Below are positions 1 to 64,000 of a stretch of 64,000 bases of DNA, piece after piece (the first letter of the stretch is position 1; every line of letters begins with the position of its first letter). The position numbers and the translations under genes are program-made. This stretch comes from Firmicutes bacterium UBA5559 (GTDB lineage Bacteria > Bacillota > Clostridia > Peptostreptococcales > Anaerovoracaceae): contig DIMT01000001.1 in the NCBI GenBank assembly GCA_002425705.1, positions 46,221 to 110,220 on the forward strand. The letters run 5' to 3'. The notes beneath the pieces are model-generated. The model saw nothing but the letters and a program-made list of their open reading frames with translations. It was not told the origin of the DNA and ran no database searches.

Positions 1-1
1 A

Positions 2-484
2 ATTGGAAAAATCGTCAATGCGGTGGGCCTCAAGGGAGAAGTCAAGGTTTATCATTATTCCGACTACAAGGAGCGGTTTGAGGAACTGGATCAATTATGG
101 ATCGGCGGCCGGAAGGTAGCCATCGAAGGAGTCCGCTACATGAAGGATATGGTGATCCTCAAGCTTGCCGGGGTATCGGACCGGAACGGAGCCGAAGCCC
201 TGAAGGAGCAGGAGGTATTCATCGATGAATCCATGCTCCGGGTACTGCCGGAAGACACCTACTATATAAAAGACCTGATCGGGATGGAAGTGACATCACA
301 GAAGGAAGGCCGGATTGGCCTCCTGACCGACGTGATTCAGAACTCCTCCCAGGATCTTTACGAGGTCACCACGACGGAAGGACGAAAAATATTCATTCCC
401 GCTGTAGAAGAATTTATTCGGGACATCGATTGTCAGAACCGTAAAATCACGGTAGAATTAATAGAGGGATTGCTGGAGCTATAA
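2..484 (+). CDS. rimM: 16S rRNA processing protein RimM (5' end cut by window edge)
   Basis: The frame is open from nt 2 (IGKIVNAVGLKGEVKVYHYSD...), matching the canonical RimM N-terminal GLKGEVKV motif. It is followed directly by trmD. Confidence 0.85.
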   Translation: MGKIVNAVGLKGEVKVYHYSDYKERFEELDQLWIGGRKVAIEGVRYMKDMVILKLAGVSDRNGAEALKEQEVFIDESMLRVLPEDTYYIKDLIGMEVTSQKEGRIGLLTDVIQNSSQDLYEVTTTEGRKIFIPAVEEFIRDIDCQNRKITVELIEGLLEL

Positions 485-494
485 GGAAAAAAAC

Positions 495-1241
495 ATGATC
501 ATACATGTCCTGACCCTTTTCCCTGGAATGTTTCCTCCGGTTCTGTCGGAAAGCATGCTGGGAAAGGCCAACGAAAAAGGAATACTCGAACTGGATATCA
601 TCGATATCCGGGACTTTACGTTGAATAAACACAAAAAAACCGATGACACCCCCTTTGGCGGCGGAGCGGGCATGGTGATGAACGCCGACCCCATCTTTCG
701 GGCCCTGGAAAACATCCATGTCCAGGAGAAACGGATCCTGTACATGTCCCCACGGGGAAAGCTGCTGGATCAGTCCATGATTGAAGAACTGGCGGAGCTG
801 GACGAACTGACCATTCTGTGCGGCCACTACGAGGGTGTGGATCAGCGTGTGCTGGATCACTGGAACATGGAGGAAGTTTCCATTGGAGACTATATCCTCA
901 CTGGCGGAGAACTGCCGGCTATGGTTCTGATCGATTCGGTGGCGAGGCTCATACCTGACGTGCTGGGAAGCCCCGAATCCTTGATGGAGGAGTCCATCTA
1001 TTCCGGCCTTCTGGAATATCCCCATTACACTAAGCCAAGAGAGTATCGGGGGATGGAGGTGCCAGAAGTATTGGTTTCCGGCAATCACCGGAAAATCCAC
1101 CTGTGGAAGCTGGAGCAGTCCCTGAAGCTGACCAGAGCCAGGCGCCCCGATCTGTTTGAACGATTTTTAGAGCGCCGGGATGAACTGGACAAGGAAGAAA
1201 AGAAACTTCTGCAGAAAATACTGGAGAGCCAAGATGAGTAA
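495..1241 (+). CDS. trmD: tRNA (guanine37-N1)-methyltransferase TrmD
   Basis: 248 aa with TrmD/SPOUT motifs (ILCGHYEGVDQRV, GDYILTGGELPAMVLIDSVARLIP, HYTKPREYRGMEVPEVLVSGNH). Confidence 0.95.
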   Translation: MIIHVLTLFPGMFPPVLSESMLGKANEKGILELDIIDIRDFTLNKHKKTDDTPFGGGAGMVMNADPIFRALENIHVQEKRILYMSPRGKLLDQSMIEELAELDELTILCGHYEGVDQRVLDHWNMEEVSIGDYILTGGELPAMVLIDSVARLIPDVLGSPESLMEESIYSGLLEYPHYTKPREYRGMEVPEVLVSGNHRKIHLWKLEQSLKLTRARRPDLFERFLERRDELDKEEKKLLQKILESQDE

Positions 1242-2208
1242 CGGAAAAAAACTGCTGATTCTGGTCATGATCCTGGCGGCCGGTCTTTTATACGGAGCCA
1301 TCTACCTGGTTCCCGGCGTTACCGGAGCCCTTCAGAAAACGGAAATCGTTCATTATGGGGAAATCAAGGTCAGCCAGGGGATGACTTTCTATATCGTTCG
1401 GAATGAAAAGGTCTACCTGTCGGAAAGGTCCGGGGACATCAATTACTATTATGAAGAAGGTGCCCAGGTCCGAAAGGGAACAAGAATTCTGGAGGTTACA
1501 TCACACCCGGGAGAGTCCGACGAAAGATCTTTTGAGGATCTTCTGGAGCGTCTGGGGGGAAGTGCTTTCCCTTCCACCAGCTTCAACACTGAAAATCACG
1601 GACTGGTCAGCTATTACATCGACGGGTATGAGGGAACCTTCACCCCAGAGGCTATACCTACCATCAAACGAGAAGATATCCCGGAAATGATCACCCCGGA
1701 AAACATTACCCGAAAAAGAGTGGTAGCAGGAGAGCCCCTGTACAAGATCTGCGATCACACCCGCTGGTACATTCTTGGCTGGGTGGAAAAGGGGGAGGTC
1801 TCCAAATTTAATGTAGGATCCAGCGTAACAGCGGAACTGCCAGGTGGAACGGTACGCGCCATTGTGGATCAGGTTCGGGCAGACGGAGACTGGTGGCAGA
1901 TCGTGCTTTCCACCAGCCGATATTATGAAGGCTTTACCAAACTGCGAGGGGGAGAAGCGACGATCATTACCGCCAATGCCACCGGTATCCTGGTGAGCAA
2001 TGACAGCATCACCACCGATGAAGAAGGGCGAATCGGTGTCTATGTCCGGAAAAAGGACGGAGACTTTACCTTTACGCCTATCAAGGTAATCAACACCGAC
2101 GGGATATGGTCGGCTGTGGAAGCCTCCTACTTCTATGATGAAGAGGGAAAGGAAGTCAATACCATCGACGTATACGATGAAGTCAGAAGAAATGTGGGGA
2201 ATGGATGA
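1234..2208 (+). CDS. Membrane-anchored protein with HlyD-like (barrel-sandwich) features, function unknown
   Basis: The ORF track gives 1180..2208. I chose ATG 1234 (MSNGKKLLILVMILAAGLLYGAIYL, an N-terminal TM anchor), which overlaps the trmD stop by 8 nt. The rest is beta-rich and I recognise no specific family. Confidence 0.45.
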   Translation: MSNGKKLLILVMILAAGLLYGAIYLVPGVTGALQKTEIVHYGEIKVSQGMTFYIVRNEKVYLSERSGDINYYYEEGAQVRKGTRILEVTSHPGESDERSFEDLLERLGGSAFPSTSFNTENHGLVSYYIDGYEGTFTPEAIPTIKREDIPEMITPENITRKRVVAGEPLYKICDHTRWYILGWVEKGEVSKFNVGSSVTAELPGGTVRAIVDQVRADGDWWQIVLSTSRYYEGFTKLRGGEATIITANATGILVSNDSITTDEEGRIGVYVRKKDGDFTFTPIKVINTDGIWSAVEASYFYDEEGKEVNTIDVYDEVRRNVGNG

Positions 2209-2903
2209 TGAGTATCAGCAACAATCTGAAACATATTCAGGAAGAAATCAGGATTGCGGCCTGTCAGGCGGGCAGAGATCCTTCCGAAATCACCCTGGTG
2301 GCCGTCAGTAAGACCTATGGTCCGGAAGCTATCAACGAAGCCATTTCCGCCGGTGCAATGGATATCGGGGAAAACAAAGTCCAGGAAATTCTGGATAAAT
2401 ATGAAAAAGTGTTGCCGGTCCGATGGCATATGATTGGACATTTACAGACAAATAAAGTAAAATATATTCTAGACAAAGTATCCATGGTCCACTCGGTGGA
2501 TTCTCTGAAACTGGCGAAGGAAATCAGCCGCCGCTGTCTGGCTGCCGAAAAGCGGATGGACATCCTGATCCAGATCAACGGAGGGATGGAAAACAATAAA
2601 TACGGCATTTCGTCGGAAGAAGTGCCGGAGCTGGCAAAAAAAATCCGGGAGGAGTGCCCCGGGGTCCGGATAAGGGGGTTGATGTGCGTCGTGCCCTATC
2701 TGGAAGACCCGGAGGAAGTTCGGCCTTTTTTCCGACAGGCAAAGGAAGTCTTTGATCGGTGCCGGGAAGTCATGGAAGACAAGGAAGGTTTCGACTGCCT
2801 GTCCATGGGCATGTCCCACGATTTTCATGTGGCGATCCAGGAGGGAGCTACCCATGTCCGGGTAGGCACTTCCATATTCGGTGCCAGGGATTATTCAATA
2901 TAA
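2205..2903 (+). CDS. yggS: YggS/YlmE-family PLP-binding (PLP homeostasis) protein
   Basis: 232 aa with LVAVSKT (PLP lysine context), HMIGHLQTNKVK and LSMGMSHDF. It sits upstream of sepF-yggT-divIVA, as in the ylm cluster. Confidence 0.85.
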   Translation: MMSISNNLKHIQEEIRIAACQAGRDPSEITLVAVSKTYGPEAINEAISAGAMDIGENKVQEILDKYEKVLPVRWHMIGHLQTNKVKYILDKVSMVHSVDSLKLAKEISRRCLAAEKRMDILIQINGGMENNKYGISSEEVPELAKKIREECPGVRIRGLMCVVPYLEDPEEVRPFFRQAKEVFDRCREVMEDKEGFDCLSMGMSHDFHVAIQEGATHVRVGTSIFGARDYSI

Positions 2904-2928
2904 TAACAGCAGGTTGAAGGAGGACAAG

Positions 2929-3414
2929 ATGGGAATATTCAACAAATTTAAAGATTTAGTAGGAATCGAAGAAATGGACGAGGAAATCACCGAGGAAGAA
3001 ATCCAGTCGGTTGCATCCAAAATGGATAAAAAGACGGAGACCACCAATTCCTTCACGGCTCCCAGGTCGGAGACCCTGGAATCCAGAAACACACCGATCC
3101 AGAAGCCTCTTTCCGCCAATACTTCCTCCTTGAAACTGATCGTCATTGAACCCAAAAGCTTCGACGAATGTTCCAAGCTGGTGGACAATCTGAAGAGCCG
3201 TAAGCCAGTAATCATCAATCTGGAAAAACTGGACACGGATGTCGCCCGCAAGATATTCGACTTTCTCAGTGGTGCCACCTACGCCCTGAATGGCAACGTT
3301 CAGAAGGTAGCCAACAATATATTCGTTTTTGCCCCCGAAAATGTCGGAATATCTTCCACCATCGATCACAAGGGGATCGAATTTGAAACTGGTGTGAAGA
3401 GTCCCTGGAGGTAG
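2929..3414 (+). CDS. sepF: Cell division protein SepF
   Basis: ATG 2929 lies 7 nt after GGAGGA. The C-terminal SepF core is present (LKLIVIEPKSFDECSKLVDNLKSRKPVIINLEKLD...ARKIFDFLSGATYAL). Confidence 0.9.
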   Translation: MGIFNKFKDLVGIEEMDEEITEEEIQSVASKMDKKTETTNSFTAPRSETLESRNTPIQKPLSANTSSLKLIVIEPKSFDECSKLVDNLKSRKPVIINLEKLDTDVARKIFDFLSGATYALNGNVQKVANNIFVFAPENVGISSTIDHKGIEFETGVKSPWR

Positions 3415-3417
3415 TGG

Positions 3418-3699
3418 ATGATTTCAATTTTAATCGTTGCTGTAAACGCATTTGCTGATGTATTGATCTATATGCTGCTGGGAAGAGCTATCCTCAGCTG
3501 GTTTGTCCGGGATGCAAGCAGTCCCCTTTTCGGTATTTATCAATTGCTGATCCGGTTGACGGAGCCCATGATGGCCCCCTGCCGCCGGCTGCTGGCCCGG
3601 TTTAATACGGGCATGTTCGATTTTTCCATTCTGATTGCTTTTCTGTTCATATCATTGGGCAGAAATGTGATTGTTGCCCTGCTGTATACTCTGATGTAA
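3418..3699 (+). CDS. yggT: YggT family membrane protein
   Basis: 93 aa with two hydrophobic spans and LLGRAILSWF. Its position between sepF and divIVA fits. Confidence 0.8.
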   Translation: MISILIVAVNAFADVLIYMLLGRAILSWFVRDASSPLFGIYQLLIRLTEPMMAPCRRLLARFNTGMFDFSILIAFLFISLGRNVIVALLYTLM

Positions 3700-3726
3700 C
3701 AGGAGTTGTCGGGAAAGGATAAAGAG

Positions 3727-4335
3727 ATGATTACACCCTTAGATATACAGAACAAGGAATTCTCCAAAGCAGTTCGAGGTTATAAGGAAGAGGATGTAGA
3801 CAGCTTTCTGGATTTGATTACCTTTGACCTGGAACGACTGATTACAGAAAATAATGCCCTGAAAACAGATGTTGGAAGGCTGACCAAGGAGTTGGAACGG
3901 TACCGGGGTTCTGAAGGAGTCGTTCTGGAAACCCTGGAAGCCGCCAAGGCCCTGATGGGAGACATCAGCCAAAGCGCCGAGCGACGAGCGGAAATCCTGC
4001 TGAAAAACGCAGAACTGGATGCTGAACTCATCACTCGGGAAGCGAAGGATTCGGTGGAGAGGCTGACGGAGGAAAGCCTTCTGTTAAAGAATCGTTTTCT
4101 GGCTTTCCAGACCAAATACAAATCCCTGCTGGAATCAGAGCTGGAGCGGTTTGACAGCTTGAGTCTGGAGCTGTTCCACGAATTCAGGCTGGACGAGCTG
4201 GAAATGGCAAAACCAGCCCACAAAATCCCGGGGACCAGCCAAAGACCTGCCCGGGATACACGACCGGCTGCTCCTTCAACGGATGAAGAGCTGGCCAAGA
4301 CCATGCTGAATATCAGGATAGGAGACGGGGAATGA
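3727..4335 (+). CDS. divIVA: DivIVA domain cell-division/polarity protein
   Basis: MITPLDIQNKEFSKAVRGYKEEDVDSFLD is the canonical DivIVA N-terminus, followed by coiled coil. The ORF-track start at 3706 is a TTG 7 codons upstream and remains possible. Confidence 0.85.
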   Translation: MITPLDIQNKEFSKAVRGYKEEDVDSFLDLITFDLERLITENNALKTDVGRLTKELERYRGSEGVVLETLEAAKALMGDISQSAERRAEILLKNAELDAELITREAKDSVERLTEESLLLKNRFLAFQTKYKSLLESELERFDSLSLELFHEFRLDELEMAKPAHKIPGTSQRPARDTRPAAPSTDEELAKTMLNIRIGDGE

Positions 4336-4345
4336 CCCGAACCAT

Positions 4346-4804
4346 ATGTTTTATATCATCATCTTATTAATCGTAATCGGGGACCAGCTGACAAAAGGGC
4401 TGATCCAGGAATCCATGGTGCTGAATCAGTCCATTCCCGTCTGGGACGGAATCTTCAGCATAACCTATATCCACAACACCGGCGCTGCATTTAGCATGCT
4501 GGCAGGGAAAACACCGGTGCTGGCCCTTTTCCAGGTTATCATCATCGGTGTGATTCTGGGATATTACATGCTTAAGGGAAGGAAGGCTCATCTATTGCTC
4601 CGAATTTCCCTGGCCATGATCGTGGCTGGCGGCATCGGAAATCTGATAGATCGGCTGACCCTGGGGTATGTGGTGGATTTCCTGGACTTTCATTTTTGGC
4701 CCATCTTCAACGTAGCAGATATCGGTGTTACGGCAGGCTGCGTGCTTCTGGCCGGTTATGTTTTTTTCATTGAAGGAAAAGAAAAAAGTGGAAGACAGAT
4801 TTGA
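4346..4804 (+). CDS. lspA: Lipoprotein signal peptidase II
   Basis: 152 aa, four TM spans, with NTGAAFSML, GNLIDRL..GYVVDF and FNVADIGVTAG motifs. Confidence 0.9.
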   Translation: MFYIIILLIVIGDQLTKGLIQESMVLNQSIPVWDGIFSITYIHNTGAAFSMLAGKTPVLALFQVIIIGVILGYYMLKGRKAHLLLRISLAMIVAGGIGNLIDRLTLGYVVDFLDFHFWPIFNVADIGVTAGCVLLAGYVFFIEGKEKSGRQI

Positions 4805-5717
4805 GATTATTATAGGTAAAGAACAGGAAGGAGCACGCTTGGATGTGGTCCTTTCCTTGTCTATGGAGGAGATTTCCAGGAGCCGGATTCAGAAGCTCAT
4901 CGAGGAGGGAATGGTGGAGATCAACGACCAGCCCTGCCTGGAAAAAAAGCATCCGGTTCGTGCTGGTGAACTAATAACCGTTCAGGTGCCGGCTCCCTCC
5001 CTTTTAGAAGTGGAAGCGGAGGATATCCCCTTGGAGATCCTTTATGAGGATCAGGACCTGATGGTCATCAACAAAGCCAGGGGCCTGGTGGTCCATCCCG
5101 GAGCCGGCAATGAAAAAGGTACATTGGTCAATGCCATCATGCACCACTGCGGCGACTCCCTTTCTTCCATCAATGGCATCATCCGCCCGGGTATCGTTCA
5201 CCGGATCGATAAAGATACCAGCGGTCTGCTGATGATCGCCAAAAATGACCGGGCCCACCAGAGCCTGGCTAAGCAACTGGCGGACCATTCCATCACCCGG
5301 GTCTATCACGCCATCGTCTATAACAACCTGAAAGAAGATTCGGGCACCATCGACCGGCCAATCGGCAGGGATCCAAAAAATCGCCTTCGTCAGGGCGTTA
5401 CCGATCCGGAACGGGGAAGGAGAGCGGTGACCCACTATCGGGTACTGGAACGACTGGGCCCCTTTACCTACATTGAAGCAACCCTGGAAACCGGCCGGAC
5501 CCATCAGATCCGGGTCCACATGGCCTATATCAATCATCCGCTGCTGGGGGATCCGGTTTACGGACCCAAGAGAAAATACCCGGGAGTGGAAGGGCAGATG
5601 CTCCATGCTAAAAAGCTGGGGTTCCGTCATCCGGTTACCGGCCTCTATATGGAGTTTGATTCAGAACTTCCGGAAGACTTCCAAAAGGTGCTCCGGAAAC
5701 TGAGAGAAAGGAAATAA
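4788..5717 (+). CDS. rluD: RluA/RluD-family 23S rRNA pseudouridine synthase
   Basis: GTG 4788 follows GAAGGAAAAG and overlaps the lspA end. An S4 domain is followed by HRIDKDTSGLLMIAKN and GRTHQIRVHMAYINHPLLGDPVYG. Confidence 0.9.
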   Translation: MEDRFEIIIGKEQEGARLDVVLSLSMEEISRSRIQKLIEEGMVEINDQPCLEKKHPVRAGELITVQVPAPSLLEVEAEDIPLEILYEDQDLMVINKARGLVVHPGAGNEKGTLVNAIMHHCGDSLSSINGIIRPGIVHRIDKDTSGLLMIAKNDRAHQSLAKQLADHSITRVYHAIVYNNLKEDSGTIDRPIGRDPKNRLRQGVTDPERGRRAVTHYRVLERLGPFTYIEATLETGRTHQIRVHMAYINHPLLGDPVYGPKRKYPGVEGQMLHAKKLGFRHPVTGLYMEFDSELPEDFQKVLRKLRERK

Positions 5718-5719
5718 CA

Positions 5720-6355
5720 ATGAACAAAGTCACTTTTAAACCGGGAACCATGCTGAATCCCCTGCCGGTGGTCATGGTCAGCTGCGGGAGCATGGAAGCC
5801 CCCAACATCGTTACCATTGCCTGGACCGGCATCATCAATTCCGAACCGCCCATTACCTATGTATCCATCCGGAAATCCCGATATTCCCATGAGCTTATTA
5901 CCCAGTCCGGAGAATTCGTCATCAACCTGACCACGGAAAAGCTGGCGGAAACCACCGATTTCTGCGGTGTTCGTTCCGGCAGGGAGCTTAATAAATTTCA
6001 GGAACGGGGGCTGACTCCCATTCCTTCGGATCACATCGGTGCTCCCATGATCCAGGAATCTCCGGTAAACCTGGAATGCCGGGTAATGGAAGTGAAAAGC
6101 TTCCCTTCCCACGACATGTTCATAGCAGAAATTCTGGCGGTTCATGCCGATGAAAGCCTGCTCAGCGATACGGGTAAGCTCCGGTTGGATAAAGCCGGAC
6201 TCCTGTGCTACAACCATGGGGAATATTACGGAATCCATCAGCGTCCTCTTGGCCGTTTCGGGTATTCCATCATGAAGCCCAAGACCAAGAAAAAACTGGA
6301 AGGGCAGAAGCGGTCGGCTATGCGGTCGAAAAAAGGAAAAACAGGAGGTCGATAA
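5720..6355 (+). CDS. Flavin reductase-like (FMN-binding split barrel) protein
   Basis: NPLPVVMVSCG...NIVTIAWTG and FVINL match the flavin_reduct pattern. The C-terminal tail is Lys-rich. Confidence 0.7.
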   Translation: MNKVTFKPGTMLNPLPVVMVSCGSMEAPNIVTIAWTGIINSEPPITYVSIRKSRYSHELITQSGEFVINLTTEKLAETTDFCGVRSGRELNKFQERGLTPIPSDHIGAPMIQESPVNLECRVMEVKSFPSHDMFIAEILAVHADESLLSDTGKLRLDKAGLLCYNHGEYYGIHQRPLGRFGYSIMKPKTKKKLEGQKRSAMRSKKGKTGGR

Positions 6356-6362
6356 CCTCCTG
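6329..6362 (-). terminator. Rho-independent terminator for the minus-strand small CxxC gene
   Basis: Stem CAGGAGGT/ACCTCCTG (6342..6362). On the minus strand it is followed by TTTTTCCTTTTTT. It lies inside the 3' end of the flavin reductase CDS. Confidence 0.6.
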
Positions 6363-6431
6363 CCTTCTTATATCTGAGTGCTGATTTCATGGAAACGATG
6401 GTCTGCCCGGGGATCGATGGGCGGAACCTGG

Positions 6432-6569
6432 TCACTTCAAATGGGTAACGGTTGGCTGGATGGGCTGCTGAAGCCGCCTTATATAAGTGAGACAGTCTTC
6501 ACAAACAGCACCTCCTTTGAAGGGGATGATCTGATAGGCATTGCTGCAAAGAGAGCAGGATGATTTCAT
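6432..6569 (-). CDS. Small zinc-ribbon-like protein (45 aa, CxxC-x14-CxxC), Gin/CsfB-like pattern
   Basis: Not in the ORF track because it is under 60 aa. My own translation is MKSSCSLCSNAYQIIPFKGGAVCEDCLTYIRRLQQPIQPTVTHLK. SD AAGGAAGGTG sits about 5 nt before the ATG, and a terminator with a T-run lies downstream. Confidence 0.55.
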   Translation of the reverse strand: MKSSCSLCSNAYQIIPFKGGAVCEDCLTYIRRLQQPIQPTVTHLK

Positions 6570-6736
6570 AATTCACCTTCCTTTTGTTCATGGTTCCTCA
6601 GATATAGTTTCGGATTTTGTGTGCTTATAGTCATTATAGCCGAAGATGAAACCTTGTTCCCGGTAACTTGACCGGCACATCCCAAAAACGTTATTTATTG
6701 TCGATTTTCAGTAATATTTTGTCGGGAGTGAAGAAA

Positions 6737-7588
6737 ATGTCAGGAGAAAAAAGCAAATTAACCGCCAGTCATTATCCGTTGCATCTTTCGGATGGTTCTC
6801 TGACCGGCTATTCCTGGGAGGAGGAGAATCCTACGGCGGTAGTCTGCATCATCCATGGGATTGGCGAGCATGCCGCCCGGTATGAACGGGTGGCTTCCCT
6901 CATGAGGAAAGAAGGGATTGCCGTCCTTTCCATGGATTTGCCTGGGCATGGCCTTTCCGGCGGAAAGAAGGGGCATTGCGCCCCCAGAGAACAGATTTTG
7001 TCTTTTGTGGATGAATTGATCCGGGAGGCAGGCCGGCGCTATCCAAACGTCCCCCTGGTTTTATACGGCCACAGTCTGGGGGGCAACATTGCTCTGGATT
7101 ACCGAAGAAGAGGGGAAATGAACCAGGTCCCGGAAGCCTACATTGTGACATCCCCCTGGATCCTCCTGAAAAAACCCGTACCGAAGCCGTTGCTCCGGGT
7201 ACTTGAGATGGGGGAAAGAATGATTTCCCAGGTTCCCGTCAGCGCCGGAATCAAGCCAGATAAACTAGGGAATAAAAGGAACTATGATTCCCAGCCGGGA
7301 AAGGAAATGCTCCACAATGTCATCACGGTTTCTACCGCCCTGGATGCCATCCGGTCCGGAGAAGAAATCCTGGAGACCGTGGACCAAGGGAAAAAACTCC
7401 TGCTGATGCACGGAACTGCCGACTATATCTGCGATATCGAGGGAAGCCGGAAATTCTGCCGAATCAGCCGGAACTGTGAGTTCGTGGAATGGCCCGGCTA
7501 CTTTCACGAGATCCACAACGGCAATGAAACGGAGGATGGAACGGAAGTGATCCGATATATGATTGATTGGATTAAAAAACAGGTCTAG
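6737..7588 (+). CDS. Alpha/beta hydrolase (lysophospholipase / monoacylglycerol lipase-like)
   Basis: ATG 6737 follows GGGAG. HGIGEHAARY and the nucleophile elbow GHSLGG are present, and the C-terminal FHEIHN carries the likely catalytic His. Confidence 0.8.
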   Translation: MSGEKSKLTASHYPLHLSDGSLTGYSWEEENPTAVVCIIHGIGEHAARYERVASLMRKEGIAVLSMDLPGHGLSGGKKGHCAPREQILSFVDELIREAGRRYPNVPLVLYGHSLGGNIALDYRRRGEMNQVPEAYIVTSPWILLKKPVPKPLLRVLEMGERMISQVPVSAGIKPDKLGNKRNYDSQPGKEMLHNVITVSTALDAIRSGEEILETVDQGKKLLLMHGTADYICDIEGSRKFCRISRNCEFVEWPGYFHEIHNGNETEDGTEVIRYMIDWIKKQV

Positions 7589-9333
7589 GGTAATAATGGA
7601 TTGGCATAGATCGTTCTGTTATCCGTAAAGATCACCATACCGGGTTTTGCCCCCTTTGGCTTTTTAACGAATTTGACTCGGGTGTAATCAATGGGTACAT
7701 TTTCCGAATTCTTCCCCTTGCTGTGGAAAGCGGCGATGGAGGCTGCCTGCCGGATCGATTCTTCCGACGGCTCCCGGCCTTCTGTAAAGAGGATCACGTG
7801 GGAACCGGCCAGGTCTTTGGCATGGAACCAGATGTCCTTTGGCCCCGCCGACTTGAAGGTCAACTGATCGTTGTCCGTGTTGTTCCGGCCTGCCAGGATC
7901 CGGAAGCCTTCTTCCGACTTATATTCATAGGGCTTGGTTTTGATTTTGGACGGTTTTCCGACCACCTTTCTTTTTTTCATGTAGCCGTTTTCCGCAAGTT
8001 CGGTTCGCAGCATTTCCACTTCATCGGGAGTGGAGGCCTTCTCCAGAAATTCTGCTACGGATTCCACATACAGAATATCGGTTTCCAGCTCTTCCAGCTG
8101 GACTTTCTTTTCTCTTACCGCCGTTTTTGCCTTGCCGTATTTTTTGAAATACTGCTGGGCATTTTTTGATGGAGAAAGCCGCTTGTCCAGGGGAATCTGC
8201 AATTCTTCTCCGTCGTAATAATTGACGACTTTAACAGAACTTTCGCCTGGGCGGACCAGGTGAAGGCTGGCGGTGAGCAGCTCCCCGAAAAGCCTGTATT
8301 TCTCAGAGTTTTCTGCCTCCAGCAGATCCTCGGAAAGTCGCTGCTTCTTCAGGTAAAGCTTTTGAAGGATGTTCTTCACGTTCTTTTCCAGGTCAGTGGC
8401 TTTCTGCTTTGCCCGGTTGGAGGAATCCCGATGGGCATAAAAATATTCCAGGGCCTCACTGAGGCTGTCAAAGGTCAATGTTGAAATTTCAGGAGAATCG
8501 GGCATCAGGGGGATGATGTGAAAGTCCAGAGGCTTTTCCCCGTTCAGCACATGCACCTGGGGGGCACCAGAGCCTTCTTCCATAGCCAGAATCAGATTGT
8601 GGAATCTTTCAAATAAAACCATTGCTGGGTTTTGGTTAAAATCGGGATCCGCCAGGGCCGATGCAGCAAGGGATTCGGCCAGGGACAGGCTGATTCCCTG
8701 AATGGCGGACATCAGCAGCCGGGGAAGGTTCTCCTCATTCAGCTGGAGATCACTGGTCATTCCAGTGACATCTGGCGTCAGGATTTTCTCCAGATCACTT
8801 TGGGACAGGCTGCGAAAAGGAACCTTGTCCTGCTCCGGAGGTATCTGGTACAGCTTGCCCGGCAGAATCTGGCGGTACCGGTTCACATCGATGGAAACCC
8901 GCTTGATGGAGTCGATGATTTTTTGAGAATCGTCGTCCACCAGAATGATGTTGCTGTGCTTGCCCATGATTTCGATGATCAGCCGTTTGTTGACGGAAAA
9001 TCCCAGCTCGTTTCTGGTTTCCACCCGGATTTCGATGATCCGTTCCGAATCCTTTTGCCGGACATCCAGGATCCGTCCACTCTGAAGATGTTTTCGGAGC
9101 AGCATGCAGAAGGCCAGGGGTGAGGAGGGATTCTCCGGAATTTCCCGGATAAAATGGATGCGGGGATGGCTGCTGTTGCAGGATGCATACAGTCGGTGGC
9201 CGGTTCCCTGTGCATGGATATGGAAGACCAGCTCGTCGTTTTCCGGTTGATAGATCTTTTCGATTTTTCCGCCCAGGATGCGGCATTTTATTTCTTCGGC
9301 GATGGCGCCGGTGATGACTCCGTCAAAACTCAT
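7585..9333 (-). CDS. rqcH: Ribosome quality control protein RqcH (NFACT / FbpA family)
   Basis: MSFDGVITGAIAEEIKCRILGGKIEKIYQPENDELVFHI is the NFACT-N signature, followed by coiled coil. The C-terminal NFACT-R motif is present (WFHAKDLAGSHVIL). Confidence 0.9.
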   Translation of the reverse strand: MSFDGVITGAIAEEIKCRILGGKIEKIYQPENDELVFHIHAQGTGHRLYASCNSSHPRIHFIREIPENPSSPLAFCMLLRKHLQSGRILDVRQKDSERIIEIRVETRNELGFSVNKRLIIEIMGKHSNIILVDDDSQKIIDSIKRVSIDVNRYRQILPGKLYQIPPEQDKVPFRSLSQSDLEKILTPDVTGMTSDLQLNEENLPRLLMSAIQGISLSLAESLAASALADPDFNQNPAMVLFERFHNLILAMEEGSGAPQVHVLNGEKPLDFHIIPLMPDSPEISTLTFDSLSEALEYFYAHRDSSNRAKQKATDLEKNVKNILQKLYLKKQRLSEDLLEAENSEKYRLFGELLTASLHLVRPGESSVKVVNYYDGEELQIPLDKRLSPSKNAQQYFKKYGKAKTAVREKKVQLEELETDILYVESVAEFLEKASTPDEVEMLRTELAENGYMKKRKVVGKPSKIKTKPYEYKSEEGFRILAGRNNTDNDQLTFKSAGPKDIWFHAKDLAGSHVILFTEGREPSEESIRQAASIAAFHSKGKNSENVPIDYTRVKFVKKPKGAKPGMVIFTDNRTIYANPLLP

Positions 9334-9432
9334 GTTTCGTTTCCTGTCTTTCTTTGTTTCCCTTTTCAATAGCGGACAATTGGGTTATAATCAATATATT
9401 ATCATAAAACCCGTTAAATGAGGAGAAACAAG

Positions 9433-10317
9433 ATGATAAAAAGTATGACCGGCTTCGGAAGAGGCGAATTCAGCGACGGCAAAAGGACCATCATAGCAGA
9501 GATCCGGGCCGTCAACCACCGTTACAGCGACATCACCGTCAAGATGCCCCGGCGCTATTCCTTTGCCGAGGATCGTATTAAAAATGCGGTCAAAGAAGTA
9601 GTGAGAAGGGGCAAGCTGGAAGTATCCATCATCGTGGAGAATATCACGGAGGATGATACCAACATCCGGCTCAACACCATGGTAGCCCGTCAGTATTTCG
9701 ACAATCTGAATCTTTTAAAGGAAGAATTCGGCCTGACCGGCGAAGTGACCCTGCCTTTCCTGGCTGGTCTCCCTGACGTTATGAAGGCGGTCCCCGATGT
9801 GGAAGATGAAGAAGAAATCACGAAATGCCTGGAAACATCGGTTCAGTCGGCAGCCCGGCATCTGGATGAAATGAGGATTGCCGAGGGAGAAAAACTGGCG
9901 GAGGATCTTCTGGCCAGAGGAAAGCATATCCGGGAGCTGGTGGACCGGATTGAGGATCGAGCTCCCCGGGTCGTGGAGGTTTACACGGAAAAGCTCAAAG
10001 CCCGTATCAAAGAACTGATCGGCAGCAGCGCTACTGTTCCGGAAGACCGAATCCTTTTGGAAGCAGCCATCTTTGCTGATAAATCCAATATCACCGAGGA
10101 ACTGGTCCGGCTGGACAGCCATATCCAGCAGCTCCATTCCATCATATCCAACAGCAGCCAGCCTGACGGTAAAAAACTGGATTTTCTGGTCCAGGAGATG
10201 AACCGGGAAGCCAACACTATTGGTTCCAAGGCCAATGACATGGAGATAACCAACGTAATGCTGGAAATCAAAAGCGAAATTGAAAAGATTCGGGAACAGG
10301 TTCAGAACATCGAATAA
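9433..10317 (+). CDS. yicC: YicC-family stress-induced protein
   Basis: ATG 9433 follows AGGAG. MIKSMTGFGRGE and the C-terminal FLVQEMNREANTIGSKAND motif are present. Confidence 0.9.
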   Translation: MIKSMTGFGRGEFSDGKRTIIAEIRAVNHRYSDITVKMPRRYSFAEDRIKNAVKEVVRRGKLEVSIIVENITEDDTNIRLNTMVARQYFDNLNLLKEEFGLTGEVTLPFLAGLPDVMKAVPDVEDEEEITKCLETSVQSAARHLDEMRIAEGEKLAEDLLARGKHIRELVDRIEDRAPRVVEVYTEKLKARIKELIGSSATVPEDRILLEAAIFADKSNITEELVRLDSHIQQLHSIISNSSQPDGKKLDFLVQEMNREANTIGSKANDMEITNVMLEIKSEIEKIREQVQNIE

Positions 10318-10348
10318 AACCTGCCCGGCAATTCATCCTGATTCCTTA

Positions 10349-10377
10349 TTGAACAGGCTGACAGATTGTGCTATAAT
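10349..10377 (+). promoter_or_regulatory. SigA-type promoter upstream of gmk
   Basis: TTGAAC (10349-54), 17 nt spacer, TATAAT (10372-77), with TG at the extended -10 position. Confidence 0.6.
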
Positions 10378-10413
10378 GTACATTCAACTGAAGAATAACA
10401 AAGGGGAATATAC

Positions 10414-11022
10414 ATGAAAAAAGGTCAGCTGTTTATCGTTTCCGGGCCCTCCGGCGCCGGGAAGGGGACCATATGCCAGAAGCTGGTCAGCGAAATGGAT
10501 GTTGAACTGTCGATTTCCATGACCACCAGAAATCCAAGGCCAGGGGAGGTAGACGGGGTCAACTATTATTTTGTGACCCGGGAAGAATTTGAGCAAGCCA
10601 TTCAGGAAGGGGACCTGCTGGAATACGCCGAGGTTTACGGCAACTTCTACGGGACGCCGAAGAAAAAAGTCCTGGATAAAATGGCCGAAGGCAAGGATGT
10701 GGTTCTGGAGATTGATATTCAGGGAGCCCTGAAGGTCCGAAAAGAATACCCCCAGGGCATTTACATCTTCATCCTGCCCCCCTCCATGACCGAGCTTCGG
10801 AAGCGAATCACCCGAAGGGGATCGGACAGTCCCGATTCCATCGAACTCAGGCTTGGAAAGACCCTTTCGGAAGTATCCTACATCGACAAATACAATTATT
10901 GTGTTATCAATGAAGACCTGGAAGAAGCAGTAGCAAGGGTGAAAGCCATTATCCTGGCGGAACATTCCAGAGTATCCGAGCAAATATACGAACTGATTAA
11001 GAATTATAAGGAGGAAGTCTGA
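10414..11022 (+). CDS. gmk: Guanylate kinase
   Basis: GPSGAGKGT P-loop, TTRNPRPGEVDGVNYYF, and YGNFYGTP. Confidence 0.95.
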   Translation: MKKGQLFIVSGPSGAGKGTICQKLVSEMDVELSISMTTRNPRPGEVDGVNYYFVTREEFEQAIQEGDLLEYAEVYGNFYGTPKKKVLDKMAEGKDVVLEIDIQGALKVRKEYPQGIYIFILPPSMTELRKRITRRGSDSPDSIELRLGKTLSEVSYIDKYNYCVINEDLEEAVARVKAIILAEHSRVSEQIYELIKNYKEEV

Positions 11023-11023
11023 T

Positions 11024-11215
11024 ATGCTGTATCCATCCATCAATGAGATCAGAAAAAAAGCCGACAGTCGCTATACCCTGGTAGTCCTGGCAGCGAAAAG
11101 AGCCCGGGATATTATCGAAGGGAAACCTAAGCTGACTACGGATCCGGTGGAAAAGCCCGTATCCATTGCTGCCCACGAAATCGCAGAAGATCTGATCACC
11201 TATAGCCGTCAGTAA
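11024..11215 (+). CDS. rpoZ: DNA-directed RNA polymerase subunit omega
   Basis: 63 aa, SRYTLVVLAAKRARDI, located immediately after gmk. Confidence 0.9.
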   Translation: MLYPSINEIRKKADSRYTLVVLAAKRARDIIEGKPKLTTDPVEKPVSIAAHEIAEDLITYSRQ

Positions 11216-11227
11216 ATGACACGGAAG

Positions 11228-11255
11228 CAGCGGAGCCACTCCGCTGTATTTTTTT
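11228..11255 (+). terminator. Rho-independent terminator after rpoZ
   Basis: CAGCGGAG-CCA-CTCCGCTG followed by TATTTTTTT. Confidence 0.8.
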
Positions 11256-11274
11256 GAAAGAAGGGAATCATTAT

Positions 11275-11991
11275 ATGGGAACCATGTACGACCGAACCTC
11301 CTGGCTGATTGGGGAAGAGGCCATGGAAAAACTGAAGATTTCCCGGGTCATCGTTTTCGGCCTGGGAGGGGTGGGAGGAATCTGTACGGAAGCCCTGGCC
11401 AGAGCCGGAGTCGGTTCCATCGATCTGGTGGATTTTGACCGGGTGGACATTACCAACCTGAACCGGCAGGTGATTGCTTTTCACAGTACTTTAGGAAAGC
11501 CAAAAACAGAGGCTATGGCGGCATGTATCCGGGATATCAACCCGGAAGCCCGGATACGGGAGTACGGACTTCGGGTGACCTGGGAGAACGTGGGGGAGCT
11601 GATCCAGCCGGATGTGGATTACGTGGTGGATGCCATCGATGACGTCCAGGGAAAGCTAGCCATCATCACCCGGGCCAGGGAACTGAATCTGCCGGTGATT
11701 TCTTCCATGGGAACCGGAAACAAGCTGCAGGGAGAAAAATTCACCATTTCACCCATCGAAAAAACCCATACCTGCCCTTTAGCTAAGCGGATCCGCAAAG
11801 AACTGAAGGAACGGGATATTCGAGGGATTAAGGTGGTTTATTCCCCGGAGGAGCCCTTTCGTGCAATAGAAGCTACTGAGGAAACCCGCTCTCCAGCCAG
11901 CATCTCTTTTATTCCCCCCATTGCCGGGTTGCTTTTAGCGGGTGAAATTGTAAGGGACCTCACTAAAATGGAAAGAAATGACATGCGATAA
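11275..11991 (+). CDS. tcdA: ThiF-family tRNA threonylcarbamoyladenosine dehydratase
   Basis: VIVFGLGGVGG Rossmann motif, DFDRVDITNLNRQ, and a size of about 238 aa. The ATG at 11254 is an alternative start. Confidence 0.75.
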   Translation: MGTMYDRTSWLIGEEAMEKLKISRVIVFGLGGVGGICTEALARAGVGSIDLVDFDRVDITNLNRQVIAFHSTLGKPKTEAMAACIRDINPEARIREYGLRVTWENVGELIQPDVDYVVDAIDDVQGKLAIITRARELNLPVISSMGTGNKLQGEKFTISPIEKTHTCPLAKRIRKELKERDIRGIKVVYSPEEPFRAIEATEETRSPASISFIPPIAGLLLAGEIVRDLTKMERNDMR

Positions 11992-12077
11992 GTTGGATTT
12001 GATAAACAATGCGTTTAGCCGGGTTGCCCTGCCTATTCTCCTCTCGGTACACTACCCTTTAAGGAGGTTGAAAATGC

Positions 12078-12455
12078 ATGGAGTTCATACCTGTAATCAA
12101 ATCGAAGGAAATCCATCGGATCCTGACCAAAGAGCTTCTTTATGTGGAGCAGTATCAACGAAAGATCCGGCTGGTCACCCGGGAAGTCACCCTGGAGACC
12201 TACGGCAGGATTCAGGAATTTATTCCCTATCTGGGAGATAATTTCATGAAGTGTCATCAGAGTCTGTATGTCAACATGGATCAGATCCGATCCATGAAGG
12301 ACCAGTCCATCCAACTTTTCGGCGGCATGGAAGTTCCCTTGAGCCGGGACAAATTCACCTCGGCCAAGCAGAGGTTCAGCCGTTACCTGACGGAGGGAAA
12401 AAAGTTGGCCATTGGTTTAATTTTTTCTTGCAATTTCACCGGCTTTATAGTATAG
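12078..12455 (+). CDS. Stand-alone LytTR DNA-binding domain protein
   Basis: 125 aa. ILYVEQYQRKIRLVT...FMKCHQSLYVNMDQIRSM...VPLSRDKF matches the LytTR pattern. There is no receiver domain. AAGGAGG sits 10 nt upstream. Confidence 0.75.
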   Translation: MEFIPVIKSKEIHRILTKELLYVEQYQRKIRLVTREVTLETYGRIQEFIPYLGDNFMKCHQSLYVNMDQIRSMKDQSIQLFGGMEVPLSRDKFTSAKQRFSRYLTEGKKLAIGLIFSCNFTGFIV

Positions 12456-12456
12456 T
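12428..12456 (+). promoter_or_regulatory. SigA-type promoter for rpsB-tsf
   Basis: TTGCAA, 17 nt spacer, TATAGT. It would give a leader of about 120 nt before rpsB. Confidence 0.5.
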
Positions 12457-12580
12457 TTTTGTTGGTCTACGAGAATGGACCAGAACGTATTAGTCACACC
12501 GGAATACTTGAGGATTGGTGCCCGAATCGGGTTGTTCTCACGGGAGGTCCGGTGGAAGCGTAAAACCAGGAGGTAGAAAA

Positions 12581-13357
12581 ATGGCAGTTATATCAATGAA
12601 ACAATTATTGGAAGCCGGTGTACATTTCGGCCACCAGACCAGAAGATGGAACCCAAAGATGGCTCCTTACATCTTCACTGAAAGAAACGGCATCTACATC
12701 ATCGACCTGCAGAAAACCGTCCGAAAAATCGATGAGGCCTATGACTTCATGAGAAAAGTCGGAGAAAGCGGAAAGCCGGTTCTGTTCGTAGGAACCAAGA
12801 AACAGGCACAGACTGCTATCGAGGATGAAGCAAAGCGATGCGGCATGTTCTTCGTCAACCAGAGATGGCTGGGCGGCATGCTGACCAACCACAAGACCAT
12901 TTCCGGAAGAATCAAGAGACTGAACGACATCAAGACCATGGAAGTGGATGGCACCTTTGCAAAACTTTCCAAGAAGGAAGTCCTGAAACTGAAGCTGGAA
13001 CTGGAAAGACTGGAAAAATTCCTGGGCGGTATCAAAGACATGAAGGGTATGCCCGGCGCACTGTTCGTCGTGGATCCTAAAAAGGAAAGAATCGCTGTGA
13101 AGGAAGCCAGAATCCTGGGCATTCCCATCGTTGGAATCGTGGACACCAACTGTGACCCCGATGATGTGGATTTTGTCATCCCAGCCAACGACGATGCCAT
13201 CCGTGCGGTAAAACTGATTGCCGGAAGAATGGCAGATGCCATCATCGAAGCAAACCAGGGCGAAAGCTATGATGAAGGCCCGACCGCTGAAGCAGAAATC
13301 GCAGCAGCTGAAGCAGAAGCTGCAGAAGCAGAAGTGGCAGAAGATACGGAAGCATAA
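12581..13357 (+). CDS. rpsB: 30S ribosomal protein S2
   Basis: ATG 12581 follows [33 protein letters not shown] is present, and the C-terminal tail is acidic and Ala-rich. Confidence 0.97.
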
Positions 13358-13414
13358 ATTTCAAGTGGCCCTGGCGGAAACGCCGGGCCCGAATTATTAT
13401 AGGAGGAATAGATT

Positions 13415-14329
13415 ATGGCAATTAGCGCATCAATGGTAAAAGAGCTGCGGGAAAGAACCGGAGCAGGAATGATGGACTGTAAAAAGGTCCTGGAAGAAAC
13501 CGATGGTGATATGGATAAGGCAATTGAAGTCCTTCGGGAAAAGGGACTTGCCAAAGCAGCCAAGAAAGCCGGCCGTGTAGCCGCTGAAGGTCTGGTTCGA
13601 ATTGCCTTCGCAGATGGCGGAAAAGCGGCAGCCATGGTTGAAGTCAACTCAGAAACCGACTTCGTAGCAAAAAATGAAGAGTTCGTTGGATTCGTAGAAA
13701 ACCTGGCCCTTCTGGCCCTGAATGCTGAAAGCGATGATGTTGCTTCCTTCATGAATCTGAACTATCAGGGTGAAGGCACTGTTCAGGAAGCCCTGAACGG
13801 AAAAATCGCCACCATCGGCGAAAACCTGTCCGTACGAAGAATCTATAAAGCTGAAGATCCGGCCATGGTGTACGTAGGATACACCCACGGAAACGGAAAG
13901 ATCGGTGTTGTCATCGGTCTGGAAACCGAAGCTTCCCTGGACCAGGTTCAGGTTTGCGGTAAAGACGTGGCTATGCAGGTGGCTTCCATGAATCCCAAGT
14001 TCGTGGACGAAACCGGTGTGGACCCGGCTTGGCTGGAAGAAGAAACTAAGATTGCCACACAGCTTCTGCTCAATGAAGGCAAGAAGCCGGAGATGCTGGA
14101 CCGGATCATCCCCGGAAAGATCAAGGCCATCCTGAAAGAAGTATGCCTGGTAGACCAGAAGTTCGTCAAGAACGGCGATGTCACCGTGAAAGAGTATGTG
14201 GACGGAATTGCCAAGGAAGTTGGCAAGCCGGTCAGAATCGCTTCCATGGTCCGATATGAAGTAGGCGAAGGCATTGAAAAGAAGGAAGAAAATTTTGCTG
14301 AAGAAGTAGCAAAACAGATGAACGCATAG
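13415..14329 (+). CDS. tsf: Translation elongation factor Ts
   Basis: MVKELRERTGAGMMDCKKVLEETDGDMDKAIEVLREKG (UBA-like N-terminus) and VNSETDFVAKNEEF. Confidence 0.97.
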   Translation: MAISASMVKELRERTGAGMMDCKKVLEETDGDMDKAIEVLREKGLAKAAKKAGRVAAEGLVRIAFADGGKAAAMVEVNSETDFVAKNEEFVGFVENLALLALNAESDDVASFMNLNYQGEGTVQEALNGKIATIGENLSVRRIYKAEDPAMVYVGYTHGNGKIGVVIGLETEASLDQVQVCGKDVAMQVASMNPKFVDETGVDPAWLEEETKIATQLLLNEGKKPEMLDRIIPGKIKAILKEVCLVDQKFVKNGDVTVKEYVDGIAKEVGKPVRIASMVRYEVGEGIEKKEENFAEEVAKQMNA

Positions 14330-14341
14330 TGAAATTATGAT

Positions 14342-14378
14342 ATAATAAAGGGACACTTGTTTAGTGTCCCTTTATTAT
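14342..14378 (+). terminator. Stem-loop terminator after tsf
   Basis: Perfect 15-bp stem ATAATAAAGGGACAC/GTGTCCCTTTATTAT with a 7-nt loop. Confidence 0.7.
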
Positions 14379-14399
14379 GAAATTCAATAGGGAGGGACT

Positions 14400-15104
14400 A
14401 TGAAACCAAAATATGAACGAATCATTCTGAAGATCAGCGGAGAGGCCCTGGCCGGAGATAATAAATTCGGTCTGGATGAAGAAATGCTGGGACGAGTTGC
14501 CAGGCAGGTGAAGGAAATCCACGACATCGGGGTGCAGGTCGCCATCGTAGTCGGAGGCGGGAACTTCTGGCGTGGCAGGACCAGTAAGAGCATGGACCGG
14601 GCAACAGCAGACTATATGGGTATGCTGGCTACGGTCATCAATGCCATGGCCCTTCAGGACTCCTTCGAAGCCATCGGGATCCCGACCCGGGTCCAGACGG
14701 CCATCGAGATGAAGGAAGTGGCAGAGCCCTACATCCGCCGAAGAGCCATCAGTCAGCTGAACAACAATGAAGTCGTTATTTTTGGTGCCGGAACCGGCAA
14801 TCCTTTCTTTTCCACCGATACTACCGCAGCACTGCGGGCAGCGGAAATCGAAGCGGATGTGATCCTGCTGGCTAAAAATGTTGACGCAGTCTATTCCGAT
14901 GATCCCCAGACCAATCCCGATGCGATCCGCTATACGGAACTGTCCCACCGGGAGGTGCTGGAAAAGGATCTGAAGGTCATGGACGCCACTGCAGCCAGCC
15001 TGTGCAGGGACAACAGCATTCCGATTCATGTCTTTGCCGTATCGGAGGAAGGCAATATCCTGAAAGCTATTATGGGCGAAAAAATCGGTACAATCATTAC
15101 GTAG
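14400..15104 (+). CDS. pyrH: UMP kinase
   Basis: [23 protein letters not shown], and [17 protein letters not shown]. Confidence 0.97.
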
Positions 15105-15116
15105 GAGGATTAGATC

Positions 15117-15674
15117 ATGAGTAAAGACGTTCAGGAAATTCTGGAACAAAAGATGCAGAAAACCATCGCCGTCCTTAAAGACGAACTTAATACCGTCCGG
15201 GCCGGCAGAGCCAATCCCGCATTGCTGGATCGGGTGGTGGTGGATTATTACGGAAGCCCGACACCATTGAAGAACTTATCCAACATCAGTGTTCCGGATC
15301 CCAGGACCCTGATGATCGCTCCCTTTGATCCGAAAACCATCAACGACATCGAAAAGGCCATCAATCTCCTTAATCTGGGCATCAATCCCACCAATGACGG
15401 AAAGATCATCCGGATGGTGGTACCCCAGCTGACGGAAGAACGGCGTAAAGAGCTGACCAAGGTGGTTAAAAAGTTTGGTGAAGATGCCAAGGTCGCTGTC
15501 CGGAACGAACGGCGGGATGCCAACGATGAGCTGAAAAAGCAGGAAAAGGCCGGAGAACTGACAGAGGATGATCTGAAAAAGGAAATGGAACTGGTCCAGA
15601 AAAAGACGGACAAGACCATCAAGGACATCGACGACATCATCGCAGCAAAAGATAAGGAAATCTTGGAAGTATAG
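15117..15674 (+). CDS. frr: Ribosome recycling factor
   Basis: 185 aa with LNTVRAGRANPALLD and LTEERRKELTKVVKK. Confidence 0.97.
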   Translation: MSKDVQEILEQKMQKTIAVLKDELNTVRAGRANPALLDRVVVDYYGSPTPLKNLSNISVPDPRTLMIAPFDPKTINDIEKAINLLNLGINPTNDGKIIRMVVPQLTEERRKELTKVVKKFGEDAKVAVRNERRDANDELKKQEKAGELTEDDLKKEMELVQKKTDKTIKDIDDIIAAKDKEILEV

Positions 15675-15722
15675 AGACCACAGGGATTGATCTCAAGTGG
15701 TTAACTGAAACAGTCAGGACAG

Positions 15723-15767
15723 GCGGATATGAGGTGTGGCTAGGACACAGCCATATCCGCTTTTTTT
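15723..15767 (+). terminator. Rho-independent terminator after frr
   Basis: GCGGATATG...CATATCCGC stem followed by TTTTTTT. Confidence 0.85.
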
Positions 15768-15777
15768 AAGGAGTTTT

Positions 15778-16515
15778 ATGAAGAATATCGATCTGAACCG
15801 GATCCCTTCCCATATCGCCATCGTCATGGATGGTAACGGCAGGTGGGCTCAGGCCCATGGAGTTCCAAGACTGGCTGGACACAACGCCGGTATGCTGGCC
15901 ATGAAAAACATCGTCCGGCGATGTGGCCAGTTGGGTGTTGGCCATTTAACCGTGTACGCTTTTTCCACAGAAAACTGGAAACGGTCAGCCGAAGAAGTCG
16001 GCGGCATCTTCCGGCTTCTGATTCTATATGTTGAAAGGGAGCTGGCCGAACTCCACAAGAACAATGTTCGGGTCAGCATTCTGGGGGATTATGAAAAGCT
16101 TCCCGCTGATGCAGTAAGCAGCCTGAAAAAAGCCCTGAAAAAGACGGCAGGCAACACAGGCCTCCACTTTTGCATTGCCCTGAATTACGGCAGCCGGGAT
16201 GAGATCACCCAGGCATGCCGCAGGCTGGCTGTAAAAGCAAAGGCAGGGCAATTGGATCCGGAGGATATCACCGCCGACCACATCAGCCGCCACCTCTTTA
16301 CCGGTGAAGAAATGGAAAGGGTTCCCGATCCCGATCTGGTGATCCGTACCAGCGGGGAGAAGAGGCTGTCTAATTTTCTCCTGTGGCAGAGTGCCTACAG
16401 TGAATTCGTCTTTGTGGACACCTTGTGGCCGGATTTTACCGTGGAAGAATTTGAAAAAGCTATTATCGAGTATCAAGGCCGGGAACGGCGCTTTGGGGGG
16501 AGAGAACAAAAATGA
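15778..16515 (+). CDS. uppS: Undecaprenyl diphosphate synthase (cis-prenyltransferase)
   Basis: ATG 15778 follows AAGGAG. HIAIVMDGNGRWA, FSTENWKR, and RTSGEKRLSNFLLWQSAYSEF are present. Confidence 0.95.
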   Translation: MKNIDLNRIPSHIAIVMDGNGRWAQAHGVPRLAGHNAGMLAMKNIVRRCGQLGVGHLTVYAFSTENWKRSAEEVGGIFRLLILYVERELAELHKNNVRVSILGDYEKLPADAVSSLKKALKKTAGNTGLHFCIALNYGSRDEITQACRRLAVKAKAGQLDPEDITADHISRHLFTGEEMERVPDPDLVIRTSGEKRLSNFLLWQSAYSEFVFVDTLWPDFTVEEFEKAIIEYQGRERRFGGREQK

Positions 16516-17300
16516 AAACGAGAATTTTATCGGGTATCATCATGCTTCCCCTGCTGGCCTTTGTCTTCGTCGGCGGCAAACTGCTCCTGGCCGGCTGTTT
16601 TCTGCTGAGCATCCTGGCACTCCGGGAGTTTTACAACGGGTTTTCCGGCCTCTCCATCACTCCGTCGGTACCCATCGGCATGGCTATGGCATTTTTGCTC
16701 TACACCGGGAATCTGCTGGGAATGAGCCAGGAGACCCATTGGGTCCTCTTCTGGTTCTTCTTGTCCGTCCTGCTTTCCCTACTGTATCTGTTTAAAATTG
16801 AGGAGCGGAAGCCGGAGGATATGCTGGCCACCATCGGCGGACTCTTTTATGTGGTCTTTTTCAGTTACCATATCATCCTGACGGAACAGACAGGCGAATA
16901 TCGCCTGCTGGTCTGGCTGATTTTCCTGACGGCCTTCGGAACAGACATTTTTGCCTACTTTACCGGTGTATTTCTCGGGAAGCACAAGCTCTGCCCGACC
17001 ATCAGCCCAAAGAAAACCATTGAAGGCTCGGTGGGAGGGATCCTGGGCAGTATGGCCTTATCGGGGGTTTTCGGTTATTTTGTGGTGCCGGAGCTGCTGA
17101 TCCACTGCCTGGTCATCGCTTTCCTGGGAGGGATCATTTCCCAGCTGGGAGACCTGACCGCTTCCATTTTCAAGCGTAAGATGGGGCTTAAGGATTATGG
17201 CAATCTGATTCCCGGCCATGGCGGTGTCCTGGACCGGATCGACAGCGTTCTCTTTACCGCTCCACTGGTTTACTATTACATTGAGTTCATTATCCGATAA
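16512..17300 (+). CDS. cdsA: Phosphatidate cytidylyltransferase
   Basis: Multi-TM protein with the signature SIFKRKMGLKDYGNLIPGHGGVLDRIDS. Confidence 0.95.
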   Translation: MKTRILSGIIMLPLLAFVFVGGKLLLAGCFLLSILALREFYNGFSGLSITPSVPIGMAMAFLLYTGNLLGMSQETHWVLFWFFLSVLLSLLYLFKIEERKPEDMLATIGGLFYVVFFSYHIILTEQTGEYRLLVWLIFLTAFGTDIFAYFTGVFLGKHKLCPTISPKKTIEGSVGGILGSMALSGVFGYFVVPELLIHCLVIAFLGGIISQLGDLTASIFKRKMGLKDYGNLIPGHGGVLDRIDSVLFTAPLVYYYIEFIIR

Positions 17301-17319
17301 GGATGCAATAGAGGTATTT

Positions 17320-18468
17320 ATGAAAACCATATCCATCTTAGGAAGCACCGGATCCATAGGCACCCAGGCTTTGGAAATCGTTTCCGCTAATCCGGATCGC
17401 TTTCGGATCAGTGCTTTGACTTGCGGCCGCAACATCAACCTGCTGTCCCATCAAATTAGGACCTTCTCCCCGGAAATCGCCGTGGCGGAAAGAGCAGAGG
17501 ATGCCCTGGAACTTCAGAAGATCCACCCCGGAACGGAAATCCTCTGGGGTGCTGAGGGATTAATTCGGGCTGCCGAGAGTCCCTGCGACCTTCTGCTCAA
17601 TTCCCTGGTGGGCATGATGGGTCTGGTTCCCACTTTCCACGCTATCTGTAAGGGAAAGGACATCGCCTTGGCCAATAAAGAAACCTTGGTGGCAGGGGGG
17701 CAGCTGATCATGGATGCGGTCCATAATGCAGGGGTCCGGCTTCTTCCTGTGGACAGTGAGCACAGCGCCATTTTTCAGTGCCTTCAGGGCAATTCCGGCA
17801 ATCCGGTCAAAAGGCTGATTCTGACTGCTTCCGGAGGGCCCTTTCGAGGCTGGACGAAAGAACAGCTCCGCCAGGTTACGTTAGAACAGGCTCTGGATCA
17901 CCCCAGATGGACCATGGGACCCAAGATCACGGTGGATTCGGCGACCTTGATGAACAAGGGGCTGGAAGTCATTGAAGCCCGATGGCTCTTTGATGTGGCG
18001 CCGGAGCAGATTCAAGTGGCCGTCCATCCCCAGAGCATTGTCCATTCCATGGTGGAATTCCGGGACAATTCTATTCTGGCCCAATTGGGTAATCCAGACA
18101 TGAGGGTGCCTATTGCCTATGCCTTTTCCTGGCCGGAACGGGTGCCCTTCCGGGAGTCGGGACTGGATCTTTTTGGCTCCGGAGCATGTCTGACTTTCGA
18201 AGAGGTGGATGAGCAAGCCTTCCCCTGCCTGGGTTATGCCAGAAAAGCCCTGGAATATGGAGACAGTTATGCTATTGCCTTGAACGGAGCCAATGAAGTC
18301 CTGGTAGATTTGTTTCTTCGGGGAAGGATTTCCTTTATGGATATTCCCGACAAACTGGGTATTATTATGGAAGAACATCGTCCGGTTTCCATCGACTGCA
18401 TCGACACGATTTTGCAGGTGGACCGGCAGATCAGAGAAGAGGCAGCCAGACTGGCTGCCGGGGTATAA
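17320..18468 (+). CDS. dxr: 1-deoxy-D-xylulose 5-phosphate reductoisomerase
   Basis: MKTISILGSTGSIGTQALEIV, LANKETLV, and PVDSEHSAIFQCL. Confidence 0.95.
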   Translation: MKTISILGSTGSIGTQALEIVSANPDRFRISALTCGRNINLLSHQIRTFSPEIAVAERAEDALELQKIHPGTEILWGAEGLIRAAESPCDLLLNSLVGMMGLVPTFHAICKGKDIALANKETLVAGGQLIMDAVHNAGVRLLPVDSEHSAIFQCLQGNSGNPVKRLILTASGGPFRGWTKEQLRQVTLEQALDHPRWTMGPKITVDSATLMNKGLEVIEARWLFDVAPEQIQVAVHPQSIVHSMVEFRDNSILAQLGNPDMRVPIAYAFSWPERVPFRESGLDLFGSGACLTFEEVDEQAFPCLGYARKALEYGDSYAIALNGANEVLVDLFLRGRISFMDIPDKLGIIMEEHRPVSIDCIDTILQVDRQIREEAARLAAGV

Positions 18469-18482
18469 CAGGGGAGAACTCT

Positions 18483-19475
18483 ATGACCATAGTCTATTCA
18501 ATCATTATATTTTGTATCCTGATTTTCGTCCACGAACTGGGCCATTTTGCCGTCGCCAAGGCTACCGGCATCAAGGTCAAGGAATTTGCCCTGGGCATGG
18601 GACCGGCCATCTTCAAGAAAACCAAAGGGGAAACCCTTTATTCCCTCCGGATCTTTCCTATTGGCGGTTTCTGTGCTATGGAAGGGGAGGATGAGGAATC
18701 GGAGGACGACCGGGCATTTAACAACAAGCCATTCCGGGTCAAGGCTCCGGTCTTAGTGGCCGGCTCTGCCATGAACCTGCTCCTGACGATTCTGATCCTT
18801 TCCATGGTGGTCTTTTCCTACGGATTGCCCTCCACCACCCTGGAACAGATTTCACCGGAGAGTCCGGCCGCTTCAGCAGGCCTGCAGCCGGGGGACCGGC
18901 TGGTTGCCATCAATGAACTGGAAATCAAAGACTGGGAACAGGTATCCGCTGCAGTTGCAACTTCGGAAGGAAATCCCATTCCGGTGGAAGTAATCCGGGA
19001 GGGCAGCCCTGTAACAGTCACCCTGACTCCCGTAGAGGAGGAGGGAAGGCTGATCATCGGCATATCCCCCGAATTTCACAAGAAACCGATCAAATCAATC
19101 CAATATGGGTTCCAGGCCACCTGGCAGATGGGAGCCATGATGCTGGATGTGATCGGGCAGCTATTCACCGGAGATGTATCAGCCAAGGAACTGATGGGCC
19201 CGATAGGCATCGTGGGAGCAGTTGGTGACAGCGCGGAACATGGCTTTGTTTATGTGGCCCAGCTGACGGCTCTGATCAGCCTGAACCTGGCCATCGTTAA
19301 CATGCTGCCCTTCCCGGCGCTGGACGGAGGAAGACTTTTACTGCTGGTGATCCGTAAGGTTACCGGAAAGGCCATTTCCGATGAAGTGGAAGGAAAAATC
19401 CATCTGGTGGGCTTTGCCTTGCTGATGGGGCTGATGATTTATGTCACTTATCAGGATGTGCTGAGGCTCTTCTAA
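18483..19475 (+). CDS. rseP: RIP site-2 zinc metalloprotease RseP/RasP (M50)
   Basis: HELGHF (HExxH) in TM1, a PDZ segment (GLQPGDRLVAINE), and C-terminal NMLPFPALDGG. Confidence 0.92.
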   Translation: MTIVYSIIIFCILIFVHELGHFAVAKATGIKVKEFALGMGPAIFKKTKGETLYSLRIFPIGGFCAMEGEDEESEDDRAFNNKPFRVKAPVLVAGSAMNLLLTILILSMVVFSYGLPSTTLEQISPESPAASAGLQPGDRLVAINELEIKDWEQVSAAVATSEGNPIPVEVIREGSPVTVTLTPVEEEGRLIIGISPEFHKKPIKSIQYGFQATWQMGAMMLDVIGQLFTGDVSAKELMGPIGIVGAVGDSAEHGFVYVAQLTALISLNLAIVNMLPFPALDGGRLLLLVIRKVTGKAISDEVEGKIHLVGFALLMGLMIYVTYQDVLRLF

Positions 19476-19490
19476 GAAAGCGGGTACCCC

Positions 19491-20561
19491 ATGACAAAGA
19501 AAGTTTACTGCGGAAACGTGGCCATCGGTGGCGGCGCTCCCGTATCCATACAGTCCATGACCAACACGGACACCAGAAACGTATCGGCCACCCTGGATCA
19601 GATCTCCAGGCTTCAGGAAGCCGGTTGTCAGATCGTCCGGCTGGCTGTTCCCGACCTGGAGGCGGCAGAAGCCTTCGGTCGGATCAAGAAAGCAGCAAAG
19701 GTTCCGCTGGTGGCAGATATCCATTTTGATTACCGTCTGGCCCTGGAATCCATCCGTCAGGGAGCAGACAAGATCCGCATCAATCCCGGCAACATCGGTG
19801 ACCGGGACCGGGTTCTTCAGGTAGTACGGGCGGCAGCGGAAAGGCAGATTCCCATCCGGATCGGGGTCAATTCCGGCTCCCTGGAAAAGGATCTTCTGGA
19901 AAAGTATCAGGGAGTTTCAGCCCAGGGACTGGCAGACAGCGCCCTTCGGAACGTCCGGATGGTGGAGGAGATGGGCTTTGATGATATCGTCGTCTCCCTG
20001 AAGGCTTCCAACGTCCGGCTCAATCAGGATGCCCACCAGCTGGTGGCAGCTTCCACCGACCATCCCCTTCACATCGGCATCACCGAATCGGGAACCGTCA
20101 CCTCCGGCCGGATCAAGTCGGCCATCGGCATCGGAGCACTCCTTTTAGCCGGCATCGGCGACACCATGCGGGTTTCTCTGACGGGAGATCCGGTCAGCGA
20201 AGTGCTGCTGGCCAAGGAAATCCTTCAGGTGGTCGGTCTCCGGGGGTCGGGTATCAATCTGGTTTCCTGTCCCACCTGCGGCAGGACTCAGGTAGATTTG
20301 GAGAAGATTGCCCGGGAGGTTGAAGAAAAATCCAAAAGAATTGCCCTGGACCGGGAGGAAAAAGGGCTGCCCAGCCTGACGGTGGCCGTCATGGGCTGTG
20401 CCGTCAACGGACCGGGGGAAGCCAGAAGCGCCGACGTGGGCGTAGCCTGCGGCACCGGCAAGGGAGTCCTCTTTAAAAGGGGAGAAATCATCAAAACCGT
20501 ATCGGAAGAAGACATCGTAGCAGAATTACTAAAGGCGGTAGAACACTATGAAGACCTATAA
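19491..20561 (+). CDS. ispG: 4-hydroxy-3-methylbut-2-enyl diphosphate synthase
   Basis: GGGAPVSIQSMTNT, VRLAVPD, CPTCGRT, and MGCAVNGPGEA. Confidence 0.95.
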   Translation: MTKKVYCGNVAIGGGAPVSIQSMTNTDTRNVSATLDQISRLQEAGCQIVRLAVPDLEAAEAFGRIKKAAKVPLVADIHFDYRLALESIRQGADKIRINPGNIGDRDRVLQVVRAAAERQIPIRIGVNSGSLEKDLLEKYQGVSAQGLADSALRNVRMVEEMGFDDIVVSLKASNVRLNQDAHQLVAASTDHPLHIGITESGTVTSGRIKSAIGIGALLLAGIGDTMRVSLTGDPVSEVLLAKEILQVVGLRGSGINLVSCPTCGRTQVDLEKIAREVEEKSKRIALDREEKGLPSLTVAVMGCAVNGPGEARSADVGVACGTGKGVLFKRGEIIKTVSEEDIVAELLKAVEHYEDL

Positions 20562-20976
20562 AGCCAGTCACATGATCAAATCTGAGGACCTGAACCATCA
20601 TCAGAACCTCTATGCCGGAAGGGCCATCGAATGGATGATGGAATCTTCCTTCATCGCAGCCGTGGGAGAACACAAGAACAAGCACGGCCTGCTCTATAAA
20701 AACACCCATCAGTTTAATTTTTTCAGCCCCGTGGATCCGGGGGAGATCATCACCTATGAGAGCACCGTGGTCCGGACCGGAAAAACCAGCTTTACCATCC
20801 ACATCGATGTGATTTCCGAAGAAACGGGAAGGAAAAAGGCGGAGGGCTATACCACCTTCGTCACCATCGATGAACAGAGCCGCCCGGAGGCCCATGGCAT
20901 CCGGCTGGACGAAACAGACAGAGAAGAGGAGCTGAAGTGGAGAAAAGAAGCGGATGCTTTTTTCTCCGGGAAATAG
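20548..20976 (+). CDS. Hotdog-fold acyl-CoA thioesterase
   Basis: 142 aa with LNHHQNLYAGRAIEWMMES...FNFFSPVDPGEIITYESTVVRTGKTSF, matching the acyl-CoA hydrolase pattern. Confidence 0.65.
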   Translation: MKTYKASHMIKSEDLNHHQNLYAGRAIEWMMESSFIAAVGEHKNKHGLLYKNTHQFNFFSPVDPGEIITYESTVVRTGKTSFTIHIDVISEETGRKKAEGYTTFVTIDEQSRPEAHGIRLDETDREEELKWRKEADAFFSGK

Positions 20977-20979
20977 AAC

Positions 20980-23900
20980 ATGAAAAATCTGATCGAAAGC
21001 AACATCCATTGGAATAAAATAGGCAGCCATCCCAAGGAATCCTATTCCTTTCATCTGGGGAAGGCAAAAATGTCAAAGGACGGTTCAGTTCTGACCCTGG
21101 CGGTGGAACTGAATTTTGTTGTGCCCTATGAGGACATCCTGCGGATCAAGGCCCTGATCATCAACCAGGTTCCGGATTTGGTCAAGGTGGATTTCCAGTT
21201 TCATTACCGGGAAATGATCCTGAGACCAGAGGAGATCCTCCGACACTACATCGAGTATATGATTGAAGAAGTCAACGGGGAATATGCCCCCCTGACCAAG
21301 ACCATCCTGCCGGAGGAATATGCTTTGGAGGGAGACAGCCTCACCATTTACGCCCTGGGAAACCTGGCGGTGGAACAGCTCAATCACCGGGTTTCACCCC
21401 TGTTCCGTCAGCTTTTGGAAGCCAACATGGGACTTTCTCTCCAGGTTCGGTTCGAAAACCACGATGATTCCTATTCCAAAGTTTCCAGTCAGAAAAAAGC
21501 CCTGACAGAAACCGAAGCCCGGGAAATGGCCCAGGTTCAGAAATCAGCGGTAGCTGCTCCGAAGAAATCGCCAGAACCCCAGGAAAAGAGTTGGGGGAAA
21601 AAACGATCCTCCAAGGAAGAACCGGCCTGCGGCAGCCAGATTATGGGGAAACCCTTTGCCGGAGACCCGGATCCCATGCAGAGCCTGAACACCGAATCAG
21701 GAACGGTGGTCATCGAAGGGATCTTGTTCCGAAAGGAATCCCGTACCATCCGCAGCGACAAGAAGCTGGTAACCCTGTTGGTCACCGACAAGACCACCTC
21801 CCTTTGCCTCAAGGCCTTTGTATCTCCCGGTAAATGGGAGGAGATCGACGAACTGCTCAACCCGGGGGACGGCATCCGGGTCCGGGGCATCGTGGAATGG
21901 GACACCTATGAAAATCAGTTGGTGGTTATGGTGAAGGACATTCAGAAGCACCAGAAGGAAGCCAAAACCGACAAGGCAGAGAAAAAACGGGTGGAGCTCC
22001 ATGCCCACACCAAGATGAGCGCCATGGACGGCCTCAATGAAGTGTCGGAGCTGATCCGGACCGCAGCAGCCTGGGGACATCCGGCGGTAGCCATCACCGA
22101 CCACGGGGTAGTACAAGCCTTTCCGGAAGCGCCCAAGGTGGTGAAAAAGAACAAGCTGGACATCAAGGTGATCTACGGTCTGGAAGGTTACCTGCTGGAC
22201 GACCGGGATAAGATCGGAGAAGACGGAACCATTGATTACAAGTCCTCCGGTACCTATCACGTCATCATTTTAGCCCAAAACCAGGAGGGGCTCCGAAACC
22301 TGTACAAGCTGGTTTCCATCTCCCACCTGGATTATTTCTATAAAAAGCCCAGGATTCCCAAATCTGTCCTCGCCGCCCACCGGGAAGGACTGATCATCGG
22401 CTCTGCCTGCGAGGCGGGGGAAGTATATCAGGCGGTTCGGAAGGGAAACCCGGATATTCAGGAAATCGTTGACTTTTATGACTACCTGGAAATCCAACCC
22501 ATCATCAACAATCAATTCCTCATCGACAACGGCTCGGTGAAGGATGAAGAGGAGCTTCGGGACATCAACCGGCGGATCGTCCGTCTGGCAGAGGATGCCG
22601 GAAAACTGGTTGCCGCTACCTGCGATTCCCATTACACCACCCCGGAGGAAGCTTTGTACCGGAAAATCCTCATGGCGGGGCAGGGATACAAGGACATCGA
22701 AGGGGACAAAGGACTGTACCTTCGGACCACCGACGAAATGCTGGAGGAGTTCAGTTATCTGGGCCGGGATGCTGCCTGGCAGGTGGTAGTAGAAAATACC
22801 AATCGGATCGCCGAAATGGTGGAGGACGTCAAACCCATTGCTTCCGGTAAGTTCCCTCCCAAGATCGACCGGGCCGAGGAAATCCTCCGGGAAACCTGCA
22901 TGAAGCGGGCCTGGGAGATGTACGGCAATCCCCTGCCCTATGACGTGGAAAACCGTCTGGAGCGGGAGCTCAATTCCATTATCAACAACGGCTATGCGGT
23001 GATGTACGTTTCCGCTGAGATGCTGGTGAAAAAATCTCTGGAGGACGGTTATCTGGTCGGTTCCCGGGGTTCCGTCGGTTCCTCCTTTGCCGCCACTATG
23101 GCCGGCATCACCGAGGTAAACCCCCTGCCTCCCCACTATATCTGCGGCGGATGCAAGCATTTTGAATGGGGAGACAACAACGAATACGACTGCGGAGTGG
23201 ATATGCCGGAAAAGCATTGCCCGGACTGCGGACTGCTGATGAAACGGGAAGGCTTTGACATCCCCTTTGAAGTTTTTTTAGGCTTCGAAGGAGACAAGGA
23301 GCCGGATATCGACTTGAACTTCGCCGGCGAATATCAGAGCACCGCCCACAAATACGTGGAAGAAATCTTCGGACGGGAAAATGTTTACCGGGCCGGGACC
23401 ATTGGCACCATTGCCAGCAAGACGGCCTATGGCTTTGTTCGCAAGTATTTTGAAGAGCGGGAGCAGAACATCAATAAGTGGGAAATCGAACGGCTGACCG
23501 AATGCTGCACCGGAGTCCGGCGTACCACAGGACAGCATCCCGGTGGAATCATCATTGTCCCCAGGGGTCACGAAATCTATGAATTCTGTCCGGTTCAGCG
23601 ACCGGCCAACGACATGAATACGGACATCATCACCACCCACTTTGACTATCATTCCATCGATGAAAACCTGCTGAAGCTGGATATTCTGGGCCACGACGTG
23701 CCCTCCATGATCCGCCAGCTCCAGGATATGACGGGAGTGGATCCCCTGACCTTGCCTTTAAATGACGATAAGGTCAAGGGCCTGTTCCTCGGCATCAGTT
23801 CCCTGGATATCCAGGAAGAAAACTATAAATATCGCCACGGCAGCTTTGGTATTCCTGAGTTTGGCACCAAGTTCGTTCGGCAGATGCTGGATGACACCAG

Positions 23901-24723
23901 ACCCAGCCGCTTCGGGGACCTGGTCCGGATTTCCGGATTTTCCCACGGTACCGATGTGTGGCTGAACAACGCCCAGGAATTTATCCGAAGCGGAGTAGCC
24001 ACCATGAAGGACGCCATCTCCACCCGGGATGACATTATGAATTATCTGATTCACAAGGGGCTGCCCAACAGCAACGCCTTCAAGATCATGGAAAACGTCC
24101 GGAAGGGGAAGGGCCTGAGCGAAAAGGACATGGAGCTGATGCGGGAGCACGACGTGCCGGAATGGTACATCGATTCCTGCAACAAGATCAAGTACATGTT
24201 TCCCCGGGCCCATGCGGTGGCCTACGTTATGATGTCCTACCGGATCGCTTATTACAAGGTCTATTATCCCAGGGAGTTTTATGCCACTACTTTCACCACG
24301 AAAGTAAATGACTTCGATGCAGAGACTATACTCAAGGGTCCCAAGGCGATTTTGGAAAAGATCGAGTCCATCGAGAACAAGGGGAAGAACGCCACGAAAA
24401 AAGAAGAAGACAGTGTGACGGTCATGGAACTGGCCTATGAAATGCTCTGCCGGGGGTACGACTTTAAGGAAGCATCTTTGGAGCATTCAGACCCGGTCAA
24501 ATTTAAAGTTCTGGAGGATAAGGTGCTGCTGCCCCTGATGGCGCTTACCGGAGTAGGGGAAACCGCAGCCCGGCTGATTGCCGAAGAGCACCGAAAACGG
24601 CCATTCCATTCGGTGGAAGAGATTCAAAAACGGGCACGGGCCAACAAAACCGCCATCGAGGCACTGAAGCAGCATGGTGTATTGACCGGATTGCCGGAAA
24701 CGGATCAGCTCTGTCTCTTTTAG
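20980..24723 (+). CDS. polC: DNA polymerase III alpha subunit, PolC type, apparently lacking the inserted 3'-5' exonuclease domain
   Basis: 1247 aa. It has the PolC N-domains, an OB fold, a PHP domain (VELHAHTKMSAMDG, ITDHGVVQAFPEA, GLEGYL, YHVIILAQNQEGLRNLYKLVS), the Zn finger CGGC...CPDC, and the polymerase core (GSRGSVGSSF, QHPGGIIIVP, KLDILGHD). See the findings for the missing exonuclease insert. Confidence 0.9.
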   Translation: MKNLIESNIHWNKIGSHPKESYSFHLGKAKMSKDGSVLTLAVELNFVVPYEDILRIKALIINQVPDLVKVDFQFHYREMILRPEEILRHYIEYMIEEVNGEYAPLTKTILPEEYALEGDSLTIYALGNLAVEQLNHRVSPLFRQLLEANMGLSLQVRFENHDDSYSKVSSQKKALTETEAREMAQVQKSAVAAPKKSPEPQEKSWGKKRSSKEEPACGSQIMGKPFAGDPDPMQSLNTESGTVVIEGILFRKESRTIRSDKKLVTLLVTDKTTSLCLKAFVSPGKWEEIDELLNPGDGIRVRGIVEWDTYENQLVVMVKDIQKHQKEAKTDKAEKKRVELHAHTKMSAMDGLNEVSELIRTAAAWGHPAVAITDHGVVQAFPEAPKVVKKNKLDIKVIYGLEGYLLDDRDKIGEDGTIDYKSSGTYHVIILAQNQEGLRNLYKLVSISHLDYFYKKPRIPKSVLAAHREGLIIGSACEAGEVYQAVRKGNPDIQEIVDFYDYLEIQPIINNQFLIDNGSVKDEEELRDINRRIVRLAEDAGKLVAATCDSHYTTPEEALYRKILMAGQGYKDIEGDKGLYLRTTDEMLEEFSYLGRDAAWQVVVENTNRIAEMVEDVKPIASGKFPPKIDRAEEILRETCMKRAWEMYGNPLPYDVENRLERELNSIINNGYAVMYVSAEMLVKKSLEDGYLVGSRGSVGSSFAATMAGITEVNPLPPHYICGGCKHFEWGDNNEYDCGVDMPEKHCPDCGLLMKREGFDIPFEVFLGFEGDKEPDIDLNFAGEYQSTAHKYVEEIFGRENVYRAGTIGTIASKTAYGFVRKYFEEREQNINKWEIERLTECCTGVRRTTGQHPGGIIIVPRGHEIYEFCPVQRPANDMNTDIITTHFDYHSIDENLLKLDILGHDVPSMIRQLQDMTGVDPLTLPLNDDKVKGLFLGISSLDIQEENYKYRHGSFGIPEFGTKFVRQMLDDTRPSRFGDLVRISGFSHGTDVWLNNAQEFIRSGVATMKDAISTRDDIMNYLIHKGLPNSNAFKIMENVRKGKGLSEKDMELMREHDVPEWYIDSCNKIKYMFPRAHAVAYVMMSYRIAYYKVYYPREFYATTFTTKVNDFDAETILKGPKAILEKIESIENKGKNATKKEEDSVTVMELAYEMLCRGYDFKEASLEHSDPVKFKVLEDKVLLPLMALTGVGETAARLIAEEHRKRPFHSVEEIQKRARANKTAIEALKQHGVLTGLPETDQLCLF

Positions 24724-24762
24724 TCCTATAATTCTCTTTTTGACACTTTTAATGTCTTTTAA

Positions 24763-24791
24763 TTGACATTTTTTGCTTTATTATCTACAAT
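24763..24791 (+). promoter_or_regulatory. SigA-type promoter of the SARP-like regulator gene
   Basis: TTGACA (24763-68), 17 nt spacer, TACAAT (24786-91). Confidence 0.6.
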
Positions 24792-24813
24792 GGGAGCAAG
24801 GGAGGGAATGCCC

Positions 24814-26049
24814 ATGCAAGAGGAATACAAAATCACCTTTTTTAAAGAATTTTCCCTGAGCCAGGGAGGCCATCTGATTTTAGAAGGCCCACTGAAAAGC
24901 AGTAAGGTTTTTCAACTGCTTCAGTATTTTCTTGCCCATCGTTCCAAATCCTTTACGAAAGAGCACCTGATCGAGCTCCTTTACGGGGATGAATTTGTGG
25001 ATAATCCCACCAATGCGCTGAAAATCATCGTTCACCGGCTCCGGAAGCAGATCCTGTCCCTGGGACTGCCGGAAATGGAATACATCGTCAACTACAATGG
25101 AAAATACGGATGGAATCCGGAAATCCCCTGTCAGGTCGACATTGAGATCTTTGAACATACCATGAAGCGGGCCCTCCATCCCAATGCACCGGAGGAGGAG
25201 TCCCTTAAGCTGATGCTGGAGGCCATCCACCTGTATCAGGGGCCTTTCCTGGGCAACAGCCTGACGGAAAGCTGGGTGATTCCCATGCGGGTCCGGTACG
25301 AGGAAGCCTATAAACACTTGATAGGTCGAGCCTGCCAGCTGATTCGGAAGAAGGAGGACTTCATCCTGCTTCACTATATCGCGTCCCATGGACTGGAAAT
25401 CTATCCGATGGATGAGGATTTCTCCCGGGAAAAGATATTTGCTTTGCATCAATTGGGCAAGACCAAGGAAGCCATCGGGGAGTATAACCGGATCGTGGAC
25501 CTGATTTTTAACGAATACGGCGTCAGCCCGTCGGATGAACTGCAGTCCCTTTACGATAAGGTAGCGGCAACGACCCAGAAAAGCGCCATCAATGTGGATG
25601 AAGTTAAAAATTTCCTGGAAGAAGGGGAAGATGATGATGGGGCTTATTTCACCAATTATCAAAACTTTGCAGACAGCTATCGTTTTTTAGTTAGAGGGCT
25701 GGAGCGAAGCGGTCTTTCCGCATTCCTGATGCTCTGCACCATGGTCAACAAACAAGGAAAGCTGCTGGATGAGGAACTCCAGCTGGCCCACGCTTCCGAT
25801 GCGCTGAAGACAGCCTCCAAGGCTTCTTTAAGAAGAGGAGACCTTTATACCCGGTACAGCCCTTCCCAGTATCTCTATCTGCTGATCGGCATCAACCAGG
25901 AAAACTGCAGCATCGTTTTTGACCGTATCGAAAAGCATTTCCGGAAGGAGTTCCGGGGAAATCAGGTCAACCTGAAATACAAGGTGGTTTCTGCAGCCGA
26001 CATTAAAAAGCTCTTTGGCGACAAAAGGGGCCAACAGGATGCAAAATAA
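24814..26049 (+). CDS. SARP-like transcriptional regulator: OmpR-type winged helix + BTAD + degenerate GGDEF-like C-terminal domain
   Basis: ATG 24814 lies 7 nt after AGGGAGGGA. The N-terminus (FLAHRSKSFTKEHLIELLYGDEFVDNPTNALKIIVHRLRKQI) is a Trans_reg_C-like wHTH. The middle (DIEIFEH...LYQGPFL...ALHQLGKTKEAIGEYNRIVDLIFNEYGVSPSDELQSLYDKV) matches BTAD. The C-terminal part (about 145 aa) follows the GGDEF fold pattern, with RRGD-LYTRY-SPSQY where RxxD-x5-GGDEF would be. Confidence 0.7.
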   Translation: MQEEYKITFFKEFSLSQGGHLILEGPLKSSKVFQLLQYFLAHRSKSFTKEHLIELLYGDEFVDNPTNALKIIVHRLRKQILSLGLPEMEYIVNYNGKYGWNPEIPCQVDIEIFEHTMKRALHPNAPEEESLKLMLEAIHLYQGPFLGNSLTESWVIPMRVRYEEAYKHLIGRACQLIRKKEDFILLHYIASHGLEIYPMDEDFSREKIFALHQLGKTKEAIGEYNRIVDLIFNEYGVSPSDELQSLYDKVAATTQKSAINVDEVKNFLEEGEDDDGAYFTNYQNFADSYRFLVRGLERSGLSAFLMLCTMVNKQGKLLDEELQLAHASDALKTASKASLRRGDLYTRYSPSQYLYLLIGINQENCSIVFDRIEKHFRKEFRGNQVNLKYKVVSAADIKKLFGDKRGQQDAK

Positions 26050-26083
26050 ACCGGATTCTGATTCAATATGACACAATTTCGAC

Positions 26084-26111
26084 AAAACGCCTCGAAAAGG
26101 GGCGTTTTTTT
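26084..26111 (+). terminator. Rho-independent terminator after the regulator gene
   Basis: AAAACGCCTC-GAAAA-GGGGCGTTTT stem followed by a T-run. Confidence 0.85.
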
Positions 26112-26129
26112 ATTGCGCAAAACCCGCAG

Positions 26130-26186
26130 GTTTCAACATGCTACTGGTTTTTTGAAACTGGCAGTGAAACTAAAACGGCATATGAT
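26130..26186 (+). promoter_or_regulatory. Candidate activator-dependent promoter of adhesin A (TGAAACT direct repeats plus -10)
   Basis: TGAAACT (26153-59), N5, TGAAACT (26165-71), N9, TATGAT (26181-86). An inverted copy GGTTTCA lies at 26130-36. The same geometry recurs at 29392..29425. Confidence 0.55.
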
Positions 26187-26265
26187 AGTTAAACAAAAGG
26201 GATGAGTTTCTCCCAGTCACGAAACAGAGACATACTTGATTTTATGAGAAGGAAGGAGAGGTATT

Positions 26266-28554
26266 ATGAGTAGTAAAAGAAAAAGCTGGATGAGGGTGGT
26301 GGCCTTCACCATAATGCTCACCCTGGTCTTGATGACCGGAGCCACTGGGCTGGTAGTAGCCGAAGAGGGAGGCTTCGAAGGACCGCCTCTGGAGGAGAAT
26401 GGAATTATCCAGTCGTCGGGGTCGGAAGATCCATCCGGTGATGACGGTTCTGGTAAAATGGATGAGGGATTGCCTGAGGGAGAAGGGCAAACAAGAACCA
26501 TGAGTTTTTTTAAACCGGAAAAACCACCCAAGCTAGAGATTAAATTAGAAAAGTGGGTTAATCCGGATAAGGTTTTCTTTCAAGATGACATGGTGACTTT
26601 TTTCTTCAAGGTTACAAATAAGAGTGAAAGAAGCCTTAGGAATGTGGTTCTTGTGGATGAAGATTTAGGCCTTGTAATTACGATTGGTGAATTAAGTAAA
26701 GAGAGGTGGCATGGATCGGTCTACACAACAGAGGTGGCTGTTAAGCTGGATCCTGACAAATGGGATGGGAATAAGTACATCAATGAGGCGTCAGTATCCG
26801 GCACAGCAAGGGTAGCGGACAATGATATTATTGTATCAGATTCAGCCTGGGCAAAAGTAGAATTGAAACCGATCATTGGATTCGCCAAAGAAGCGGATCG
26901 TGAAACTGTTTTCTTTAAGGACTCCACGGTAACCTATACCTTTACGGTAACAAATATGAGTAATAAGCCAATTGCGGATGTGATGATTATTGATCCTGCT
27001 ATTGGCCTTGAAATTGATGCAGGCTCATTGGGAATTCATGGAAAGGGCAAAACCTTCACTACAAAAGTAGCGGTTGATCTAAGTGAGAATTTATGGGACG
27101 GCAATTCATTTAACAATACTGCCACGGTTCAGGGAACCGTTCCCTGGGGCGAAGGGACCAGATCAGTCAGTGCCGATGCTTCGTATACCGTGAAGTATCA
27201 GGCTCCTTTGACCTTAGAAAAGACGGTTGATAAAAGCACAGTTAATTTCAAGGACGAAAAGGTAACTTATACATTCAAGGTTAAAAATAACCTTTGGTGG
27301 GATCTCCAAAATGTAAAGGTTTATGATGAAACCATCGATGCAATTCTGGATTTCGGCAAAGTACGAAAGGGACAATGGGAAACTAGGACATTTGCATTTG
27401 ATTTGACAAATGCAGAATGGGATGGGGATCAATTCATCAACACTGCAAGAGTGGAAGCTCCTTTTATGAGAGGAGATACACCGGTAACTCTTTCGGCAGT
27501 TGATACGGCTGCTGTAACTTACGTACCACCCATGACCCTGGAAAAATCAGTAGATCCTGGAACTGTATACTCACAAGATGGAATTGTAAACTATACCTTC
27601 AAAGTGTGGAATAATCTTTCGGACAATACGATTAAGAATGTAGTTCTGACGGATACTCTCTTGGATTTAACGGTGAATGCCGGGGACATCAAAGCAAAGA
27701 GTAAATGGAATAAAGGCTATTATACCACCACTGTTGCTATTGACTTGTCTTTAATCCCTGAAGATTCCTGGGATGGCAATCAATTGATTAATGAAGCTAC
27801 AGCCATGGGCTGTTACGAAAAAATCAAATGGGCTCCGAGAGGAAACGAGGGAGACTTCCAAACGATGAAACATTGGTCTCCTCCTACGGAATGCATCACG
27901 TTGACAGCAGTGGACACGGCTACCCTGATCTATGATCCGACCACATTGACGATTAAAAAAGATGTTCCCAACGTAACCGATTCTGCAGCAGCCTTTGATG
28001 TTCTGATTTCGTGGGAAGAAGAATGGGTCTATGATGAGGATTCAGGAGACAATGAAATCCCCCAATACCGTACCATGGTGATGAATACCACCACGAAGTC
28101 TATCCAGGGTGTAATTTCGGAATTGGAGCCCTTTGTCATGGATGCGGTTCCTGGAGTTTTGTACACAGTGGCAGAAACTACAAAAGCAGGCTATACCACA
28201 TCAGAAACCTCTTTGCAGATTACCCTGGAGCCAGGTGAAGATGGAGTGATCACCTTTGTGAACACCAAGGATGTCATAGAGGAAGAAAGCTCTGGCGGTG
28301 GCGGCACCAATCAAGGTGGCAGCAGTGGTGGCGGTGGAGATACGGATACCAATACCATAGCTACGGTTCCTGACGGTCAGGTACCCTTAGCCCAGGATCC
28401 TGTTACTGTTGAAACATTAGCCGATTTACCCATTCCGCTAGCTGATGTTCCTCAAACCGGAAACAATGCATTGCTGAATCTCTGGTGGATTTTGCTAGCT
28501 TTGTCCGGATTTGGAATCCTGGTTGTCGTAAATAGGAAACCGGAAAAAATTTAA
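26266..28554 (+). CDS. Sortase-anchored surface protein A (four DUF11/CARDB-like repeats, a Cna-B/prealbumin-like domain, and a VPQTG sorting signal)
   Basis: Signal peptide MSSKRKSWMRVVAFTIMLTLVLMTGATGLVVA. Four modules of about 105 aa each end in WDG(N/D)xxxNxAxV. A Gly-rich linker follows. The C-terminus is PIPLADVPQTG, then a hydrophobic span, then RKPEK. The gene is AT-rich compared with its flanks. Confidence 0.85.
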   Translation: MSSKRKSWMRVVAFTIMLTLVLMTGATGLVVAEEGGFEGPPLEENGIIQSSGSEDPSGDDGSGKMDEGLPEGEGQTRTMSFFKPEKPPKLEIKLEKWVNPDKVFFQDDMVTFFFKVTNKSERSLRNVVLVDEDLGLVITIGELSKERWHGSVYTTEVAVKLDPDKWDGNKYINEASVSGTARVADNDIIVSDSAWAKVELKPIIGFAKEADRETVFFKDSTVTYTFTVTNMSNKPIADVMIIDPAIGLEIDAGSLGIHGKGKTFTTKVAVDLSENLWDGNSFNNTATVQGTVPWGEGTRSVSADASYTVKYQAPLTLEKTVDKSTVNFKDEKVTYTFKVKNNLWWDLQNVKVYDETIDAILDFGKVRKGQWETRTFAFDLTNAEWDGDQFINTARVEAPFMRGDTPVTLSAVDTAAVTYVPPMTLEKSVDPGTVYSQDGIVNYTFKVWNNLSDNTIKNVVLTDTLLDLTVNAGDIKAKSKWNKGYYTTTVAIDLSLIPEDSWDGNQLINEATAMGCYEKIKWAPRGNEGDFQTMKHWSPPTECITLTAVDTATLIYDPTTLTIKKDVPNVTDSAAAFDVLISWEEEWVYDEDSGDNEIPQYRTMVMNTTTKSIQGVISELEPFVMDAVPGVLYTVAETTKAGYTTSETSLQITLEPGEDGVITFVNTKDVIEEESSGGGGTNQGGSSGGGGDTDTNTIATVPDGQVPLAQDPVTVETLADLPIPLADVPQTGNNALLNLWWILLALSGFGILVVVNRKPEKI

Positions 28555-28562
28555 AGACTAAG

Positions 28563-28584
28563 GGGGCTGCCATCCGGCGGCCCC
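28563..28584 (+). promoter_or_regulatory. GC-rich intercistronic stem-loop between adhesin A and its sortase
   Basis: GGGGCTGCC-ATCC-GGCGGCCCC, 9 bp with one G-U pair. The T-tail is weak (TGTTTC), so it looks like an attenuator or stability element rather than a full terminator. Confidence 0.5.
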
Positions 28585-28606
28585 TGTTTCAAAGGAGGTG
28601 GTTACG

Positions 28607-29356
28607 ATGAAGAGGATCTGGATGATCCGCCTGGGAATTGTGTTGATTCTTCTAGCCTGTATTCTCTTGCTTTATTCCTTGTTTGGACCGGGCAACAACG
28701 GGAAGGAAGAGTTCCAGACATCTTTGCAGGAAGAGGAGCTGCCAATATCGGCCGATGGGGAGCAGCCCCTCTACCCGGCTCCTTCTGTAACCATTGACTT
28801 TGATGGGTTACTGGCTATCAACGATGAGACAACCAGTTGGATCTGGATTCCCGATTCGCCTATCACTTACCCGGTGATGCAGGGGCTGGACAATCAGAAG
28901 TACCTGACCCGCTCCTATAAGGGGACTTATGACCGGAATGGCAGTGTATTCATGGATTACCGATGTCAGCCGGATTACAGCAGCAGCCACACCATTCTCT
29001 TTGGCCATAATATGCTGACGGAAGATATTTTCGGCACACTGGAGCGCTATAAGGACCTTGAATACCTCAACAGACATTCTCTGATCTATATCCTGAAACC
29101 GGAGGAATACCAAGTGTACGAAGTCTTCTCCATTCACGGGACGGATGCTACCGGAGAAACCTACCGGGTGAATTTTGAAACGCCAGACCACTTTCGGCAG
29201 TACCTGGAAGAAATGAAGGAGCTATCCATCCATCCTTTGGGGCCTGATCCGGAATCGAAAGACCAGATACTGACCCTTTCTACTTGTACTTCTCACGGAA
29301 ATAAGAACGATCGTTTCGTTGTCCAGGCCGTTTTGCAGGAAACTGTAAAACTTTAA
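28607..29356 (+). CDS. srtB: Class B sortase
   Basis: ATG 28607 lies 8 nt after AGGAGG. It has an N-terminal TM anchor, TILFGHNM (catalytic His), LTLSTCTSHG (catalytic Cys in TLSTC), and DRFVVQA (Arg). Confidence 0.85.
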   Translation: MKRIWMIRLGIVLILLACILLLYSLFGPGNNGKEEFQTSLQEEELPISADGEQPLYPAPSVTIDFDGLLAINDETTSWIWIPDSPITYPVMQGLDNQKYLTRSYKGTYDRNGSVFMDYRCQPDYSSSHTILFGHNMLTEDIFGTLERYKDLEYLNRHSLIYILKPEEYQVYEVFSIHGTDATGETYRVNFETPDHFRQYLEEMKELSIHPLGPDPESKDQILTLSTCTSHGNKNDRFVVQAVLQETVKL

Positions 29357-29391
29357 AATAGAGTTCAAAATGTTTCATAATTCTGAGATGC

Positions 29392-29425
29392 TGAAACCTG
29401 TATTGAAACCTGAAACCGTTATAGT
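29392..29425 (+). promoter_or_regulatory. Candidate activator-dependent promoter of the small-protein/adhesin B operon (TGAAACC repeats plus -10)
   Basis: TGAAACC (29392-98), N5, TGAAACC (29404-10), N9 containing a third TGAAACC (29411-17), then TATAGT (29420-25). Confidence 0.55.
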
Positions 29426-29487
29426 AAAAATAAGAAGAAAACAAGTTGTTTGAAATGAACGGAAATTCAACGAAGGAGGTGGTAAGT

Positions 29488-29991
29488 TTGCAGCCAAGCA
29501 ATATCCGGATGTTTTCCCGGAATATTATTTGTAACTGCGTCAACCAATGTGGACCTAATGGCATACAAGGAGAGCTGCACCACCTTTACTCCGAAGAACC
29601 GATCCGATACCGGGACGCATTTGAAATGCTGATCCAGATGGATAAGTTCTATGATAACCTGAATTTTCCGATGGCTTCCACCGAAACCCGATCTTTTATC
29701 AAAAGGAAGCCCAGTCAAAATAGGAAAGAGATGATAAAAATGGAGCAGGATGAAAAACTATTAAAGGTTAAGGGCAGCAAGGGCACATTCCTGATACAGG
29801 TACAATACCGACAGAACGCCACCTGGCAAGGCAAGGTGGTCTGGGCAGAAGAAAACAAGACACAATATTTCAGAAGCGCACTGGAACTAATGAAACTGAT
29901 TGATGGAGCTCTGAACAAGGGCAACGAGGAAGCGACAATAGAATTCGAAGAAAGTGATAATCCAAAAGATAAGAAATACGCTACCAGCTAA
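29488..29991 (+). CDS. Hypothetical cytoplasmic protein with internal duplication, unknown function
   Basis: The ORF track gives 29446..29991. The best SD is GAAGGAGGTG, which favours TTG 29488, with ATG 29509 as an alternative. There is no signal peptide. Two halves share the motif [YF]R[DS]A[FL]E[ML][LM]xx[MI]D (EPIRYRDAFEMLIQMD versus TQYFRSALELMKLID). Confidence 0.5.
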   Translation: MQPSNIRMFSRNIICNCVNQCGPNGIQGELHHLYSEEPIRYRDAFEMLIQMDKFYDNLNFPMASTETRSFIKRKPSQNRKEMIKMEQDEKLLKVKGSKGTFLIQVQYRQNATWQGKVVWAEENKTQYFRSALELMKLIDGALNKGNEEATIEFEESDNPKDKKYATS

Positions 29992-30031
29992 AAGGGAGGT
30001 TATCAAGAGCGTATGGGAAAGGAGAATGGAG

Positions 30032-31831
30032 ATGAACATTCAGACAAAGAGGTGGGCAAGGCCCCTGGCGCTTTTCATAGCGCTGACAATGGTGATGATG
30101 TACTCCTTTGGGGGAGTGGTGTTTGCATCAATTAATGATGTTAGAGTTCATTATCACGGACCAAGTGATGATGGAGTTGTAGTTGTAATTACGACTGTAT
30201 CATCAGAAGGTGCTATTGATCAAACCTTTACAGCAGAAGCTAAGAGACATAAAAAGAGTAGTCATTACGATGGAAAATTTTCTCCAAGCATTGACCAAGT
30301 TTTATCGAATGGCGATAAACTCATTGATGAAGGTGTAGTTACAAGAGCATACACAACAATAAATGGTATTTACACAGAATTAACAGTTGATCATAGTTCA
30401 GCTATCGGAAATAACTCGGCAAATATTAAGGTTGGACCACCACCAACTGCAAAAGTTTATAACCTAATGATAACCAAGACGGTAGACAAGCCAGTAGTTC
30501 CCCTTGATGGCGCTGTTAAGTTTACTATTACTGTTACAAATATCGGGAATACATTAGTGAGCGGCGTAGTTGTAACAGACGAAATTCCTGCAGGCTTATT
30601 GATAACGGCCACTTATTCAGCAGTTGGAACATTTGCAGGCGATGTCTGGACAATCGGTGATTTAGCGAGTGGTCAACAAGTAACATTAGAGATTGATGCC
30701 ATTACTACTGATGTAGATGAGATCACCAATACTGCCACTGTAAGTTTTGATGGTGATGATGTTGATGAGGATGATAACACAGCAAGTGCGACAGTAGATG
30801 TTTTAGTACCATATGACTTATCTCTTACAAAGTCAGTAAATCCTGGATCTGTAGGTATAAGTGAAGAAGCTCTTTTCACTATTAAAGTAGAGAACAAGGG
30901 ATTCTATGAAGCAACTAATGTTGTTGTCAAGGATGTATGGCCAGATGGGCTTGAATTTATCGGTGCAACATCCAGCGATGCTATACAGTTCAATGCTGAG
31001 GATATGACATGGACCCTTGGAAGTTTAGCTCCTGGAGCAACTAAAACAATTACTTTATCAGGTATTTCAGCAGTAGCCGATGATTATACGAATACTGCAT
31101 CTGTTACCTTTAGCGGAATCGACCAGAATCCAAATGATAACTCTGATACAGCAACGCTTAAAGTGCTTCTGGAAAGAGACCTTGGAATCACAAAGGTTGC
31201 AGCACCTACCAATATTCTGCTTAATGAAAGCACAGTATTTACAGTGACTATAACAAATAATGGTACTGAAACTATTAATAATATTTTCGTTGAAGATGTT
31301 ATGGAAGCTGGATTAAGTATTTCGGCAATCGGCTCAGATGATTTTAAAGATGGAATATGGGATGTCGGAACTCTGGAATCCGGAGAAAGCAAGATTTTAA
31401 CAATAGCCGCAATTGGAACAACAGTTGGTTCCCTTCAGAATCAGGTTGAGATTGTGACTCTGGGTGATGGCAATAACGAAGTAATTGAATATGTTCCATT
31501 TGAAGATGATAACCAGTCTAACAACTCTGAAAAAGCTACCGTAACAGTCTCCGCAGGAGGCGGTGGAGGTGGCGGCGGCGGTGGAACCGGTGGAGGCGGT
31601 GGTGGTGGAACCACTATCCAGGAAACTACTCCTCCATTAACCAATATCCCCGACGGAGAAACTCCGTTAGTAGAAGCCCCGGAAGTAATGCTTGAAGAGC
31701 AGCCCATTCCGCTGGCAGACGTTCCCCAGACTGGTGACAACACCAACATCTGGTTGCTGCTGGCCCTGATGATGGGATCCGGAGCAGGAATCGTCCTCCT
31801 GGGAAGGCGAAAAGAAACAGTTGAAAAGTAA
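30032..31831 (+). CDS. Sortase-anchored surface protein B (three DUF11 repeats, a poly-Gly linker, and a VPQTG sorting signal)
   Basis: ATG 30032 lies 7 nt after GGAG. Signal peptide MNIQTKRWARPLALFIALTMVMMYSFGGVVFA. The canonical DUF11 repeat pattern is present (L.ITKTVDKP...F.ITVTN.G...V.V.D..P.GL......G...WT.G.L..G....L......NTA.V). The linker is G10-T-G7. The C-terminus is PIPLADVPQTG, then a hydrophobic span, then RRKE. Confidence 0.85.
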   Translation: MNIQTKRWARPLALFIALTMVMMYSFGGVVFASINDVRVHYHGPSDDGVVVVITTVSSEGAIDQTFTAEAKRHKKSSHYDGKFSPSIDQVLSNGDKLIDEGVVTRAYTTINGIYTELTVDHSSAIGNNSANIKVGPPPTAKVYNLMITKTVDKPVVPLDGAVKFTITVTNIGNTLVSGVVVTDEIPAGLLITATYSAVGTFAGDVWTIGDLASGQQVTLEIDAITTDVDEITNTATVSFDGDDVDEDDNTASATVDVLVPYDLSLTKSVNPGSVGISEEALFTIKVENKGFYEATNVVVKDVWPDGLEFIGATSSDAIQFNAEDMTWTLGSLAPGATKTITLSGISAVADDYTNTASVTFSGIDQNPNDNSDTATLKVLLERDLGITKVAAPTNILLNESTVFTVTITNNGTETINNIFVEDVMEAGLSISAIGSDDFKDGIWDVGTLESGESKILTIAAIGTTVGSLQNQVEIVTLGDGNNEVIEYVPFEDDNQSNNSEKATVTVSAGGGGGGGGGGTGGGGGGGTTIQETTPPLTNIPDGETPLVEAPEVMLEEQPIPLADVPQTGDNTNIWLLLALMMGSGAGIVLLGRRKETVEK

Positions 31832-31858
31832 GTACGGTAAAGTATAATTAAAGATGTG

Positions 31859-31890
31859 TAAGGGTTACCTTCGGGTAACCCTTATTTATT
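31859..31890 (+). terminator. Rho-independent terminator/attenuator between adhesin B and sortase 2
   Basis: 11-bp stem TAAGGGTTACC/GGTAACCCTTA with a TTCG loop, followed by TTTATT. Confidence 0.75.
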
Positions 31891-31962
31891 AGAAATTGTG
31901 TCATTTGGCCTACATTGCCAAAAGACCGCCAACTGACAGACCTGCTTACAGAGGTGGTATTT

Positions 31963-32727
31963 GTGAAAAAAATTATTTTAATCGTATTAATTTGCGTATT
32001 TATCGGCTCCGGCCTGATGCTGGCGGGAACGCTGCTGGAGTACAAACAGGGGCAGGATCTTTATGAGGCTGCTGCGGAGCAGGTTATTCGTCCGGAGAAG
32101 CCTGAGGCCGAAGAGGAGCCGGATGGCCCGGCTGCTCCAGTTCCCCCTGCCATTAATTTTGAGTTGTTATCGTCCATCAGCCCCGATTCGGTGGGTTGGA
32201 TCTGGATACCCGATTCGGAGATCAGTTACCCCTTGGTGCAGGGCCGGGACAATCAGTTTTATTTGACCCGGACCTATGATGGGGGGCACAACAAGCTGGG
32301 AAGCATCTTTCTGGATTACCGGATTCCGGGGGACTTTAGCGGCAGAAACACCATCATCTACGGGCACAACATGAAAAGCGATGCCATGTTCGGCACCCTG
32401 GAAAAATTCCGGGATCAGACTTTTACCGATGCCCGGCCCCAGTTCTATATCCTCCGGGAGGAGGGGGTCTATCGATATCAGATTTTTTCCGCTTATGTCA
32501 CCGATGCCTTGAGCGATACCTACACCTACCAGTTTGGGAATGATGCCGCTTATGGCAAGTATCTGGAAAAGATTACAAATCTGTCAGACATTACACCGCC
32601 TCAATCCGATATCACACCGCCGAAAGGCCCGGACATTGGCACCCCGATCGTCACCCTGTCCACCTGTACCAGTACCGGAAGGCAGCTGGATCGGTTCGTG
32701 GTTCACGGTTTTCTGATTTCGGAGTAG
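31963..32727 (+). CDS. srtB: Class B sortase (second copy)
   Basis: GTG 31963 follows GAGGTGG. It has a TM anchor, TIIYGHNM, VTLSTCTSTG, and DRFVVHG. It is a paralog of the gene at 28607..29356. Confidence 0.85.
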   Translation: MKKIILIVLICVFIGSGLMLAGTLLEYKQGQDLYEAAAEQVIRPEKPEAEEEPDGPAAPVPPAINFELLSSISPDSVGWIWIPDSEISYPLVQGRDNQFYLTRTYDGGHNKLGSIFLDYRIPGDFSGRNTIIYGHNMKSDAMFGTLEKFRDQTFTDARPQFYILREEGVYRYQIFSAYVTDALSDTYTYQFGNDAAYGKYLEKITNLSDITPPQSDITPPKGPDIGTPIVTLSTCTSTGRQLDRFVVHGFLISE

Positions 32728-32790
32728 CAAAGATTTTAATTTTGTGCTATGATAAAGGACAAAAGTGAAAAAATCATACAGGAGGAAAGC

Positions 32791-34101
32791 ATGCAGGAAA
32801 ACAGGATATGGAGTCCGGAAGAAACCCTGGACAGGGAGCAGTTCCGGGACATACAAAGCAAACGATTGAAAGAAATGGTTCAGCGGGTCTATGATTCCGT
32901 GCCCCATTACAAAAAGAAATTTGACACGATGGGTCTGTCTCCGGCGGATATTCAGTCTGTGGATGACCTGTCCAAACTTCCCTTTACCACCAAGCTCGAC
33001 TTTCGGGACAATTACCCCTACGGGTTGTTTGCTGTACCCCAGAAGCAGGTGGTGAGAATCCATGCTTCCTCCGGAACCACCGGAAAGCCGACAGTAGTTG
33101 GTTATACAAAAAACGATATGGAAATGTGGAAGGAAATGATCGCCAGGCTGGTCACCATGGCCGGCGTCACCGATGAAGATGTGGCACAGATTTCCTTCGG
33201 ATACGGATTATTTACAGGGGCCTTCGGTCTCCACCAGGGCCTGGAGCACGTGGGAGCCACAGTGATTCCCATGTCCAGCGGCAATACTCGTAAACAGATC
33301 ATGGTCATGCAAGACTTCGGCACCACGGCTCTGATCAGCACCCCTTCCTATGCCCTCCATATGGCGGAAATCGCCAAAGAAATGGGCATCGACCCGAAGA
33401 AGGACCTGAAACTGAAGTGGGGACTATTTGGGGGCGAAGGATCCACCGAAGCCATGCGCCGGGAAATCAATGAAGCCTGGGGTTTGTTTGCCACGGAAAA
33501 TTATGGCATGAGCGAGCTGATCGGGCCGGGAGTTTCCGGTGAATGCCTGGCCCTCAAAGGGATGCACATCAACGAGGACCATTTCTTTCCGGAAATCATC
33601 GACCCGGAAACCGGTGAAGTGCTGCCGCCGGGATCCGTGGGAGAGTTGGTCATTACGACTCTTTCCAAAGAAGCCCTGCCCATCATCCGGTACCGGACCA
33701 GCGACATTACCTCTTTGCATTATGAAAAATGTGATTGCGGCAGGACTACCGTCCGAATGGCAAAAATTTCCGGCCGTTCCAACGATATGCTGATTCTGGG
33801 GGGAGTTAATGTATTCCCCTCCCAAATCGAAGAAGTCCTGTTCAACGTGGACGGTATCGGGCCCCATTATCAGATTAAGGTTTACAAGAAAGGCCATCTG
33901 GATCGGATTGAAGTGGACGTGGAACTGGTCAACGCCGATCTGCTGGATTCCTTCAGCCAGATCGAAAACCTGAACCAGACCATCCGGCAGCGACTCCGAA
34001 CCGTGCTGGGCATCGATGCGAAAGTCAATATCATGCAGCCAAGGACCCTGCAGCGTTTCGAAGGGAAAGCCAAGCGGGTCATCGATCTGAGGGAGGAATA
34101 A
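32791..34101 (+). CDS. paaK: Phenylacetate-CoA ligase family (aryl-acetate-CoA ligase), copy 1
   Basis: ATG 32791 follows GGAGG. HASSGTTGKPTVVGYT (AMP-binding P-loop), YGMSELIGPGV, RYRTSD, and GRSNDMLILGGVNVFPSQIE are present. Confidence 0.85.
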   Translation: MQENRIWSPEETLDREQFRDIQSKRLKEMVQRVYDSVPHYKKKFDTMGLSPADIQSVDDLSKLPFTTKLDFRDNYPYGLFAVPQKQVVRIHASSGTTGKPTVVGYTKNDMEMWKEMIARLVTMAGVTDEDVAQISFGYGLFTGAFGLHQGLEHVGATVIPMSSGNTRKQIMVMQDFGTTALISTPSYALHMAEIAKEMGIDPKKDLKLKWGLFGGEGSTEAMRREINEAWGLFATENYGMSELIGPGVSGECLALKGMHINEDHFFPEIIDPETGEVLPPGSVGELVITTLSKEALPIIRYRTSDITSLHYEKCDCGRTTVRMAKISGRSNDMLILGGVNVFPSQIEEVLFNVDGIGPHYQIKVYKKGHLDRIEVDVELVNADLLDSFSQIENLNQTIRQRLRTVLGIDAKVNIMQPRTLQRFEGKAKRVIDLREE

Positions 34102-34103
34102 AA

Positions 34104-34520
34104 ATGGGAATCAAACAATTATCGATTTTTATTGCCAATGAAGCAGGGACCCTGGCCGATGTTACCCGGATCTTCCGGGAACATGAAATCGACATACGGG
34201 CCATCTCCGTTTCCGATACCGTGGATTACGGAATCCTGCGGGTGGTGGTCAGCGAGCCGGAACGGGCCGTGGAAGAACTGGCTAAAGAGGGAATCGTATC
34301 CAAACTCAGCGAGGTCCTGGCCGTAGATCCGGAAGACCGACGGGGCAGCTTGAATGACATCTTCACGCTGCTGGGAGACAACGGCATCAACATCGACTAT
34401 ATCTATTCTTTTCTGGTTCGGGAGGACGGGGCCCAGCTTTTTGTCATAAAAGTGACAGATCAGCAGAAGGCCCAGGAACTGTTGATGGCAAATGGTGTGC
34501 GAATCATAAAAAATATCTGA
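34104..34520 (+). CDS. ACT domain-containing protein (tandem ACT), copy 1
   Basis: 138 aa. LSIFIANEAGTLADVTRIFREHEIDIRAISV plus a second ACT-like half. It lies 3 nt after paaK copy 1. Confidence 0.75.
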   Translation: MGIKQLSIFIANEAGTLADVTRIFREHEIDIRAISVSDTVDYGILRVVVSEPERAVEELAKEGIVSKLSEVLAVDPEDRRGSLNDIFTLLGDNGINIDYIYSFLVREDGAQLFVIKVTDQQKAQELLMANGVRIIKNI

Positions 34521-34527
34521 TTTTTTG

Positions 34528-34556
34528 TTGACAATAACAAAAAATACCGGTAGAAT
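34528..34556 (+). promoter_or_regulatory. Consensus SigA promoter driving the T-box leader
   Basis: TTGACA (34528-33), 17 nt spacer, TAGAAT (34551-56). Confidence 0.8.
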
Positions 34557-34569
34557 AGGAATAACTTCA

Positions 34570-34812
34570 TAGCAAAAGCGATGACAGGGTAAAGTAAGAT
34601 GATCCGGCGGATTACAGAGAATCGGCAGTGCTGAGAGCCGACAGAAGCAGACATCCCAAGTTCCCCCTTGAGCTGACCGGCTGAACCGATAGTAGGCCGT
34701 TCCGGGTTCTCCCGTCACAGAGATAAGGATTCATGGAGTCCTGAGTGGCCGTAAGGCAATAAGAGTGGTACCGCGGGCTTCCCGTCTCTTAGGAGATTGG
34801 AAGCCTTTTTTT
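34570..34812 (+). promoter_or_regulatory. T-box riboswitch leader (probable Phe/UUC specifier) with terminator
   Basis: K-turn AGCGATGA (34577-84) pairs with TGAGCT (34669-74). AGTA is at 34593-96 and the AG bulge AGAGA at 34616-20. The distal loop is AGTGCTGAGA. The T-box sequence AGAGTGGTACCGCG is at 34762-75. The terminator is GGCTTCC...GGAAGCC plus T7 (34776-34812). Confidence 0.85.
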
Positions 34813-34862
34813 GTTCGGGAACCGGCGTGGCCGGAAATTGTTGGAATAAAGGAGAATGAACC

Positions 34863-36161
34863 ATGATTTGGAATGAGCCGAAAGAATGTATGAGCAGGGA
34901 TGAGCGGACGGCAGAGCAGAGCCAGCGTCTGAAAGAGACAGTGAACCGGGTCTATCATAATGTGGCCTTTTATCGGAAAAAGATGCAGGAACTGGGCCTG
35001 GAACCGGGAGACATCAAAGGCATCGAAGACATCCATAAGCTGCCCTTTACTACCAAGAATGATCTGCGGGAAAACTACCCCTTCGGATTGTTTGCTGTGC
35101 CCAAAAGCGAAATCGTCCGGGTCCACGCCTCCTCCGGCACCACCGGAAAGCCCATCGTGGTAGGATACACCCGAAAAGACATCGACCTGTTCTCTGAAGT
35201 AGTAGCCAGAGCCTATTGCTGCGCTGGTGCTACCAAAGACGACATCGTCCAGATCGCCTATGGCTATGGCCTATTCACCGGTGGCCTGGGGATGCATTAC
35301 GGTGCAGAAAAGCTGGGGGCAGCAGTGGTTCCCATCTCTGGAGGCAATACGGAAAAGCAGCTGGCCCTGATGCAGGATTTCGGCAGTACGATTCTGGCCT
35401 GCACCCCCTCCTATGCGGCCTTCCTTTCAGAAGCCATCGAAGAAGCGGGAATCGATAAAAACCAGCTTCAGCTGAAAGCCGGTATCTTCGGGGCAGAACC
35501 CTGGAGCAACGAGATGAGGGCCAAGATCGAAGAGGGCTTAGGCATCACCGCCTATGACATCTACGGACTCAGTGAGATCATCGGACCGGGCGTCTCCTGC
35601 AGCTGTTATGTTCAGGAGGGACTCCACGTGGCGGAGGATCATTTCTATCCAGAGATCCTGGATCCGGAAACCCTGAAGGCAGTCACCCCGGGCACCACCG
35701 GCGAACTGGTCTTCACCACCATTACCAAGGAAGGCATGCCCCTGCTCCGGTACCGGACCCGGGATCTGGCCAGCCTCAATTACGATGCCTGCGCTTGCGG
35801 GCGGACCAATGTGCGGATGTCCAAGATTCAGGGACGTTCCGACGATATGCTCATTATTCGGGGGGTCAATGTATTCCCCTCCCAGGTGGAAAGCGCTCTC
35901 CTGGAAATCGAAGAAGCCAAACCCCATTACATGCTGATCGTAGACCGGGTGGGAACCATGGACACCCTGGAGATTCAGGTTGAAATCGATGATAGATATT
36001 TCAGCGATGAAATGGTAGAATTAAATAAAGTGCGGCAGAAAATCAAACACAAGGTGGAAAGTATTCTGGGAATCAGCGTCAACATCAACCTGGTGGAGCA
36101 CAAAACCATTGCAAGAAGCGAAGGAAAAGCCAAGAGAGTCATCGATAGGCGAAAGATATAG
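34863..36161 (+). CDS. paaK: Phenylacetate-CoA ligase family, copy 2 (T-box controlled)
   Basis: 432 aa with HASSGTTGKPIVVGYT, YGLSEIIGPGV, RYRTRD, and GRSDDMLIIRGVNVFPSQVE. By eye it is about half identical to copy 1. Confidence 0.85.
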   Translation: MIWNEPKECMSRDERTAEQSQRLKETVNRVYHNVAFYRKKMQELGLEPGDIKGIEDIHKLPFTTKNDLRENYPFGLFAVPKSEIVRVHASSGTTGKPIVVGYTRKDIDLFSEVVARAYCCAGATKDDIVQIAYGYGLFTGGLGMHYGAEKLGAAVVPISGGNTEKQLALMQDFGSTILACTPSYAAFLSEAIEEAGIDKNQLQLKAGIFGAEPWSNEMRAKIEEGLGITAYDIYGLSEIIGPGVSCSCYVQEGLHVAEDHFYPEILDPETLKAVTPGTTGELVFTTITKEGMPLLRYRTRDLASLNYDACACGRTNVRMSKIQGRSDDMLIIRGVNVFPSQVESALLEIEEAKPHYMLIVDRVGTMDTLEIQVEIDDRYFSDEMVELNKVRQKIKHKVESILGISVNINLVEHKTIARSEGKAKRVIDRRKI

Positions 36162-36176
36162 GGGAGGACGAAACCT

Positions 36177-36575
36177 ATGATAATCAAGCAACTGACGGTT
36201 TTTTTACAGAACGACATCGGCAGGCTGGAAGAACTGACCAGAATTTTAGGCGAGAATGATATCAACATATCCGCCCTCAGCGTGGCAGAAACCGAAACCT
36301 ACGGTATCATGCGGATGATTGTCAGCGACATCGACAAGGCCATGGATGTCCTCAAAGATGCCGAATTCACGGTCAAAACCACCGATGTCCTTTCCCTCCA
36401 GTGCCCCGATATCCCGGGAGCCCTCCATCGAGCACTCCTGGTTCTCAGTGGTGCCGGGATCAGCATCCGGTACATGTACGGCTATTCCGATGCCGGAATC
36501 GCCCGACTTATCCTCAAGATCTCAGACCCGGAAAAAGGCCGGGAATTGTTGGAAAATCACTTGCAATCCTGCTAA
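36177..36575 (+). CDS. ACT domain-containing protein, copy 2
   Basis: 132 aa. LTVFLQNDIGRLEELTRILGENDINISALSV plus a second ACT-like half. Confidence 0.75.
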   Translation: MIIKQLTVFLQNDIGRLEELTRILGENDINISALSVAETETYGIMRMIVSDIDKAMDVLKDAEFTVKTTDVLSLQCPDIPGALHRALLVLSGAGISIRYMYGYSDAGIARLILKISDPEKGRELLENHLQSC

Positions 36576-36617
36576 AACTGTGGTATTGTATAGAGGAAGT
36601 TAATTTTCGGAAAGCAA

Positions 36618-36649
36618 AAAGAGTGGGCAAGCCCACTCTTTCACTTTTG
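36618..36649 (+). terminator. Rho-independent terminator after the paaK2-ACT2 operon
   Basis: AAAGAGTGGG-CAAG-CCCACTCTTT stem followed by CACTTTTG. Confidence 0.75.
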
Positions 36650-36704
36650 TTAGCAGGAAATTAATTAAATAAGTATTTAAAAATTGGTTTAAGCAGGTGT
36701 TAAA

Positions 36705-37187
36705 ATGGCAAAGAAAAAGATCACGGAAGTGGTAGAAGAGCTGCTTTCCAGCTATTTGGAAGAGCAGGGCATGGAGCTCTACAATGTGGAGTTCGTCAAG
36801 GAAGCAAAGGACTGGTTCCTTCGGGTATTCATCGATAAATTATCCGGAGAGGCAGAGGAACAATATATCAGTACCGATGACTGCGAAGGGGTCAGTCGAT
36901 ATCTGAGCGAAAAGCTGGATGAAGTGGACCCCATCGAACAGAATTATTACCTGGAGGTTTCCTCCCCCGGACTGGACCGAACCCTTCTCCGGGAAAAAGA
37001 CTTCCTTCGATTCGCCGGACATCCGGTGGAGGTCAGCCTTTACAAAGGGATTGACGGAAAGAAGCACTATACCGGGGAACTGGTAGGTTGGCAGGACGGA
37101 AACCTGGTCCTGATCGGAGAAAAGGGCGAGACCCTTTCCTTCCCGGAAGAGGCAGTGGCAAAAACCAAATTATTGGTGATATTTTAG
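36705..37187 (+). CDS. rimP: Ribosome maturation factor RimP
   Basis: 160 aa with LEVSSPGLDRTL. It is located before nusA. Confidence 0.9.
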   Translation: MAKKKITEVVEELLSSYLEEQGMELYNVEFVKEAKDWFLRVFIDKLSGEAEEQYISTDDCEGVSRYLSEKLDEVDPIEQNYYLEVSSPGLDRTLLREKDFLRFAGHPVEVSLYKGIDGKKHYTGELVGWQDGNLVLIGEKGETLSFPEEAVAKTKLLVIF

Positions 37188-37206
37188 AGGAGGAATTAGT
37201 CGGAAA

Positions 37207-38349
37207 ATGAATAAAGAGTTTATCAAAGCAATTGAGGAGCTGGAAAAGGAAAAACAGATTTCCAAGGATATCCTGATTGAAGCCATCGAACTGGCCCTGG
37301 TCTCCGCTTATAAAAAGAATTATGGCACCGCTCAGAACGTCCGGGTCGTCATCGACCGGGAACAGGGAGACATCGATGTCTTCATGAAGCGGGACGTGGT
37401 GGAAGAGGTGGAGGACGATCTGATGGAAATTTCCATCGAGGATGCCCTGGAAATAGACCCCCGTTACAAGGTGGGAGACGCTATCGAGTATCAGGTCACA
37501 CCCCGGGATTTCGGCCGTATTGCTGCCCAGACTGCGAAGCAGGTAGTCGTCCAGCGGATTCGGGAAGCGGAACGGGGCATGATCTTCGACGACTATATCA
37601 CCCGTCAGGGAGAACTGATTACCGGAGTGGTTCAGCGAATCAGCAACGAGACTGTCTTCATCAACATGGGACGGGCAGAAGGTATTCTGGCGGCAACCGA
37701 ACAGGTTCCCGGCGAAACCTACACCGTCAACAACCGGCTGAAGGTCTTCATCATGGATGTGAAAAAGACCACCAAAGGCCCTCAGGTCTATTTGTCCAGG
37801 TCCCATCCGGGTCTGGTCAAGCGGCTCTTCGAACTGGAGGTTCCGGAAATTCAGGATGGAACCGTTGAAATCAGAAGCATCTCCCGGGAAGCGGGCTCCA
37901 GAACCAAGATTGCGGTACTGGCCAGAGATGAAAACGTGGATCCGGTAGGAGCCTGCGTCGGTCCCAGAGGTACTCGGGTGCAGGCCGTGGTGGATGAAAT
38001 CTTCGGAGAAAAGATCGACATCATCACCTGGAGCGATGATCCGGAAAAGCTGATCAGCAGCGCTCTTTCCCCGGCCAAGGTTGAAAAAGTCATCATCGGC
38101 GGTGATGATAAATCGGCGGTGGTGGTGGTCCCCGACTATCAGCTTTCCCTGGCCATCGGCAAGGAAGGTCAGAACGTCCGGCTGGCAGCCAAGCTCTGCA
38201 ACTGGAAGATCGACATCAAGAGCCACACCCAGTACTACGACAATGAAGCCCTTCTGCAGCAGGAATACGACGACGAAGAGTACCCGGAAGAGTACGACGA
38301 ATCTCTCGAATCGGAAATCGTAGAAATGACTGAAGAAGCAGAAGAATAG
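37207..38349 (+). CDS. nusA: Transcription termination/antitermination factor NusA
   Basis: NusA N-domain, S1 (GELITGVVQR), and KH1/KH2 (ACVGPRGTRVQAV, LAIGKEGQNVRLAAKL). The C-terminal tail is acidic. Confidence 0.97.
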   Translation: MNKEFIKAIEELEKEKQISKDILIEAIELALVSAYKKNYGTAQNVRVVIDREQGDIDVFMKRDVVEEVEDDLMEISIEDALEIDPRYKVGDAIEYQVTPRDFGRIAAQTAKQVVVQRIREAERGMIFDDYITRQGELITGVVQRISNETVFINMGRAEGILAATEQVPGETYTVNNRLKVFIMDVKKTTKGPQVYLSRSHPGLVKRLFELEVPEIQDGTVEIRSISREAGSRTKIAVLARDENVDPVGACVGPRGTRVQAVVDEIFGEKIDIITWSDDPEKLISSALSPAKVEKVIIGGDDKSAVVVVPDYQLSLAIGKEGQNVRLAAKLCNWKIDIKSHTQYYDNEALLQQEYDDEEYPEEYDESLESEIVEMTEEAEE

Positions 38350-38370
38350 AGAAGAATAGGAGCGATACCA

Positions 38371-38658
38371 TTGAAAACAAAAGCCAGACCGATGCGTCGC
38401 TGTGTGGGATGCATGGAATCAAAGGAAAAAAATCAGCTGATCCGGGTGGCCGGATACGAAGGCCAGGTAACCATTGATCCCACCGGAAAAGCGAAAGGCC
38501 GGGGAGTTTATCTTTGTCCCGACCTCCAATGTTTTGAAAAAGCTCAGAAAAAGAAAGCCATCGGCAGGAATCTGGAGATGGAACTGACGGGAGAACAGGT
38601 TACAAAGCTATTTGAAGACCTGAAACAATATATCAACAACACAGAAGCGAAAGAATAA
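38371..38658 (+). CDS. ylxR: YlxR/RnpM family RNA-binding protein (DUF448)
   Basis: RRCVGCMESKEKNQLIRV...GRGVYLCP. Confidence 0.9.
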   Translation: MKTKARPMRRCVGCMESKEKNQLIRVAGYEGQVTIDPTGKAKGRGVYLCPDLQCFEKAQKKKAIGRNLEMELTGEQVTKLFEDLKQYINNTEAKE

Positions 38659-38670
38659 AAAGCGAGACTT

Positions 38671-38997
38671 ATGAGAAGCAAATTGGAAAGTTACCTGGGA
38701 TTTGCCAAGAAATCCAGAAATCTGATCAGCGGCACCAACACCTGTCTTCACGGGATGAACCAGGGAAAGGTCCGGCTGCTGATCCTGGCCGAGGATCTGG
38801 CAGAAAACACCATGGAAAAACTGAAGAAGGCAGCGGAGGATAGAGAGATCGATTACCGGATCATCGGAACCATGGCTGATCTGTCCCGGATATTGGGATA
38901 TGAAGAGCGGGGTGTATTCGGAATCACCGATAAAAATTTTGCAGATGTAATCAGTAAGGAGATTGACGACAAGTCAGTACGTACAGAAGGGAGGTAG
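38671..38997 (+). CDS. ylxQ: L7Ae-family ribosomal-like protein YlxQ
   Basis: 108 aa with [13 protein letters not shown] and [11 protein letters not shown]. It is located between ylxR and infB. Confidence 0.85.
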
Positions 38998-39001
38998 TTC
39001 A

Positions 39002-41881
39002 ATGACTATAAAAATCCATGAATTAGCCAAAGAATTAAACATGAATAGCAAGGATCTGGTTGAAAAAGTCCATTCCATGGGCATAGAAGCAAAGAGTCAT
39101 ATGAGCGTACTATCTGAAATAGAGGCAACCGCCGTGAAAAACACCGTTTTACGAAACAGGGCGGCAGCCGAAACAAAAATCGTTAAGGTGGCACCGAAAA
39201 AGGTGGAAAAAAACCCGGACGAAGAGGAACCGAAGATCGTGGTCAAGGCTGCGGTAATTCCGCCTCAGCCCCAGCACCATAAAAATACAAGGCCCCAGCA
39301 GTCCCGGGAGGATCGGCCCGTAGCCCGTCCCCCTATGGGCAAGCCAGTGATTTCCAAGGAACTGGATCAGCGGTCTCCCAAGCCCCCCATGGGCAAGCCG
39401 GTAGTACCCCAGGATCTGGAAAGCCGAACGGTTCCCAAACCGGCTCACTCTGCGCCCAAACCGGTTGAAGCATCAGCACAGGCAGCTCCTGCTGTTCCTG
39501 GGGAAGGTGCAAGACCAGCAGCAGAAGCGCCAAGACCGGTGGCAGATGCACCCCGTCCGGATCAGAGAACGGGGGACCGGCCTGCACCAAGACCGGATCA
39601 AAGGCCGGGAGATCGTCCCGCACCAAGACCGGATCAAAGGCCCGGCGACCGGCCTGCACCAAGGCCGGATCAGAGAACCGGAGATCGTCCCGCACCCCGT
39701 CCGGATCAAAGGCCCGGCGACCGGCCGGCCAGACCGGGTGACCGGCCACAGCGTCCGGGTGACCGGCCCACCGGCAGCAGACCTGGCGACCGGCCTCAGA
39801 GACCGGGAGATCGCCCCACTGGTGGCAGACCCGGAGATAGGCCCACCGGCGGCAGACCTGGAGATCGTCCCACTGGAGGACGCCCGGGAGAACGACCTGC
39901 TGGCGGAAAACCGGCTGGAGTCCCTCCAGCAGCCAAACCGGTCACGGCAGATAAACGAACTGAAAAAGAGAAAGAACGGGATAAATTCGCCAAACTGGAA
40001 AGTGGCAAAGGCAAGAAGGCACCCTTCGTACAAAAGTCACTGGAAAAGGCAGCCAAGCCCAAGAAACATCAGTCAAAGCCAAAGCAGATAGAGGAAGAAA
40101 CAACGATAAATATGGAAGAATTACCAGTAGGAACAAAGGTGATCAACGTACCCATCACCGTAGCAGGCTTTTGCGAGCAGGCTGAAATTTCAACATCCAG
40201 CGTTATCATGAAGTTGATGAAGCTGGGCATCATGGCCAATATCAACCAGACTATCGACGAGGATACGGTTATGATCCTGGCAGAAGAACTGGGCATCGAC
40301 GTAGTAGTCGGTCGAGTCTTTGAATGCGAAGTAGAAGAAGGCATCGAATGTTTCGAAGATAAGCTTGAAGACCTGAAACCCAGATCCCCCATCATTACGG
40401 TTATGGGACACGTTGACCACGGAAAGACCTCCTTGCTGGATGCCATCCGTAAGACCAACGTTACCGCTTCCGAATCCGGCGGCATTACCCAGCACATTGG
40501 TGCTTCAGAAGTCACCATCAACGGCAACAAGATCGTGTTCCTGGACACACCGGGACATGAAGCCTTTACGGCTATGCGTGCCCGAGGGGCCCATGTGACG
40601 GACATCGCCGTATTGGTGGTCGCAGCCGATGACAGCGTCAAGCCTCAGACTATTGAATCCATCAGCCACGCCCGAGCGGCAGGAGTGCCTATCATCGTGG
40701 CCATGAATAAAATCGACAAGCCGGCAGCGGATCCGGACAAGGTGAAAAAAGACCTGGCCGACCACGGACTTCTGGTGGAAGAGTGGGGCGGAGATATCAT
40801 CTGTGTACCCGTATCCGCCAAGACCGGTGACGGAATCACCAACTTGCTGGAAATGATCCTGCTCCAGGCAGAAATGATGCAGCTTCAGGCCAATCCTAAC
40901 CGACTGGCTTCCGGAACGGTCATCGAAGCCCGGGTAGACAAGAGCAAAGGAACCGTGGCAACCCTGCTGGTACTCAACGGGACTCTCCTGTCCGGCCAGA
41001 GCGTGGTAGCCGGAACCAGCAGTGGTAAGATTCGTCTCATGACCAACTTCAAGGGGGATACCATCCGAAAAGCCGGACCGGCTACAGCCGTGGAAATCCT
41101 TGGATTGGCCGAAGTTCCGGAAGCCGGAGACGTCTTCAATGCGGTCAAGGAAGACCGAATGGCCAGAGAAATCGCTGAAAATAGAAGAAACAAGCTGCGG
41201 GAAGAAGTATTCGCCAAGAATGCCAGCAGCACCCTGGAACAGCTGTTCAGTCAGCTCCAGGAAGGGGAAGTCAAGGAACTGAACTTGATCATCAAGGGAG
41301 ACGTACAGGGTTCCGTGGGAGCGCTGGAAGCATCCCTGGAAAAACTGAAAAATGAAAATGTACGGGTGAAGATCATCCATTCCGGCGTCGGTACGGTTAC
41401 CGAATCCGACGTCATGCTGGCCGGAACCTCCGGAGCCATCATCATCGGCTTCAACGTAAGGCCCAGCACTGCGGTAAGCCAGATGGCCGAGCGGGAGGGC
41501 GTGGAAATCCGATTATACCGGGTCATCTACAACGTCATTGAAGAAATCGAAGCCGCCATGAAGGGCATGCTGGACCCCATCTACAAAGAAGTGGTCCTGG
41601 GCAAGGCTGAAGTTCGGGAAACCTTCAAGGTTCCCGGAGCCGGAACCATTGCCGGTGCTTATATCATCGAGGGAAAAGTCCTTCGAAACGCCGAAATCCG
41701 ATTGGTTCGGGATGGTATCGTCATCCACGAAGGAAAGATTTCATCCCTGAAGCGATTCAAGGATGATGCCAAGGAAGTCCTCAAGGGATTTGAATGCGGC
41801 ATCGGCATCGAAAGCTACAACGACCTCAAGGAAGGCGATATCATCGAATGCTTCCATATGGTGGAAACAGAAAGAAAATAA
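39002..41881 (+). CDS. infB: Translation initiation factor IF-2
   Basis: ATG 39002 follows [30 protein letters not shown]-domain motifs [12 protein letters not shown] / DTPGHEAF / NKID, and the C2 domain are present. The N-terminal region is Pro/Arg-rich and repetitive. Confidence 0.97.
39557..39907 (+). repeat. In-frame tandem repeats in the IF-2 N-terminal region
   Basis: About 4.8 copies of a 36-nt unit encoding PDQR(T/P)GDRPAPR, followed by about 7 shorter RPGDRP(Q/TGG) units. Confidence 0.9.
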
Positions 41882-41896
41882 AGGTGGTGTCAACAA

Positions 41897-42346
41897 ATGG
41901 GTAAAGGATACAGACAGGGACGTTTGGGGGAAGAAATCCGGAAGATCATCAGTGAGCTTTTACTGAGAGAGCTGAAGGATCCCAGGCTGTCCGGGCTGGT
42001 GAGCATATCCGCTGTGGAGGTGACCTCTGACGGCAGCTATGCCACCGCCTATATTACCCTGCTGGGAAACCGGCCGGGTGAAGAAGCGTCCAATCAGGAA
42101 AAGGAAGATGCCTTGGAAGCTTTTAAAAGCGCCAAGGGGCTGATTCGGAGAGAAATCGGCCATCAGATCAAGCTGCGTCATGTGCCGGAGTTGATCTTTA
42201 AACTGGACACTTCTATGGAATACGGAAGACACATTGACAAGATCATCCATGATTTGGGCATACAGCCGGACCGTCCGGCAAAAGAGGAGACTGAGGATCA
42301 GGATTTAAATCTGGAATCAGACGAGGATGAGGGCGAGGATGACTAA
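41897..42346 (+). CDS. rbfA: Ribosome-binding factor A
   Basis: RLGEEIRKIISELL..LKDPRL and LRHVPELIFKLD. The C-terminal tail is acidic. Confidence 0.92.
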   Translation: MGKGYRQGRLGEEIRKIISELLLRELKDPRLSGLVSISAVEVTSDGSYATAYITLLGNRPGEEASNQEKEDALEAFKSAKGLIRREIGHQIKLRHVPELIFKLDTSMEYGRHIDKIIHDLGIQPDRPAKEETEDQDLNLESDEDEGEDD

Positions 42347-43328
42347 AAACGAATTAAAGCCGGAAATGGAAAAAATGGTTCGGGAAATTCTTAAGGCGGA
42401 AACCATCCTCCTGTTTCCTCATATCCATATGGATGGGGACTGTCTTGGCTCCTCTGCAGCTTTCTGCCGAGGACTGAGAAGCCTGGGCAAAATCTGCTGG
42501 GTGGTCATCGAGGACGAAATCCCGGCTAATCTGGAATTCCTCAACGGGGATATCTGCACCCAGGATCTGGAGTTAATTCAGGAGCCGGATATTTGTATGG
42601 CAGTAGATTGTGCAGAGATTCAGCGGTTCATCAACCGAAAGGACCTGTTCCTCAAGGGTAAGCTGACCATGTGCATCGACCATCATTCCACGGCGGTTCC
42701 TTTTACGACCTACAATTACATCGACCCTACGGCAGCAGCTACCGGGGAACTGGTCTATAAATTTCTGCTGGCCCTTGGAGTCACCCTGGACAAAGCTATG
42801 GGGGAAGCCCTTTATGCGGCCATCACCACGGATACCGGTAACTTCCAGTATTCCAATACTACCCGGGAGACCCATGAGATTGTTGCCAACCTTTATGATC
42901 TGGGCATCGAACATTCCAAGGTCAGCGTGGAAATCTATCAGAATATCCGGCTGGAAAAACTGCTCATGTTCAACCGATCCCTGGAATCCCTGCAGATGTA
43001 TGCCGACGGACGGATTGCCATTGTCAGCCTGAAACAGCAGGACCTGGATGATACGGGGGCTACGGTGGACGAAGCGGAGGGAATCGTAGAAGCGATTCGC
43101 AGCATCGGCAGCGTGGAAATCGCCGTGATTCTGAAAGAACTGAAGGATAAGAAGGTCAAAGTCAGCCTTCGGGCAAAAAACAACTTCAATGTGGCAAAGT
43201 TTGCAGCCCGATTCGGGGGCGGCGGCCATGTGAAGGCAGCTGGTTTTATCATGCATGAACCGATTGAACACTGCGGAGAAATTATTTCCCACGAGCTGAT
43301 GACCGAGCTGTTTCAGGAGACCTTATAG
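42339..43328 (+). CDS. nrnA: DHH/DHHA1 phosphoesterase NrnA (oligoribonuclease / pAp phosphatase)
   Basis: HIHMDGDCLGSS, MAVDCA, IDHH, TDTGNFQYSNT, and GGGHVKAAG. The alternative start at 42327 is 4 codons upstream. Confidence 0.85.
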   Translation: MTKNELKPEMEKMVREILKAETILLFPHIHMDGDCLGSSAAFCRGLRSLGKICWVVIEDEIPANLEFLNGDICTQDLELIQEPDICMAVDCAEIQRFINRKDLFLKGKLTMCIDHHSTAVPFTTYNYIDPTAAATGELVYKFLLALGVTLDKAMGEALYAAITTDTGNFQYSNTTRETHEIVANLYDLGIEHSKVSVEIYQNIRLEKLLMFNRSLESLQMYADGRIAIVSLKQQDLDDTGATVDEAEGIVEAIRSIGSVEIAVILKELKDKKVKVSLRAKNNFNVAKFAARFGGGGHVKAAGFIMHEPIEHCGEIISHELMTELFQETL

Positions 43329-43330
43329 CC

Positions 43331-44332
43331 ATGATCAACCGTGGAATCATCAACCTGAATAAACCGGAGGGCATGACCTCCCATGACTGCGTCAATCGGC
43401 TGAGGCGGCTGACCGGCGTTCGGCGGATCGGACATACGGGAACTCTGGATCCCATGGCTACCGGCGTCCTGCCTCTTTGCATCGGGACCTCCGCCCGGAT
43501 CTCCGAGTATCTGGATATGGACTTTAAAAAATACCGGTGCACTATGGTCCTGGGTCTGGAGACCGACACCCTGGATATCTGGGGAAAGGTCCTGTCCGAC
43601 ACCCGGGAGCAGCTCCTTTTAGATAAGGAAACGCTTTCCGGAGTCACGCTGGAAAAACTTCAAGAGATTAGCCGGGTATTTACTGGAAGGATCCGTCAGG
43701 TTCCCCCAAAATATTCGGCCCTGAAGGTCAACGGGAAGAAATTATATGAATACGCCCGGGCGGGGCAGGAAGTGGAGATCAAATCCAGGGAAATTACCAT
43801 AAAAGATATTACGGTAAACTCATGGGATTCTCATACTTTGACGGCAGCCTTTGACGTGACTTGCTCCAAGGGAACCTATGTACGGACCCTGTGCGTGGAT
43901 ATGGCAGAAAAACTTGGCTTTACCGCCGCCATGTCCTCCCTGATCCGTCTGGAAAGCGGAGCCTTCACCCTGGAAAATGCAGTCACTTTAGAGGAGCTGG
44001 CAGAAGCTGGGGACGATTTTACCCGGTATATCCTGCCCACGGATTTTCCCCTGATTCATTTTGGGGAATTCCTCATTCGGGACGACCGTGCTGTCTGGTT
44101 CATCACCGGCGGCCACATCAGCTTCCAGGAGGGAGAAATCCTTCAGGAACCGGAATACAAGGACAAGGAACCCCCCTTTCCCATACGGGAAGAATACCAG
44201 AAGGCCTATCGGATGATGGCTATGGTAAAGGGCAGGAAAAAGTTCCTGGGGGTGGCTTTTTATAACGATAAATACAAAAAATTAGTAGCGGACAAGATTT
44301 TTTTAAGGGGGCTTGAGGATGAGGATTTTTAA
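43331..44332 (+). CDS. truB: tRNA pseudouridine(55) synthase TruB
   Basis: GIINLNKPEGMTSHD, GHTGTLDPMATGVLPLCIG, and PPKYSALKVNGKKLYEYAR. Confidence 0.95.
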   Translation: MINRGIINLNKPEGMTSHDCVNRLRRLTGVRRIGHTGTLDPMATGVLPLCIGTSARISEYLDMDFKKYRCTMVLGLETDTLDIWGKVLSDTREQLLLDKETLSGVTLEKLQEISRVFTGRIRQVPPKYSALKVNGKKLYEYARAGQEVEIKSREITIKDITVNSWDSHTLTAAFDVTCSKGTYVRTLCVDMAEKLGFTAAMSSLIRLESGAFTLENAVTLEELAEAGDDFTRYILPTDFPLIHFGEFLIRDDRAVWFITGGHISFQEGEILQEPEYKDKEPPFPIREEYQKAYRMMAMVKGRKKFLGVAFYNDKYKKLVADKIFLRGLEDEDF

Positions 44333-45260
44333 ATCCTTGGATGAAATAGAAGATATCGAACCATCGGTGATTGCCTTCGGAAACTTTGACGGGGTCCACC
44401 TGGGCCACCAGGAAATCATCAAAAAATCAGTGCAGAGCGCAGCGGTTTCCAACCTGAAAAGCAGCGTTTTCACCTTCTCCACCCACCCGAAGAATCTGAT
44501 CACCGGAAAAAACACGGTCAAAAATATCCTCTATCCGGAGGAAAAGGCCGCCATCATAGAAAAATTAGGTGTAGATTACTTTTTTTCTATTCCCTTCGAT
44601 GAGGAAATCATGAACATGGACCCCATGGATTTCATTGATAATCTGTTGGTGGCCCGTCTGAAAATGAAAGAAGCTTATTGCGGCTTCAACTTCCGCTTTG
44701 GTCATAAAGGAAAGGGCAACCCTCAGCTCCTGATTAAGGAAGGGGAACGGTGTGGCTTCGGCCTTCACGTTCTGGCTCCCTATAAGGTGGAGGGAAATCT
44801 GGTTAGCAGCAGCCTGATTCGGAAATTGATAGCAGAAGGCCAGGTGGACGAATGTGCCAAATACCTGGGTCGTTATTACTCCATCGGCGGCGAAGTCCAG
44901 GTTGGCAACCGGATCGGCCGGACCATCGGATTCCCCACCTCTAATATCCACGTGGATGAGACCATGGTGAGCCCGGCTAACGGAGTGTATGTTACCAACT
45001 GCATCTACAATGGAGTCCGATATCCCAGCATTACCAATGCAGGGGTCAAACCCACCATTGGCCATTATGGAAAAAATGTGGAAACCCACATCTTCAATTT
45101 TGATAAAGAGCTGTATGGCAAGACCATCCGGGTGGAGTTCCTGAAAAAGATCCGGGATGAGGTCAAATTCCACGATGTGGATGCCCTGAAGGAGCAGATT
45201 CGCAAGGATTGCATCTATGCCAGAGAATATCATATTCTCCAGGGTGGCCTGAAGAAATAG
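44319..45260 (+). CDS. ribF: Bifunctional riboflavin kinase / FAD synthetase
   Basis: ATG 44319 follows GGGGG and overlaps the truB end. FGNFDGVHLGHQ, GxRIGRTIGFPTSN, and ETHIFNFDKELYG are present. Confidence 0.95.
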   Translation: MRIFKSLDEIEDIEPSVIAFGNFDGVHLGHQEIIKKSVQSAAVSNLKSSVFTFSTHPKNLITGKNTVKNILYPEEKAAIIEKLGVDYFFSIPFDEEIMNMDPMDFIDNLLVARLKMKEAYCGFNFRFGHKGKGNPQLLIKEGERCGFGLHVLAPYKVEGNLVSSSLIRKLIAEGQVDECAKYLGRYYSIGGEVQVGNRIGRTIGFPTSNIHVDETMVSPANGVYVTNCIYNGVRYPSITNAGVKPTIGHYGKNVETHIFNFDKELYGKTIRVEFLKKIRDEVKFHDVDALKEQIRKDCIYAREYHILQGGLKK

Positions 45261-45289
45261 TGGACAAAATACAGGACTTGTGGTAGTAT
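45261..45289 (+). promoter_or_regulatory. SigA-type promoter upstream of rpsO
   Basis: TGGACA, 17 nt spacer, TAGTAT, with TGn at the extended -10 position. Confidence 0.5.
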
Positions 45290-45379
45290 AAGTTGTTAAA
45301 TTAATTATACCTGTCACTGAGTATGTTGAGACTCCGACAAATACCCGGGACAGGTGGATGAATGAAAAGGAGAATACCC

Positions 45380-45646
45380 ATGATTACACAGGAAAAGAAA
45401 ACGGAAATTATCAAGCAGTACCAGCTGAAAGAAGGAGATACCGGATCTCCCGAGGTTCAGGTAGCCATTCTGACTTTCAGAATCAATGACCTGAATGAGC
45501 ACTTAAAGATTCACAAGAAAGATCATCACTCCAGAAGAGGTCTGCTGAAGATGGTCGGTCAGAGAAGAAACCTTCTTAATTACCTAAAAAATAAGGATAT
45601 CGACAGATACAGAAATCTTATTGCAGACTTAGGATTAAGAAAGTAA
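45380..45646 (+). CDS. rpsO: 30S ribosomal protein S15
   Basis: 88 aa with [40 protein letters not shown]. Confidence 0.97.
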
Positions 45647-45660
45647 TACTAAGAAATTCA

Positions 45661-45690
45661 AGCGGGGGATTTTCACCCCGCTTTTATTTA
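45661..45690 (+). terminator. Rho-independent terminator after rpsO
   Basis: AGCGGGG...CCCCGCT stem followed by TTTATTTAT. Confidence 0.8.
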
Positions 45691-45738
45691 TATTTTTATT
45701 GAAGAAGAGAAAGAAAAATTAACAGGAGGTAGTTGTTA

Positions 45739-47838
45739 ATGAGATTCGAAGATTACAGAACGTTCCGCACCGCCGTGGGAGGCAGACTCCTTCAGCTGGA
45801 AATCGGAAAGGTGTGCGAGATGGCCAACGGCCAGGTCATGGTCAAGTACGGCGATACCGTCGTCAACGTCACGGCCACTGCATCCGCTCAGCCAAGACAG
45901 GATATTGATTTTTTCCCGCTGAGCGTGGACTATGAGGAAAGAATGTATGCTGCCGGTAAGATTCCGGGAGGTTTTATAAAAAGAGAAGGACGGCCCAGCG
46001 AAAAGGCGATTCTTAGCTCTCGTCTGATCGACCGGCCCATCCGGCCCCTGTTCCCCAAAGGATATTACAACGATGTTCAGGTAGTGGCCACCGTTATGTG
46101 CGTGGATCCGGACTGTGCGCCGGAAATCGCCGCTATGATCGGTTCTTCCGTTGCCCTGTCCATCTCCGACATCCCCTTTGACGGACCCACCGCTTCCGTG
46201 CTGGTAGGCTTGGTTGACGGCCAGTTCGTGGTCAATCCCACCCTGGCTCAGCGGGAGGTCAGCGACCTGCACCTGGTGGTATCCGGAACCAAGGAAGCCA
46301 TCATGATGGTAGAAGCCGGCGCCAACGAGATCAAAGAAGACGTGATGCTGGAAGCCATTATGTTTGCCCATGAGGAAATCAAATCCCTGATTGAATTCAT
46401 CGATGAAATCATCAAGGAAGTGGGCAAGCCTAAGACAGAAGTTACGCTTTACAAGGTATCCGACGAAATTGACCAGGCTGTCCGGGATTATGCAACGGAC
46501 AAGATGAGAGCAGCCATCCAGACCTACGACAAGATGGAACGGCTGGAAAACATGGACAAGGTTGAAGTGGAAGTCAAAGCCTATTTCGCAGAGATTTTCC
46601 CGGATAATAAAAAAGACATCGCCGCCGTATTATACAGCATAACCAAAGAGCAGGTCAGAAGCCTGATTCTGGATGACGGCATCCGTCCGGACAATCGTAA
46701 GTCCGACGAAATCCGGCCCATCTGGTGTGAAACCGGCGTCCTGCCCAGAGCCCACGGAACCGGCCTGTTCAAGCGTGGACAGACTCAGGTCCTTTCCGTC
46801 ACCACTCTGGCGCCCGTTGGCGAATCCCAGACCATCGACGGCATCGGCGAAGAAGTCAGCAAGCGATATATGCACCACTATAACTTCCCTCCCTATTCCG
46901 TAGGAGAAGCAAGACCTATGAGAAGCCCGGGACGTCGGGAAATCGGTCACGGAGCCCTGGCTGAAAGAGCCCTGATTCCCGTACTGCCCAGCGTGGAAGA
47001 ATTCCCCTATGCCATTCGTGTGGTTTCTGAAGTCCTTTCCTCCAATGGAAGTACCTCTCAGGCCTCTGTCTGCGGAAGCACCATGTCCCTGATGGACGCC
47101 GGTGTACCCATCAAGGCACCGGTAGCCGGTATCGCCATGGGTCTGATCGAACGGGTTGAGCCGGACGGCAGCAGCAAGATCTCCATCCTGTCCGACATTC
47201 AGGGTATGGAAGACTTCTTAGGCGACATGGACTTTAAGGTAGCCGGAACCAAGGAAGGCATCACCGCCATCCAGATGGATATCAAGGTTCACGGCCTTTC
47301 CAGAAAGATCCTGGAAGACGCTCTGGCCCAGGCCCACGAAGGCCGAATCCACATCATGAATCAGATGCTGGATGAAATCGCTGAGCCTCGTCCGGAACTG
47401 TCCTCCTACGCTCCGAGAATCATCACCATGATGATCGATCCGGACAAGATCCGTACCGTCATTGGACCGGGAGGCAAAACTATCAATAGGATCATCGCTG
47501 AAACCGGCGTCAAGATCGACATCGAAGACAGCGGCCTGATCTACATCGCATCCCCCGACATGGAATCGGCTCAGAAGGGCGTAAAAGCCATCGAAGATCT
47601 GGTTCGGGACGTTGAAGTCGGCGAAACCTACGACGGAACCGTAACCCGGCTCATGTCCTTCGGTGCCTTCATCGAGATCCTGCCGGGTAAGGAAGGCCTG
47701 CTCCACATCTCCAAGATGGCCAAGCACCGGGTAGAAAAAGTCGAAGACGAAATGAACGTCGGCGACAAGGTCCGGGTCAAGGTCACCGAGATCGACAGCC
47801 AGAACCGAATCAACCTGTCCAGGAAGGACATGGAGTAA
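45739..47838 (+). CDS. pnp: Polyribonucleotide nucleotidyltransferase (PNPase)
   Basis: ATG 45739 lies 9 nt after AGGAGG. It has two RNase PH domains ([42 protein letters not shown]), a KH domain (IGPGGKTI), and an S1 domain ([15 protein letters not shown]). Confidence 0.97.
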
Positions 47839-47984
47839 CCAACTTTAAGAACAGTTCTGCCAGTTGGTTTGCTTATAAATAACTCTATAAATACAAACCC
47901 CAGTAATTCCAAGGGTTTCCCGGATTTGCTGGGGATTTTTTGTGTCTAAAACCTGTCAACTGGCAGAACTGTTCTTAAAGTTGG
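47839..47984. repeat. 146-bp element bounded by a perfect 28-bp inverted repeat, enclosing the pnp/MFS bidirectional terminator
   Basis: Arm 1 CCAACTTTAAGAACAGTTCTGCCAGTTG (47839-66) is the exact reverse complement of arm 2 (47957-84). The inner hairpin CCCCAG...CTGGGG has T-runs on both strands. Arm 2 supplies the last codons and stop of the MFS gene. Confidence 0.85.
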
Positions 47985-49138
47985 TATTTTTTAAGGGCGG
48001 TCAGGGCGGCCAGGCAGAAGAGGGCCAGCAGGATGTAGGAGATCCGGATGCCGAACCAGGCAGCGGAAAAGCTCATCAGGATGGGGAAGACGGCGCCGCC
48101 GATGCCGGAGGCTACGTTCAGTAAGCCGGTGGTCGCACCGGAGTTCTCGGGGGATTCTTCCGTACCCAGGCCGATGAGAGTGGGCCAGATGGGTCCCAGA
48201 GTGAAGCCTAACAAGAGGCAGCAGACCAGTGCGAACCAGGGATTGGGGGAGAAGGATAAGGCCGTGAACAAAACGGCGTTGATTAAAAATAATGCGGGAA
48301 CCAACTTTCTTCGGAACCGGTAGAGTATTCCGGTGGCGATTCTGGCGGGAATCATGGCAATCCAGATACCGGAAATGGCAAAAGCCGTCAGGTGGTCCGT
48401 CTGAAAAATATCAGAAAACAGAAGAGCCATAAAGAAGGCCAGTCCGCTTTCCACCCCCACATAGATAAAGATGGCGATTACCAGATAACTGATCCGGGTG
48501 CTACGGATCAGGGCTCGGTACCCCATGGGTTTGTGCTCCGGCAGCTTCTCCACCATGGGGAAGTGGGTGAACATCAGCGGGATGATCAAGAGAAGGTATC
48601 CGCAGGCAGCGACAATGAAAATGAATTTCCAGGTGAAGCCCAGACTGGTGATGGCCCAGGAAGTGACGATAGGGCTGATAACCGCCCCGCTGCTGAAGAA
48701 TACTTGAGCCAGATTGATGTAGCGGCTGGATTTCCCGGGAAATGCATCGGACAAAGCGGAGGAAGAACAGGTCTGAGAAACGCTGTAGCCCATGCCCAGG
48801 ATGAAGACCCCAACGAAAAAGGCATAGAGCTCCGGAATCAGGAGCAGCAGGAAGCAGCCGAAAACGAACAGGGTAATGGCCATAAGGGAAGAATACTTCT
48901 TGGATACCCGATTGATGAAATCCCCGAAGACGATAGGTCCCAAGATGGAACCGCCGTATTGGAGGGACACCAGGATCCCCATGGTTTCCGTGCTGAGGTT
49001 ATAGGTATCGGAAATCATCAATAAGGCCAGCTGGAATCCGCCGGATTCAAAGCCCAGAAAAAAGGGCAGGCCGAAGGCCACTGGCAAAATGAGATTTTTT
49101 GTAGTTTTTATCGGAATTCGGGTCAGCGTTTTTTTCAT
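47975..49138 (-). CDS. MFS transporter
   Basis: 387 aa with about 12 hydrophobic spans and Gly-rich MFS-like loops. Substrate unknown. Confidence 0.75.
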   Translation of the reverse strand: MKKTLTRIPIKTTKNLILPVAFGLPFFLGFESGGFQLALLMISDTYNLSTETMGILVSLQYGGSILGPIVFGDFINRVSKKYSSLMAITLFVFGCFLLLLIPELYAFFVGVFILGMGYSVSQTCSSSALSDAFPGKSSRYINLAQVFFSSGAVISPIVTSWAITSLGFTWKFIFIVAACGYLLLIIPLMFTHFPMVEKLPEHKPMGYRALIRSTRISYLVIAIFIYVGVESGLAFFMALLFSDIFQTDHLTAFAISGIWIAMIPARIATGILYRFRRKLVPALFLINAVLFTALSFSPNPWFALVCCLLLGFTLGPIWPTLIGLGTEESPENSGATTGLLNVASGIGGAVFPILMSFSAAWFGIRISYILLALFCLAALTALKKYQL

Positions 49139-49277
49139 TTTTTGCTTCCTTTTGTTGAAAAATCGGGGACAACTCTTTCTATTATCCGATGGAGAGGGGT
49201 AAAAGTCAACGGGAAGCAGTTGATATTGGATAAAATATAATTAATTTGCATAAATATACTTATTTTTCGTATAAATC

Positions 49278-49305
49278 TTGACAAATATTAATGAGTATGT
49301 ATAAT
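49278..49305 (+). promoter_or_regulatory. SigA-type promoter of the argCJBD operon
   Basis: TTGACA (49278-83), 16 nt spacer, TATAAT (49300-05), within an AT-rich region. Confidence 0.7.
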
Positions 49306-49347
49306 TATAGAATATATTACACATTCGACAAGGGAAAGGATTTAGCG

Positions 49348-50286
49348 ATGGCAAAGGTGTTTATCGATGGACAGGAAGGGACCACCGGACTGAAAATCGT
49401 GGAGAGATTAATGGACAGACCGGATATGGATATCCTTTTTATCGATCCGGAGAATAGAAAAGATCCGGAGGCCCGGCTGAAGAAAATCAAGGAAGCAGAT
49501 ATTACCTTTCTCTGCCTCCCCGATGCCGCTTCCCGGGAAATTGCCGCTCTGGCCCCCGAAGAATCCCGCATTCTGGATACTTCCACGGCTCATCGTACTC
49601 ATTCGGACTGGGTTTACGGATTCCCGGAACTGGCACCGGATCAGCGCCGGAAGATTCGGGAAAGCAGCCGAGTAGCCGTGCCGGGTTGCCATGCCAGCGG
49701 GTTTATTGCCCTGGTTAAGCCTTTGGTCGAGAGGGGAATCATCAGCGACGAACTGGTTCTCTCCTGTACTTCCCTGACCGGCTACAGCGGCGGCGGGAAA
49801 AAGATGATCGCCGAATACGAGCAGGACACGGACGGTAAGCTCCGGGCTCCCAGAATGTACGGCCTGTCCCAGGAACACAAGCATTTGCCGGAAATGATGA
49901 GCATCTGCGGTCTGAAAAAAGCCCCGCTTTTTTTCCCCGTTGTGAGCAGCTATTATTCGGGGATGGTGACCACCATTTCAATGTCAGGGCAAGCCTCAAG
50001 GGTTGCCATTAATCCGGAAATATTAAAAGAAATCTATAGAGAATTCTACCCGGGACAGCCCATGATTCGGCTAATCGAAAATCTGCCGGAGCAGGAAGGG
50101 GCTATGATGGCCGGAGACCGGCTTTCCGGGCGGGACGATATGGAAATCCTGGTAACAGGGAATCCAGACAGAATGGCCATCAGTGCCAGCTTTGACAATC
50201 TTGGAAAAGGAGCCTCCGGAGCCGCCATTCAATGCATGAACATCATGCTGGGGCTGGAAGAGACTCTTGGTTTAGTGAAAGGATGA
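49348..50286 (+). CDS. argC: N-acetyl-gamma-glutamyl-phosphate reductase (short type)
   Basis: MAKVFIDGQEGTTGLKI, VAVPGCHASG (catalytic Cys), and SGGGKK. Confidence 0.92.
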   Translation: MAKVFIDGQEGTTGLKIVERLMDRPDMDILFIDPENRKDPEARLKKIKEADITFLCLPDAASREIAALAPEESRILDTSTAHRTHSDWVYGFPELAPDQRRKIRESSRVAVPGCHASGFIALVKPLVERGIISDELVLSCTSLTGYSGGGKKMIAEYEQDTDGKLRAPRMYGLSQEHKHLPEMMSICGLKKAPLFFPVVSSYYSGMVTTISMSGQASRVAINPEILKEIYREFYPGQPMIRLIENLPEQEGAMMAGDRLSGRDDMEILVTGNPDRMAISASFDNLGKGASGAAIQCMNIMLGLEETLGLVKG

Positions 50287-50290
50287 CATC

Positions 50291-51538
50291 ATGGATACAA
50301 TTGCAAATATGAAGACGAATAAAATAACAAAGGTAAAAGGCGGAATTTGTGCACCGGTTGGCTTTCAGGCAGCCGGCATCCACTGCGGAATCCGAAAGAA
50401 TAAAAAGAAAAAGGACCTGGCCCTGATCGTCAGCGACCAGATGTGCCAGGTGGCAGCGGTTTATACCACCAATAAAATCAAAGGGGCTCCCATCTATGTC
50501 ACCAAAGAGCACATCCAGGACGGGACGGCAAAAGCCATCATCTGCAACAGCGGAAATGCCAATACCTGTGCACCCAACGGCATCGAAGTGGCAGAGGCCA
50601 CCTGCAAGCTGACGGCGGACGCCCTGGGTCTGAAAGCTTCCGACATCATCGTCAGTTCCACCGGCGTCATCGGAGAAGAACTGTTTCTGGAACCATTTCA
50701 GGAAGGAATCCCAAAACTGGCAGCCGAACTTAGTTACGAAGGATCCGATTCGGCGGCAAAAGCCATCATGACTACGGATACAGTAAAAAAAGAGCTGGCC
50801 CTGGAGTTCTCCCTGGGAGGGAAAACCTGCCGAATGGGCGGAATCGCCAAGGGCAGTGGGATGATCAATCCCAACATGGCCACCATGCTCTGTTTCCTCA
50901 CCACCGACGTGGCCATCAGCCATGAAATGCTGCAAAAGGCCCTGTCGGAAGATATTCAGGACACCTTCAACCAGATCAGCATCGACGGAGACACCTCCAC
51001 CAATGATACGGTAGCCATCCTGGCCAACGGCATGGCAGGCAATCCCATAATTACCCAGGAGGGAGAAGACTATCAGATCTTTTGCAAGGCCCTCAATGAA
51101 ATGAACCATCAGCTCTCCAAGAACATCGCCCGGGATGGTGAAGGAGCCACCAAGCTCATCGAATGCATCGTCAAAGGAGCGCCGGATAAGGAAACGGCAA
51201 GGATCATCTCCAAAGCCGTCATTGAGTCCAACCTGCTGAAAGCCGCCATGTTTGGGGAAGACGGCAACTGGGGACGAATCCTCTGTGCCATGGGCTACGC
51301 CAAAACCGACTTTGACATCGGCAAAACGGAGCTATTCATCGAATCCATGCTGGGAAGCGCCCAGGTCTGCAAGGATGCTACCTACTTCAAGCACAGCGAC
51401 AAGAAGGTGAGCCATATCCTGTCAGCGGCGGAGGTCAAACTGGTCATCGATATTCACCAGGGGGATGCGGAGGCTACTGCCTATGGGTGTGACCTGACCT
51501 ACGACTATGTTAAAATCAACGGATCCTATCGTTCATAA
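50291..51538 (+). CDS. argJ: Bifunctional ornithine acetyltransferase / N-acetylglutamate synthase
   Basis: GFQAAGIHCGIRK, the autoprocessing site MATMLCFLTTD, and DGDTSTNDT. Confidence 0.95.
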   Translation: MDTIANMKTNKITKVKGGICAPVGFQAAGIHCGIRKNKKKKDLALIVSDQMCQVAAVYTTNKIKGAPIYVTKEHIQDGTAKAIICNSGNANTCAPNGIEVAEATCKLTADALGLKASDIIVSSTGVIGEELFLEPFQEGIPKLAAELSYEGSDSAAKAIMTTDTVKKELALEFSLGGKTCRMGGIAKGSGMINPNMATMLCFLTTDVAISHEMLQKALSEDIQDTFNQISIDGDTSTNDTVAILANGMAGNPIITQEGEDYQIFCKALNEMNHQLSKNIARDGEGATKLIECIVKGAPDKETARIISKAVIESNLLKAAMFGEDGNWGRILCAMGYAKTDFDIGKTELFIESMLGSAQVCKDATYFKHSDKKVSHILSAAEVKLVIDIHQGDAEATAYGCDLTYDYVKINGSYRS

Positions 51539-51551
51539 AGGAGATTCATTC

Positions 51552-52415
51552 ATGAAAATCGGCAAGGACATCAGTGCCCAGATATTAATCGAAGCCCTGC
51601 CCTATATTCAGAAATTCAATAACAAAATCATCGTCATCAAATACGGGGGCAACGCCATGGTCGATGAGCGGCTTAAAATGGCTGTAATGCGGGATATGGT
51701 CCTGCTCAACATCGTCGGCATCAAAGTGGTCCTGGTCCACGGAGGCGGCCCGGAAATCGATCAGATGATGAAAAAGCTTTCCCTGGAGTCCCGGTTCATC
51801 AACGGCCTAAGATACACCGACGATGATACCGCTGAAGTGGTCCAGATGGTCTTGGCCGGCAAGGTCAATAAACAGCTGGTTTCCCTGATCCAACAAAACG
51901 GCGGTAAGGGAATCGGACTCTGCGGCACCGACGGGGACATCCTTCAGGTGCAAAAACTGGAAGCGGAGGAAGATCTGGGATTTGTGGGCAACATTACGGG
52001 AGTCAACACCCAGCCCATCACCATGGCCCTGGATAACGGCTATATTCCCATCATTGCCACCGTGGGAACCGATGAAAAGGGTCAGATCTACAACATTAAC
52101 GCCGACACCGCCGCTGCTGAGATCGCCGGGGCCCTGAAGGCGGAAAAACTGATCACCATGACGGACATCGTGGGATTGCTTCGGGAAAAGAGCGACGAAG
52201 AATCCCTCATCACCAACGTGGACATCTTTGAGATCCCCCAGCTGATCGAAGAAGGCATCATCATGGGAGGCATGATTCCCAAGGTGGAAAGCTGTGTGGA
52301 AGCCATCCTTCAGGGGGTCCGGGAAGCGGTCATCATCGACGGCCGTATGGAACACGCCATACTCATCGAGCTGTTTTCCAATGAAGGAATCGGCACCCTA
52401 TTCTATAAAAACTAA
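51552..52415 (+). CDS. argB: Acetylglutamate kinase
   Basis: ATG 51552 follows AAAGGAG. ALPYIQKFNNKIIVIKYGGNAM, LVHGGGPEI, and INADTAAAEIA are present. Confidence 0.95.
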   Translation: MKIGKDISAQILIEALPYIQKFNNKIIVIKYGGNAMVDERLKMAVMRDMVLLNIVGIKVVLVHGGGPEIDQMMKKLSLESRFINGLRYTDDDTAEVVQMVLAGKVNKQLVSLIQQNGGKGIGLCGTDGDILQVQKLEAEEDLGFVGNITGVNTQPITMALDNGYIPIIATVGTDEKGQIYNINADTAAAEIAGALKAEKLITMTDIVGLLREKSDEESLITNVDIFEIPQLIEEGIIMGGMIPKVESCVEAILQGVREAVIIDGRMEHAILIELFSNEGIGTLFYKN

Positions 52416-52468
52416 TTCTATAAAAACTAATGCATCATAAAAAACGGACAGCAGAGAAAGGAAGAACC

Positions 52469-53644
52469 ATGGACTGCCAGACATTAAAAGAACTGGATGC
52501 CCGGTACATTGCCGGCACCTACAAGCGGAGCGACCTTTGCCTGGAACGGGGAGAGGGGGCTACCGGATATACTTTTGAAGGCCGGGAGGTGATTGATTTT
52601 TCTTCCGGGATCGGGGTCAATTCCCTGGGGTATTCCGAGCCGGGATGGGTGGCTGCTATCACCCGCCAGGCGGTGAAACTTCAGCACACCTCCAACTTGT
52701 ATTACACCCAGCCAGCGGTGGAGCTGGCGGAGCTTCTGATTGAAAAAACCGGCATGAGCAAGGTCTTTTTTGCCAATTCCGGGGCGGAAGCCAACGAAGG
52801 AGCCATCAAAACTGCCCGAAAATACAGCAGCGACAAATACGGAGAGGGTCGTCACGGCATCCTATCCCTGCTCCATTCCTTCCACGGTCGTACCATGGCT
52901 ACCATCACCGCCACGGGGCAGGAACAATACCACAAGCATTTCCATCCCTTTGCCCAGGGCTTTGTCTACGGGGAAGCGGGGAATATGGAAGACATCAAGC
53001 CGAAGCTGACCAAGAACATCTGCGCCGTCCTCATCGAACTGATTCAGGGAGAAGGGGGCGTCAATACGCTGGATAAAGCCTTTGTTCAGGAACTGGCCGC
53101 CATCTGCCTGAAGAAGGACATCCTGCTGATTGTGGATGAGGTCCAGACGGGAATCGGCAGGACCGGAACCTTTTTCGCCTACCAGCAGTACGGAATCCAG
53201 CCGGACCTGGTCACATCCGCAAAAGGATTGGGGGGAGGCCTACCCATCGGGGCCATTCTTTTCTCAGAAAAAACAGCAGAAGTACTGGGATTCGGGGATC
53301 ATGGAACCACCTTTGGCGGGAATCCGGTAGTTTGCGCCGGGGGAGCCTACATCGTCAAAACCATGGATGAAGAATTTCTCAGCCAGGTGACAGCCAAGGG
53401 CCATCGGATCCGGGAAGCCCTGAAAGGTGTGCCGGGAATCAAGGAAGTCAGCGGTCTGGGGATGATGCTGGGCTTTCTCCACGAAACCAGAACCGCGTCA
53501 GAAATCGCCGAAGCTTGCTTAAAAGAGGGACTGATCGTCCTGACGGCAAAGGATAAAGTGAGACTGCTTCCTCCCCTGAACATCACCGGCAATGAGCTGG
53601 AAAAGGGCCTTTTCATCCTAAAAAAAGTGTTAATCCAGCAGTGA
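52469..53644 (+). CDS. argD: Acetylornithine aminotransferase
   Basis: Class-III aminotransferase: FFANSGAEANEGAIK, DEVQTGIGRTG, and TSAKGLGGGLPIGA (PLP Lys). Confidence 0.92.
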   Translation: MDCQTLKELDARYIAGTYKRSDLCLERGEGATGYTFEGREVIDFSSGIGVNSLGYSEPGWVAAITRQAVKLQHTSNLYYTQPAVELAELLIEKTGMSKVFFANSGAEANEGAIKTARKYSSDKYGEGRHGILSLLHSFHGRTMATITATGQEQYHKHFHPFAQGFVYGEAGNMEDIKPKLTKNICAVLIELIQGEGGVNTLDKAFVQELAAICLKKDILLIVDEVQTGIGRTGTFFAYQQYGIQPDLVTSAKGLGGGLPIGAILFSEKTAEVLGFGDHGTTFGGNPVVCAGGAYIVKTMDEEFLSQVTAKGHRIREALKGVPGIKEVSGLGMMLGFLHETRTASEIAEACLKEGLIVLTAKDKVRLLPPLNITGNELEKGLFILKKVLIQQ

Positions 53645-53686
53645 CTTATGATATAATAGAACGGTCACTGTAATGAGGGTTAATAC

Positions 53687-54244
53687 ATGGAGGTACGAAA
53701 CCATCTGGATTTGACGGATTTCATCCGCATGCACGATCTGGAATTAAAATTCTATGATAAAAGCCATATAACACCTTACGAAGAAGCGTACAGGTGGTTT
53801 TTGGCGTTTCCCTGGAGCAACTGCTCCATTTATGACGGGGACCGGCTGGCCGGATTCCTGGATTTGTTTCCCGTTTCTCCCATGGTCTATGAGAAAATCC
53901 GGGAAGGAACCTTCAACGATGCGGAACTGAAAGCGGAGGACATCATCGACATCAAAAATCCGCCGGCCCAACCGGTGGGTCTGTTCCTTTCCTGCATCGT
54001 GGTGGATGAAGAATACCGAAAATCAGGGATCCTGAAAAGGCTGCTCCGGCATCAGACGGAATTTTACCGGGGACTGGAAGGCAGCGGTCTGAAGGTAGAC
54101 CGGATCATCACCGACAACGTGACCCGATCCGGGGAACTGTTCTCCGAAAAGATGGGCTTCACCCGCGTTGGGGAGAGCGACCATGATTCGGTGATTTATG
54201 AGATGGATTTTAAGGAATTTGAAATGAAGGTCAACAATTTATGA
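53687..54244 (+). CDS. GNAT-like N-acetyltransferase (putative)
   Basis: 185 aa. VVDEEYRKSGILKRLLRH and GFTRVGE resemble GNAT motif A/B. Substrate unknown. Confidence 0.5.
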   Translation: MEVRNHLDLTDFIRMHDLELKFYDKSHITPYEEAYRWFLAFPWSNCSIYDGDRLAGFLDLFPVSPMVYEKIREGTFNDAELKAEDIIDIKNPPAQPVGLFLSCIVVDEEYRKSGILKRLLRHQTEFYRGLEGSGLKVDRIITDNVTRSGELFSEKMGFTRVGESDHDSVIYEMDFKEFEMKVNNL

Positions 54245-54588
54245 TCGGTGCCGTAAAAGTAAAGGAAATCAATCTGGAGCGGGGAAATCCCACCGTGGAA
54301 ACCGCCATGAAGCGGCTGGTCAACGAGCTTTCCACTGCCAAGGGAGCCGGATACCGGGCTGTCGTTCTGGTCCACGGGTATGGATCCTCCGGAGTAGGGG
54401 GAGCCATCAAGACCGCCACCAGGAGCAAGCTGAAGGAAAACAGTCTGCGGGGCATCGTTCGGGACTCGGTAGGTGGAGAAGACTGGATGAACCGGAAGAA
54501 AGAATTCCTGGCCGTCTGCAGCCAGCTTCGGGATTACGACCGATACGTGGGAGGCAATCAGGGTCTCACAGTGATTTTACTCCGGTAA
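54241..54588 (+). CDS. Smr domain-containing protein
   Basis: 115 aa. The order INLERGNPTVETAMKRLVNEL...AVVLVHGYGSSGV...GGNQGLTVILL matches the Smr domain. It overlaps the upstream gene by 4 nt. Confidence 0.6.
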   Translation: MIGAVKVKEINLERGNPTVETAMKRLVNELSTAKGAGYRAVVLVHGYGSSGVGGAIKTATRSKLKENSLRGIVRDSVGGEDWMNRKKEFLAVCSQLRDYDRYVGGNQGLTVILLR

Positions 54589-54648
54589 GGATGCCGGATT
54601 CCGCAAAAGCTGAATGAACCGATGAAAAAAACGGATAGGAGAGAAAGA

Positions 54649-56574
54649 ATGACTGAAACAAGGAAATTACAGCCAATCGCTGAAAACATAATCAACCGGA
54701 TCAAAGCCAATCCCTGGTGGGTCCTTCTTTTTGTCGCAGTAGCCGTTAAGTTTACGGTCTTTTATAAGCTGGTGCAGGTCACAGCCAATTTTCCCGTGGT
54801 GCTGCTGTTATCCTGTCTGATCACCTTCCTGATTCTCACCGGATTCCGGAATCGGTGGATGGCCTTTGCCGTCTATTTCGTCCTATCCTTTATTCTGTTT
54901 GCTGACATCACCTATTTCAGCTTCTTCAACCGATACCTGTCCCTGCAGATGCTGGGGGCGGCAGAAGTAATCGGAGACATCGGAGAAAGCATCAAAGCGG
55001 TGATGAAGCCGGTCAATTTTATGATGTTCCTGGATGTGATCCTGATGGGCATTCTTCTTGGAACAAAGAAGATTCCTTATAAAAAAAAACAGCAGAGCCT
55101 TCCTAAGGGAAAAAGATTTTTTCCTGGTGCCGCAGCAATACTCGTCCTGATCCTCATAGTCACCAACGTCACCGATTCCCGTTTGCTGACCTCCCTGTCC
55201 AACCAGGAATTCTACTCCTTCCGGCTCAAGGATACGGCTTCTGCGGTTTTCGGTGCCAGGGCCGATGCGGAAGTGGCTTTATCCTTTCCATATGAAAAGC
55301 AGAAGGATGGGCCTCTATTCGGCATTGCCGAGGGGCGGAATGTGATCGTGATACAGATAGAATCCCTCCAGAACTTTGTGATCGGCCGGGAATACAACGG
55401 CCAGGAGATCACGCCCTACCTGAACCGGCTGATCGAATCCAACACCATCTATTTTAACAATTTCTATCAACAGACCGGCAGTGGAAATACATCCGATGCG
55501 GAATTTGCTATAAACAATTCGATTTTGGGAACCCTGACCAGCTATACAAACAAGATTTATCCCAACAATACCTATCGGGGACTTCCTGTTCTTTTAAAAG
55601 AAAGGGGTTATTCCACGGCTGTTTACCATGCCCACGAATCCAGAGGTTTCTGGAATCGGGAGGCGTTTTACCCTGCCGGGGGATTCGATACTTTCTACGG
55701 CGGGATCATCAACGACACTCAGAATCGGCCTAATGGCAATTTCATGATGACCGAGTGGATGGGCTGGGGTCTGACGGATACGGAATTTTATAAACAGGTG
55801 ATTCCTTACATGAAAGAGGAAAAGGCCCCCTTCTATTCCTTCATCATCACCCTGTCCAACCATCATCCTTACGTGATGCTGGACCATTACAATTACATCG
55901 AGCTGTTGCCGGAGCATAAGGATACCCTGGCAGGCAATTACCTGAACAGCGCCGCCTATACCGACTATGCCATCGGCCAGCTGCTTGAGGACCTGAGGTT
56001 GGAAGGTCTCTATGAAAATTCCATATTTGTCTTGTATGGCGACCATTCCGGGTTGGTCAAGGAAGCGGAGACGGACCGGGTGATGAAGGACATTTTAGGG
56101 AAGGATTATGACTTCGAAGAAGTAATGCGGGTTCCCCTGATCATCCATTTGCCGGAGCAGGGCCTCCATGTACCGGAAAGCAACGGGAATTTTAAACAGA
56201 CGGTTTCCATTGCCGGCGGCCAGCTGGATTTTCTGCCCACTATGGCTTACTTGATGGGATTCCCGGAACTGGACACCATTTATCTGGGTCAGAACCTGCT
56301 GACTGCCAAAACCGGATTTGTAGCCCAGCACACCTTTATGGTCAAAGGCTCCTTCTTTCTGGATGAAATCGCCTATGAAATGTCCCGGGACGGCATTTTT
56401 GACAATGGACGGGCCTGGAATACCAAGACAGGAGAACCCGTCTCGCTGGAAGGCCTGGAACCCTATTATCGCCGTTCGGTCAGTATTTCTGAGACATCCC
56501 AGTATCTGCTGGATCAGGATGTCATCCGACAGGTATACGTGGAGGGAAAGAGTTTGGATGAGGTGCTGCCATGA
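54649..56574 (+). CDS. LTA synthase family protein (polytopic N-domain plus extracellular sulfatase domain)
   Basis: ATG 54649 follows AGGAGAG. About 5 TM spans precede the sulfatase core (VIQIESLQNF, GSGNTSDAEFAINNS, LSNHHPY, LYGDH). Confidence 0.85.
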   Translation: MTETRKLQPIAENIINRIKANPWWVLLFVAVAVKFTVFYKLVQVTANFPVVLLLSCLITFLILTGFRNRWMAFAVYFVLSFILFADITYFSFFNRYLSLQMLGAAEVIGDIGESIKAVMKPVNFMMFLDVILMGILLGTKKIPYKKKQQSLPKGKRFFPGAAAILVLILIVTNVTDSRLLTSLSNQEFYSFRLKDTASAVFGARADAEVALSFPYEKQKDGPLFGIAEGRNVIVIQIESLQNFVIGREYNGQEITPYLNRLIESNTIYFNNFYQQTGSGNTSDAEFAINNSILGTLTSYTNKIYPNNTYRGLPVLLKERGYSTAVYHAHESRGFWNREAFYPAGGFDTFYGGIINDTQNRPNGNFMMTEWMGWGLTDTEFYKQVIPYMKEEKAPFYSFIITLSNHHPYVMLDHYNYIELLPEHKDTLAGNYLNSAAYTDYAIGQLLEDLRLEGLYENSIFVLYGDHSGLVKEAETDRVMKDILGKDYDFEEVMRVPLIIHLPEQGLHVPESNGNFKQTVSIAGGQLDFLPTMAYLMGFPELDTIYLGQNLLTAKTGFVAQHTFMVKGSFFLDEIAYEMSRDGIFDNGRAWNTKTGEPVSLEGLEPYYRRSVSISETSQYLLDQDVIRQVYVEGKSLDEVLP

Positions 56575-58565
56575 GGGAACTGCCCCGGGAACTGAAAAGT
56601 TTTCTGGCCCGTTTCTTTGCCTGGATCCTGATTGTCCTGATGGTGCTGAATCCGATGAACAGCTCCTTCTTAGCCGGAATAGGAAAGCAGGATATCTTTC
56701 TCCATCACCTTCGGGATCTGGTCCATTTCCTGGATCAGGAAGAGGAATCGGAGATTCCCTTGATCCAGCCCGATACCAGAGGCTGGAAAGAACACCCTCT
56801 TTTTGGCCTGGCCAAAGGGCGGAATCTGATCATGATTCAGTTGGAATCGGTCCAGGGATTCACCATCGACATGGAATACAAGGGAGAGCCGGTGACCCCT
56901 TTCCTCAGTCAGCTGACCCGAAATGAGGAAACTCTCTATTTTGAAAATTTCTTCCATCAATTGGGGAGCGGCAATACCTCCGATGCGGAATTTGCCGCCA
57001 ATAACGGGCTGTTGGGGTCCCTGGACAGCTATACCTACCAGCTATACCAGGATAACTATTTCAAGGGCCTGCCGGTCTTGCTTAAAGAGGAGGGCTACAG
57101 CACCTCCGTATTTCATGGATTCCGGAAGGATTTCTGGAATCGGGAAAACATTTATCCGGCCCTGGGCTTTGACCGGTTCGTTGGGGGAGAGGACTTTATC
57201 AGCGATGAGATTGCCGGTTTGGGAAGCCAGCGGATTACCGGTGTCAGCGACCGGGAATTTTTCCGTCAGTCGGCTGATGTGATGGCGGAACTGCCCCAGC
57301 CCTTTTACAGTTTTTTGATCACTCTCAGCAACCACTATCCTTTTCTAACACCTGAAGGGTTTAACAACCTGAACATACAGCCGGAAGACAAGACGATCTG
57401 CACCGATTACCTGAACCTGGTTCGATATACCGACGATTCGGTGGAAGCCTTTTTTCAGGAACTGAAAGAACAGGATCTTTACGACAACGCCATCATCGTT
57501 CTCTATGGAGATCATTTTGGCATGCCCAAATCCGACCCGGATATTGCTGCCCGCATGGGTGAGCTGCTGGGTCGGGAGTACGGATACCTGGATTTGATGC
57601 GGGTACCCTTCTTGATTCATATGCCAGGTGTGGAAGTCGGGGAAACCCTTTCCATTGCCGGGGGACAGCTGGATATTCTGCCAACGCTGGCATTTTTACT
57701 TGGAATGGAAGAACCGGAAACCCTGTACCTGGGACAGAATCTGCTGGCCGCAAGCCACGGTTTTGTACCGTTCCAGGTCCAACTGCTCAAGGGATCCTTT
57801 GTCAATGACCAGGTGCTCCTGGAAGCCTCCCGGGACGGCATTTTCGAAAACAGCCGGGCCTACGATTTGGTAACGGGAGAAGAAATCGGAGATGTGAGCC
57901 CCTGGCAGGAGGATTATATCCGAGCCGCAGAGCTGGTGGACCTGTCCCGGCTCTATCTGGAAAAGGACATCCTGAGGCTGGCCCTGGAACAGAGCATGAG
58001 CCAGGGGGAAATCACCCAGTACCTGTCCGGTACCGGGACCCTGCCAAAACGGCCTTTATACCAATATGTGGAGACTTCAGATAAAGAAGGGCTGGACCGG
58101 ATCGTCCAAACCCTGAAGAAGGACCCGTCGGCTTCTGTTCTGCTTTCCTCGGATCAGACGGAAATCCTGCTGAAGGAATTTACCAGCCGATATTCCGGCA
58201 GAAGCGGGGAACCGGGAGCTATCCAGTCGGTGGATGAAGAACAGAACCGGCAGTTCCTCTCCTATAAGGAGCGGATTTTACCTGCCACGGGAGATATGAA
58301 GGTTTATGCCAAGCTGGAATATTCCGGCTATCCTAGCCTGGCCTTTGAGCTCCATCCGGAAGATTACTCCCGGGAGGAGCTGGTTCGGTTCCTGGGACAG
58401 AAAAAACCAGCTATGCTGGTGGTCCGGGGAGAAGATCTGACCCAGTATTCGGGGCTGTTGCAAAACCTGAGGATTCCCTTTTTAGTGAAAAATATTGCTG
58501 GCGAAGGCCAGCGGGCTCTGGCAGCCATGCTGGGAGCTTACGGAACCGTTATTGATGAAGATTGA
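56571..58565 (+). CDS. LTA synthase-like sulfatase with a single TM anchor and an extra C-terminal domain
   Basis: It overlaps the upstream gene by 4 nt (ATGA). It has one TM span, then MIQLESVQGF, GSGNTSDAEFAANNG, LSNHYPF, LYGDH, and a further unassigned stretch of about 190 aa. Confidence 0.8.
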   Translation: MRELPRELKSFLARFFAWILIVLMVLNPMNSSFLAGIGKQDIFLHHLRDLVHFLDQEEESEIPLIQPDTRGWKEHPLFGLAKGRNLIMIQLESVQGFTIDMEYKGEPVTPFLSQLTRNEETLYFENFFHQLGSGNTSDAEFAANNGLLGSLDSYTYQLYQDNYFKGLPVLLKEEGYSTSVFHGFRKDFWNRENIYPALGFDRFVGGEDFISDEIAGLGSQRITGVSDREFFRQSADVMAELPQPFYSFLITLSNHYPFLTPEGFNNLNIQPEDKTICTDYLNLVRYTDDSVEAFFQELKEQDLYDNAIIVLYGDHFGMPKSDPDIAARMGELLGREYGYLDLMRVPFLIHMPGVEVGETLSIAGGQLDILPTLAFLLGMEEPETLYLGQNLLAASHGFVPFQVQLLKGSFVNDQVLLEASRDGIFENSRAYDLVTGEEIGDVSPWQEDYIRAAELVDLSRLYLEKDILRLALEQSMSQGEITQYLSGTGTLPKRPLYQYVETSDKEGLDRIVQTLKKDPSASVLLSSDQTEILLKEFTSRYSGRSGEPGAIQSVDEEQNRQFLSYKERILPATGDMKVYAKLEYSGYPSLAFELHPEDYSREELVRFLGQKKPAMLVVRGEDLTQYSGLLQNLRIPFLVKNIAGEGQRALAAMLGAYGTVIDED

Positions 58566-58580
58566 GACGAGAGGTGACCT

Positions 58581-59942
58581 ATGACGGGAGATTATCCGAT
58601 TTTACTGTTGGTTCTTGCTTTGGCAGCCGGGATCCTATCTGTGATCCTGCTGTTTCTGATTCTGGCCAAGCTGAATCGGAGCAACCCGGGGGCGGAAACC
58701 CAGAAAATCCTGGACCTGCTGCGTCAGGTGGAAATCGAAAGCGAAAAAGAGGTCCGGGAAGCCCGGCAGGAGCTGATGAATGAGCTGCGGGCTACCCGTC
58801 AGGAGCTGATGCAGACCACCCAGAGCAACATTCGGTCTATGGCCGAAATCCTTTCCGAAAGCCAGAAAAATTCATCGGAGGCCCAGGACATGCGGCTGGC
58901 GGAACTGAACCGCCAGATCGAAACCATGACCTCCCAGAACGAAAAGAAGCTGGAAGGGATCCGGACCACCATGGAGCAGAAGATCAATTCTCTGCAGGAA
59001 GACAACAGCCGTCAGCTGGATCTGATGCGGAACACCGTGGACGAAAAGCTGCAAAAAACTCTGGAGGAGCGGATCGGCCAGTCCTTCAAGCTGGTCAGCG
59101 ACCGGCTGGAGCAGGTTTACAAAGGCCTTGGGGAAATGCAGACCCTGGCCAACGGGGTTGGGGACTTGAAAAAGGTCCTGTCCAACGTGAAGACCCGGGG
59201 AATCCTGGGAGAAATCCAGCTGGGAGCCATTCTGGATCAGATTCTTTCCAAAGAACAATACGAAGAAAACATTACCACCAAGGGCTCGGGCTCCGAGCGG
59301 GTGGAATTTGCCATCAAACTGCCGGGGGATGAGGACGGGGTGGTTTACCTGCCCATCGATGCTAAGTTCCCGGGGGATTCCTATGCCAAATTAGTGGATG
59401 CCTACGAAGGGGGCCGGCCGGAGGAAATCGACGAAGCGGTCAAGGGCCTGGAAAAGGCGCTGAAGAAAGCGGCCAAGGACATCCACGACAAATACATCGA
59501 TCCGCCCCATACCACCGACTTCGGCATCATGTTCCTCCCCTTTGAAGGTCTCTATGCAGAAGCCGTCCGGCGGGGCATGGTGGAAACCCTTCAGCGGGAA
59601 TACAAGATCAACATAGCCGGGCCCACCACCATGGCCGCCCTGCTCAACAGCCTTCAGATGGGCTTCAAGACCCTGGCCATTCAGAAGCATTCCAGCCAGG
59701 TATGGGATATCCTGGGGGCCGTCAAGACGGAGTTTGATAAATTTGGCAACGTTTTGGCAGCGACTCAGCAGCGGATCACCCAGGCCAACGCGGAGCTGGA
59801 TAAGCTGATCGGTGTCCGCACCAGAAGCATTCAGCGAAAACTGAGCAACGTGGTCCGGATCGGAGAAAGTGAGAGCACTATCCTGCTGGGACTGGATGCT
59901 CCGGAGGATTCCCTGCCCCTTTTAGAGAATGAGGAAGAGTAA
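58581..59942 (+). CDS. rmuC: DNA recombination protein RmuC
   Basis: An N-terminal TM span and a long coiled coil precede the RmuC core (KTRGILGEIQLGAILDQIL, VYLPIDAKFP, FGIMFLPFEGLYAE). Confidence 0.9.
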   Translation: MTGDYPILLLVLALAAGILSVILLFLILAKLNRSNPGAETQKILDLLRQVEIESEKEVREARQELMNELRATRQELMQTTQSNIRSMAEILSESQKNSSEAQDMRLAELNRQIETMTSQNEKKLEGIRTTMEQKINSLQEDNSRQLDLMRNTVDEKLQKTLEERIGQSFKLVSDRLEQVYKGLGEMQTLANGVGDLKKVLSNVKTRGILGEIQLGAILDQILSKEQYEENITTKGSGSERVEFAIKLPGDEDGVVYLPIDAKFPGDSYAKLVDAYEGGRPEEIDEAVKGLEKALKKAAKDIHDKYIDPPHTTDFGIMFLPFEGLYAEAVRRGMVETLQREYKINIAGPTTMAALLNSLQMGFKTLAIQKHSSQVWDILGAVKTEFDKFGNVLAATQQRITQANAELDKLIGVRTRSIQRKLSNVVRIGESESTILLGLDAPEDSLPLLENEEE

Positions 59943-59948
59943 ACTTTT

Positions 59949-60647
59949 ATGAGAATATTTGCTATCGGAGATCTGCATCTGTCCCTTTCTGAGGGGACCC
60001 AGAAGCCCATGGACATTTTTGGTCCTGACTGGGTGAATCACGCAGAACGAACCAGGAAAAGTTGGATGGAAACCGTCCGGGAGCAAGATCTGGTCATTCT
60101 GGCGGGGGATCACAGCTGGGCCCTGAAGCTGGAGGAAGCCCGGGAGGACCTGGAGTGGATCAGCAGCCTGCCGGGTAAAAAGGTTCTGGTCAAGGGGAAC
60201 CACGATCTTTGGTGGTCCTCCATCAACAAGCTGTCCGGCCAGTACCCGGACCTGTTCTTTATCCAGAACAACTGCTATATGGAAGGGAAACTGGCCATTT
60301 GCGGCACCCGGGGATGGATTTGTCCCGGGGACCGGGATTATACCGCCCATGACGACAAGATCTACAAAAGGGAAATCATGCGGCTGAAAGCCTCCTTGGA
60401 TGCAGCAGTGGCTGCCGGAGCAGAAGAAATCATCGGAGCGCTCCACTTCCCTCCCACCAACGATAAACAGCAGAGTTCGGGATTTACTGAATGTTTTTCC
60501 CAATATGGGGTAAAAATGGTAGTATACGGTCATCTTCACGGAAAGGATGCCTACACCAAAGGAATCGAGAGCAACCTGAACGGTACGGAATACCGGCTGG
60601 TATCCCTGGACAAGCTTCAGTGCCGGCCTCTTCTGATCCGGGAGTAG
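59949..60647 (+). CDS. Calcineurin-like metallophosphoesterase
   Basis: MRIFAIGDLHL, LAGDHSW, VKGNHDLWW, and VYGHLHG. Confidence 0.8.
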   Translation: MRIFAIGDLHLSLSEGTQKPMDIFGPDWVNHAERTRKSWMETVREQDLVILAGDHSWALKLEEAREDLEWISSLPGKKVLVKGNHDLWWSSINKLSGQYPDLFFIQNNCYMEGKLAICGTRGWICPGDRDYTAHDDKIYKREIMRLKASLDAAVAAGAEEIIGALHFPPTNDKQQSSGFTECFSQYGVKMVVYGHLHGKDAYTKGIESNLNGTEYRLVSLDKLQCRPLLIRE

Positions 60648-60663
60648 GAGAAAGGACAGAACT

Positions 60664-61851
60664 ATGAGCGGAACTGCAATACAGAGGGTCATCCTCATCG
60701 TCCTGGACAGCCTGGGAATCGGCCAGCTGCCCGACGCGGAAAAATACGGAGACAAGGGAGCCGATACGTTTTCCCACATTCTTCGGTCCAAGCCCGATTT
60801 AGCCATACCAGGTCTGCTGGATTTAGGCTTTGGCAACATTGAAGGACTGGCTGGAGGCAAGCTTGCCCGGCCCTCGGTCCGGGGAGCCTTTGGCCGGCTG
60901 GGAGAGCGTTCCACCGGCAAGGATACCATCACCGGTCACTGGGAAATCGCCGGACTATTGACAGAAACCCCCTTTAAGACCTACCCGGATGGATTTCCCC
61001 GGGAGTTCATGGATGCCTATGAAAAGGCCATCGGCATCGGCACCATTGGAAATGTGGCTGCTTCCGGCACGGTCATCATCGAGGAATTGGGAGAGGAACA
61101 CGAAAAAACTGGGAAGCCCATCGTCTATACCTCAGCGGACAGCGTCTTTCAGATCGCAGTCAACATCGACGTGGTGCCCTTGGAAACCTTATACAAATAT
61201 TGTGAAATCGCCCGGGAAATGCTGGTGGGCGAATTTGCCTGCGGCCGTGTCATCGCCCGGCCTTACCGGATCACAGGCGGACAGCGGCAGCGGACCTCAG
61301 ACCGGAAGGATTACGCCGTTTCTCCTCCAGCCAAAACCATGCTGAACCTCCTGTCGGAGGCTGGAAGGGAAGTGGTGGCTGTTGGCAAGATCAGCGATAT
61401 TTTCAACGACAGCGGTATCACCGACTCGGTCCATACGGAAAGCAACATGGACGGGGTGGATAAGACTCTGGAAGCCATGAAAAAAGACTTCACCGGCCTG
61501 ATTTTCACCAATCTGGTGGACTTTGATTCCAAATTCGGCCATCGCCGGGATGCTACCGGATACGGCCATGCCATCGAAGAATTTGACCACCGGCTGCCGG
61601 AAATCCTGGCGGCCATGAAGGAGTCGGATGTGCTGATGCTCTGCGCCGACCACGGCAACGATCCTGCTCACAGCGGATGGGACCACACCCGGGAATACGT
61701 TCCCCTGGTCATTTTCGGACAGCCCATTAAGGCCGGTGCCGACTTGGGAACCCGGGAAAGCTTCGCCGATATCGGAGCCACTATTACAGAAATATTCCAG
61801 TCCGGAAAAACCCAGATCGGGGAAAGCTTTCTGGCAGAGATCAGAAACTAA
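60664..61851 (+). CDS. deoB: Phosphopentomutase
   Basis: RVILIVLDSLGIGQLPDAEKYGD, TGHWEIAG, TSADSVFQIA, and DHGNDP. Confidence 0.95.
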   Translation: MSGTAIQRVILIVLDSLGIGQLPDAEKYGDKGADTFSHILRSKPDLAIPGLLDLGFGNIEGLAGGKLARPSVRGAFGRLGERSTGKDTITGHWEIAGLLTETPFKTYPDGFPREFMDAYEKAIGIGTIGNVAASGTVIIEELGEEHEKTGKPIVYTSADSVFQIAVNIDVVPLETLYKYCEIAREMLVGEFACGRVIARPYRITGGQRQRTSDRKDYAVSPPAKTMLNLLSEAGREVVAVGKISDIFNDSGITDSVHTESNMDGVDKTLEAMKKDFTGLIFTNLVDFDSKFGHRRDATGYGHAIEEFDHRLPEILAAMKESDVLMLCADHGNDPAHSGWDHTREYVPLVIFGQPIKAGADLGTRESFADIGATITEIFQSGKTQIGESFLAEIRN

Positions 61852-61884
61852 CCCATCGATATGCAGAAAGGGAGGTTGAGTCCA

Positions 61885-63189
61885 ATGAATATGGTAGACA
61901 TCATCCTGAAAAAACGGGAGGGGGAGAAGCTCTCACCTCAAGAAATACAGCACTTTATCAATGGCTATACCAAGGGAGATATTCCCGATTATCAGGCTTC
62001 GGCTCTGCTGATGGCTATCTATTTCCAGGGTATGGATAAAGAGGAAACCTATCAGCTGACCAAGGCCATGAAGGAATCGGGGGATGTGGTGGACCTTTCT
62101 GCCATCAGCGGCATCAAGGTGGATAAGCACAGCACCGGCGGAGTAGGGGACAAAACCACCCTGGTGGTGGGCCCTCTGGCGGCTGCCTGCGGTGTTCCCG
62201 TGGCCAAGATGAGCGGCCGGGGACTGGGATTTACCGGCGGTACCGTGGATAAAATGGAATCCATCCCTGGATTCCGAACCACGTTGGAAGAAGAAGAGTT
62301 CATGGAGCTTGTCAACCGGGTTGGCTTGTCGGTCATCGGTCAGACGGCTCATATCGCCCCGGCGGATAAAAAACTCTATGCCCTGCGGGACGTGACGGCT
62401 ACGGTGGATAATCTGAGCCTGATTACTGCCAGCATCATGAGCAAGAAGCTGGCCTCTGGCAGCGATGCCATCGTCCTGGATGTCAAGTGCGGCAATGGGG
62501 CTTTTATGGAAAATCTGGAAGAAGCGGTGGAGCTGGCAAAGGGCATGGTGGACATCGGCAATGCCGACGGCAAGAAGACCATCGCCGTCATCACCGATAT
62601 GAATCAGCCTCTGGGCCATGCAGTGGGAAACAGCAACGAGGTCATCGAAGCCATCGAAACCCTGAAAGGGAAGGGCCCGGTCGACATCACCCAGCTGGCC
62701 CTGACCTTGTCCGGCATCATGATTTATGCCGGTGGCCACGCGGAAACCATGGAAGAGGGAATGGAAAAGGCGAAAGAGGCCCTTCACAGCGGCCGGGCTT
62801 TGGAAAAACTGGCCAGCTTCATTGAAGGCCAGGGGGGAGACCCCGCCGTTGTAGAAGACTACAGTCTATTTCCCCAGCCCACCACCTATCAAAAGGTCCT
62901 GGCCCAGGAATCGGGATATGTCACTGAAATCCAGGCCCGTTCCATCGGCCTGGCCTCTCAGCACAGCGGCGCCGGCCGGGAAAAAAAGGAAGATCCCATT
63001 GACCTGTCCGCCGGCATCATCCTGCGTAAAAAGGTGGGGGACGTGGTAGCTAAAGGCGACGTGCTGGCAGAAGTATCCGGCCGGGACTCCCTGAAAGTCC
63101 GATTAGCAGCCGAAGAAGCCGCCAAGGCTTTCACCATCGGCCCGGCAGCACCGGAACTGGGACCGATAATTATCAGGATTATTGACTAA
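61885..63189 (+). CDS. pdp: Pyrimidine-nucleoside (thymidine) phosphorylase
   Basis: ATG 61885 lies 9 nt after GGAGG. IILKKREGEKLS, DKHSTGGVGDKTTL, and SGRGLGFTGGTVDK are present. Confidence 0.93.
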   Translation: MNMVDIILKKREGEKLSPQEIQHFINGYTKGDIPDYQASALLMAIYFQGMDKEETYQLTKAMKESGDVVDLSAISGIKVDKHSTGGVGDKTTLVVGPLAAACGVPVAKMSGRGLGFTGGTVDKMESIPGFRTTLEEEEFMELVNRVGLSVIGQTAHIAPADKKLYALRDVTATVDNLSLITASIMSKKLASGSDAIVLDVKCGNGAFMENLEEAVELAKGMVDIGNADGKKTIAVITDMNQPLGHAVGNSNEVIEAIETLKGKGPVDITQLALTLSGIMIYAGGHAETMEEGMEKAKEALHSGRALEKLASFIEGQGGDPAVVEDYSLFPQPTTYQKVLAQESGYVTEIQARSIGLASQHSGAGREKKEDPIDLSAGIILRKKVGDVVAKGDVLAEVSGRDSLKVRLAAEEAAKAFTIGPAAPELGPIIIRIID

Positions 63190-63250
63190 TATAGAAAAAT
63201 AAGGCATGGGAATATCGACTTGACATAAGAGAACCTGCTTTATGACGAAG

Positions 63251-63276
63251 AAAAACTCCGAGTTTCGGAGTTTTTT
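63251..63276. terminator. Bidirectional rho-independent terminator between pdp and the toxin gene
   Basis: AAAAA-CTCCGA-GTT-TCGGAG-TTTTTT, with an A-run upstream and a T-run downstream. Confidence 0.85.
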
Positions 63277-63302
63277 CAGCTTCTGCATAAGGGTTCGATT
63301 GA

Positions 63303-63566
63303 TTAATAGATGGCACTTCGGTGCCCTGTTTCAATTATGATAATAATAACGTTGTAGTCATCAATGTTTGCGAGAATTCTGTAATCACCGACTCGGTAAG
63401 ACCATTCGCCTTGATGATTTCCCTTCAGTGCCTTCCCATATGATTTTGGATCATTGCAATCAACTAATTTTTCTTCAATATAGGAAAGTATTAATGCAGC
63501 GATTTTTCGATCCATTTTTTTTAATTGCCGCACTGCATGACTAGTGTATTCAACTTGGTACTTCAT
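63303..63566 (-). CDS. relE: RelE/ParE-family type II toxin
   Basis: 87 aa. The KYQVEYTSHAVRQLKKMD....I...I..L...P...GK.L.G...G.W.YRVGDYRI...I.D....I.I...GHR pattern is present. It overlaps the upstream antitoxin gene by 4 nt. Confidence 0.85.
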   Translation of the reverse strand: MKYQVEYTSHAVRQLKKMDRKIAALILSYIEEKLVDCNDPKSYGKALKGNHQGEWSYRVGDYRILANIDDYNVIIIIIETGHRSAIY

Positions 63567-63781
63567 AGGCCAAGCTCACGTTTTACTTCATCATGGGTTA
63601 GCCGCGGTTTGTCTTTTTCTTCTTCCCAAACCTTATTGAATAGAGCAAGGTTGTACTCTTCTTCAATTTTTTCGATGGCGGCCTCCCTAATAAATGTTGA
63701 TAAATCAACATTGTGGAGTTCGGCATATTTGCGGATCAAAATGTCATCTTTTTCGCTAAGCCGCAAGGATATGGTACTCAT
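63563..63781 (-). CDS. Ribbon-helix-helix type II antitoxin (RelB/DUF6290-like)
   Basis: 72 aa. MSTISLRLSEKDDILIRKYAELHNVDLSTFIREAAIEKIEEEYN looks like an RHH N-terminus. It sits upstream of and is translationally coupled to the toxin. Confidence 0.75.
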   Translation of the reverse strand: MSTISLRLSEKDDILIRKYAELHNVDLSTFIREAAIEKIEEEYNLALFNKVWEEEKDKPRLTHDEVKRELGL

Positions 63782-63825
63782 AATAACTCCTTTCTATTCT
63801 ATGCTAAGGTATAGCAGACAGACGT

Positions 63826-63844
63826 GTAATACAATGTATTACAA
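63826..63844. promoter_or_regulatory. Palindromic candidate operator upstream of the TA operon
   Basis: TGTAATAC-AAT-GTATTACA (8-bp perfect arms), 45 nt upstream of the antitoxin start. A flanking inverted pair TATGCTA (63801-07) / TAGCATA (63852-58) is also present. Confidence 0.45.
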
Positions 63845-64000
63845 TAATCGTAGCATATGTTTTGAAAAGAGTCAACGTCATATTGTAGATTTATTTCTAA
63901 TCTATCCAATGCTGTATTCACAATTAAGAAGAAAAGAGTGAAGGGGGTGTTGTACAAGGGTTATCTTAATGTTAGCCGCTGCAATCCCGTAAGTCAATGG

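Follow-up and report, generated by a model that had tools for sequence, protein, structure and literature searches.

An exonuclease-less PolC with a complete set of PHP metal ligands in an uncultured Anaerovoracaceae bacterium

The existence in Clostridia of PolC-type DNA polymerases devoid of an exonuclease (Exo) domain is already known and was published in 2013/2014 (PMC3919608). In that survey, such variants account for 6% of PolC sequences, essentially all of them from Clostridia and Negativicutes, and for 16% of PolC within the systems that combine PolC with DnaE1 (Timinskas, NAR 2014, PMC3919608). They are organised as NTD-OB-PHP-Pol3-(HhH)2 without the Exo insertion, and the metal ligands of the PolC PHP domain are conserved (Timinskas, Balvociute, Timinskas & Venclovas, NAR 2014; PMC3919608). 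The number of losses was left unresolved, decayed remnants of the domain were not described, and proofreading was discussed without an experimental test (Timinskas 2014, PMC3919608). The PolC presented here is encoded in a stretch of 64 kb, hereafter the window. It shares with these variants the domain architecture, the clostridial host and the conserved PHP ligands; as nothing essential differs, it is another member of the same group. The preliminary description of this DNA had treated the feature as novel, which the 2014 survey does not bear out.

Several other systems are informative. The engineered delta-N delta-Exo PolC of G. kaustophilus (PDB 3f2b/3f2c/3f2d) carries a short linker in the PHP loop at which the window's PolC also has one, and in the delta-N delta-Exo PolC of S. 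aureus the Exo domain is likewise replaced by a short linker. Engineered delta-Exo PolCs are active polymerases (S. aureus kinetics, PMC3656037). By contrast with these constructs, the window's PolC is natural, retains its N-terminal domain, and harbors D549 where the G. kaustophilus enzyme (Gka) has N743. Canonical PolCs (B. subtilis, S. aureus; 9qpc/9qrl/9qrn) belong to the same PRK00448 family and have the core locus neighbours seen in clostridial relatives, but contain a DEDDh domain of about 190–200 aa. In addition, PHP ligands are often degenerate in PolCs from Bacilli (PMC12926913, and the representatives sampled here), unlike those of the window's PolC. Finally, DnaE1 of M. tuberculosis (Mtb) and the Pol III alpha subunits of T. 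thermophilus and T. aquaticus (Taq) also combine a full nine-residue trinuclear site with the lack of an integral DnaQ domain. They differ in being DnaE-type enzymes with a C-terminal OB domain and CTD, about 26–28% identical in the PHP domain, and their exonuclease activity is demonstrated, whereas for the window's PolC we only infer it.

The polC gene, its locus and the exonuclease junction

The polC gene (20980..24723, forward strand, as are the domains and neighbouring genes described below) is an open reading frame of 1247 aa encoding a PolC-type DNA polymerase III alpha subunit without a DnaQ-like exonuclease domain. Its product scores 1520.7 bits against the PolC equivalog NCBIfam NF001688/PRK00448 (cutoff 873) and 1369 against TIGR01405 (cutoff 1043). 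The PRK00448 match is split in two stretches, the second of which places query residues 418–1247 on profile positions 607–1444, so that about 190 profile positions are skipped. Pfam (E<=1) identified the PHP, DNA_pol3_alpha, finger, HHH_6, OB and PolC-NII domains, in the order usual for PolC: N-terminal domain, OB before PHP, Pol3 core, (HhH)2 and C-terminal clamp motif. Residues 234–1247 align as a single stretch to 3f2b, the crystal construct of delta-Exo G. kaustophilus PolC.

The OB domain (residues 243–322, 21706..21945; PF01336, E 2.8e-06) lies N-terminal to PHP, as in PolC. The polymerase core, comprising palm, thumb and fingers, spans 22882..24114 (PF07733, PF17657). It harbors a Cys4 zinc finger (C722/C725/C747/C750, 23143-23229) and the acidic motifs PDIDLNF (D776, D778) and KLDILGHD (D901), all in columns that are invariant in the alignment of relatives and with codons verified. 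We take D776, D778 and D901 to be the catalytic triad of PolC. A tandem helix-hairpin-helix domain follows (residues 1165–1238, 24472..24693; PF14579, E 2.7e-10), and the protein ends with QLCLF (24706..24720), a putative beta-clamp binding motif that fits the consensus of the QL[S/D]LF type, whose positions 1, 4 and 5 weigh most (Timinskas 2014, PMC3919608). Because all modules other than Exo are intact, the protein would be expected, on sequence grounds, to polymerise on the sliding clamp like an ordinary PolC.

The genes dxr, rseP and ispG and a 4HBT thioesterase gene are conserved upstream neighbours (17218..20976), and dxr-rseP-ispG precedes polC in the same order in Sinanaerobacter chloroacetimidivorans. 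The usual downstream partners, rimP-nusA-ylxR-L7Ae-infB-rbfA-nrnA-truB (36705..44332), were identified by tblastn with the gene products of locus L083 and from the gene context of relatives. Within this group, rimP-nusA-infB lies at 36.7–41.9 kb, parted from polC by an insertion of about 12 kb, whereas it adjoins polC in relatives. This conserved context, with dxr-rseP-ispG upstream and rimP-nusA-infB downstream, supports orthology to canonical polC. The open reading frame is thus almost certainly a true replicative polC on the chromosome of an uncultured member of the Anaerovoracaceae (Clostridia), lacking the DnaQ-type Exo domain.

That the protein is a PolC without the DnaQ-like insert, as the preliminary description had proposed, is borne out at the junction itself. 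In alignments, Exo+ relatives carry about 197 extra residues, with the motifs FDLETTGL, HNADFD and HHRAVDDA, exactly between LLDD and IDYK. In the window's PolC this DnaQ/DEDDh domain is replaced by the 10-residue linker RDKIGEDGTI (residues 409–418, 22204..22233), and the spacing from D408 to D419 is 11 residues against 198–201 in Exo+ proteins. The peptide VIYGLEGY...LYKLVS, which encloses the junction, was located at nt 22168-22317, in agreement with the earlier placement. The search for RNase_T/DnaQ that had been suggested as a check found no exonuclease domain (PF00929) in the 1247-aa protein (Pfam, E<=1). A profile HMM derived from the Exo domains of 41 PolCs gave no match in the six frames of the 64-kb window, and tblastn with an Exo domain matched only the PHP flank at polC. 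Taken together, these data are consistent with a precise in-frame deletion, in the ancestor of a large clade, that would have removed the DEDDh domain from the PHP loop and left an ordered 10-residue loop in its place; the linker has a pLDDT of about 94 in the AlphaFold2 (AF2) model.

Distribution and loss of the exonuclease domain

The absence of the domain could in principle stem from faulty assembly, from an in-frame deletion confined to one clone or from incipient pseudogenization, but the probability of such an artefact is negligible. An identical 1247-aa protein is encoded in at least three independent assemblies, on contigs of different sample origin in ENA, JGI and Logan, relatives at 59–97% identity have both the architecture and the junction in common, and the reading frame is uninterrupted, with conserved flanks at the junction. 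The concern about an assembly deletion that accompanied the preliminary description can thus be set aside.

The length survey of relatives that it had called for was carried out and recovered the Exo-less form in more than 100 homologue clusters. Among the best 120, 116 have no PF00929 on record, and nearly all proteins are 1230–1330 aa long. In a set of 80 GTDB-genome loci, in which each genome is counted once only, 37 complete PolC sequences are Exo-less; two loci (L022 and L031) were excluded from the Exo-less set, as their contigs end at the junction and the label is therefore unreliable. The window's own clade contains 24 complete GTDB-genome PolC sequences with this architecture, and the named Exo-less relatives are all Anaerovoracaceae, namely Sinanaerobacter, Anoxybacterium, Anaerovorax and Aminipila; the cultured species S. 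chloroacetimidivorans and Anoxybacterium hadale are among them. Exo-less proteins make up 32 of 144 PolC representatives (clustered at 50% identity, PHP domain covered), a frequency in a range similar to the 6% and 16% reported by Timinskas 2014.

We count at least three probable losses of the domain, two of them within the Anaerovoracaceae. An Exo+ sister lineage, with polC at the same locus, stands beside the Anaerovoracaceae losses, and the neighbour-joining tree that bears on their number gives a bootstrap value of 94%. The genus Sinanaerobacter itself is divided, Sinanaerobacter sp. ZZT-01 being Exo+ and S. chloroacetimidivorans Exo-less. A recent horizontal regain of the domain by the ZZT-01 group was considered and found no support: its Exo domain is about 48–50% identical to every other sampled Exo domain, with no close donor, and these identities are uninformative. 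Other PolCs carry decayed Exo remnants while keeping all PHP ligands, and nine (P0131 among them) harbor unrecognisable inserts of 131–275 aa, candidates for dead DnaQ folds. Repeated loss, and decay in PolCs with full PHP ligands, suggest that these lineages can do without the DnaQ domain.

The PHP domain and its metal ligands

The linker divides the PHP domain into an N-terminal part (residues 339–408, 21994..22203; PF02811 over residues 339–500) and a C-terminal part (residues 419–620, 22234..22839; delimited by Pfam, alignment and the AF2 model). The former carries the ligands H341 (22000-22002), H343 (22006-22008), D350 (22027-22029), H375 (22102-22104) and E402 (22183-22185), and the latter H427 (22258-22260), C477 (22408-22410), D549 (22624-22626) and H551 (22630-22632). 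They were mapped by homology onto the crystallographic ligands of G. kaustophilus PolC, H346/H348/D355/H380/E405/H620/C670/N743/H745 (Barros 2013, Table 1), and all nine are present as HHDHEHCDH. The set conforms to HHDHEH[C/H]DH, the nine-ligand criterion for PHP proofreading exonucleases (PMC12926913). The preliminary description had also counted nine ligands; the alignment to the G. kaustophilus enzyme upholds this count but corrects the third ligand, which is D350 (in SAMDG) and not D374 (in ITDHG).

The AF2 model of residues 321–620 (pLDDT 89.6, pTM 0.89) predicts that the PHP barrel fold is intact. In Foldseek, it superimposes on 3f2b with a TM of 0.85 and an rmsd of 1.9 Å over 300 alignment columns, corresponding to the full length of the query, against 488 columns for the structural alignment to 9qpc. 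The active PHP exonucleases of Taq and Mtb DnaE1 have a similar fold (TM 0.74 and 0.72, respectively) and a comparable loop length between ligands 5 and 6. These ligands are separated by 24 residues in the window's PolC, 22 in Taq and 13 in E. coli, the latter two from the residue numbering given in Table 1 of Barros 2013. The PHP loop that receives the Exo insert in PolC lines the substrate groove in Mtb DnaE1.

All nine ligands are invariant in the 37 complete Exo-less GTDB sequences and in two Exo-less proteins from the homologue clusters, whose best-segment tblastn identity to the window's PolC is 46–79%. They are equally invariant in the 41 Exo+ clostridial PolCs of the set (41/41). HHDHEHCDH is therefore the ancestral clostridial state and no specific compensation for Exo loss, and as evidence for proofreading the metal site appears less specific than had been assumed. 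Among the representatives clustered at 50% identity, the PHP site is intact in 28 of 32 Exo-less proteins versus 62 of 103 Exo+ proteins; four fragmentary Exo-less representatives have degenerate ligands. That intact PHP sites go along with Exo loss was dropped as evidence, the association being confounded by phylogeny: the 41 Exo+ clostridial PolCs are intact as well. A search for convergent substitutions that the two independent Exo-less clades share, and that might betray PHP activation, found none.

Candidate proofreaders of the Exo-less PolC

How, then, might an Exo-less PolC be proofread? The preliminary description had proposed the PHP domain or a supply in trans, which is a reasonable suggestion. 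Our tentative answer, the likeliest of the options though held at somewhat less than even odds, is that its own PHP domain is the proofreader, in cis. The trinuclear metal centre of this domain would act like that of M. tuberculosis DnaE1 and of Thermus Pol III. Deprived of the insert, the domain has the full HHDHEHCDH set. Its eighth ligand is an aspartate, against an asparagine in the G. kaustophilus PolC with its inactive PHP domain, and ligands 5 and 6 are now joined by a loop of DnaE1-like length. Against this, no PolC PHP domain has so far been demonstrated to be an exonuclease, and the only one assayed, that of G. kaustophilus in the delta-Exo enzyme, had no detectable activity (Barros 2013). 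When the near-certain architecture and this proofreading proposal are blended, the explanation as a whole comes close to an even chance.

Alternatively, proofreading could be supplied in trans, by the PHP domain of a co-resident DnaE1 or by a stand-alone DnaQ/epsilon-like protein, with the PolC PHP domain serving as a scaffold only. A structural role of the PHP domain is indeed described (Barros 2013). In the 2014 survey, clostridial PolC always occurs together with a polymerase of the DnaE type. In nearly every case this is DnaE1, whose PHP site is perfect and whose putative epsilon-binding surface is conserved (Timinskas 2014, PMC3919608). Bacterial proteomes contain on average more than three DnaQ homologues (PMC12926913), and proofreading in trans is documented for the B. 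subtilis polymerases, in the opposite direction. We nevertheless regard this alternative as rather unlikely. Six-frame ORFs searched with the Exo HMM revealed no stand-alone DEDDh/DnaQ ORF in the 64-kb window, nor a DnaQ gene near polC in the other Exo-less loci (each with as much as 10 kb of flanking sequence, depending on the contig). That all nine ligands stay unchanged among Exo-less lineages of deep divergence exceeds what a structural role usually needs, and about 40% of the Exo+ PolC representatives, like DnaE3, have decayed PHP sites. In the window and the fetched loci, no second PolC gene and no dnaE gene was found. Two weak tblastn matches to the P0087 Exo domain were rejected as trans exonucleases, the one at 8683-9231 (E 1.4) being antisense to an NFACT/RqcH gene and the one at 54002-54214 (E 0.029) lying within a GNAT acetyltransferase gene. 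Gene fission, with Exo as a separate neighbouring gene, was likewise rejected: in six-frame ORFs of all loci, the HMM of 41 Exo domains matched only Exo+ polC genes.

A further explanation is that the Exo-less PolC has no proofreading and a reduced or specialised role. High-fidelity replication would then fall mainly to DnaE1, with its active PHP domain, and mismatch repair would clear the remaining errors. Timinskas et al. raised this very option, noting that some Clostridia have DnaE1 only and that Exo-less PolCs all occur in PolC+DnaE1 genomes (PMC3919608). The decayed Exo remnants of other PolCs point in the same direction, as does the rate of the polymerase region relative to NusA+InfB, which is about 1.3 times higher in Exo-less proteins (1.22–1.37 versus 0.93–0.95), a difference that comes from 11 non-independent taxa and that relaxed constraint fits as well as new function. 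Yet the gene still resides in the core dxr-rseP-ispG ... rimP-nusA-infB locus, and its catalytic, zinc-finger and clamp-binding motifs are invariant over long distances together with the nine PHP ligands, which indicates that a functional enzyme, bound to the clamp, is under strong purifying selection. A reduced role thus appears improbable. Proofreading in cis by the PHP domain, if extended to PolC+DnaE1 Clostridia at large, becomes a bolder proposal, one we consider possible but below even odds: there, the PolC PHP domain may be an active, perhaps the primary, 3'-5' proofreader, and such activity would explain both the three or more independent deletions of DnaQ and its decay into catalytically dead remnants elsewhere.

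The finding itself repeats a published observation, and its value lies in convenient test organisms rather than in discovery. What is added here are the at least three probable losses, the Exo remnants, the lack of a DnaQ gene in the window and within 10 kb of polC in the other Exo-less loci, and a ligand set that is equally invariant in Exo+ clostridial PolCs. Replisomes that combine PolC with DnaE1 are at work in C. difficile, C. botulinum and a large part of the gut Clostridia. PolC is also the target of antibiotics of the ibezapolstat class, and the fidelity of replication influences mutation rates in lineages abundant in the gut and in anaerobic digesters. A natural PolC without DnaQ but with a perfect PHP site provides a clean substrate for the question of PHP editing. 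If its PHP domain is active, the Exo-less PolC of the Anaerovoracaceae would be the first PolC-type PHP exonuclease, and Exo+ ZZT-01 together with Exo-less S. chloroacetimidivorans would constitute a natural experiment on the contribution of each proofreader.

The polC gene and its missing domain

The polC gene of the window (20980..24723, + strand, ORF call) encodes a protein of 1247 aa that matches the PolC equivalog PRK00448 with 1520.7 bits (NCBIfam cutoff 873). This match is split in two, with the second stretch aligning residues 418–1247 to profile positions 607–1444, and about 190 profile positions are skipped. The Pfam domains found at E<=1 are PolC-NII (weak), OB, PHP, DNA_pol3_alpha, the finger domain, and HHH_6, with no match to RNase_T (PF00929) at that threshold. 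Compared with close relatives harboring a DnaQ-like DEDDh exonuclease domain inserted in the PHP domain (exo+ proteins P0084, P0087, P0099, and P0114), the window protein is missing precisely the segment of about 197 residues in which the three exonuclease motifs lie (Exo I, FDLETTGL; Exo II, HNADFD; Exo III, HHRAVDDA). Both junction flanks, GLEGYLLDD and IDYK..GT.H, are kept, and a residual linker, RDKIGEDGTI, lies at 22204–22233 (+ strand). The preliminary description had located and described the absence correctly; the junction peptide that it cited maps to nt 22168–22317.

The top PDB match is 3f2b, the Geobacillus kaustophilus (Gka) PolC crystallized with its N-terminal and exonuclease domains removed by engineering, to which residues 234–1247 align without a break. 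By contrast, the alignment with full-length PolC (9qpc) falls into two stretches, interrupted around the exonuclease domain. The sequence shows that all PolC modules other than the exonuclease are present. The protein has intact palm acidic motifs (PDIDLNF and KLDILGHD), an intact Cys4 zinc finger, and an intact clamp motif (QLCLF). Among relatives, no variation occurs in the acidic and zinc-finger columns or at Q1243 and F1247 of the clamp motif. Polymerase activity is kept by engineered equivalents, with a kpol of 330 per second for delta-Exo S. aureus PolC (PMC3656037). The identical 1247-aa protein recurs with the same neighbours on contigs of assemblies from ENA and Logan (the latter of a sequencing run) and of a JGI metagenome, which effectively rules out an assembly artefact.

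Genomic setting of polC

The genes preceding polC are gmk, rpoZ, rpsB, tsf, pyrH, frr, uppS, cdsA, dxr, rseP, ispG, and a small gene for a 4HBT-family thioesterase of 142 aa (20548–20976). This last gene shares 14 nt with the 3' end of ispG, and 3 nt separate its stop codon from the polC ATG; in Sinanaerobacter chloroacetimidivorans, NfeD and Band_7 genes occupy its position. In relatives, both exo-less (S. chloroacetimidivorans) and exo+ (Sinanaerobacter sp. ZZT-01), the block rimP-nusA-ylxR-L7Ae-infB-rbfA-nrnA-truB lies directly 3' of polC. In the window this block begins at 36705, and an insertion of about 12 kb (24763–36575) breaks the otherwise conserved polC-rimP-nusA-infB order. The insertion encodes a BTAD/Trans_reg_C regulator (24763–26049), two CLIPPER-repeat surface proteins (26266–28554 and 29954–31831), two sortases (28598–29356 and 31915–32727), and two pairs of AMP-binding (acyl-CoA) ligase and ACT proteins (32749–36575). 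It is partly low in GC (0.41–0.46 at 26–32 kb) and has the look of an acquired island for sortase-dependent adhesins or pili. Given its dxr-rseP-ispG ... rimP-nusA-infB context, this polC is therefore the canonical orthologue at the canonical locus and not an accessory copy. The window also harbors an argCJBD cluster (49291–53644), followed by a GNAT gene, a small Smr-domain ORF, and two adjacent large Sulfatase-domain proteins of 650 and 664 aa (54622–58565). After this pair come RmuC, a metallophosphoesterase, a phosphopentomutase-like gene, and a pyrimidine-nucleoside phosphorylase.

Distribution and loss of the exonuclease domain

The exo-less form is not rare and extends beyond the single assembly in which it was noticed. 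PF00929 is unrecorded for 116 of the 120 best homologue clusters (59–97% identity), nearly all of these 116 being 1230–1330 aa long. Named members of the best clusters belong to the Anaerovoracaceae (Clostridiales Family XIII): S. chloroacetimidivorans, Anoxybacterium hadale, Anaerovorax odorimutans, and Aminipila. Among polC loci from 80 GTDB species genomes, each represented once, 37 encode a complete exo-less PolC with a linker of 2–12 residues, and 40 an exo+ PolC (41 with P0087). When 1.84 billion proteins clustered at 50% identity were surveyed, 144 of the 150 best representatives spanned the PHP domain; 32 of these were exo-less, 103 exo+, and nine had other content at the exonuclease position. 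The exo-less PolC is a variant already described by Timinskas et al. (2014, PMC3919608), who put it at 6% of PolC sequences, nearly all from Clostridia and Negativicutes. The idea that PHP may proofread is likewise in the literature; an experimental study of a natural exo-less PolC was not found in the literature.

NJ trees of the non-exonuclease part of PolC contain at least two distant exo-less groups, namely the Anaerovoracaceae and a set of Oscillospiraceae and "Eubacteriales" MAGs on long branches, whose linkers differ and are shorter. When residues are counted between the conserved Asp positions flanking the junction (D408 and D419 in the window protein, with a count of 11), the sister of the exo+ P0087, P0099, P0084, and P0114 is a 9-residue group with Anaerovorax, S. 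chloroacetimidivorans, and Anoxybacterium (94% bootstrap), and the window protein stands apart from it in an 11-residue clade (100%). In an independent NusA+InfB tree, exo+ Sinanaerobacter sp. ZZT-01 pairs with exo-less S. chloroacetimidivorans (100%) within the exo-less assemblage, and no close donor of the ZZT-01-group exonuclease domain was found among the sampled sequences. The simplest reading, drawn from the NJ trees only, would be at least three independent precise deletions. In both congeners polC holds the same place, ahead of rimP-nusA-infB, and encodes a protein of 1454 aa in ZZT-01 (CP141728.1) and of 1260 aa in S. chloroacetimidivorans (JAGSND010000001.1). The two species form a natural pair for comparing what the DnaQ domain costs or contributes.

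The nine representatives with other content (P0131, P0132, P0145, P0171, P0187, P0188, P0221, P0222, and P0223) carry inserts of 131–275 aa, in which neither an RNase_T or PolC-exo HMM match nor DEDDh catalytic motifs were found. Those of P0222 and P0171 show weak collinear similarity to the exonuclease domain (E 2.6e-7 and 7e-4 for the two), and all nine proteins have the full HHDHEHCDH set of PHP ligands. The inserts are probably DnaQ domains that have decayed and lost catalysis, plausibly an intermediate toward deletion. They may be unreported, because a 2026 NAR survey names the PHP domain, not DnaQ, as the inactivated one in Pol III alpha subunits (PMC12926913). Four further exo-less PolC-like representatives (P0231, P0248, P0252, and P0256) have degenerate PHP ligands (e.g. 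HRSLENTDQ); three of them are truncated (854–904 aa), and acidic residues of the palm are lost in P0252 (D-Q-N). These four may represent accessory or phage-borne copies, or else pseudogenes.

The PHP metal site and the question of proofreading

The crystallographic PHP ligands of Gka PolC (Barros et al. 2013, Table 1) are H346, H348, D355, H380, E405, H620, C670, N743, and H745, with H H D/H H E H C/H D/N H as the consensus. Alignment to Gka, with codons verified, places the ligands of the window protein at H341, H343, D350, H375, E402, H427, C477, D549, and H551. The complete set of nine reported in the preliminary description thus stands, except that D374 of ITDHG is not a ligand, the third being D350 of SAMDG. 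The resulting HHDHEHCDH agrees with the pattern taken as "active" in the 2026 bacterial polymerase survey (PMC12926913), and all nine positions are strongly conserved in PolC (Timinskas et al. 2014, PMC3919608). An AlphaFold2 model of residues 321–620 (mean pLDDT 89.6, pTM 0.89, linker pLDDT about 94) matches 3f2b over 300 alignment columns, the full length of the query (TM 0.85, 1.9 A), whereas its match to full-length PolC requires a gap of about 190 columns. The TM score of the model is 0.74 against the PHP domain of Taq Pol III and 0.72 against that of M. tuberculosis DnaE1.

Most likely, the trinuclear metal centre of the PHP domain would edit in cis. No ligand of the site is missing; position 8 has D, where Gka PolC has the N to which its PHP inactivity is ascribed (Banos-Mateos et al.), and the site is invariant in every exo-less lineage sampled. 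Furthermore, the loop in which DnaQ is normally inserted corresponds to one that borders the substrate groove beside the PHP site in M. tuberculosis DnaE1, and the spacing of ligands 5 and 6 in the window protein, 24 residues, is near the 22 of Taq. Against editing in cis, the same nine ligands are invariant in 41 of 41 exo+ clostridial PolCs, and convergent substitutions between independent exo-less clades were not found. PolC PHP domains are not known to act as exonucleases. The PHP domain also stabilizes the polymerase (Barros et al. 2013).

A rival explanation is proofreading in trans, by the PHP domain of DnaE1 or by a distant DnaQ; no DnaQ-like gene or DnaE paralogue lies within the 64-kb window, nor any DnaQ-like ORF within the retrieved flanks (up to 10 kb each side) of the other exo-less loci. 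Another is that exo-less PolC does not proofread and DnaE1 is the main replicase, a possibility considered earlier (Timinskas et al. 2014, PMC3919608). Relative to NusA+InfB, the exo-less polymerase region (residues 430–1247; loci L008–L042 and the window) evolves about 1.3 times faster than the exo+ one (median ratio 1.22–1.37 versus 0.93–0.95, from only 11 exo-less taxa and non-independent pairs), and this acceleration, which also weighs against editing in cis, would fit a reduced role just as well. The earlier suggestion of proofreading by the PHP domain or in trans is thus plausible, its key argument being weaker than stated. The exo-less Anaerovoracaceae clade, and above all the exo+/exo-less Sinanaerobacter pair, makes the question of which protein proofreads in PolC+DnaE1 replisomes testable.

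Follow-up and report, generated by a model that had tools for sequence, protein, structure and literature searches.

Six genes, all on the plus strand, are found between positions 24814 and 32727 of a 64,000-nt stretch of chromosomal DNA from Firmicutes bacterium UBA5559, a gut-type member of the Clostridia; the stretch is here called the window (Table 1), and the initial annotation had counted seven consecutive genes. They encode a regulator, adhesin A and a class B sortase (SrtB1), a small cytoplasmic protein, adhesin B, and a second class B sortase (SrtB2). The TTG at 24763 was considered as start codon for the regulator and rejected, since it belongs to the -35 hexamer of the gene's own promoter; the start codon is thus the one at 24814. 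Adhesin B has an alternative start at 30032, while the ortholog of SrtB2 in a closely related locus (L084) is likewise called at 254 aa.

Table 1. Positions of genes, domains, motifs and regulatory elements in the window.
Feature	Position	Strand	Evidence
Regulator promoter, sigma-70 type, TTGACA-17-TACAAT	24763..24791	+	11/12 consensus matches
Regulator, 411 aa	24814..26049	+	Pfam, AF2 model, Foldseek
Degenerate GGDEF-fold domain	25627..25998	+	HMM and structure comparison
RRGD, corresponding to the RxxD inhibitory-site motif (R340, D343), 5 residues before the GGDEF-equivalent position	25831..25842	+	Translation; register versus 4urg, 3ign
R371, 31 residues past R340	25924..25926	+	Register; same spacing as from R359 to R390 (third I-site residue) in PleD
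Intrinsic terminator 3' of the regulator gene	26084..26115	+	10-bp stem, then T run
Promoter P1, adhesin A operon: TGAAACT-ggcag-TGAAACT-aaaacggca-TATGAT	26153..26186	+	Motif scan
Adhesin A, 762 aa: signal peptide, DUF7507/CLIPPER_2 x4 and DUF11/CLIPPER stalk repeats	26266..28554	+	Domain search
PIPLADVPQTG sorting signal, adhesin A	28429-28461	+	Translation
SrtB1, 252 aa	28598..29356	+	TIGR03064, 155.8 bits
Promoter P2, small-protein/adhesin B operon: TGAAACC-tgtat-TGAAACC-TGAAACCgt-TATAGT	29392..29425	+	Motif scan
Small cytoplasmic protein, 167 aa, two homologous beta3-alpha repeats	29488..29991	+	Sequence comparison
Adhesin B, 601 aa: signal peptide, DUF11/CLIPPER x3, LPXTG anchor	30026..31831	+	Domain search
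PIPLADVPQTG sorting signal, adhesin B	31703-31735	+	Translation
Strong hairpin with U-rich tail, adhesin B/SrtB2 intergenic	31860..31890	+	-20.8 kcal/mol, z-score -5.8
SrtB2, 254 aa, from GTG after a GAGGTGG ribosome-binding site	31963..32727	+	TIGR03064, 176.1 bits

The regulator consists of an OmpR/PhoB-type winged-helix DNA-binding domain (residues ~1-100), a BTAD (108-250), a linker helix and a degenerate GGDEF domain (~272-395). The first two are matched by Pfam Trans_reg_C (E 2e-9) and BTAD (E 2e-14), and the family profile of the regulator matches AfsR (E 5e-15). A Foldseek search using the AF2 model (pLDDT 86) matched its N-terminal part to AfsR (8k60, E 2e-11) and EmbR (E 4e-11), and its C-terminal part to more than 30 GGDEF structures. 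The window regulator alone gives no significant match to the GGDEF family of Pfam; 32 of 43 homologs match PF00990, and the family profile matches solved diguanylate cyclases with E-values from 4e-6 to 6e-7. The architecture originally proposed, a wHTH-BTAD protein with a GGDEF-like C-terminus, is thereby borne out. The regulator has 240 relatives among the GTDB species representatives, and the fusion of a SARP (wHTH-BTAD) to a degenerate GGDEF domain is a real family, widespread in Clostridia and apparently uncharacterised. No description of it was found in the searchable literature, in agreement with the earlier remark that it is not a described regulator class.

The profiles align RRGD-LYTRY-SPSQY of the regulator with RRSD-VVARY-GGDEF of the diguanylate cyclases, and HMM alignment to 4urg and 3ign places RRGD on RxxD, SPSQF on GGDEF and R371 on a conserved arginine. 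The window protein has SPSQY at the GGDEF position and Cys308 at the position of the metal-binding aspartate. The family was compared over 122 members; those included in a sequence alignment have identities to the window regulator as low as 27%. None of them has GG[DE]EF at the active-site position, and Cys, Phe or Leu replaces the metal-binding Asp. The catalytic residues are all lost, and there is no conservation of the active-site positions at which guanine and phosphates of the substrate GTP are bound. R340, D343 and R371 are each kept in 121 of the 122 proteins, and R298, the arginine before strand 1, in all of them. The inhibitory site (I-site) of PleD is formed by R359, D362 and R390 together with R313 from the neighbouring domain (PMC7288161). 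Judged from this conservation, the C-terminus of the regulator looks like a dead c-di-GMP synthase fold with a kept c-di-GMP-binding pocket, and we infer that it binds c-di-GMP. Alternatively, a structural or protein-protein role could explain why these residues persist.

Promoter P1 lacks a good -35 hexamer, and P2 contains a third heptamer copy at 29411-29417. The pattern TGAAACY-N5-TGAAACY-N9-TAnnnT has exactly two matches in the 64 kb, at 26153 and 29392, against 0.04 expected, so the common layout that had been noticed on the two adhesin operons stands. It recurs in five orthologous loci (L081, L082, L083, L001 and L002), where the neighbouring orthologous regulators share no more than 44-59% identity. 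Across seven promoters from six loci, neither the heptamers nor the -10 element vary, while the flanks diverge. More distant relatives have different heptamers with the same 12-bp period upstream of their small-protein genes. In SARP promoters the direct repeats are spaced by 11 or 22 bp, and the 3' repeat lies 8 bp from the -10 element (PMC10936776). At P1 and P2 the repeats have a period of 12 bp and end 9 bp upstream of the -10 element, compared to 11 and 8 bp in the actinobacterial SARPs. By sequence, P1 and P2 are activator-type promoters that resemble SARP promoters in their geometry, and the regulator appears to switch on both adhesin operons as well as the small protein.

Both sortases score above the class B equivalog cut-off of TIGR03064 (153.75 bits), as had been annotated, and SrtB1 displays the catalytic residues His (FGHNM), Cys (LSTCTS) and Arg (DRFVV). 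The anchor sequence was described initially as shared and unusual. It is indeed present in both adhesins, but the PLAD-xPxTG arrangement resembles the NCBIfam 'doubled motif LPXTG' type NF033073, with a score under the cut-off of that model. The hairpin that separates adhesin B from SrtB2 probably terminates transcription in part and so sets the ratio of adhesin to sortase. The ancestral gene order is regulator, small protein, adhesin, sortase, the adhesin A/SrtB1 module being an extra insertion. Searches of the window turned up no c-di-GMP riboswitch, in line with the initial remark that a protein domain is the only c-di-GMP-related element. Nor does the 64-kb window contain any gene for a diguanylate cyclase (DGC) or PDE, and the c-di-GMP metabolism of the organism is therefore assumed from its relatives; canonical DGC genes are found in the flanks of three related loci.

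The internal duplication of the small protein, noted at the outset, was recovered by hhalign with a probability of 92% (E 6e-7). The protein has the invariant motif YRQNxTWQG...FRSxLEL and belongs to about 3100 sequence clusters, which have no Pfam family and no structural match. Gene neighbourhoods were counted over 80 regulator loci (genomes). The small protein adjoins the regulator in 55 of these, usually in the same operon, and its gene is absent within 10 kb in about 25. A class B sortase is linked to the regulator in only 12. What is conserved beside the regulator is the small protein rather than the sortase. By analogy to AfsS, encoded downstream of AfsR, it might be a feedback or co-factor protein. 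The cargo of the regulator loci comprises sortase adhesins, VWA/SpaA/Cna_B giants, sets with TasA-like and SipW-like proteins, and type-IV-pilus-like sets with T2SS-E/F. The expected linkage to adhesive cargo is thus seen, while that to class B sortases is confined to a minority of the loci; the regulon cargo is adhesive surface structures generally, not specifically sortase B substrates. In L084, a relative with about 90% identity, the regulator gene has an in-frame stop, which indicates that at least some strains can do without the module.

The locus is read here, with a probability of about 55%, as a self-contained adhesion module under a 'large SARP' activator that uses a catalytically dead GGDEF domain as its c-di-GMP receptor. 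The regulator is expressed from its own consensus sigma-70 promoter. When c-di-GMP rises, an intercalated dimer of the nucleotide might bind at the I-site (R340-x-x-D343 and R371), and, via R298 of a second protomer, would cross-link two GGDEF-like domains, as in the product inhibition of PleD. This would favour the placement of two SARP domains side by side on the two TGAAACY heptamers, which, 12 bp apart and ending 9 bp upstream of the -10 element, are positioned to stand in for the missing -35. The bound regulator is proposed to recruit RNA polymerase, in the manner of AfsR at the afsS promoter, and to turn on the two transcription units adhesin A-SrtB1 and small protein-adhesin B-SrtB2. 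The sortases would fix the adhesins, with their predicted isopeptide stalks (DUF11/CLIPPER), to the cell wall via PLAD-VPQTG. The small protein, a predicted direct promoter target in all close relatives, may belong to the regulatory core rather than to the cargo, as it accompanies the regulator irrespective of the type of cargo.

The loss of all catalytic and GTP-binding residues would also be expected if the GGDEF-like domain were a ligand-independent dimerisation scaffold or a docking site for the small protein, which would then be the real modulator (anti- or co-activator) of a SARP activator. The occurrence of the small protein with the regulator in most loci is what an interacting pair should display, and AfsR/AfsS provides an earlier example of a SARP with a small protein encoded after it. 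However, a pure scaffold is not expected to keep the exact I-site quartet with PleD-like spacing when the remainder of that nucleotide pocket has drifted, and the loci without a nearby small-protein gene also argue against this explanation, which is considered rather unlikely. Still less probable is that the domain senses another nucleotide (GTP, (p)ppGpp, cGAMP or another cyclic dinucleotide) via its basic pocket, tying the adhesins to nutrition or stress. GGDEF domains can bind other nucleotides, PleD with ppGpp and pppGpp being among the fold matches (9g85 and 9g86), and hybrid 'Hypr' GGDEFs make cGAMP. Yet the active-site residues for GTP have drifted, and the conservation is specific to the product-binding quartet.

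The locus might also be an ordinary accessory adhesin/sortase island beside an unrelated regulator, with a promoter motif that is shared through module duplication and is no binding site. The lower GC content of the adhesin region (0.40-0.43 versus about 0.52 in the flanks) would fit, as would the swap of the adhesin B passenger in a close relative, which is typical of mobile cassettes. The modules have, however, not arisen by recent duplication: their sortases share 37% identity and their adhesins can hardly be aligned, whereas heptamers and spacing are identical. The pattern is also expected just 0.04 times in the window, and the conservation of the layout beside diverged orthologous regulators already largely refutes this highly improbable explanation. 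The initial observation is hence confirmed and its interpretation partly supported. The idea of a protein-based second-messenger switch has become stronger, on the basis of the conserved I-site and the lost catalytic residues, although the cargo is wider than the sortase-anchored adhesins for which it was proposed. c-di-GMP controls such surface structures elsewhere, for instance in C. difficile, where sortase substrates are under riboswitch control (PMC6447587, PMC7865049). If true, the switch would be an undescribed protein-based route from c-di-GMP to surface adhesion in Gram-positive anaerobes.

The closest known systems for the N-terminal part are the large SARPs AfsR of Streptomyces coelicolor and EmbR of M. 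tuberculosis. They share with the regulator the OmpR-type winged helix and BTAD (TM about 0.7 on target), direct repeats in tandem that take the place of the -35 at a distance of about 8-9 bp to the -10 element, as well as an extra C-terminal domain presumed to modulate activity. The small-protein gene directly downstream is a direct target of AfsR (afsS) and is predicted to be so here, but AfsS is unrelated to the small protein. The C-terminal module is NOD-TPR in AfsR, FHA in EmbR and a degenerate GGDEF here; the hosts are Actinobacteria as opposed to Clostridia, the repeat period is 11 as opposed to 12 bp, and the large SARP regulon is antibiotic clusters as opposed to surface adhesins.

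Dead GGDEF domains keeping RxxD and a downstream Arg as presumed ligand site are also found in PelD, PopA, SgmT, Listeria PssE and Bacillus YdaK, whose output is biofilm or surface structures as well. These proteins are linked to polysaccharide synthases, proteolysis adaptors or a histidine kinase, and a direct fusion to a DNA-binding domain is known for none of them; c-di-GMP binding is proven for them, while for the present family we infer it. The path from second messenger via a DNA-binding protein to adhesin or fimbria transcription is shared with MrkH (PilZ-type, type 3 fimbriae), VpsT, FleQ and BldD. Their sensor folds are PilZ, REC, AAA+ or the BldD C-terminal domain, and none is known to use a GGDEF I-site. 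MrkH, VpsT and FleQ are proteobacterial proteins, and BldD is an actinobacterial one. MrkH is a c-di-GMP-dependent activator of type 3 fimbriae (PMC3161979). The C. difficile proteins CD2831 and CD3246 resemble the adhesins described here in being (S/P/V)PxTG-type substrates of a class B sortase, and their expression is tied to c-di-GMP (PMC6447587, PMC7865049), as is proposed for the adhesins. In C. difficile this control is exerted by c-di-GMP riboswitches in the 5' leader, while the module described here has no detectable riboswitch and would rely on a protein activator and promoter repeats.

The stretch between 24.8 and 32.7 kb of the window is filled by six co-directional ORFs, according to ORF calling; the initial annotation gave seven genes, which is a miscount. 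They encode a regulator, two adhesins (A and B), two sortases (SrtB1 and SrtB2), and a small protein. The longest regulator ORF opens with a TTG at 24763, yet this TTG is promoter sequence: it marks the -35 hexamer of TTGACA-17-TACAAT, which is close to the consensus. The gene therefore begins at the downstream ATG, where it had originally been placed. The GC content is 0.40-0.43 over the adhesin region versus about 0.52 in the flanks. The sortases are mutually 37% identical, and adhesins A and B can hardly be aligned, so a recent duplication as the origin of the two adhesin/sortase modules was rejected. In close relatives the gene order is polC, regulator, small protein, DUF11 adhesin, and SrtB. 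In the window the adhesin A/SrtB1 module has therefore been inserted between regulator and small protein, and as judged from the sequences it has acquired the same promoter type as the partner operon.

Features of the locus and of related loci (handles beginning with L denote loci holding relatives of the regulator; all other positions are those of the window)
Feature	Position	Strand	Remarks
Regulator	24814-26049	+	Trans_reg_C + BTAD (Pfam)
Terminator 3' of regulator	26084-26108		clean
Inverted heptamer, P1	26129-26135
P1, promoter of adhesin A operon	26153-26186
Adhesin A	26266-28554	+	DUF7507 + DUF11 repeats (Pfam/NCBIfam)
SrtB1	28598-29356	+	TIGR03064
Inverted heptamer, P2	29371-29377
P2, promoter of small-protein/adhesin B operon	29392-29425
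Small protein	29488-29991	+	no Pfam/NCBIfam model
Adhesin B	30026-31831	+	DUF11 repeats + LPXTG anchor (Pfam/NCBIfam)
Promoter-like TTGAAA-16-TATAAT	31821-31848
Hairpin	31860-31883
SrtB2	31963-32727	+	TIGR03064
PaaK-like AMP-ligase + ACT-domain gene pairs, tandem	32749-34520; 34863-36161 onward
T-box leader	34572-34792		Rfam RF00230, 106.5 bits
Inverted heptamers, related loci	L081 ~11317; L082 ~8138
Cargo adhesins with PLAD-type tail	L004:11908-21055; L081:11941-13995; L082:8525-10669
Flanking diguanylate cyclase ORFs	L037:16247-17182; L064:14248-15714; L065:16138-17622		intact DxD...GGDEF; RxxD in two

The T-box leader is situated upstream of the second of the two tandem PaaK-like AMP-ligase and ACT-domain gene pairs. 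A sharp AT-skew spike of 0.405 is seen at 39001-40000, where the GC content is 0.59. By synteny with L084, the nearest related locus, this segment probably belongs to the rimP-nusA-infB region, and the spike is perhaps the low-complexity N-terminus of IF-2.

The regulator displays an OmpR/PhoB-type winged helix followed by a BTAD domain, which is the arrangement that characterizes a SARP (Pfam Trans_reg_C, E = 2e-9; BTAD, E = 2e-14). The profile of the regulator family matches AfsR (E = 5e-15) and EmbR (E = 3e-10), and a Foldseek search with the regulator model aligned its N-terminal half with the same two proteins at E of about 1e-11. By fold and promoter geometry the regulator belongs to the SARP family, and it is a 'large SARP', meaning that a C-terminal modulator domain is present. 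In the window regulator neither Pfam nor NCBIfam recognized a GGDEF domain, residues 262-411 or thereabouts gave no Pfam match by themselves, and the similarity of the window protein itself to GGDEF is weak (E = 0.06). The C-terminal domain is assigned from the family profile together with the structure model. Among 5.8 billion proteins searched, 50 full-length relatives were recovered, and PF00990 (GGDEF) was matched by 32 of the 43 aligned ones at E <= 0.1, the best at 2.7e-6. The profile of the C-terminal domain matches the solved diguanylate cyclases 4urg (E = 6e-7) and 3ign (E = 9e-6). In the AlphaFold2 model (pLDDT 86, pTM 0.72) the predicted order of elements in this domain, alpha-beta-alpha-beta-beta-alpha-beta, is that of a GGDEF domain, and Foldseek aligned the C-terminal half with more than 30 GGDEF structures (E from 5e-6 to 1e-3, TM about 0.55 on the target). 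Both in fold, a five-stranded sheet with flanking helices, and in homology the domain is thus a GGDEF domain, and the GGDEF-like character ascribed to it in the initial annotation holds.

Catalysis, on the other hand, has been lost. The HMM alignment places LRRGD-LYTRY-SPSQY-LYLL of the regulator in register with vRRsD-vvaRY-GGDEF-tiLL, so that SPSQ[YF] stands in place of the signature (the window protein has SPSQY). The metal-binding Asp is a Cys in the window protein and Cys, Phe, or Leu among the 122 aligned family members, whose identity to the window protein is as low as 27% in the aligned subset, and GG[DE]EF is found in none of the 122. A diguanylate cyclase is recognized by GG[DE]EF and the metal Asp, and since both are gone the regulator is not a cyclase. 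In PleD the I-site is made up of R359 and D362 (the RxxD motif), R390, and R313 of the neighboring domain, and it holds c-di-GMP as an intercalated dimer, by which two GGDEF domains are cross-linked (PMC7288161). The regulator has R340 and D343 at the RxxD positions, five residues upstream of the GGDEF position, while R371 follows 31 residues after R340, exactly the spacing from R359 to R390 in PleD. R298 is found at the Arg before strand 1, corresponding to R313 of PleD by alignment position only. R340, D343, and R371 are each conserved in 121 of the 122 members and R298 in all of them, and the family has the sequence features that define I-site c-di-GMP receptors of the degenerate GGDEF class. 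Loss of the catalytic residues combined with retention of the product-binding quartet is the signature of such receptors, for instance PelD, PopA, and SgmT. Mainly because all the catalytic residues are lost while this quartet is whole, we infer that the C-terminal domain may sense c-di-GMP. The domain might instead be a scaffold or a docking site for the small protein, but the I-site quartet has been retained exactly, which weakens this explanation. That it binds another nucleotide is possible, although the residues of the GTP site are gone and the product site alone has been kept. The window contains no gene for a diguanylate cyclase or a phosphodiesterase. In three related genomes canonical GGDEF diguanylate cyclase ORFs are found within about 5-6 kb of the regulator.

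The two operons downstream of the regulator have promoters of the same layout, as had been noted for the adhesin operons. P1 reads TGAAACT-ggcag-TGAAACT-aaaacggca-TATGAT and P2 reads TGAAACC-tgtat-TGAAACC-tgaaaccgt-TATAGT, and both are without a usable -35 hexamer. This layout also precedes the small-protein gene in five further loci, namely L081, L082, and L083, whose regulators are 59, 52, and 51% identical to that of the window, and L001 and L002 (44-46%). In published SARP promoters the direct repeats follow one another at 11 or 22 bp, 8 bp lie between the 3' repeat and the -10 element, and two SARP protomers sit side by side on the repeats, substituting for the -35 contact (PMC10936776). 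Here the heptamers have a period of 12 bp and the last one is 9 bp from the -10 element, each 1 bp above the actinobacterial norm. With tandem repeats spaced by about one helical turn, close to the -10 element and replacing the -35 hexamer, the window promoters appear from their sequences to follow SARP logic with a slightly altered geometry. The locus could also be taken for an ordinary mobile adhesin island in which the promoter similarity is coincidental. This is contradicted by the alignment of the seven promoters, in which the flanks have diverged around invariant heptamers and an invariant -10 element, and by the 34-nt pattern, which with two mismatches allowed matches the P1 and P2 sites only in 64 kb against 0.04 matches expected. 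The low identity of the sortases and the poor alignability of the adhesins contradict it as well.

Among the 80 related loci exact TGAAAC repeats are confined to the closest clade. More distant members have other heptamers (TGAGACC, TGTAAT(G), AGTAAC, and TTGCGAA) at a period of 11-12 bp before their small-protein genes, as expected if the specificity co-evolves with the recognition helix. An inverted heptamer, (G/T)GTTTCA, the reverse complement of TGAAAC, is found 21-26 bp upstream of the first direct repeat at P1, at P2, and in two of the related loci. It may serve as a third binding site, involved in looping or repression, or have arisen by chance.

A scan of one genome per GTDB species gave 240 relatives of the regulator, and the best 80 of these 240 were analysed. 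All 80 are from Clostridia except L065, which is from a MAG labelled Flexilinea, and the hosts include Blautia producta, Roseburia inulinivorans, Lacrimispora, Hungatella, Fusicatenibacter, Christensenella, and Oscillospiraceae. Of the 80 loci, 55 hold a small-protein homolog, mostly directly downstream of the regulator in the same orientation and in many cases accompanied by an extra single-repeat paralog of 60-80 aa, whereas only 12 of the 80 have a class B sortase within 10 kb. The sortase was therefore rejected as the conserved partner of the regulator, and the regulator and the small protein make up the conserved core. The initial annotation had suggested looking for linkage to VPQTG proteins and class B sortases; the cargo consists of adhesive surface structures of several kinds, of which sortase B substrates are one. 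The cargo comprises giant secreted proteins with VWA, SpaA, Cna_B, or GBS104-like tip-pilin domains; sets of TasA/camelysin-like proteins with a SipW-like signal peptidase; type-IV-pilus/T2SS-like sets (T2SS-E, T2SS-F, DUF4860 pseudopilin-like proteins, and a transglutaminase lipoprotein); and sortase-anchored DUF11 adhesins. In eight loci the regulator/small-protein pair is found amid housekeeping genes. The pair is also present in Blautia producta DSM 2950 (L015) and in Roseburia inulinivorans (L013), where the regulator is read as two ORFs. Reciprocal look-ups from three small-protein homologs gave a BTAD regulator (412-428 aa) upstream and a giant adhesin directly downstream in two cases. 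In the third, the upstream neighbors were two giant Flg_new surface proteins, and within 8 kb a regulator was absent.

The small protein consists of 167 aa without a signal peptide and is predicted to form two homologous beta-beta-beta-alpha repeats (AlphaFold2 pLDDT 76, domains about 90; hhalign of the N- versus the C-terminal half, probability 92%, E = 6e-7). The C-terminal repeat contains an invariant YRQNxTWQG...FRSxLEL..L.D. Clustering at 50% identity puts the family at around 3100 clusters for E <= 1e-3 and 2262 for E <= 1e-10. Neither Pfam nor NCBIfam has a model for it, and no sequence relatives were found in the PDB. Foldseek gave nothing significant (best E 0.14). A PUR/Whirly-like nucleic-acid-binding fold was not borne out, the best match being PUR-alpha at E = 0.27 with a TM of 0.24-0.27, which is a lead only, and a resemblance to the MHC platform was rejected as non-significant. 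Informative domain fusions were absent among 1.84 billion representatives, where nothing but tandem copies of roughly 290 aa turned up; these (P0184, P0189, P0203, and about ten others) contain two tandem two-repeat units, that is four beta3-alpha repeats, and no other domains. Single-repeat paralogs of 63-81 aa are encoded in L015 (11834-12133, Blautia producta DSM 2950), L014, L026, L042, L056, and L072, and these Lachnospiraceae genes are preceded by a different direct repeat with a 12-bp period, GTAATGC. In the Blautia loci (L014, L015, and L026) the gene precedes a giant LPxTG adhesin of 1600-2000 aa, and it seems that single-repeat paralogs recur as a 'leader gene' of giant adhesin operons. 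Since the small protein is linked to the regulator regardless of cargo, and since in close relatives its gene is what the promoter targets, the protein is tentatively read as part of the regulatory core. By analogy with afsS downstream of afsR, it would then be a co-factor or a feedback element. It is equally possible that it is a dedicated leader or chaperone for giant adhesin operons.

Both sortases score above the equivalog cut-off of TIGR03064 (155.8 bits for SrtB1 and 176.1 bits for SrtB2 versus 153.75) and are thus of class B, with the catalytic His-Cys-Arg motifs GHNM, LSTCTS, and DRFVV. The DUF7507 and DUF11 repeats have been renamed CLIPPER_2 and CLIPPER; the description given of them is that of stalk domains with isopeptide bonds (PMC12617251). 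The translations of both adhesins end in PIPLADVPQTG, the anchor that had been read there from the start. The adhesins score 33.4 and 35.2 bits with the doubled-motif LPXTG model NF033073, below its cut-off of 48, which amounts to a resemblance only. For this reason the PLAD-type tail may be a sorting-signal variant that has not been modelled, as far as can be told from the sequences. A PLAD-xPxT[GD] tail recurs among the cargo of related loci. The adhesins concerned end in (I/V/T)PLAD(V/A)P(Q/P)T(G/D), some with Asp for the canonical Gly (PQTD). With phmmer no homologs of the window adhesins were found in L001-L080.

A strong hairpin between adhesin B and SrtB2 (-20.8 kcal/mol, z -5.8) probably lowers sortase transcription relative to adhesin transcription. 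The near-consensus promoter-like sequence is found 5' of the hairpin, within the end of adhesin B, and the segment 31821-31890 looks like a partial terminator or an internal promoter setting the level of sortase 2. Locus L084 (a contig of JGI metagenome 3300022177) has about 89-90% DNA identity to 20001-36000 of the window. Its regulator ORF (L084:5275-6510) is broken by an in-frame stop replacing a Q (...FALH*LGKTKEA...). In its adhesin B an unrelated sequence takes the place of the passenger, which corresponds to 30119-31568 of the window, and the signal peptide and PIPLADVPQTG are kept. The module is therefore variable and dispensable between strains, and the comparison points to on/off variation from strain to strain and to an adhesin that is swapped as a cassette.

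A mechanism can be proposed that builds on the observed domain architecture, conservation pattern, cis-element conservation, and genomic linkage. The regulator would be made constitutively, and c-di-GMP would occupy its I-site, where cross-linking through the I-site and R298 would favor a productive dimer. The two SARP domains would then bind the phased heptamers and bring RNA polymerase to the -35-less promoters. The adhesins would be exported and anchored by their cognate class B sortases, and the hairpin would probably cut transcription of SrtB2 relative to that of adhesin B. The identity of the ligand, the DNA binding, and the direction of regulation are predicted parts of this scheme, as is whatever role the small protein may have. 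In its widest form, the proposal is that these regulators make up a widespread and undescribed class of c-di-GMP effectors in Clostridia. SARP activators would use the I-site of a dead GGDEF domain to read the messenger and have an obligate partner of new fold, the YRQNxTWQG family, the two forming a portable 'adhesion switch' placed before sortase-anchored adhesins, giant VWA/SpaA adhesins, TasA-like fibers, or type-IV-like pili. We hold this reading tentatively, with a probability of roughly 0.4.

SARPs and I-site receptors are already known as such; what appears to be new is the SARP-GGDEF fusion and its uncharacterized partner family. Searches of the full-text literature for SARP/BTAD-GGDEF fusions and degenerate-GGDEF transcription factors in Clostridia gave no description of the fusion, which agrees with the initial annotation, where it was not recognized as a described regulator class. 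Proteobacteria and Actinobacteria have well-known protein-based c-di-GMP transcription factors, while the current view for Firmicutes is that c-di-GMP acts mainly via riboswitches and a few enzyme-linked receptors. If the proposal is true, the SARP-GGDEF family, found in at least 240 species representatives of Clostridia (Blautia, Roseburia, Lacrimispora, Christensenella, and Oscillospiraceae among them), would close this gap and account for when gut commensals show adhesins, pili, and fibers. It would then, to our knowledge, be the first class of c-di-GMP-dependent transcription factors described for Firmicutes, and also the first case in which a DNA-binding domain is dimerized by way of a GGDEF I-site. 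I-site cross-linking would be a simple and reusable means of making DNA binding ligand-dependent. The 34-bp promoter element and the four point-mutable residues make the hypothesis directly testable, and a large unannotated family of small proteins is flagged as a probable regulatory partner or adhesin-operon leader.

If the regulator responds to c-di-GMP, it would functionally resemble the c-di-GMP-dependent adhesin activators of the MrkH type. In C. difficile, sortase B substrates are under riboswitch control (PMC6447587; PMC7865049). No c-di-GMP riboswitch is detectable in the window, and the riboswitch solution would here be replaced by a protein regulator.

Follow-up and report, generated by a model that had tools for sequence, protein, structure and literature searches.

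A SARP-type regulator with a degenerate GGDEF domain that retains the inhibitory-site residues lies beside a sortase and surface-adhesin island in Clostridia

In Clostridia, the output of c-di-GMP signalling is, to our knowledge, understood almost wholly through riboswitches, and protein effectors acting on transcription are essentially unknown there. Degenerate-GGDEF proteins that receive c-di-GMP at the inhibitory site (I-site), among them PopA of Caulobacter, PelD, SgmT, YdaK of B. subtilis and PssE of Listeria, have proteolysis adaptors, polysaccharide synthases or a kinase as their targets, and we know of none in this group whose GGDEF domain is fused directly to a DNA-binding domain. Regulators of the PucR/CdaR type carry a diverged GGDEF-like sensor (Pfam GGDEF_2) and a DNA-binding domain of the HTH_30 family, but we are aware of no report of I-site conservation in them. 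In the transcription factors BldD, VpsT, FleQ, MrkH, Clp and LtmA, c-di-GMP is recognized by elements of REC, AAA+, PilZ-like or CRP type or by bespoke motifs; as far as we know, none of them uses a GGDEF I-site.

PopA-like degenerate GGDEF proteins bind c-di-GMP at the RxxD motif (PMC12564702). The complete I-site comprises RxxD, R390 and R313 of a partner domain, and c-di-GMP dimers bound there cross-link GGDEF domains (PMC7288161, PMC8041772). BldD is dimerised by c-di-GMP (PMC4151990). [quoted passage not shown] A fusion of SARP and GGDEF domains was not described in the literature we searched on SARP/BTAD with GGDEF and c-di-GMP, on SARP with sortase or LPXTG, and on GGDEF architectures in Clostridia.

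The regulator considered here is encoded within a 64-kb stretch of a gut-type Clostridia genome that was analysed in full (the window); coordinates are window positions, and every feature given lies on the + strand. Its open reading frame (24814..26049) specifies 411 aa, arranged as a SARP module, a flexible linker and a degenerate GGDEF-like domain. The best match to a sigma-A-type promoter within the region scanned was a putative site, TTGACA-17-TACAAT (24763..24791; 11/12 consensus matches), the ribosome-binding site GGGAGGG lies 7 nt 5' of the ATG at 24814, and an intrinsic-terminator-like hairpin with a 10-pair stem and a T run (26084..26108) follows the gene. The SARP module occupies residues 1-250 and consists of an OmpR-type winged-helix DNA-binding domain (aa 29-82; 24898..25059; Pfam Trans_reg_C, E 2.2e-9) and a helical bacterial transcriptional activator domain, BTAD (aa 108-250; 25135..25563; E 1.7e-14), the latter being found by Pfam in all 48 full-length homologs searched. 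The full-length structural model matched the SARP domains of AfsR (8k60, 8hvr) and EmbR in Foldseek (E 4e-11 to 7e-10), so that the SARP-type fusion claimed in the original prediction stands on both Pfam and fold. A linker predicted to be disordered follows at aa 256-274 (25579..25635; pLDDT <50 at aa 256-263 and 266-274 of the full-length model). Like AfsR (SARP + NOD + TPR) and EmbR (SARP + FHA), the regulator joins winged helix and BTAD to a C-terminal regulatory domain; unlike them, its sensor is GGDEF-like rather than NOD/TPR or FHA.

That C-terminal domain (aa 275-405, ~130 aa; 25636..26028) was assigned from profiles, Foldseek and an AlphaFold2 model. Taken as a single sequence, aa 262-411 of the regulator had no match in Pfam or NCBIfam even at E ≤ 10, the SARP part alone being matched, and phmmer against the PDB returned only a marginal GGDEF match (4urg, E 0.059). 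These two results are what speaks for reading the GGDEF resemblance as a motif arisen by chance in some other fold. Because the single-sequence match to the PDB was weak, family profiles were needed. The profile of the C-terminal family retrieved 16 GGDEF chains from the PDB (E 6.2e-7 to 0.025) and, at E < 0.03, no chain of any other kind; 35 of the 48 full-length homologs matched PF00990 independently (E ≤ 1, the best at 2.7e-6). For the domain itself, AlphaFold2 produced a model (pLDDT 85) whose best 50 Foldseek matches in the PDB were all GGDEF domains (TMq 0.50-0.63), PleD and WspR included, along with SiaD-SiaC (7e6g) and PleD with c-di-GMP and pppGpp (9g86). On the profile, the PF00990 matches of the homologs and Foldseek, the chance-motif reading was rejected, and we give it practically no credence.

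The identity of the domain as a GGDEF homolog is thus supported by profile and by predicted fold, as originally proposed, and neither the HMM profile nor structure prediction pointed to the unrelated fold that the original prediction had named as its alternative. The model places a helix at 282-299, strand β1 at 303-311 and the two strands of a hairpin at 344-349 and 352-358; compared with a canonical GGDEF domain, about a third is lacking at the C-terminal end. The regulator resembles PucR/CdaR in being a transcription factor with a diverged GGDEF-like sensor, and differs in having a SARP DNA-binding module instead of HTH_30; GGDEF_2 was absent among the 25 families listed of the 61 that the 48 homologs matched in Pfam.

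The translation of 25606-26049 contains ...KASLRRGDLYTRYSPSQYLYLLIGINQENC..., and translation from the ATG at 24814 gave RRGD-LYTRY-SPSQY for residues 340-353 (25831..25872), exactly as first read. SPSQY (aa 349-353; 25858..25872) aligned with GGDEF/GGEEF and sits on the β-hairpin of the predicted fold, replacing GG(D/E)EF; that motif occurred in 0 of 199 relatives, where the consensus was S-P-x-Q-[FY]. On strand β1, T309 (25738..25740) stands where active enzymes have their catalytic, metal-binding Asp; it aligned with the Asp in the ...LFVDL... segment of 4urg, and the family has Thr (125) or Ser (47) at this position in 172/197 sequences and Asp in only 2. The segment LMLCTMVNKQG aligned with ...VLFVDLAGFKAI... 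of the T. maritima diguanylate cyclase 4urg, and therefore the D-x-D/FK element has been replaced in the regulator, a loss that the original prediction had reported correctly. Nor is the whole D-x-D-x-FK...N...D substrate segment of active diguanylate cyclases retained; the former substrate loop is variable among relatives, one sublineage having deleted 12 residues there while keeping the I-site.

Judged by its sequence, the domain is catalytically dead, every active-site feature having been lost. Some cyclases altered at the first motif position, e.g. AGDEF, are active (PMC3974145), and this precedent is the ground for supposing that enzymatic activity persists, as that of a diguanylate cyclase or of some other nucleotidyl cyclase whose motif is unusual. 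The supposition is extremely improbable: this family has kept neither acidic residue of the motif (no GG[DE]EF in 199 relatives), the β1 Asp has become Thr or Ser, the substrate loop is variable and partly deleted, and the C-terminal part of the domain is missing. On these grounds an active cyclase was rejected.

The inhibitory site has fared differently. Conservation was counted in about 199 diverse relatives, often <50% identical to one another, with totals of 193-199 at individual positions. RRGD (aa 340-343; 25831..25842), the RxxD motif of the primary I-site, aligned with RRSD of 4urg and with RAID (R359-D362) of PleD and precedes the former GGDEF motif by exactly five residues, as in I-site receptors. 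The register of the 4urg alignment (E 6e-7) sets RrgD over RRSD, spsqF over GGDEF and dRi over ERI, and R340 and D343 were each conserved in 199/199 relatives. An isolated RxxD would carry little weight, but because RRGD lies within this supported register and both residues are invariant, it is more than a chance tetrapeptide, one of the points by which the original prediction proposed to be judged, and a degenerate GGDEF domain with RxxD at canonical spacing is borne out. R371 (25924..25926), aligned in dRi/ERI, is the equivalent of PleD R390, the third residue of the primary site; it follows D343 by 28 residues, as R390 follows D362, and was conserved in 195/196 sequences. R294 and R298 (25693..25707), in the final two turns of the pre-β1 helix, are candidate secondary I-site arginines on the strength of conservation (190/195 and 196/197) and predicted secondary structure. 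By secondary-structure position only, R298 (or R294) would be the equivalent of PleD R313 and DgcR R163, the alignment of PleD to the family profile spanning only PleD 352-394 with the R313 segment outside. The numbering of the PleD query is self-consistent, with R313, D327, N335, D344, R359, D362, G368, E370 and R390 all in their expected places. R340, D343, R371 and R298 occurred all together in 191 of 193 sequences. The near-invariance of two further arginines, the counterpart of PleD R390 and the candidate counterpart of R313, had been overlooked in the original prediction.

Conservation is therefore inverted relative to the enzymes, with active-site residues lost and I-site residues near-invariant. 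An allosteric c-di-GMP pocket appears to have been kept complete, as RxxD, the downstream Arg and the Arg ending the pre-β1 helix. The regulator shares with PopA-type receptors the dead motif, RxxD five residues upstream and the downstream Arg, and would be expected, like them, to bind c-di-GMP rather than make it; its domain differs in being shorter and its motif, SPxQF/Y, in being more diverged. With PleD, WspR and DgcR it shares the equivalents of R359, D362 and R390 and, judged by position, an Arg ending the pre-β1 helix, which by analogy suggests the same cross-linking of two domains by a c-di-GMP dimer. Those proteins, however, make c-di-GMP, and Ip/Is cross-linking at the site shuts their catalysis down as product inhibition, whereas the regulator has no catalysis to inhibit and the cross-link would itself be the output signal.

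We infer that c-di-GMP is the ligand of the regulator and controls its transcriptional output, in which case it would couple c-di-GMP directly to transcription as do BldD, VpsT, FleQ, MrkH, Clp and LtmA. The surroundings of its relatives lend this circumstantial support. c-di-GMP-I riboswitches were found within the homologous clusters of the five closest genome relatives (L006, L008, L009, L010 and L011), four of them flanked by standard c-di-GMP-I aptamers and L006 by the c-di-GMP-I-GGC variant. Weighing the other way, they were confined to this closest clade, in 5/38 loci by Rfam and 5/85 by pattern search, and Rfam detected none in 21 more distant loci. Within the window, too, no ORF had GG[DE]EF, genes for GGDEF or EAL proteins were absent, and the sole riboswitch was a T-box, with none of the c-di-GMP class. 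Should the retained pocket instead bind a different nucleotide, the candidates would be another cyclic dinucleotide, pGpG, GTP or (p)ppGpp. Four residues do not reveal specificity, PleD has been seen in a structure with both c-di-GMP and pppGpp (9g86), and the riboswitch adjoining the L006 relative is a GGC variant; against this, a pocket of RxxD plus Arg is documented as a c-di-GMP site, and the aptamers flanking the other four closest relatives are standard. We regard a different nucleotide as improbable.

Downstream of the regulator lies an island of surface-protein and sortase genes. Surface protein 1 (26266..28554; 762 aa; Pfam DUF7507 and DUF11) ends in a VPQTG sorting signal, its tail reading ...VPQTGNNALLNLWWILLALSGFGILVVVNRK, and is followed by sortase 1 (28598..29356; Pfam Sortase, E 3e-14). 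A small gene of ~167 aa, belonging to a family with no assigned function, was recognized as an ORF conserved across loci; it starts from TTG 29488 after AGGAGG (29488..29991), and we call it the partner gene. Surface protein 2 (30032..31831, the start being approximate) has DUF11 repeats (5e-66) and an LPXTG-type anchor, VPQTG (Pfam Gram_pos_anchor), and sortase 2 (31915..32727; E 9e-13) follows it.

Two sites, both in the island and the only ones in the window, carry paired TGAAACY heptamers with a 12-nt period, 9 nt before a −10 element, a pattern with 3 matches in the 64 kb against 0.05 expected. The first, TGAAACT ggcag TGAAACT followed after 9 nt by TATGAT (26153..26186), lies 5' of the gene for surface protein 1; the second, TGAAACC tgtat TGAAACC TGAAACC gt TATAGT (29392..29425), lies 5' of the partner gene. 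Both thus precede genes of the island, one the adjacent adhesin and sortase genes, the other the conserved small gene, and both fit the layout of SARP targets, with repeats about one helical turn apart and close to the −10. From this sequence pattern we consider them putative binding sites (SARP boxes) of the regulator. As with SARP activators, direct repeats near the −10 would substitute for a −35 element (PMC10936776); the regulator differs from them in its hosts, Clostridia rather than actinomycetes, and in its putative targets, adhesin and sortase genes rather than antibiotic clusters. The three-heptamer layout of the second site recurs in L005, and other loci have repeat words specific to their lineage. 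Exact 6-mer repeats with a period of 11 or 12 nt were present in 15 of 29 distinct intergenic regions 5' of the partner gene (shuffles: mean 2.6, maximum 8), their words again lineage-specific and followed by a −10-like hexamer; the period is 12 nt in the clade of the regulator and 11 in L010 and L011.

The partner protein had no relative in Pfam, NCBIfam or the PDB. In 46 of 78 loci a homolog of its gene follows that of the regulator gene on the same strand, at a distance of no more than 1.5 kb, and this tight linkage is one reason to consider that the dead GGDEF domain has no ligand and serves instead in oligomerisation or in docking another protein, such as the small partner, its Arg and Asp residues serving an interface or the stability of the fold. 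Protein partners can indeed regulate GGDEF domains, and SiaD-SiaC (7e6g) was among the fold matches. However, these four charged, near-invariant positions coincide exactly with the set that forms the c-di-GMP inhibitory site of PleD, and the residues are kept in all of the loci without the partner gene, 32 of 78 lacking it directly downstream and 25 of 78 lacking it throughout the fetched locus. We hold a domain without ligand to be unlikely, though deserving of some weight.

The reading that we favor, at somewhat better than even confidence and from sequence comparison and structural models, is that of a one-component SARP activator whose dead GGDEF sensor keeps the c-di-GMP pocket and drives the adhesin island; c-di-GMP probably prompts the regulator to turn on the surface-adhesin genes beside it. 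In the proposed mechanism, the SARP module, which would bind DNA and recruit RNA polymerase, is tethered through the flexible linker to the dead GGDEF domain. As c-di-GMP rises, an intercalated c-di-GMP dimer would engage one protomer through R340, D343 and R371 and another through R298 (or R294), a cross-link modelled on those of PleD and DgcR. Joined in this way, the protomers would more readily form the side-by-side pair of SARP modules on two TGAAACY direct repeats that replace the −35 element, and so transcription of the surface-protein and sortase genes and the conserved small gene. The 2-fold symmetry of a GGDEF cross-link and the head-to-tail binding of SARPs would have to be reconciled by the flexible linker, and the effect of c-di-GMP could be either activation or release.

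If this mechanism is true, an abundant family of ~400-aa proteins becomes a class of c-di-GMP-responsive activators in Clostridia, controlling cell-wall-anchored adhesins relevant to gut colonisation, and the GGDEF inhibitory site will have been put to new use, with product-mediated cross-linking of domains as output and not as feedback inhibition. The broader proposal, that such SARP-dGGDEF proteins are a large undescribed class of one-component c-di-GMP-dependent activators in Clostridia, working by an I-site cross-link that assembles the SARP pair on direct-repeat promoters, and gating sortase-anchored adhesins together with riboswitches and a small partner in gut commensals, is more tentative, and we place it slightly short of an even chance. 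When the C-terminal domain was the sole query, a word-indexed search for homologs returned just 3 proteins; the homologs were supplied by exhaustive and full-length searches, among them 51 full-length proteins of ~400 aa with the layout of the regulator. At 50% identity the family falls into 2372 clusters, annotated just as SARP or hypothetical, and relatives occur at 240 places in species-representative genomes, mostly of Clostridia, with Blautia, Roseburia, Lacrimispora, Christensenella and Oscillospiraceae among the hosts.

The regulator gene lies on the forward strand within an open reading frame spanning 24763-26049. A GGGAGGG sequence occurs 7 nt before the ATG at 24814, which is most likely the start codon and gives a protein of 411 aa. 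A putative near-consensus sigma-A-type promoter (24763-24791, +) and the gene's own predicted terminator (26084-26108, +) were located by sequence scan. The protein belongs to the SARP family: the proposed fusion to a SARP-type DNA-binding module was borne out by Pfam matches to Trans_reg_C (aa 29-82, E 2.2e-9) and BTAD (aa 108-250, E 1.7e-14). The final 150 residues matched no Pfam family, even at E<=10, and an NCBIfam search of the regulator yielded nothing beyond the Pfam domains. In an AlphaFold2 model of the full-length protein (48 homologs as input, pLDDT 85), a linker predicted to be disordered (aa 256-274, pLDDT below 50) separates the SARP part from a compact C-terminal α/β domain. 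In the PDB this model was closest to EmbR and to the SARP domain of AfsR within transcription complexes (8k60, 8hvr), and after these to GGDEF domains; no solved structure combined SARP and GGDEF.

By homology and by fold, the C-terminal domain belongs to the GGDEF superfamily, as the original prediction had claimed. A profile of 29 C-terminal domains matched 16 GGDEF chains in the PDB (E 6.2e-7 to 0.025) and no non-GGDEF family within the same range; its alignments placed RrgD over RRSD of the Thermotoga maritima diguanylate cyclase 4urg, spsqF over GGDEF, and dRi over ERI. Pfam GGDEF was matched unaided by 35 of the 48 full-length homologs (best E 2.7e-6) and was the sole family to recur among them apart from SARP and TPR-like ones. 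When the domain was modelled alone (AlphaFold2, pLDDT 85, pTM 0.77), all top 50 Foldseek matches were GGDEF structures (E 7e-6 to 1e-3, TMq 0.50-0.63), including DgcR, FimX, and the two references first proposed for superposition, PleD and WspR. The TM-scores are moderate because the domain is shortened: the regulator ends 40 residues past R371, with the final 12 predicted to be disordered; PleD continues for 64 residues beyond R390.

Conservation was examined in about 199 aligned domains (51 word-index matches plus the best 150 of 2372 representatives from an exhaustive profile search, those 150 sharing less than 50% mutual identity). The regulator is not a diguanylate cyclase, since it lacks each of the two catalytic features that define these enzymes. 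GG[DE]EF occurred in none of the aligned domains, in which S-P-x-Q-[FY] is the consensus at that position; translation of the regulator gave RRGD-LYTRY-SPSQY at residues 340-353 (nt 25831-25872), as predicted. The metal-binding segment, also predicted to be absent, was indeed lost: the regulator reads LMLCTMVNKQG at aa 305-315, the β1 metal-binding Asp position is occupied by Thr (125) or Ser (47), and the enzyme loop bearing FK...N...D is variable across the family. In one sublineage (P0019, P0020, P0021, P0025 and P0026, in the range P0019-P0026 of alignment A2), 12 residues are deleted from the loop that joins β1 to the following helix, the former substrate-binding segment (aa 316-327 in the window protein), with every I-site residue unchanged. 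The best-conserved polar positions of the whole domain were R340 (199/199), D343 (199/199), R371 (195/196), and R298 (196/197), followed by R294 (190/195); 191 of 193 sequences kept the first four jointly. The RxxD is thus no chance tetrapeptide, and the domain is very probably a GGDEF homolog whose active site is dead and whose I-site has been selectively conserved. Three cysteines are also conserved, C280 (nt 25651-25653, +; 172/191), C308 (nt 25735-25737, +; 152/197), and C365 (nt 25906-25908, +; 176/198). C308 adjoins the former metal-binding position, and a redox or metal role for the three is conceivable.

Residues were matched to a PleD query whose numbering proved consistent at nine positions known from the literature: R340 corresponded to R359, D343 to D362, R347-Y348 to R366-Y367, and R371 to R390, and SPSQY aligned with GGEEF. 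The inhibitory site of PleD comprises R359, D362, R390, and R313 from a neighbouring GGDEF domain (PMC7288161); this neighbouring-domain arginine occupies one of two alternative helix positions. In our model R298 and R294 lie in the final two turns of helix 282-299, ahead of β1 (303-311). They are placed like PleD R313, an equivalence we infer from position, the PleD alignment stopping short of this segment. Drifting active-site residues with a frozen I-site have been described in PopA and other degenerate GGDEF receptors (PMC12564702), and the regulator family shows the same pattern.

The family is large. The exhaustive search returned 2372 representatives of 50% identity clusters with E<=1e-3, of which 1172 reached E<=1e-10. 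Of the best 150, most have about 400 aa and carry the domain at approximately residues 260-400; the shorter ones seem to be fragments. Extra or duplicated domains may be present in two representatives that far exceed the usual length, P0115 (582 aa) and P0194 (614 aa, two matched stretches). Among species-representative genomes, 240 loci with a relative were located; the 80 listed, all at <=46% identity to the query, include Roseburia inulinivorans, Blautia producta, Blautia celeris, Lacrimispora, Fusicatenibacter, Diplocloster, Christensenella, Oscillospiraceae, and others. Homologs were annotated at source only as 'SARP family transcriptional activator' or 'hypothetical protein', and the literature searched contained no description of a SARP-GGDEF architecture.

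The regulator gene follows a conserved dxr-rseP-ispG-polC block. A lower-GC stretch (~26050-32730; GC 0.42-0.46 vs ~0.52), apparently an acquired island, begins at the regulator and lies between polC and the gene for an AMP-binding enzyme. It encodes two sortases, a small protein of no known family (29488-29991, +), and two DUF11/DUF7507 surface proteins, each with VPQTG as its C-terminal sorting signal. Paired TGAAACY heptamers are confined to two sites in the 64-kb window (3 matches vs 0.05 expected), both putative SARP boxes: a pair 9 nt before TATGAT upstream of the first surface-protein gene (26153-26171, +), and heptamers preceding TATAGT upstream of the small gene (29392-29417, +). This layout matches that of SARP promoters, whose direct repeats are spaced by one helical turn, the 3' repeat lying 8 bp from the −10 element (PMC10936776). 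Elsewhere in the window, a T-box leader (34572-34792, +; 106.5 bits) lies upstream of an ORF at 34863-36161.

The closest syntenic relative (L005, 59% identity) likewise follows polC and shares the three-heptamer box, small gene, DUF11 protein, and sortase. Other lineages have the same promoter layout with other repeat words (GCGAAA, GTAAC(G/A)C, TGTAGCC, TGTAACA, CGTGATT); 15 of 29 distinct intergenic regions contained a 6-mer repeated exactly with an 11/12-nt period (shuffled controls: mean 2.6, maximum 8). The small gene is the family's most conserved neighbour: in 46 of 78 loci a homolog follows the regulator on the same strand within 1.5 kb; sortases or sorting-signal proteins were found in a minority of loci.

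Riboswitches gave independent evidence of a link to c-di-GMP. Five of the six closest genome relatives bear c-di-GMP-I aptamers at Rfam gathering level within the cluster: L006 (6319-6402, 6462-6545), L008 (1689-1774, 6485-6574), L009 (9966-10051, 15090-15178), L010 (2319-2414), and L011 (3849-3932); the sixth locus, L007, is only 2 kb long. The L006 pair is a tandem c-di-GMP-I-GGC variant (RF03167) preceding the gene for a 223-aa protein. The aptamers lie directly after the regulator or small gene and directly before anchored surface-protein genes; in L008, with the same gene order as the window, they occupy the places of the window's SARP boxes. Neither the window nor 21 more distant loci yielded a c-di-GMP riboswitch, and the link is therefore limited to the nearest clade.

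Given the observed domain identities, conservation pattern, promoter repeats, and neighbourhood, we lean slightly towards a mechanism in which c-di-GMP, acting through the dead GGDEF domain, controls the SARP activator. The nucleotide would bind the retained I-site, and a c-di-GMP dimer, as in PleD and DgcR, would bridge R340, D343, and R371 of one domain with R298 or R294 of another. SARP domains exist as monomers and come together in pairs on DNA only (PMC10936776); bridging through the flexible linker would favour filling of the two direct repeats by a SARP pair, and RNA polymerase would then be recruited to the adhesin/sortase and small-gene promoters. The regulator resembles a degenerate-GGDEF I-site receptor of the PopA class joined to the 'large SARP' design of AfsR, whose C-terminal nucleotide-binding domain modulates its SARP domain. 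We know of no characterised c-di-GMP-responsive transcription factor that uses a GGDEF I-site to sense the nucleotide. The structural interpretation in the original prediction is supported; its functional claim is a well-motivated hypothesis.

The small protein (~150 aa) has no relative in Pfam, NCBIfam, or the PDB; homologs are encoded at L020 9225-9710, L018 9222-9677, and L005 9373-9906. In a numbering that begins at an ATG 33 nt after the TTG start, its invariant positions are P54, R61, G89, R101-Q102, W106-Q107-G108, F121, and S123, and its C-terminal motif reads TFxVxVQYRQNATWQGxVxW...FRSALELLKLIDSAL. In many loci, 'mini' paralogs of 60-80 aa consist of only the C-terminal WQG/FRSALEL module (L020 9882-10133, L018 9653-9910, L008 6190-6423, L009 14575-14934, L027 9317-9502, and others); those of L008 and L009 lie just upstream of a c-di-GMP-I riboswitch. 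Near several regulator homologs we observed PilM_2 and T2SSF genes, type IV pilus or type II secretion-like (L001 1-1602; L003 15374-17185), or unannotated ORFs of pilin-like appearance (L010 6381-9649), and the regulon may therefore reach pili in some species.
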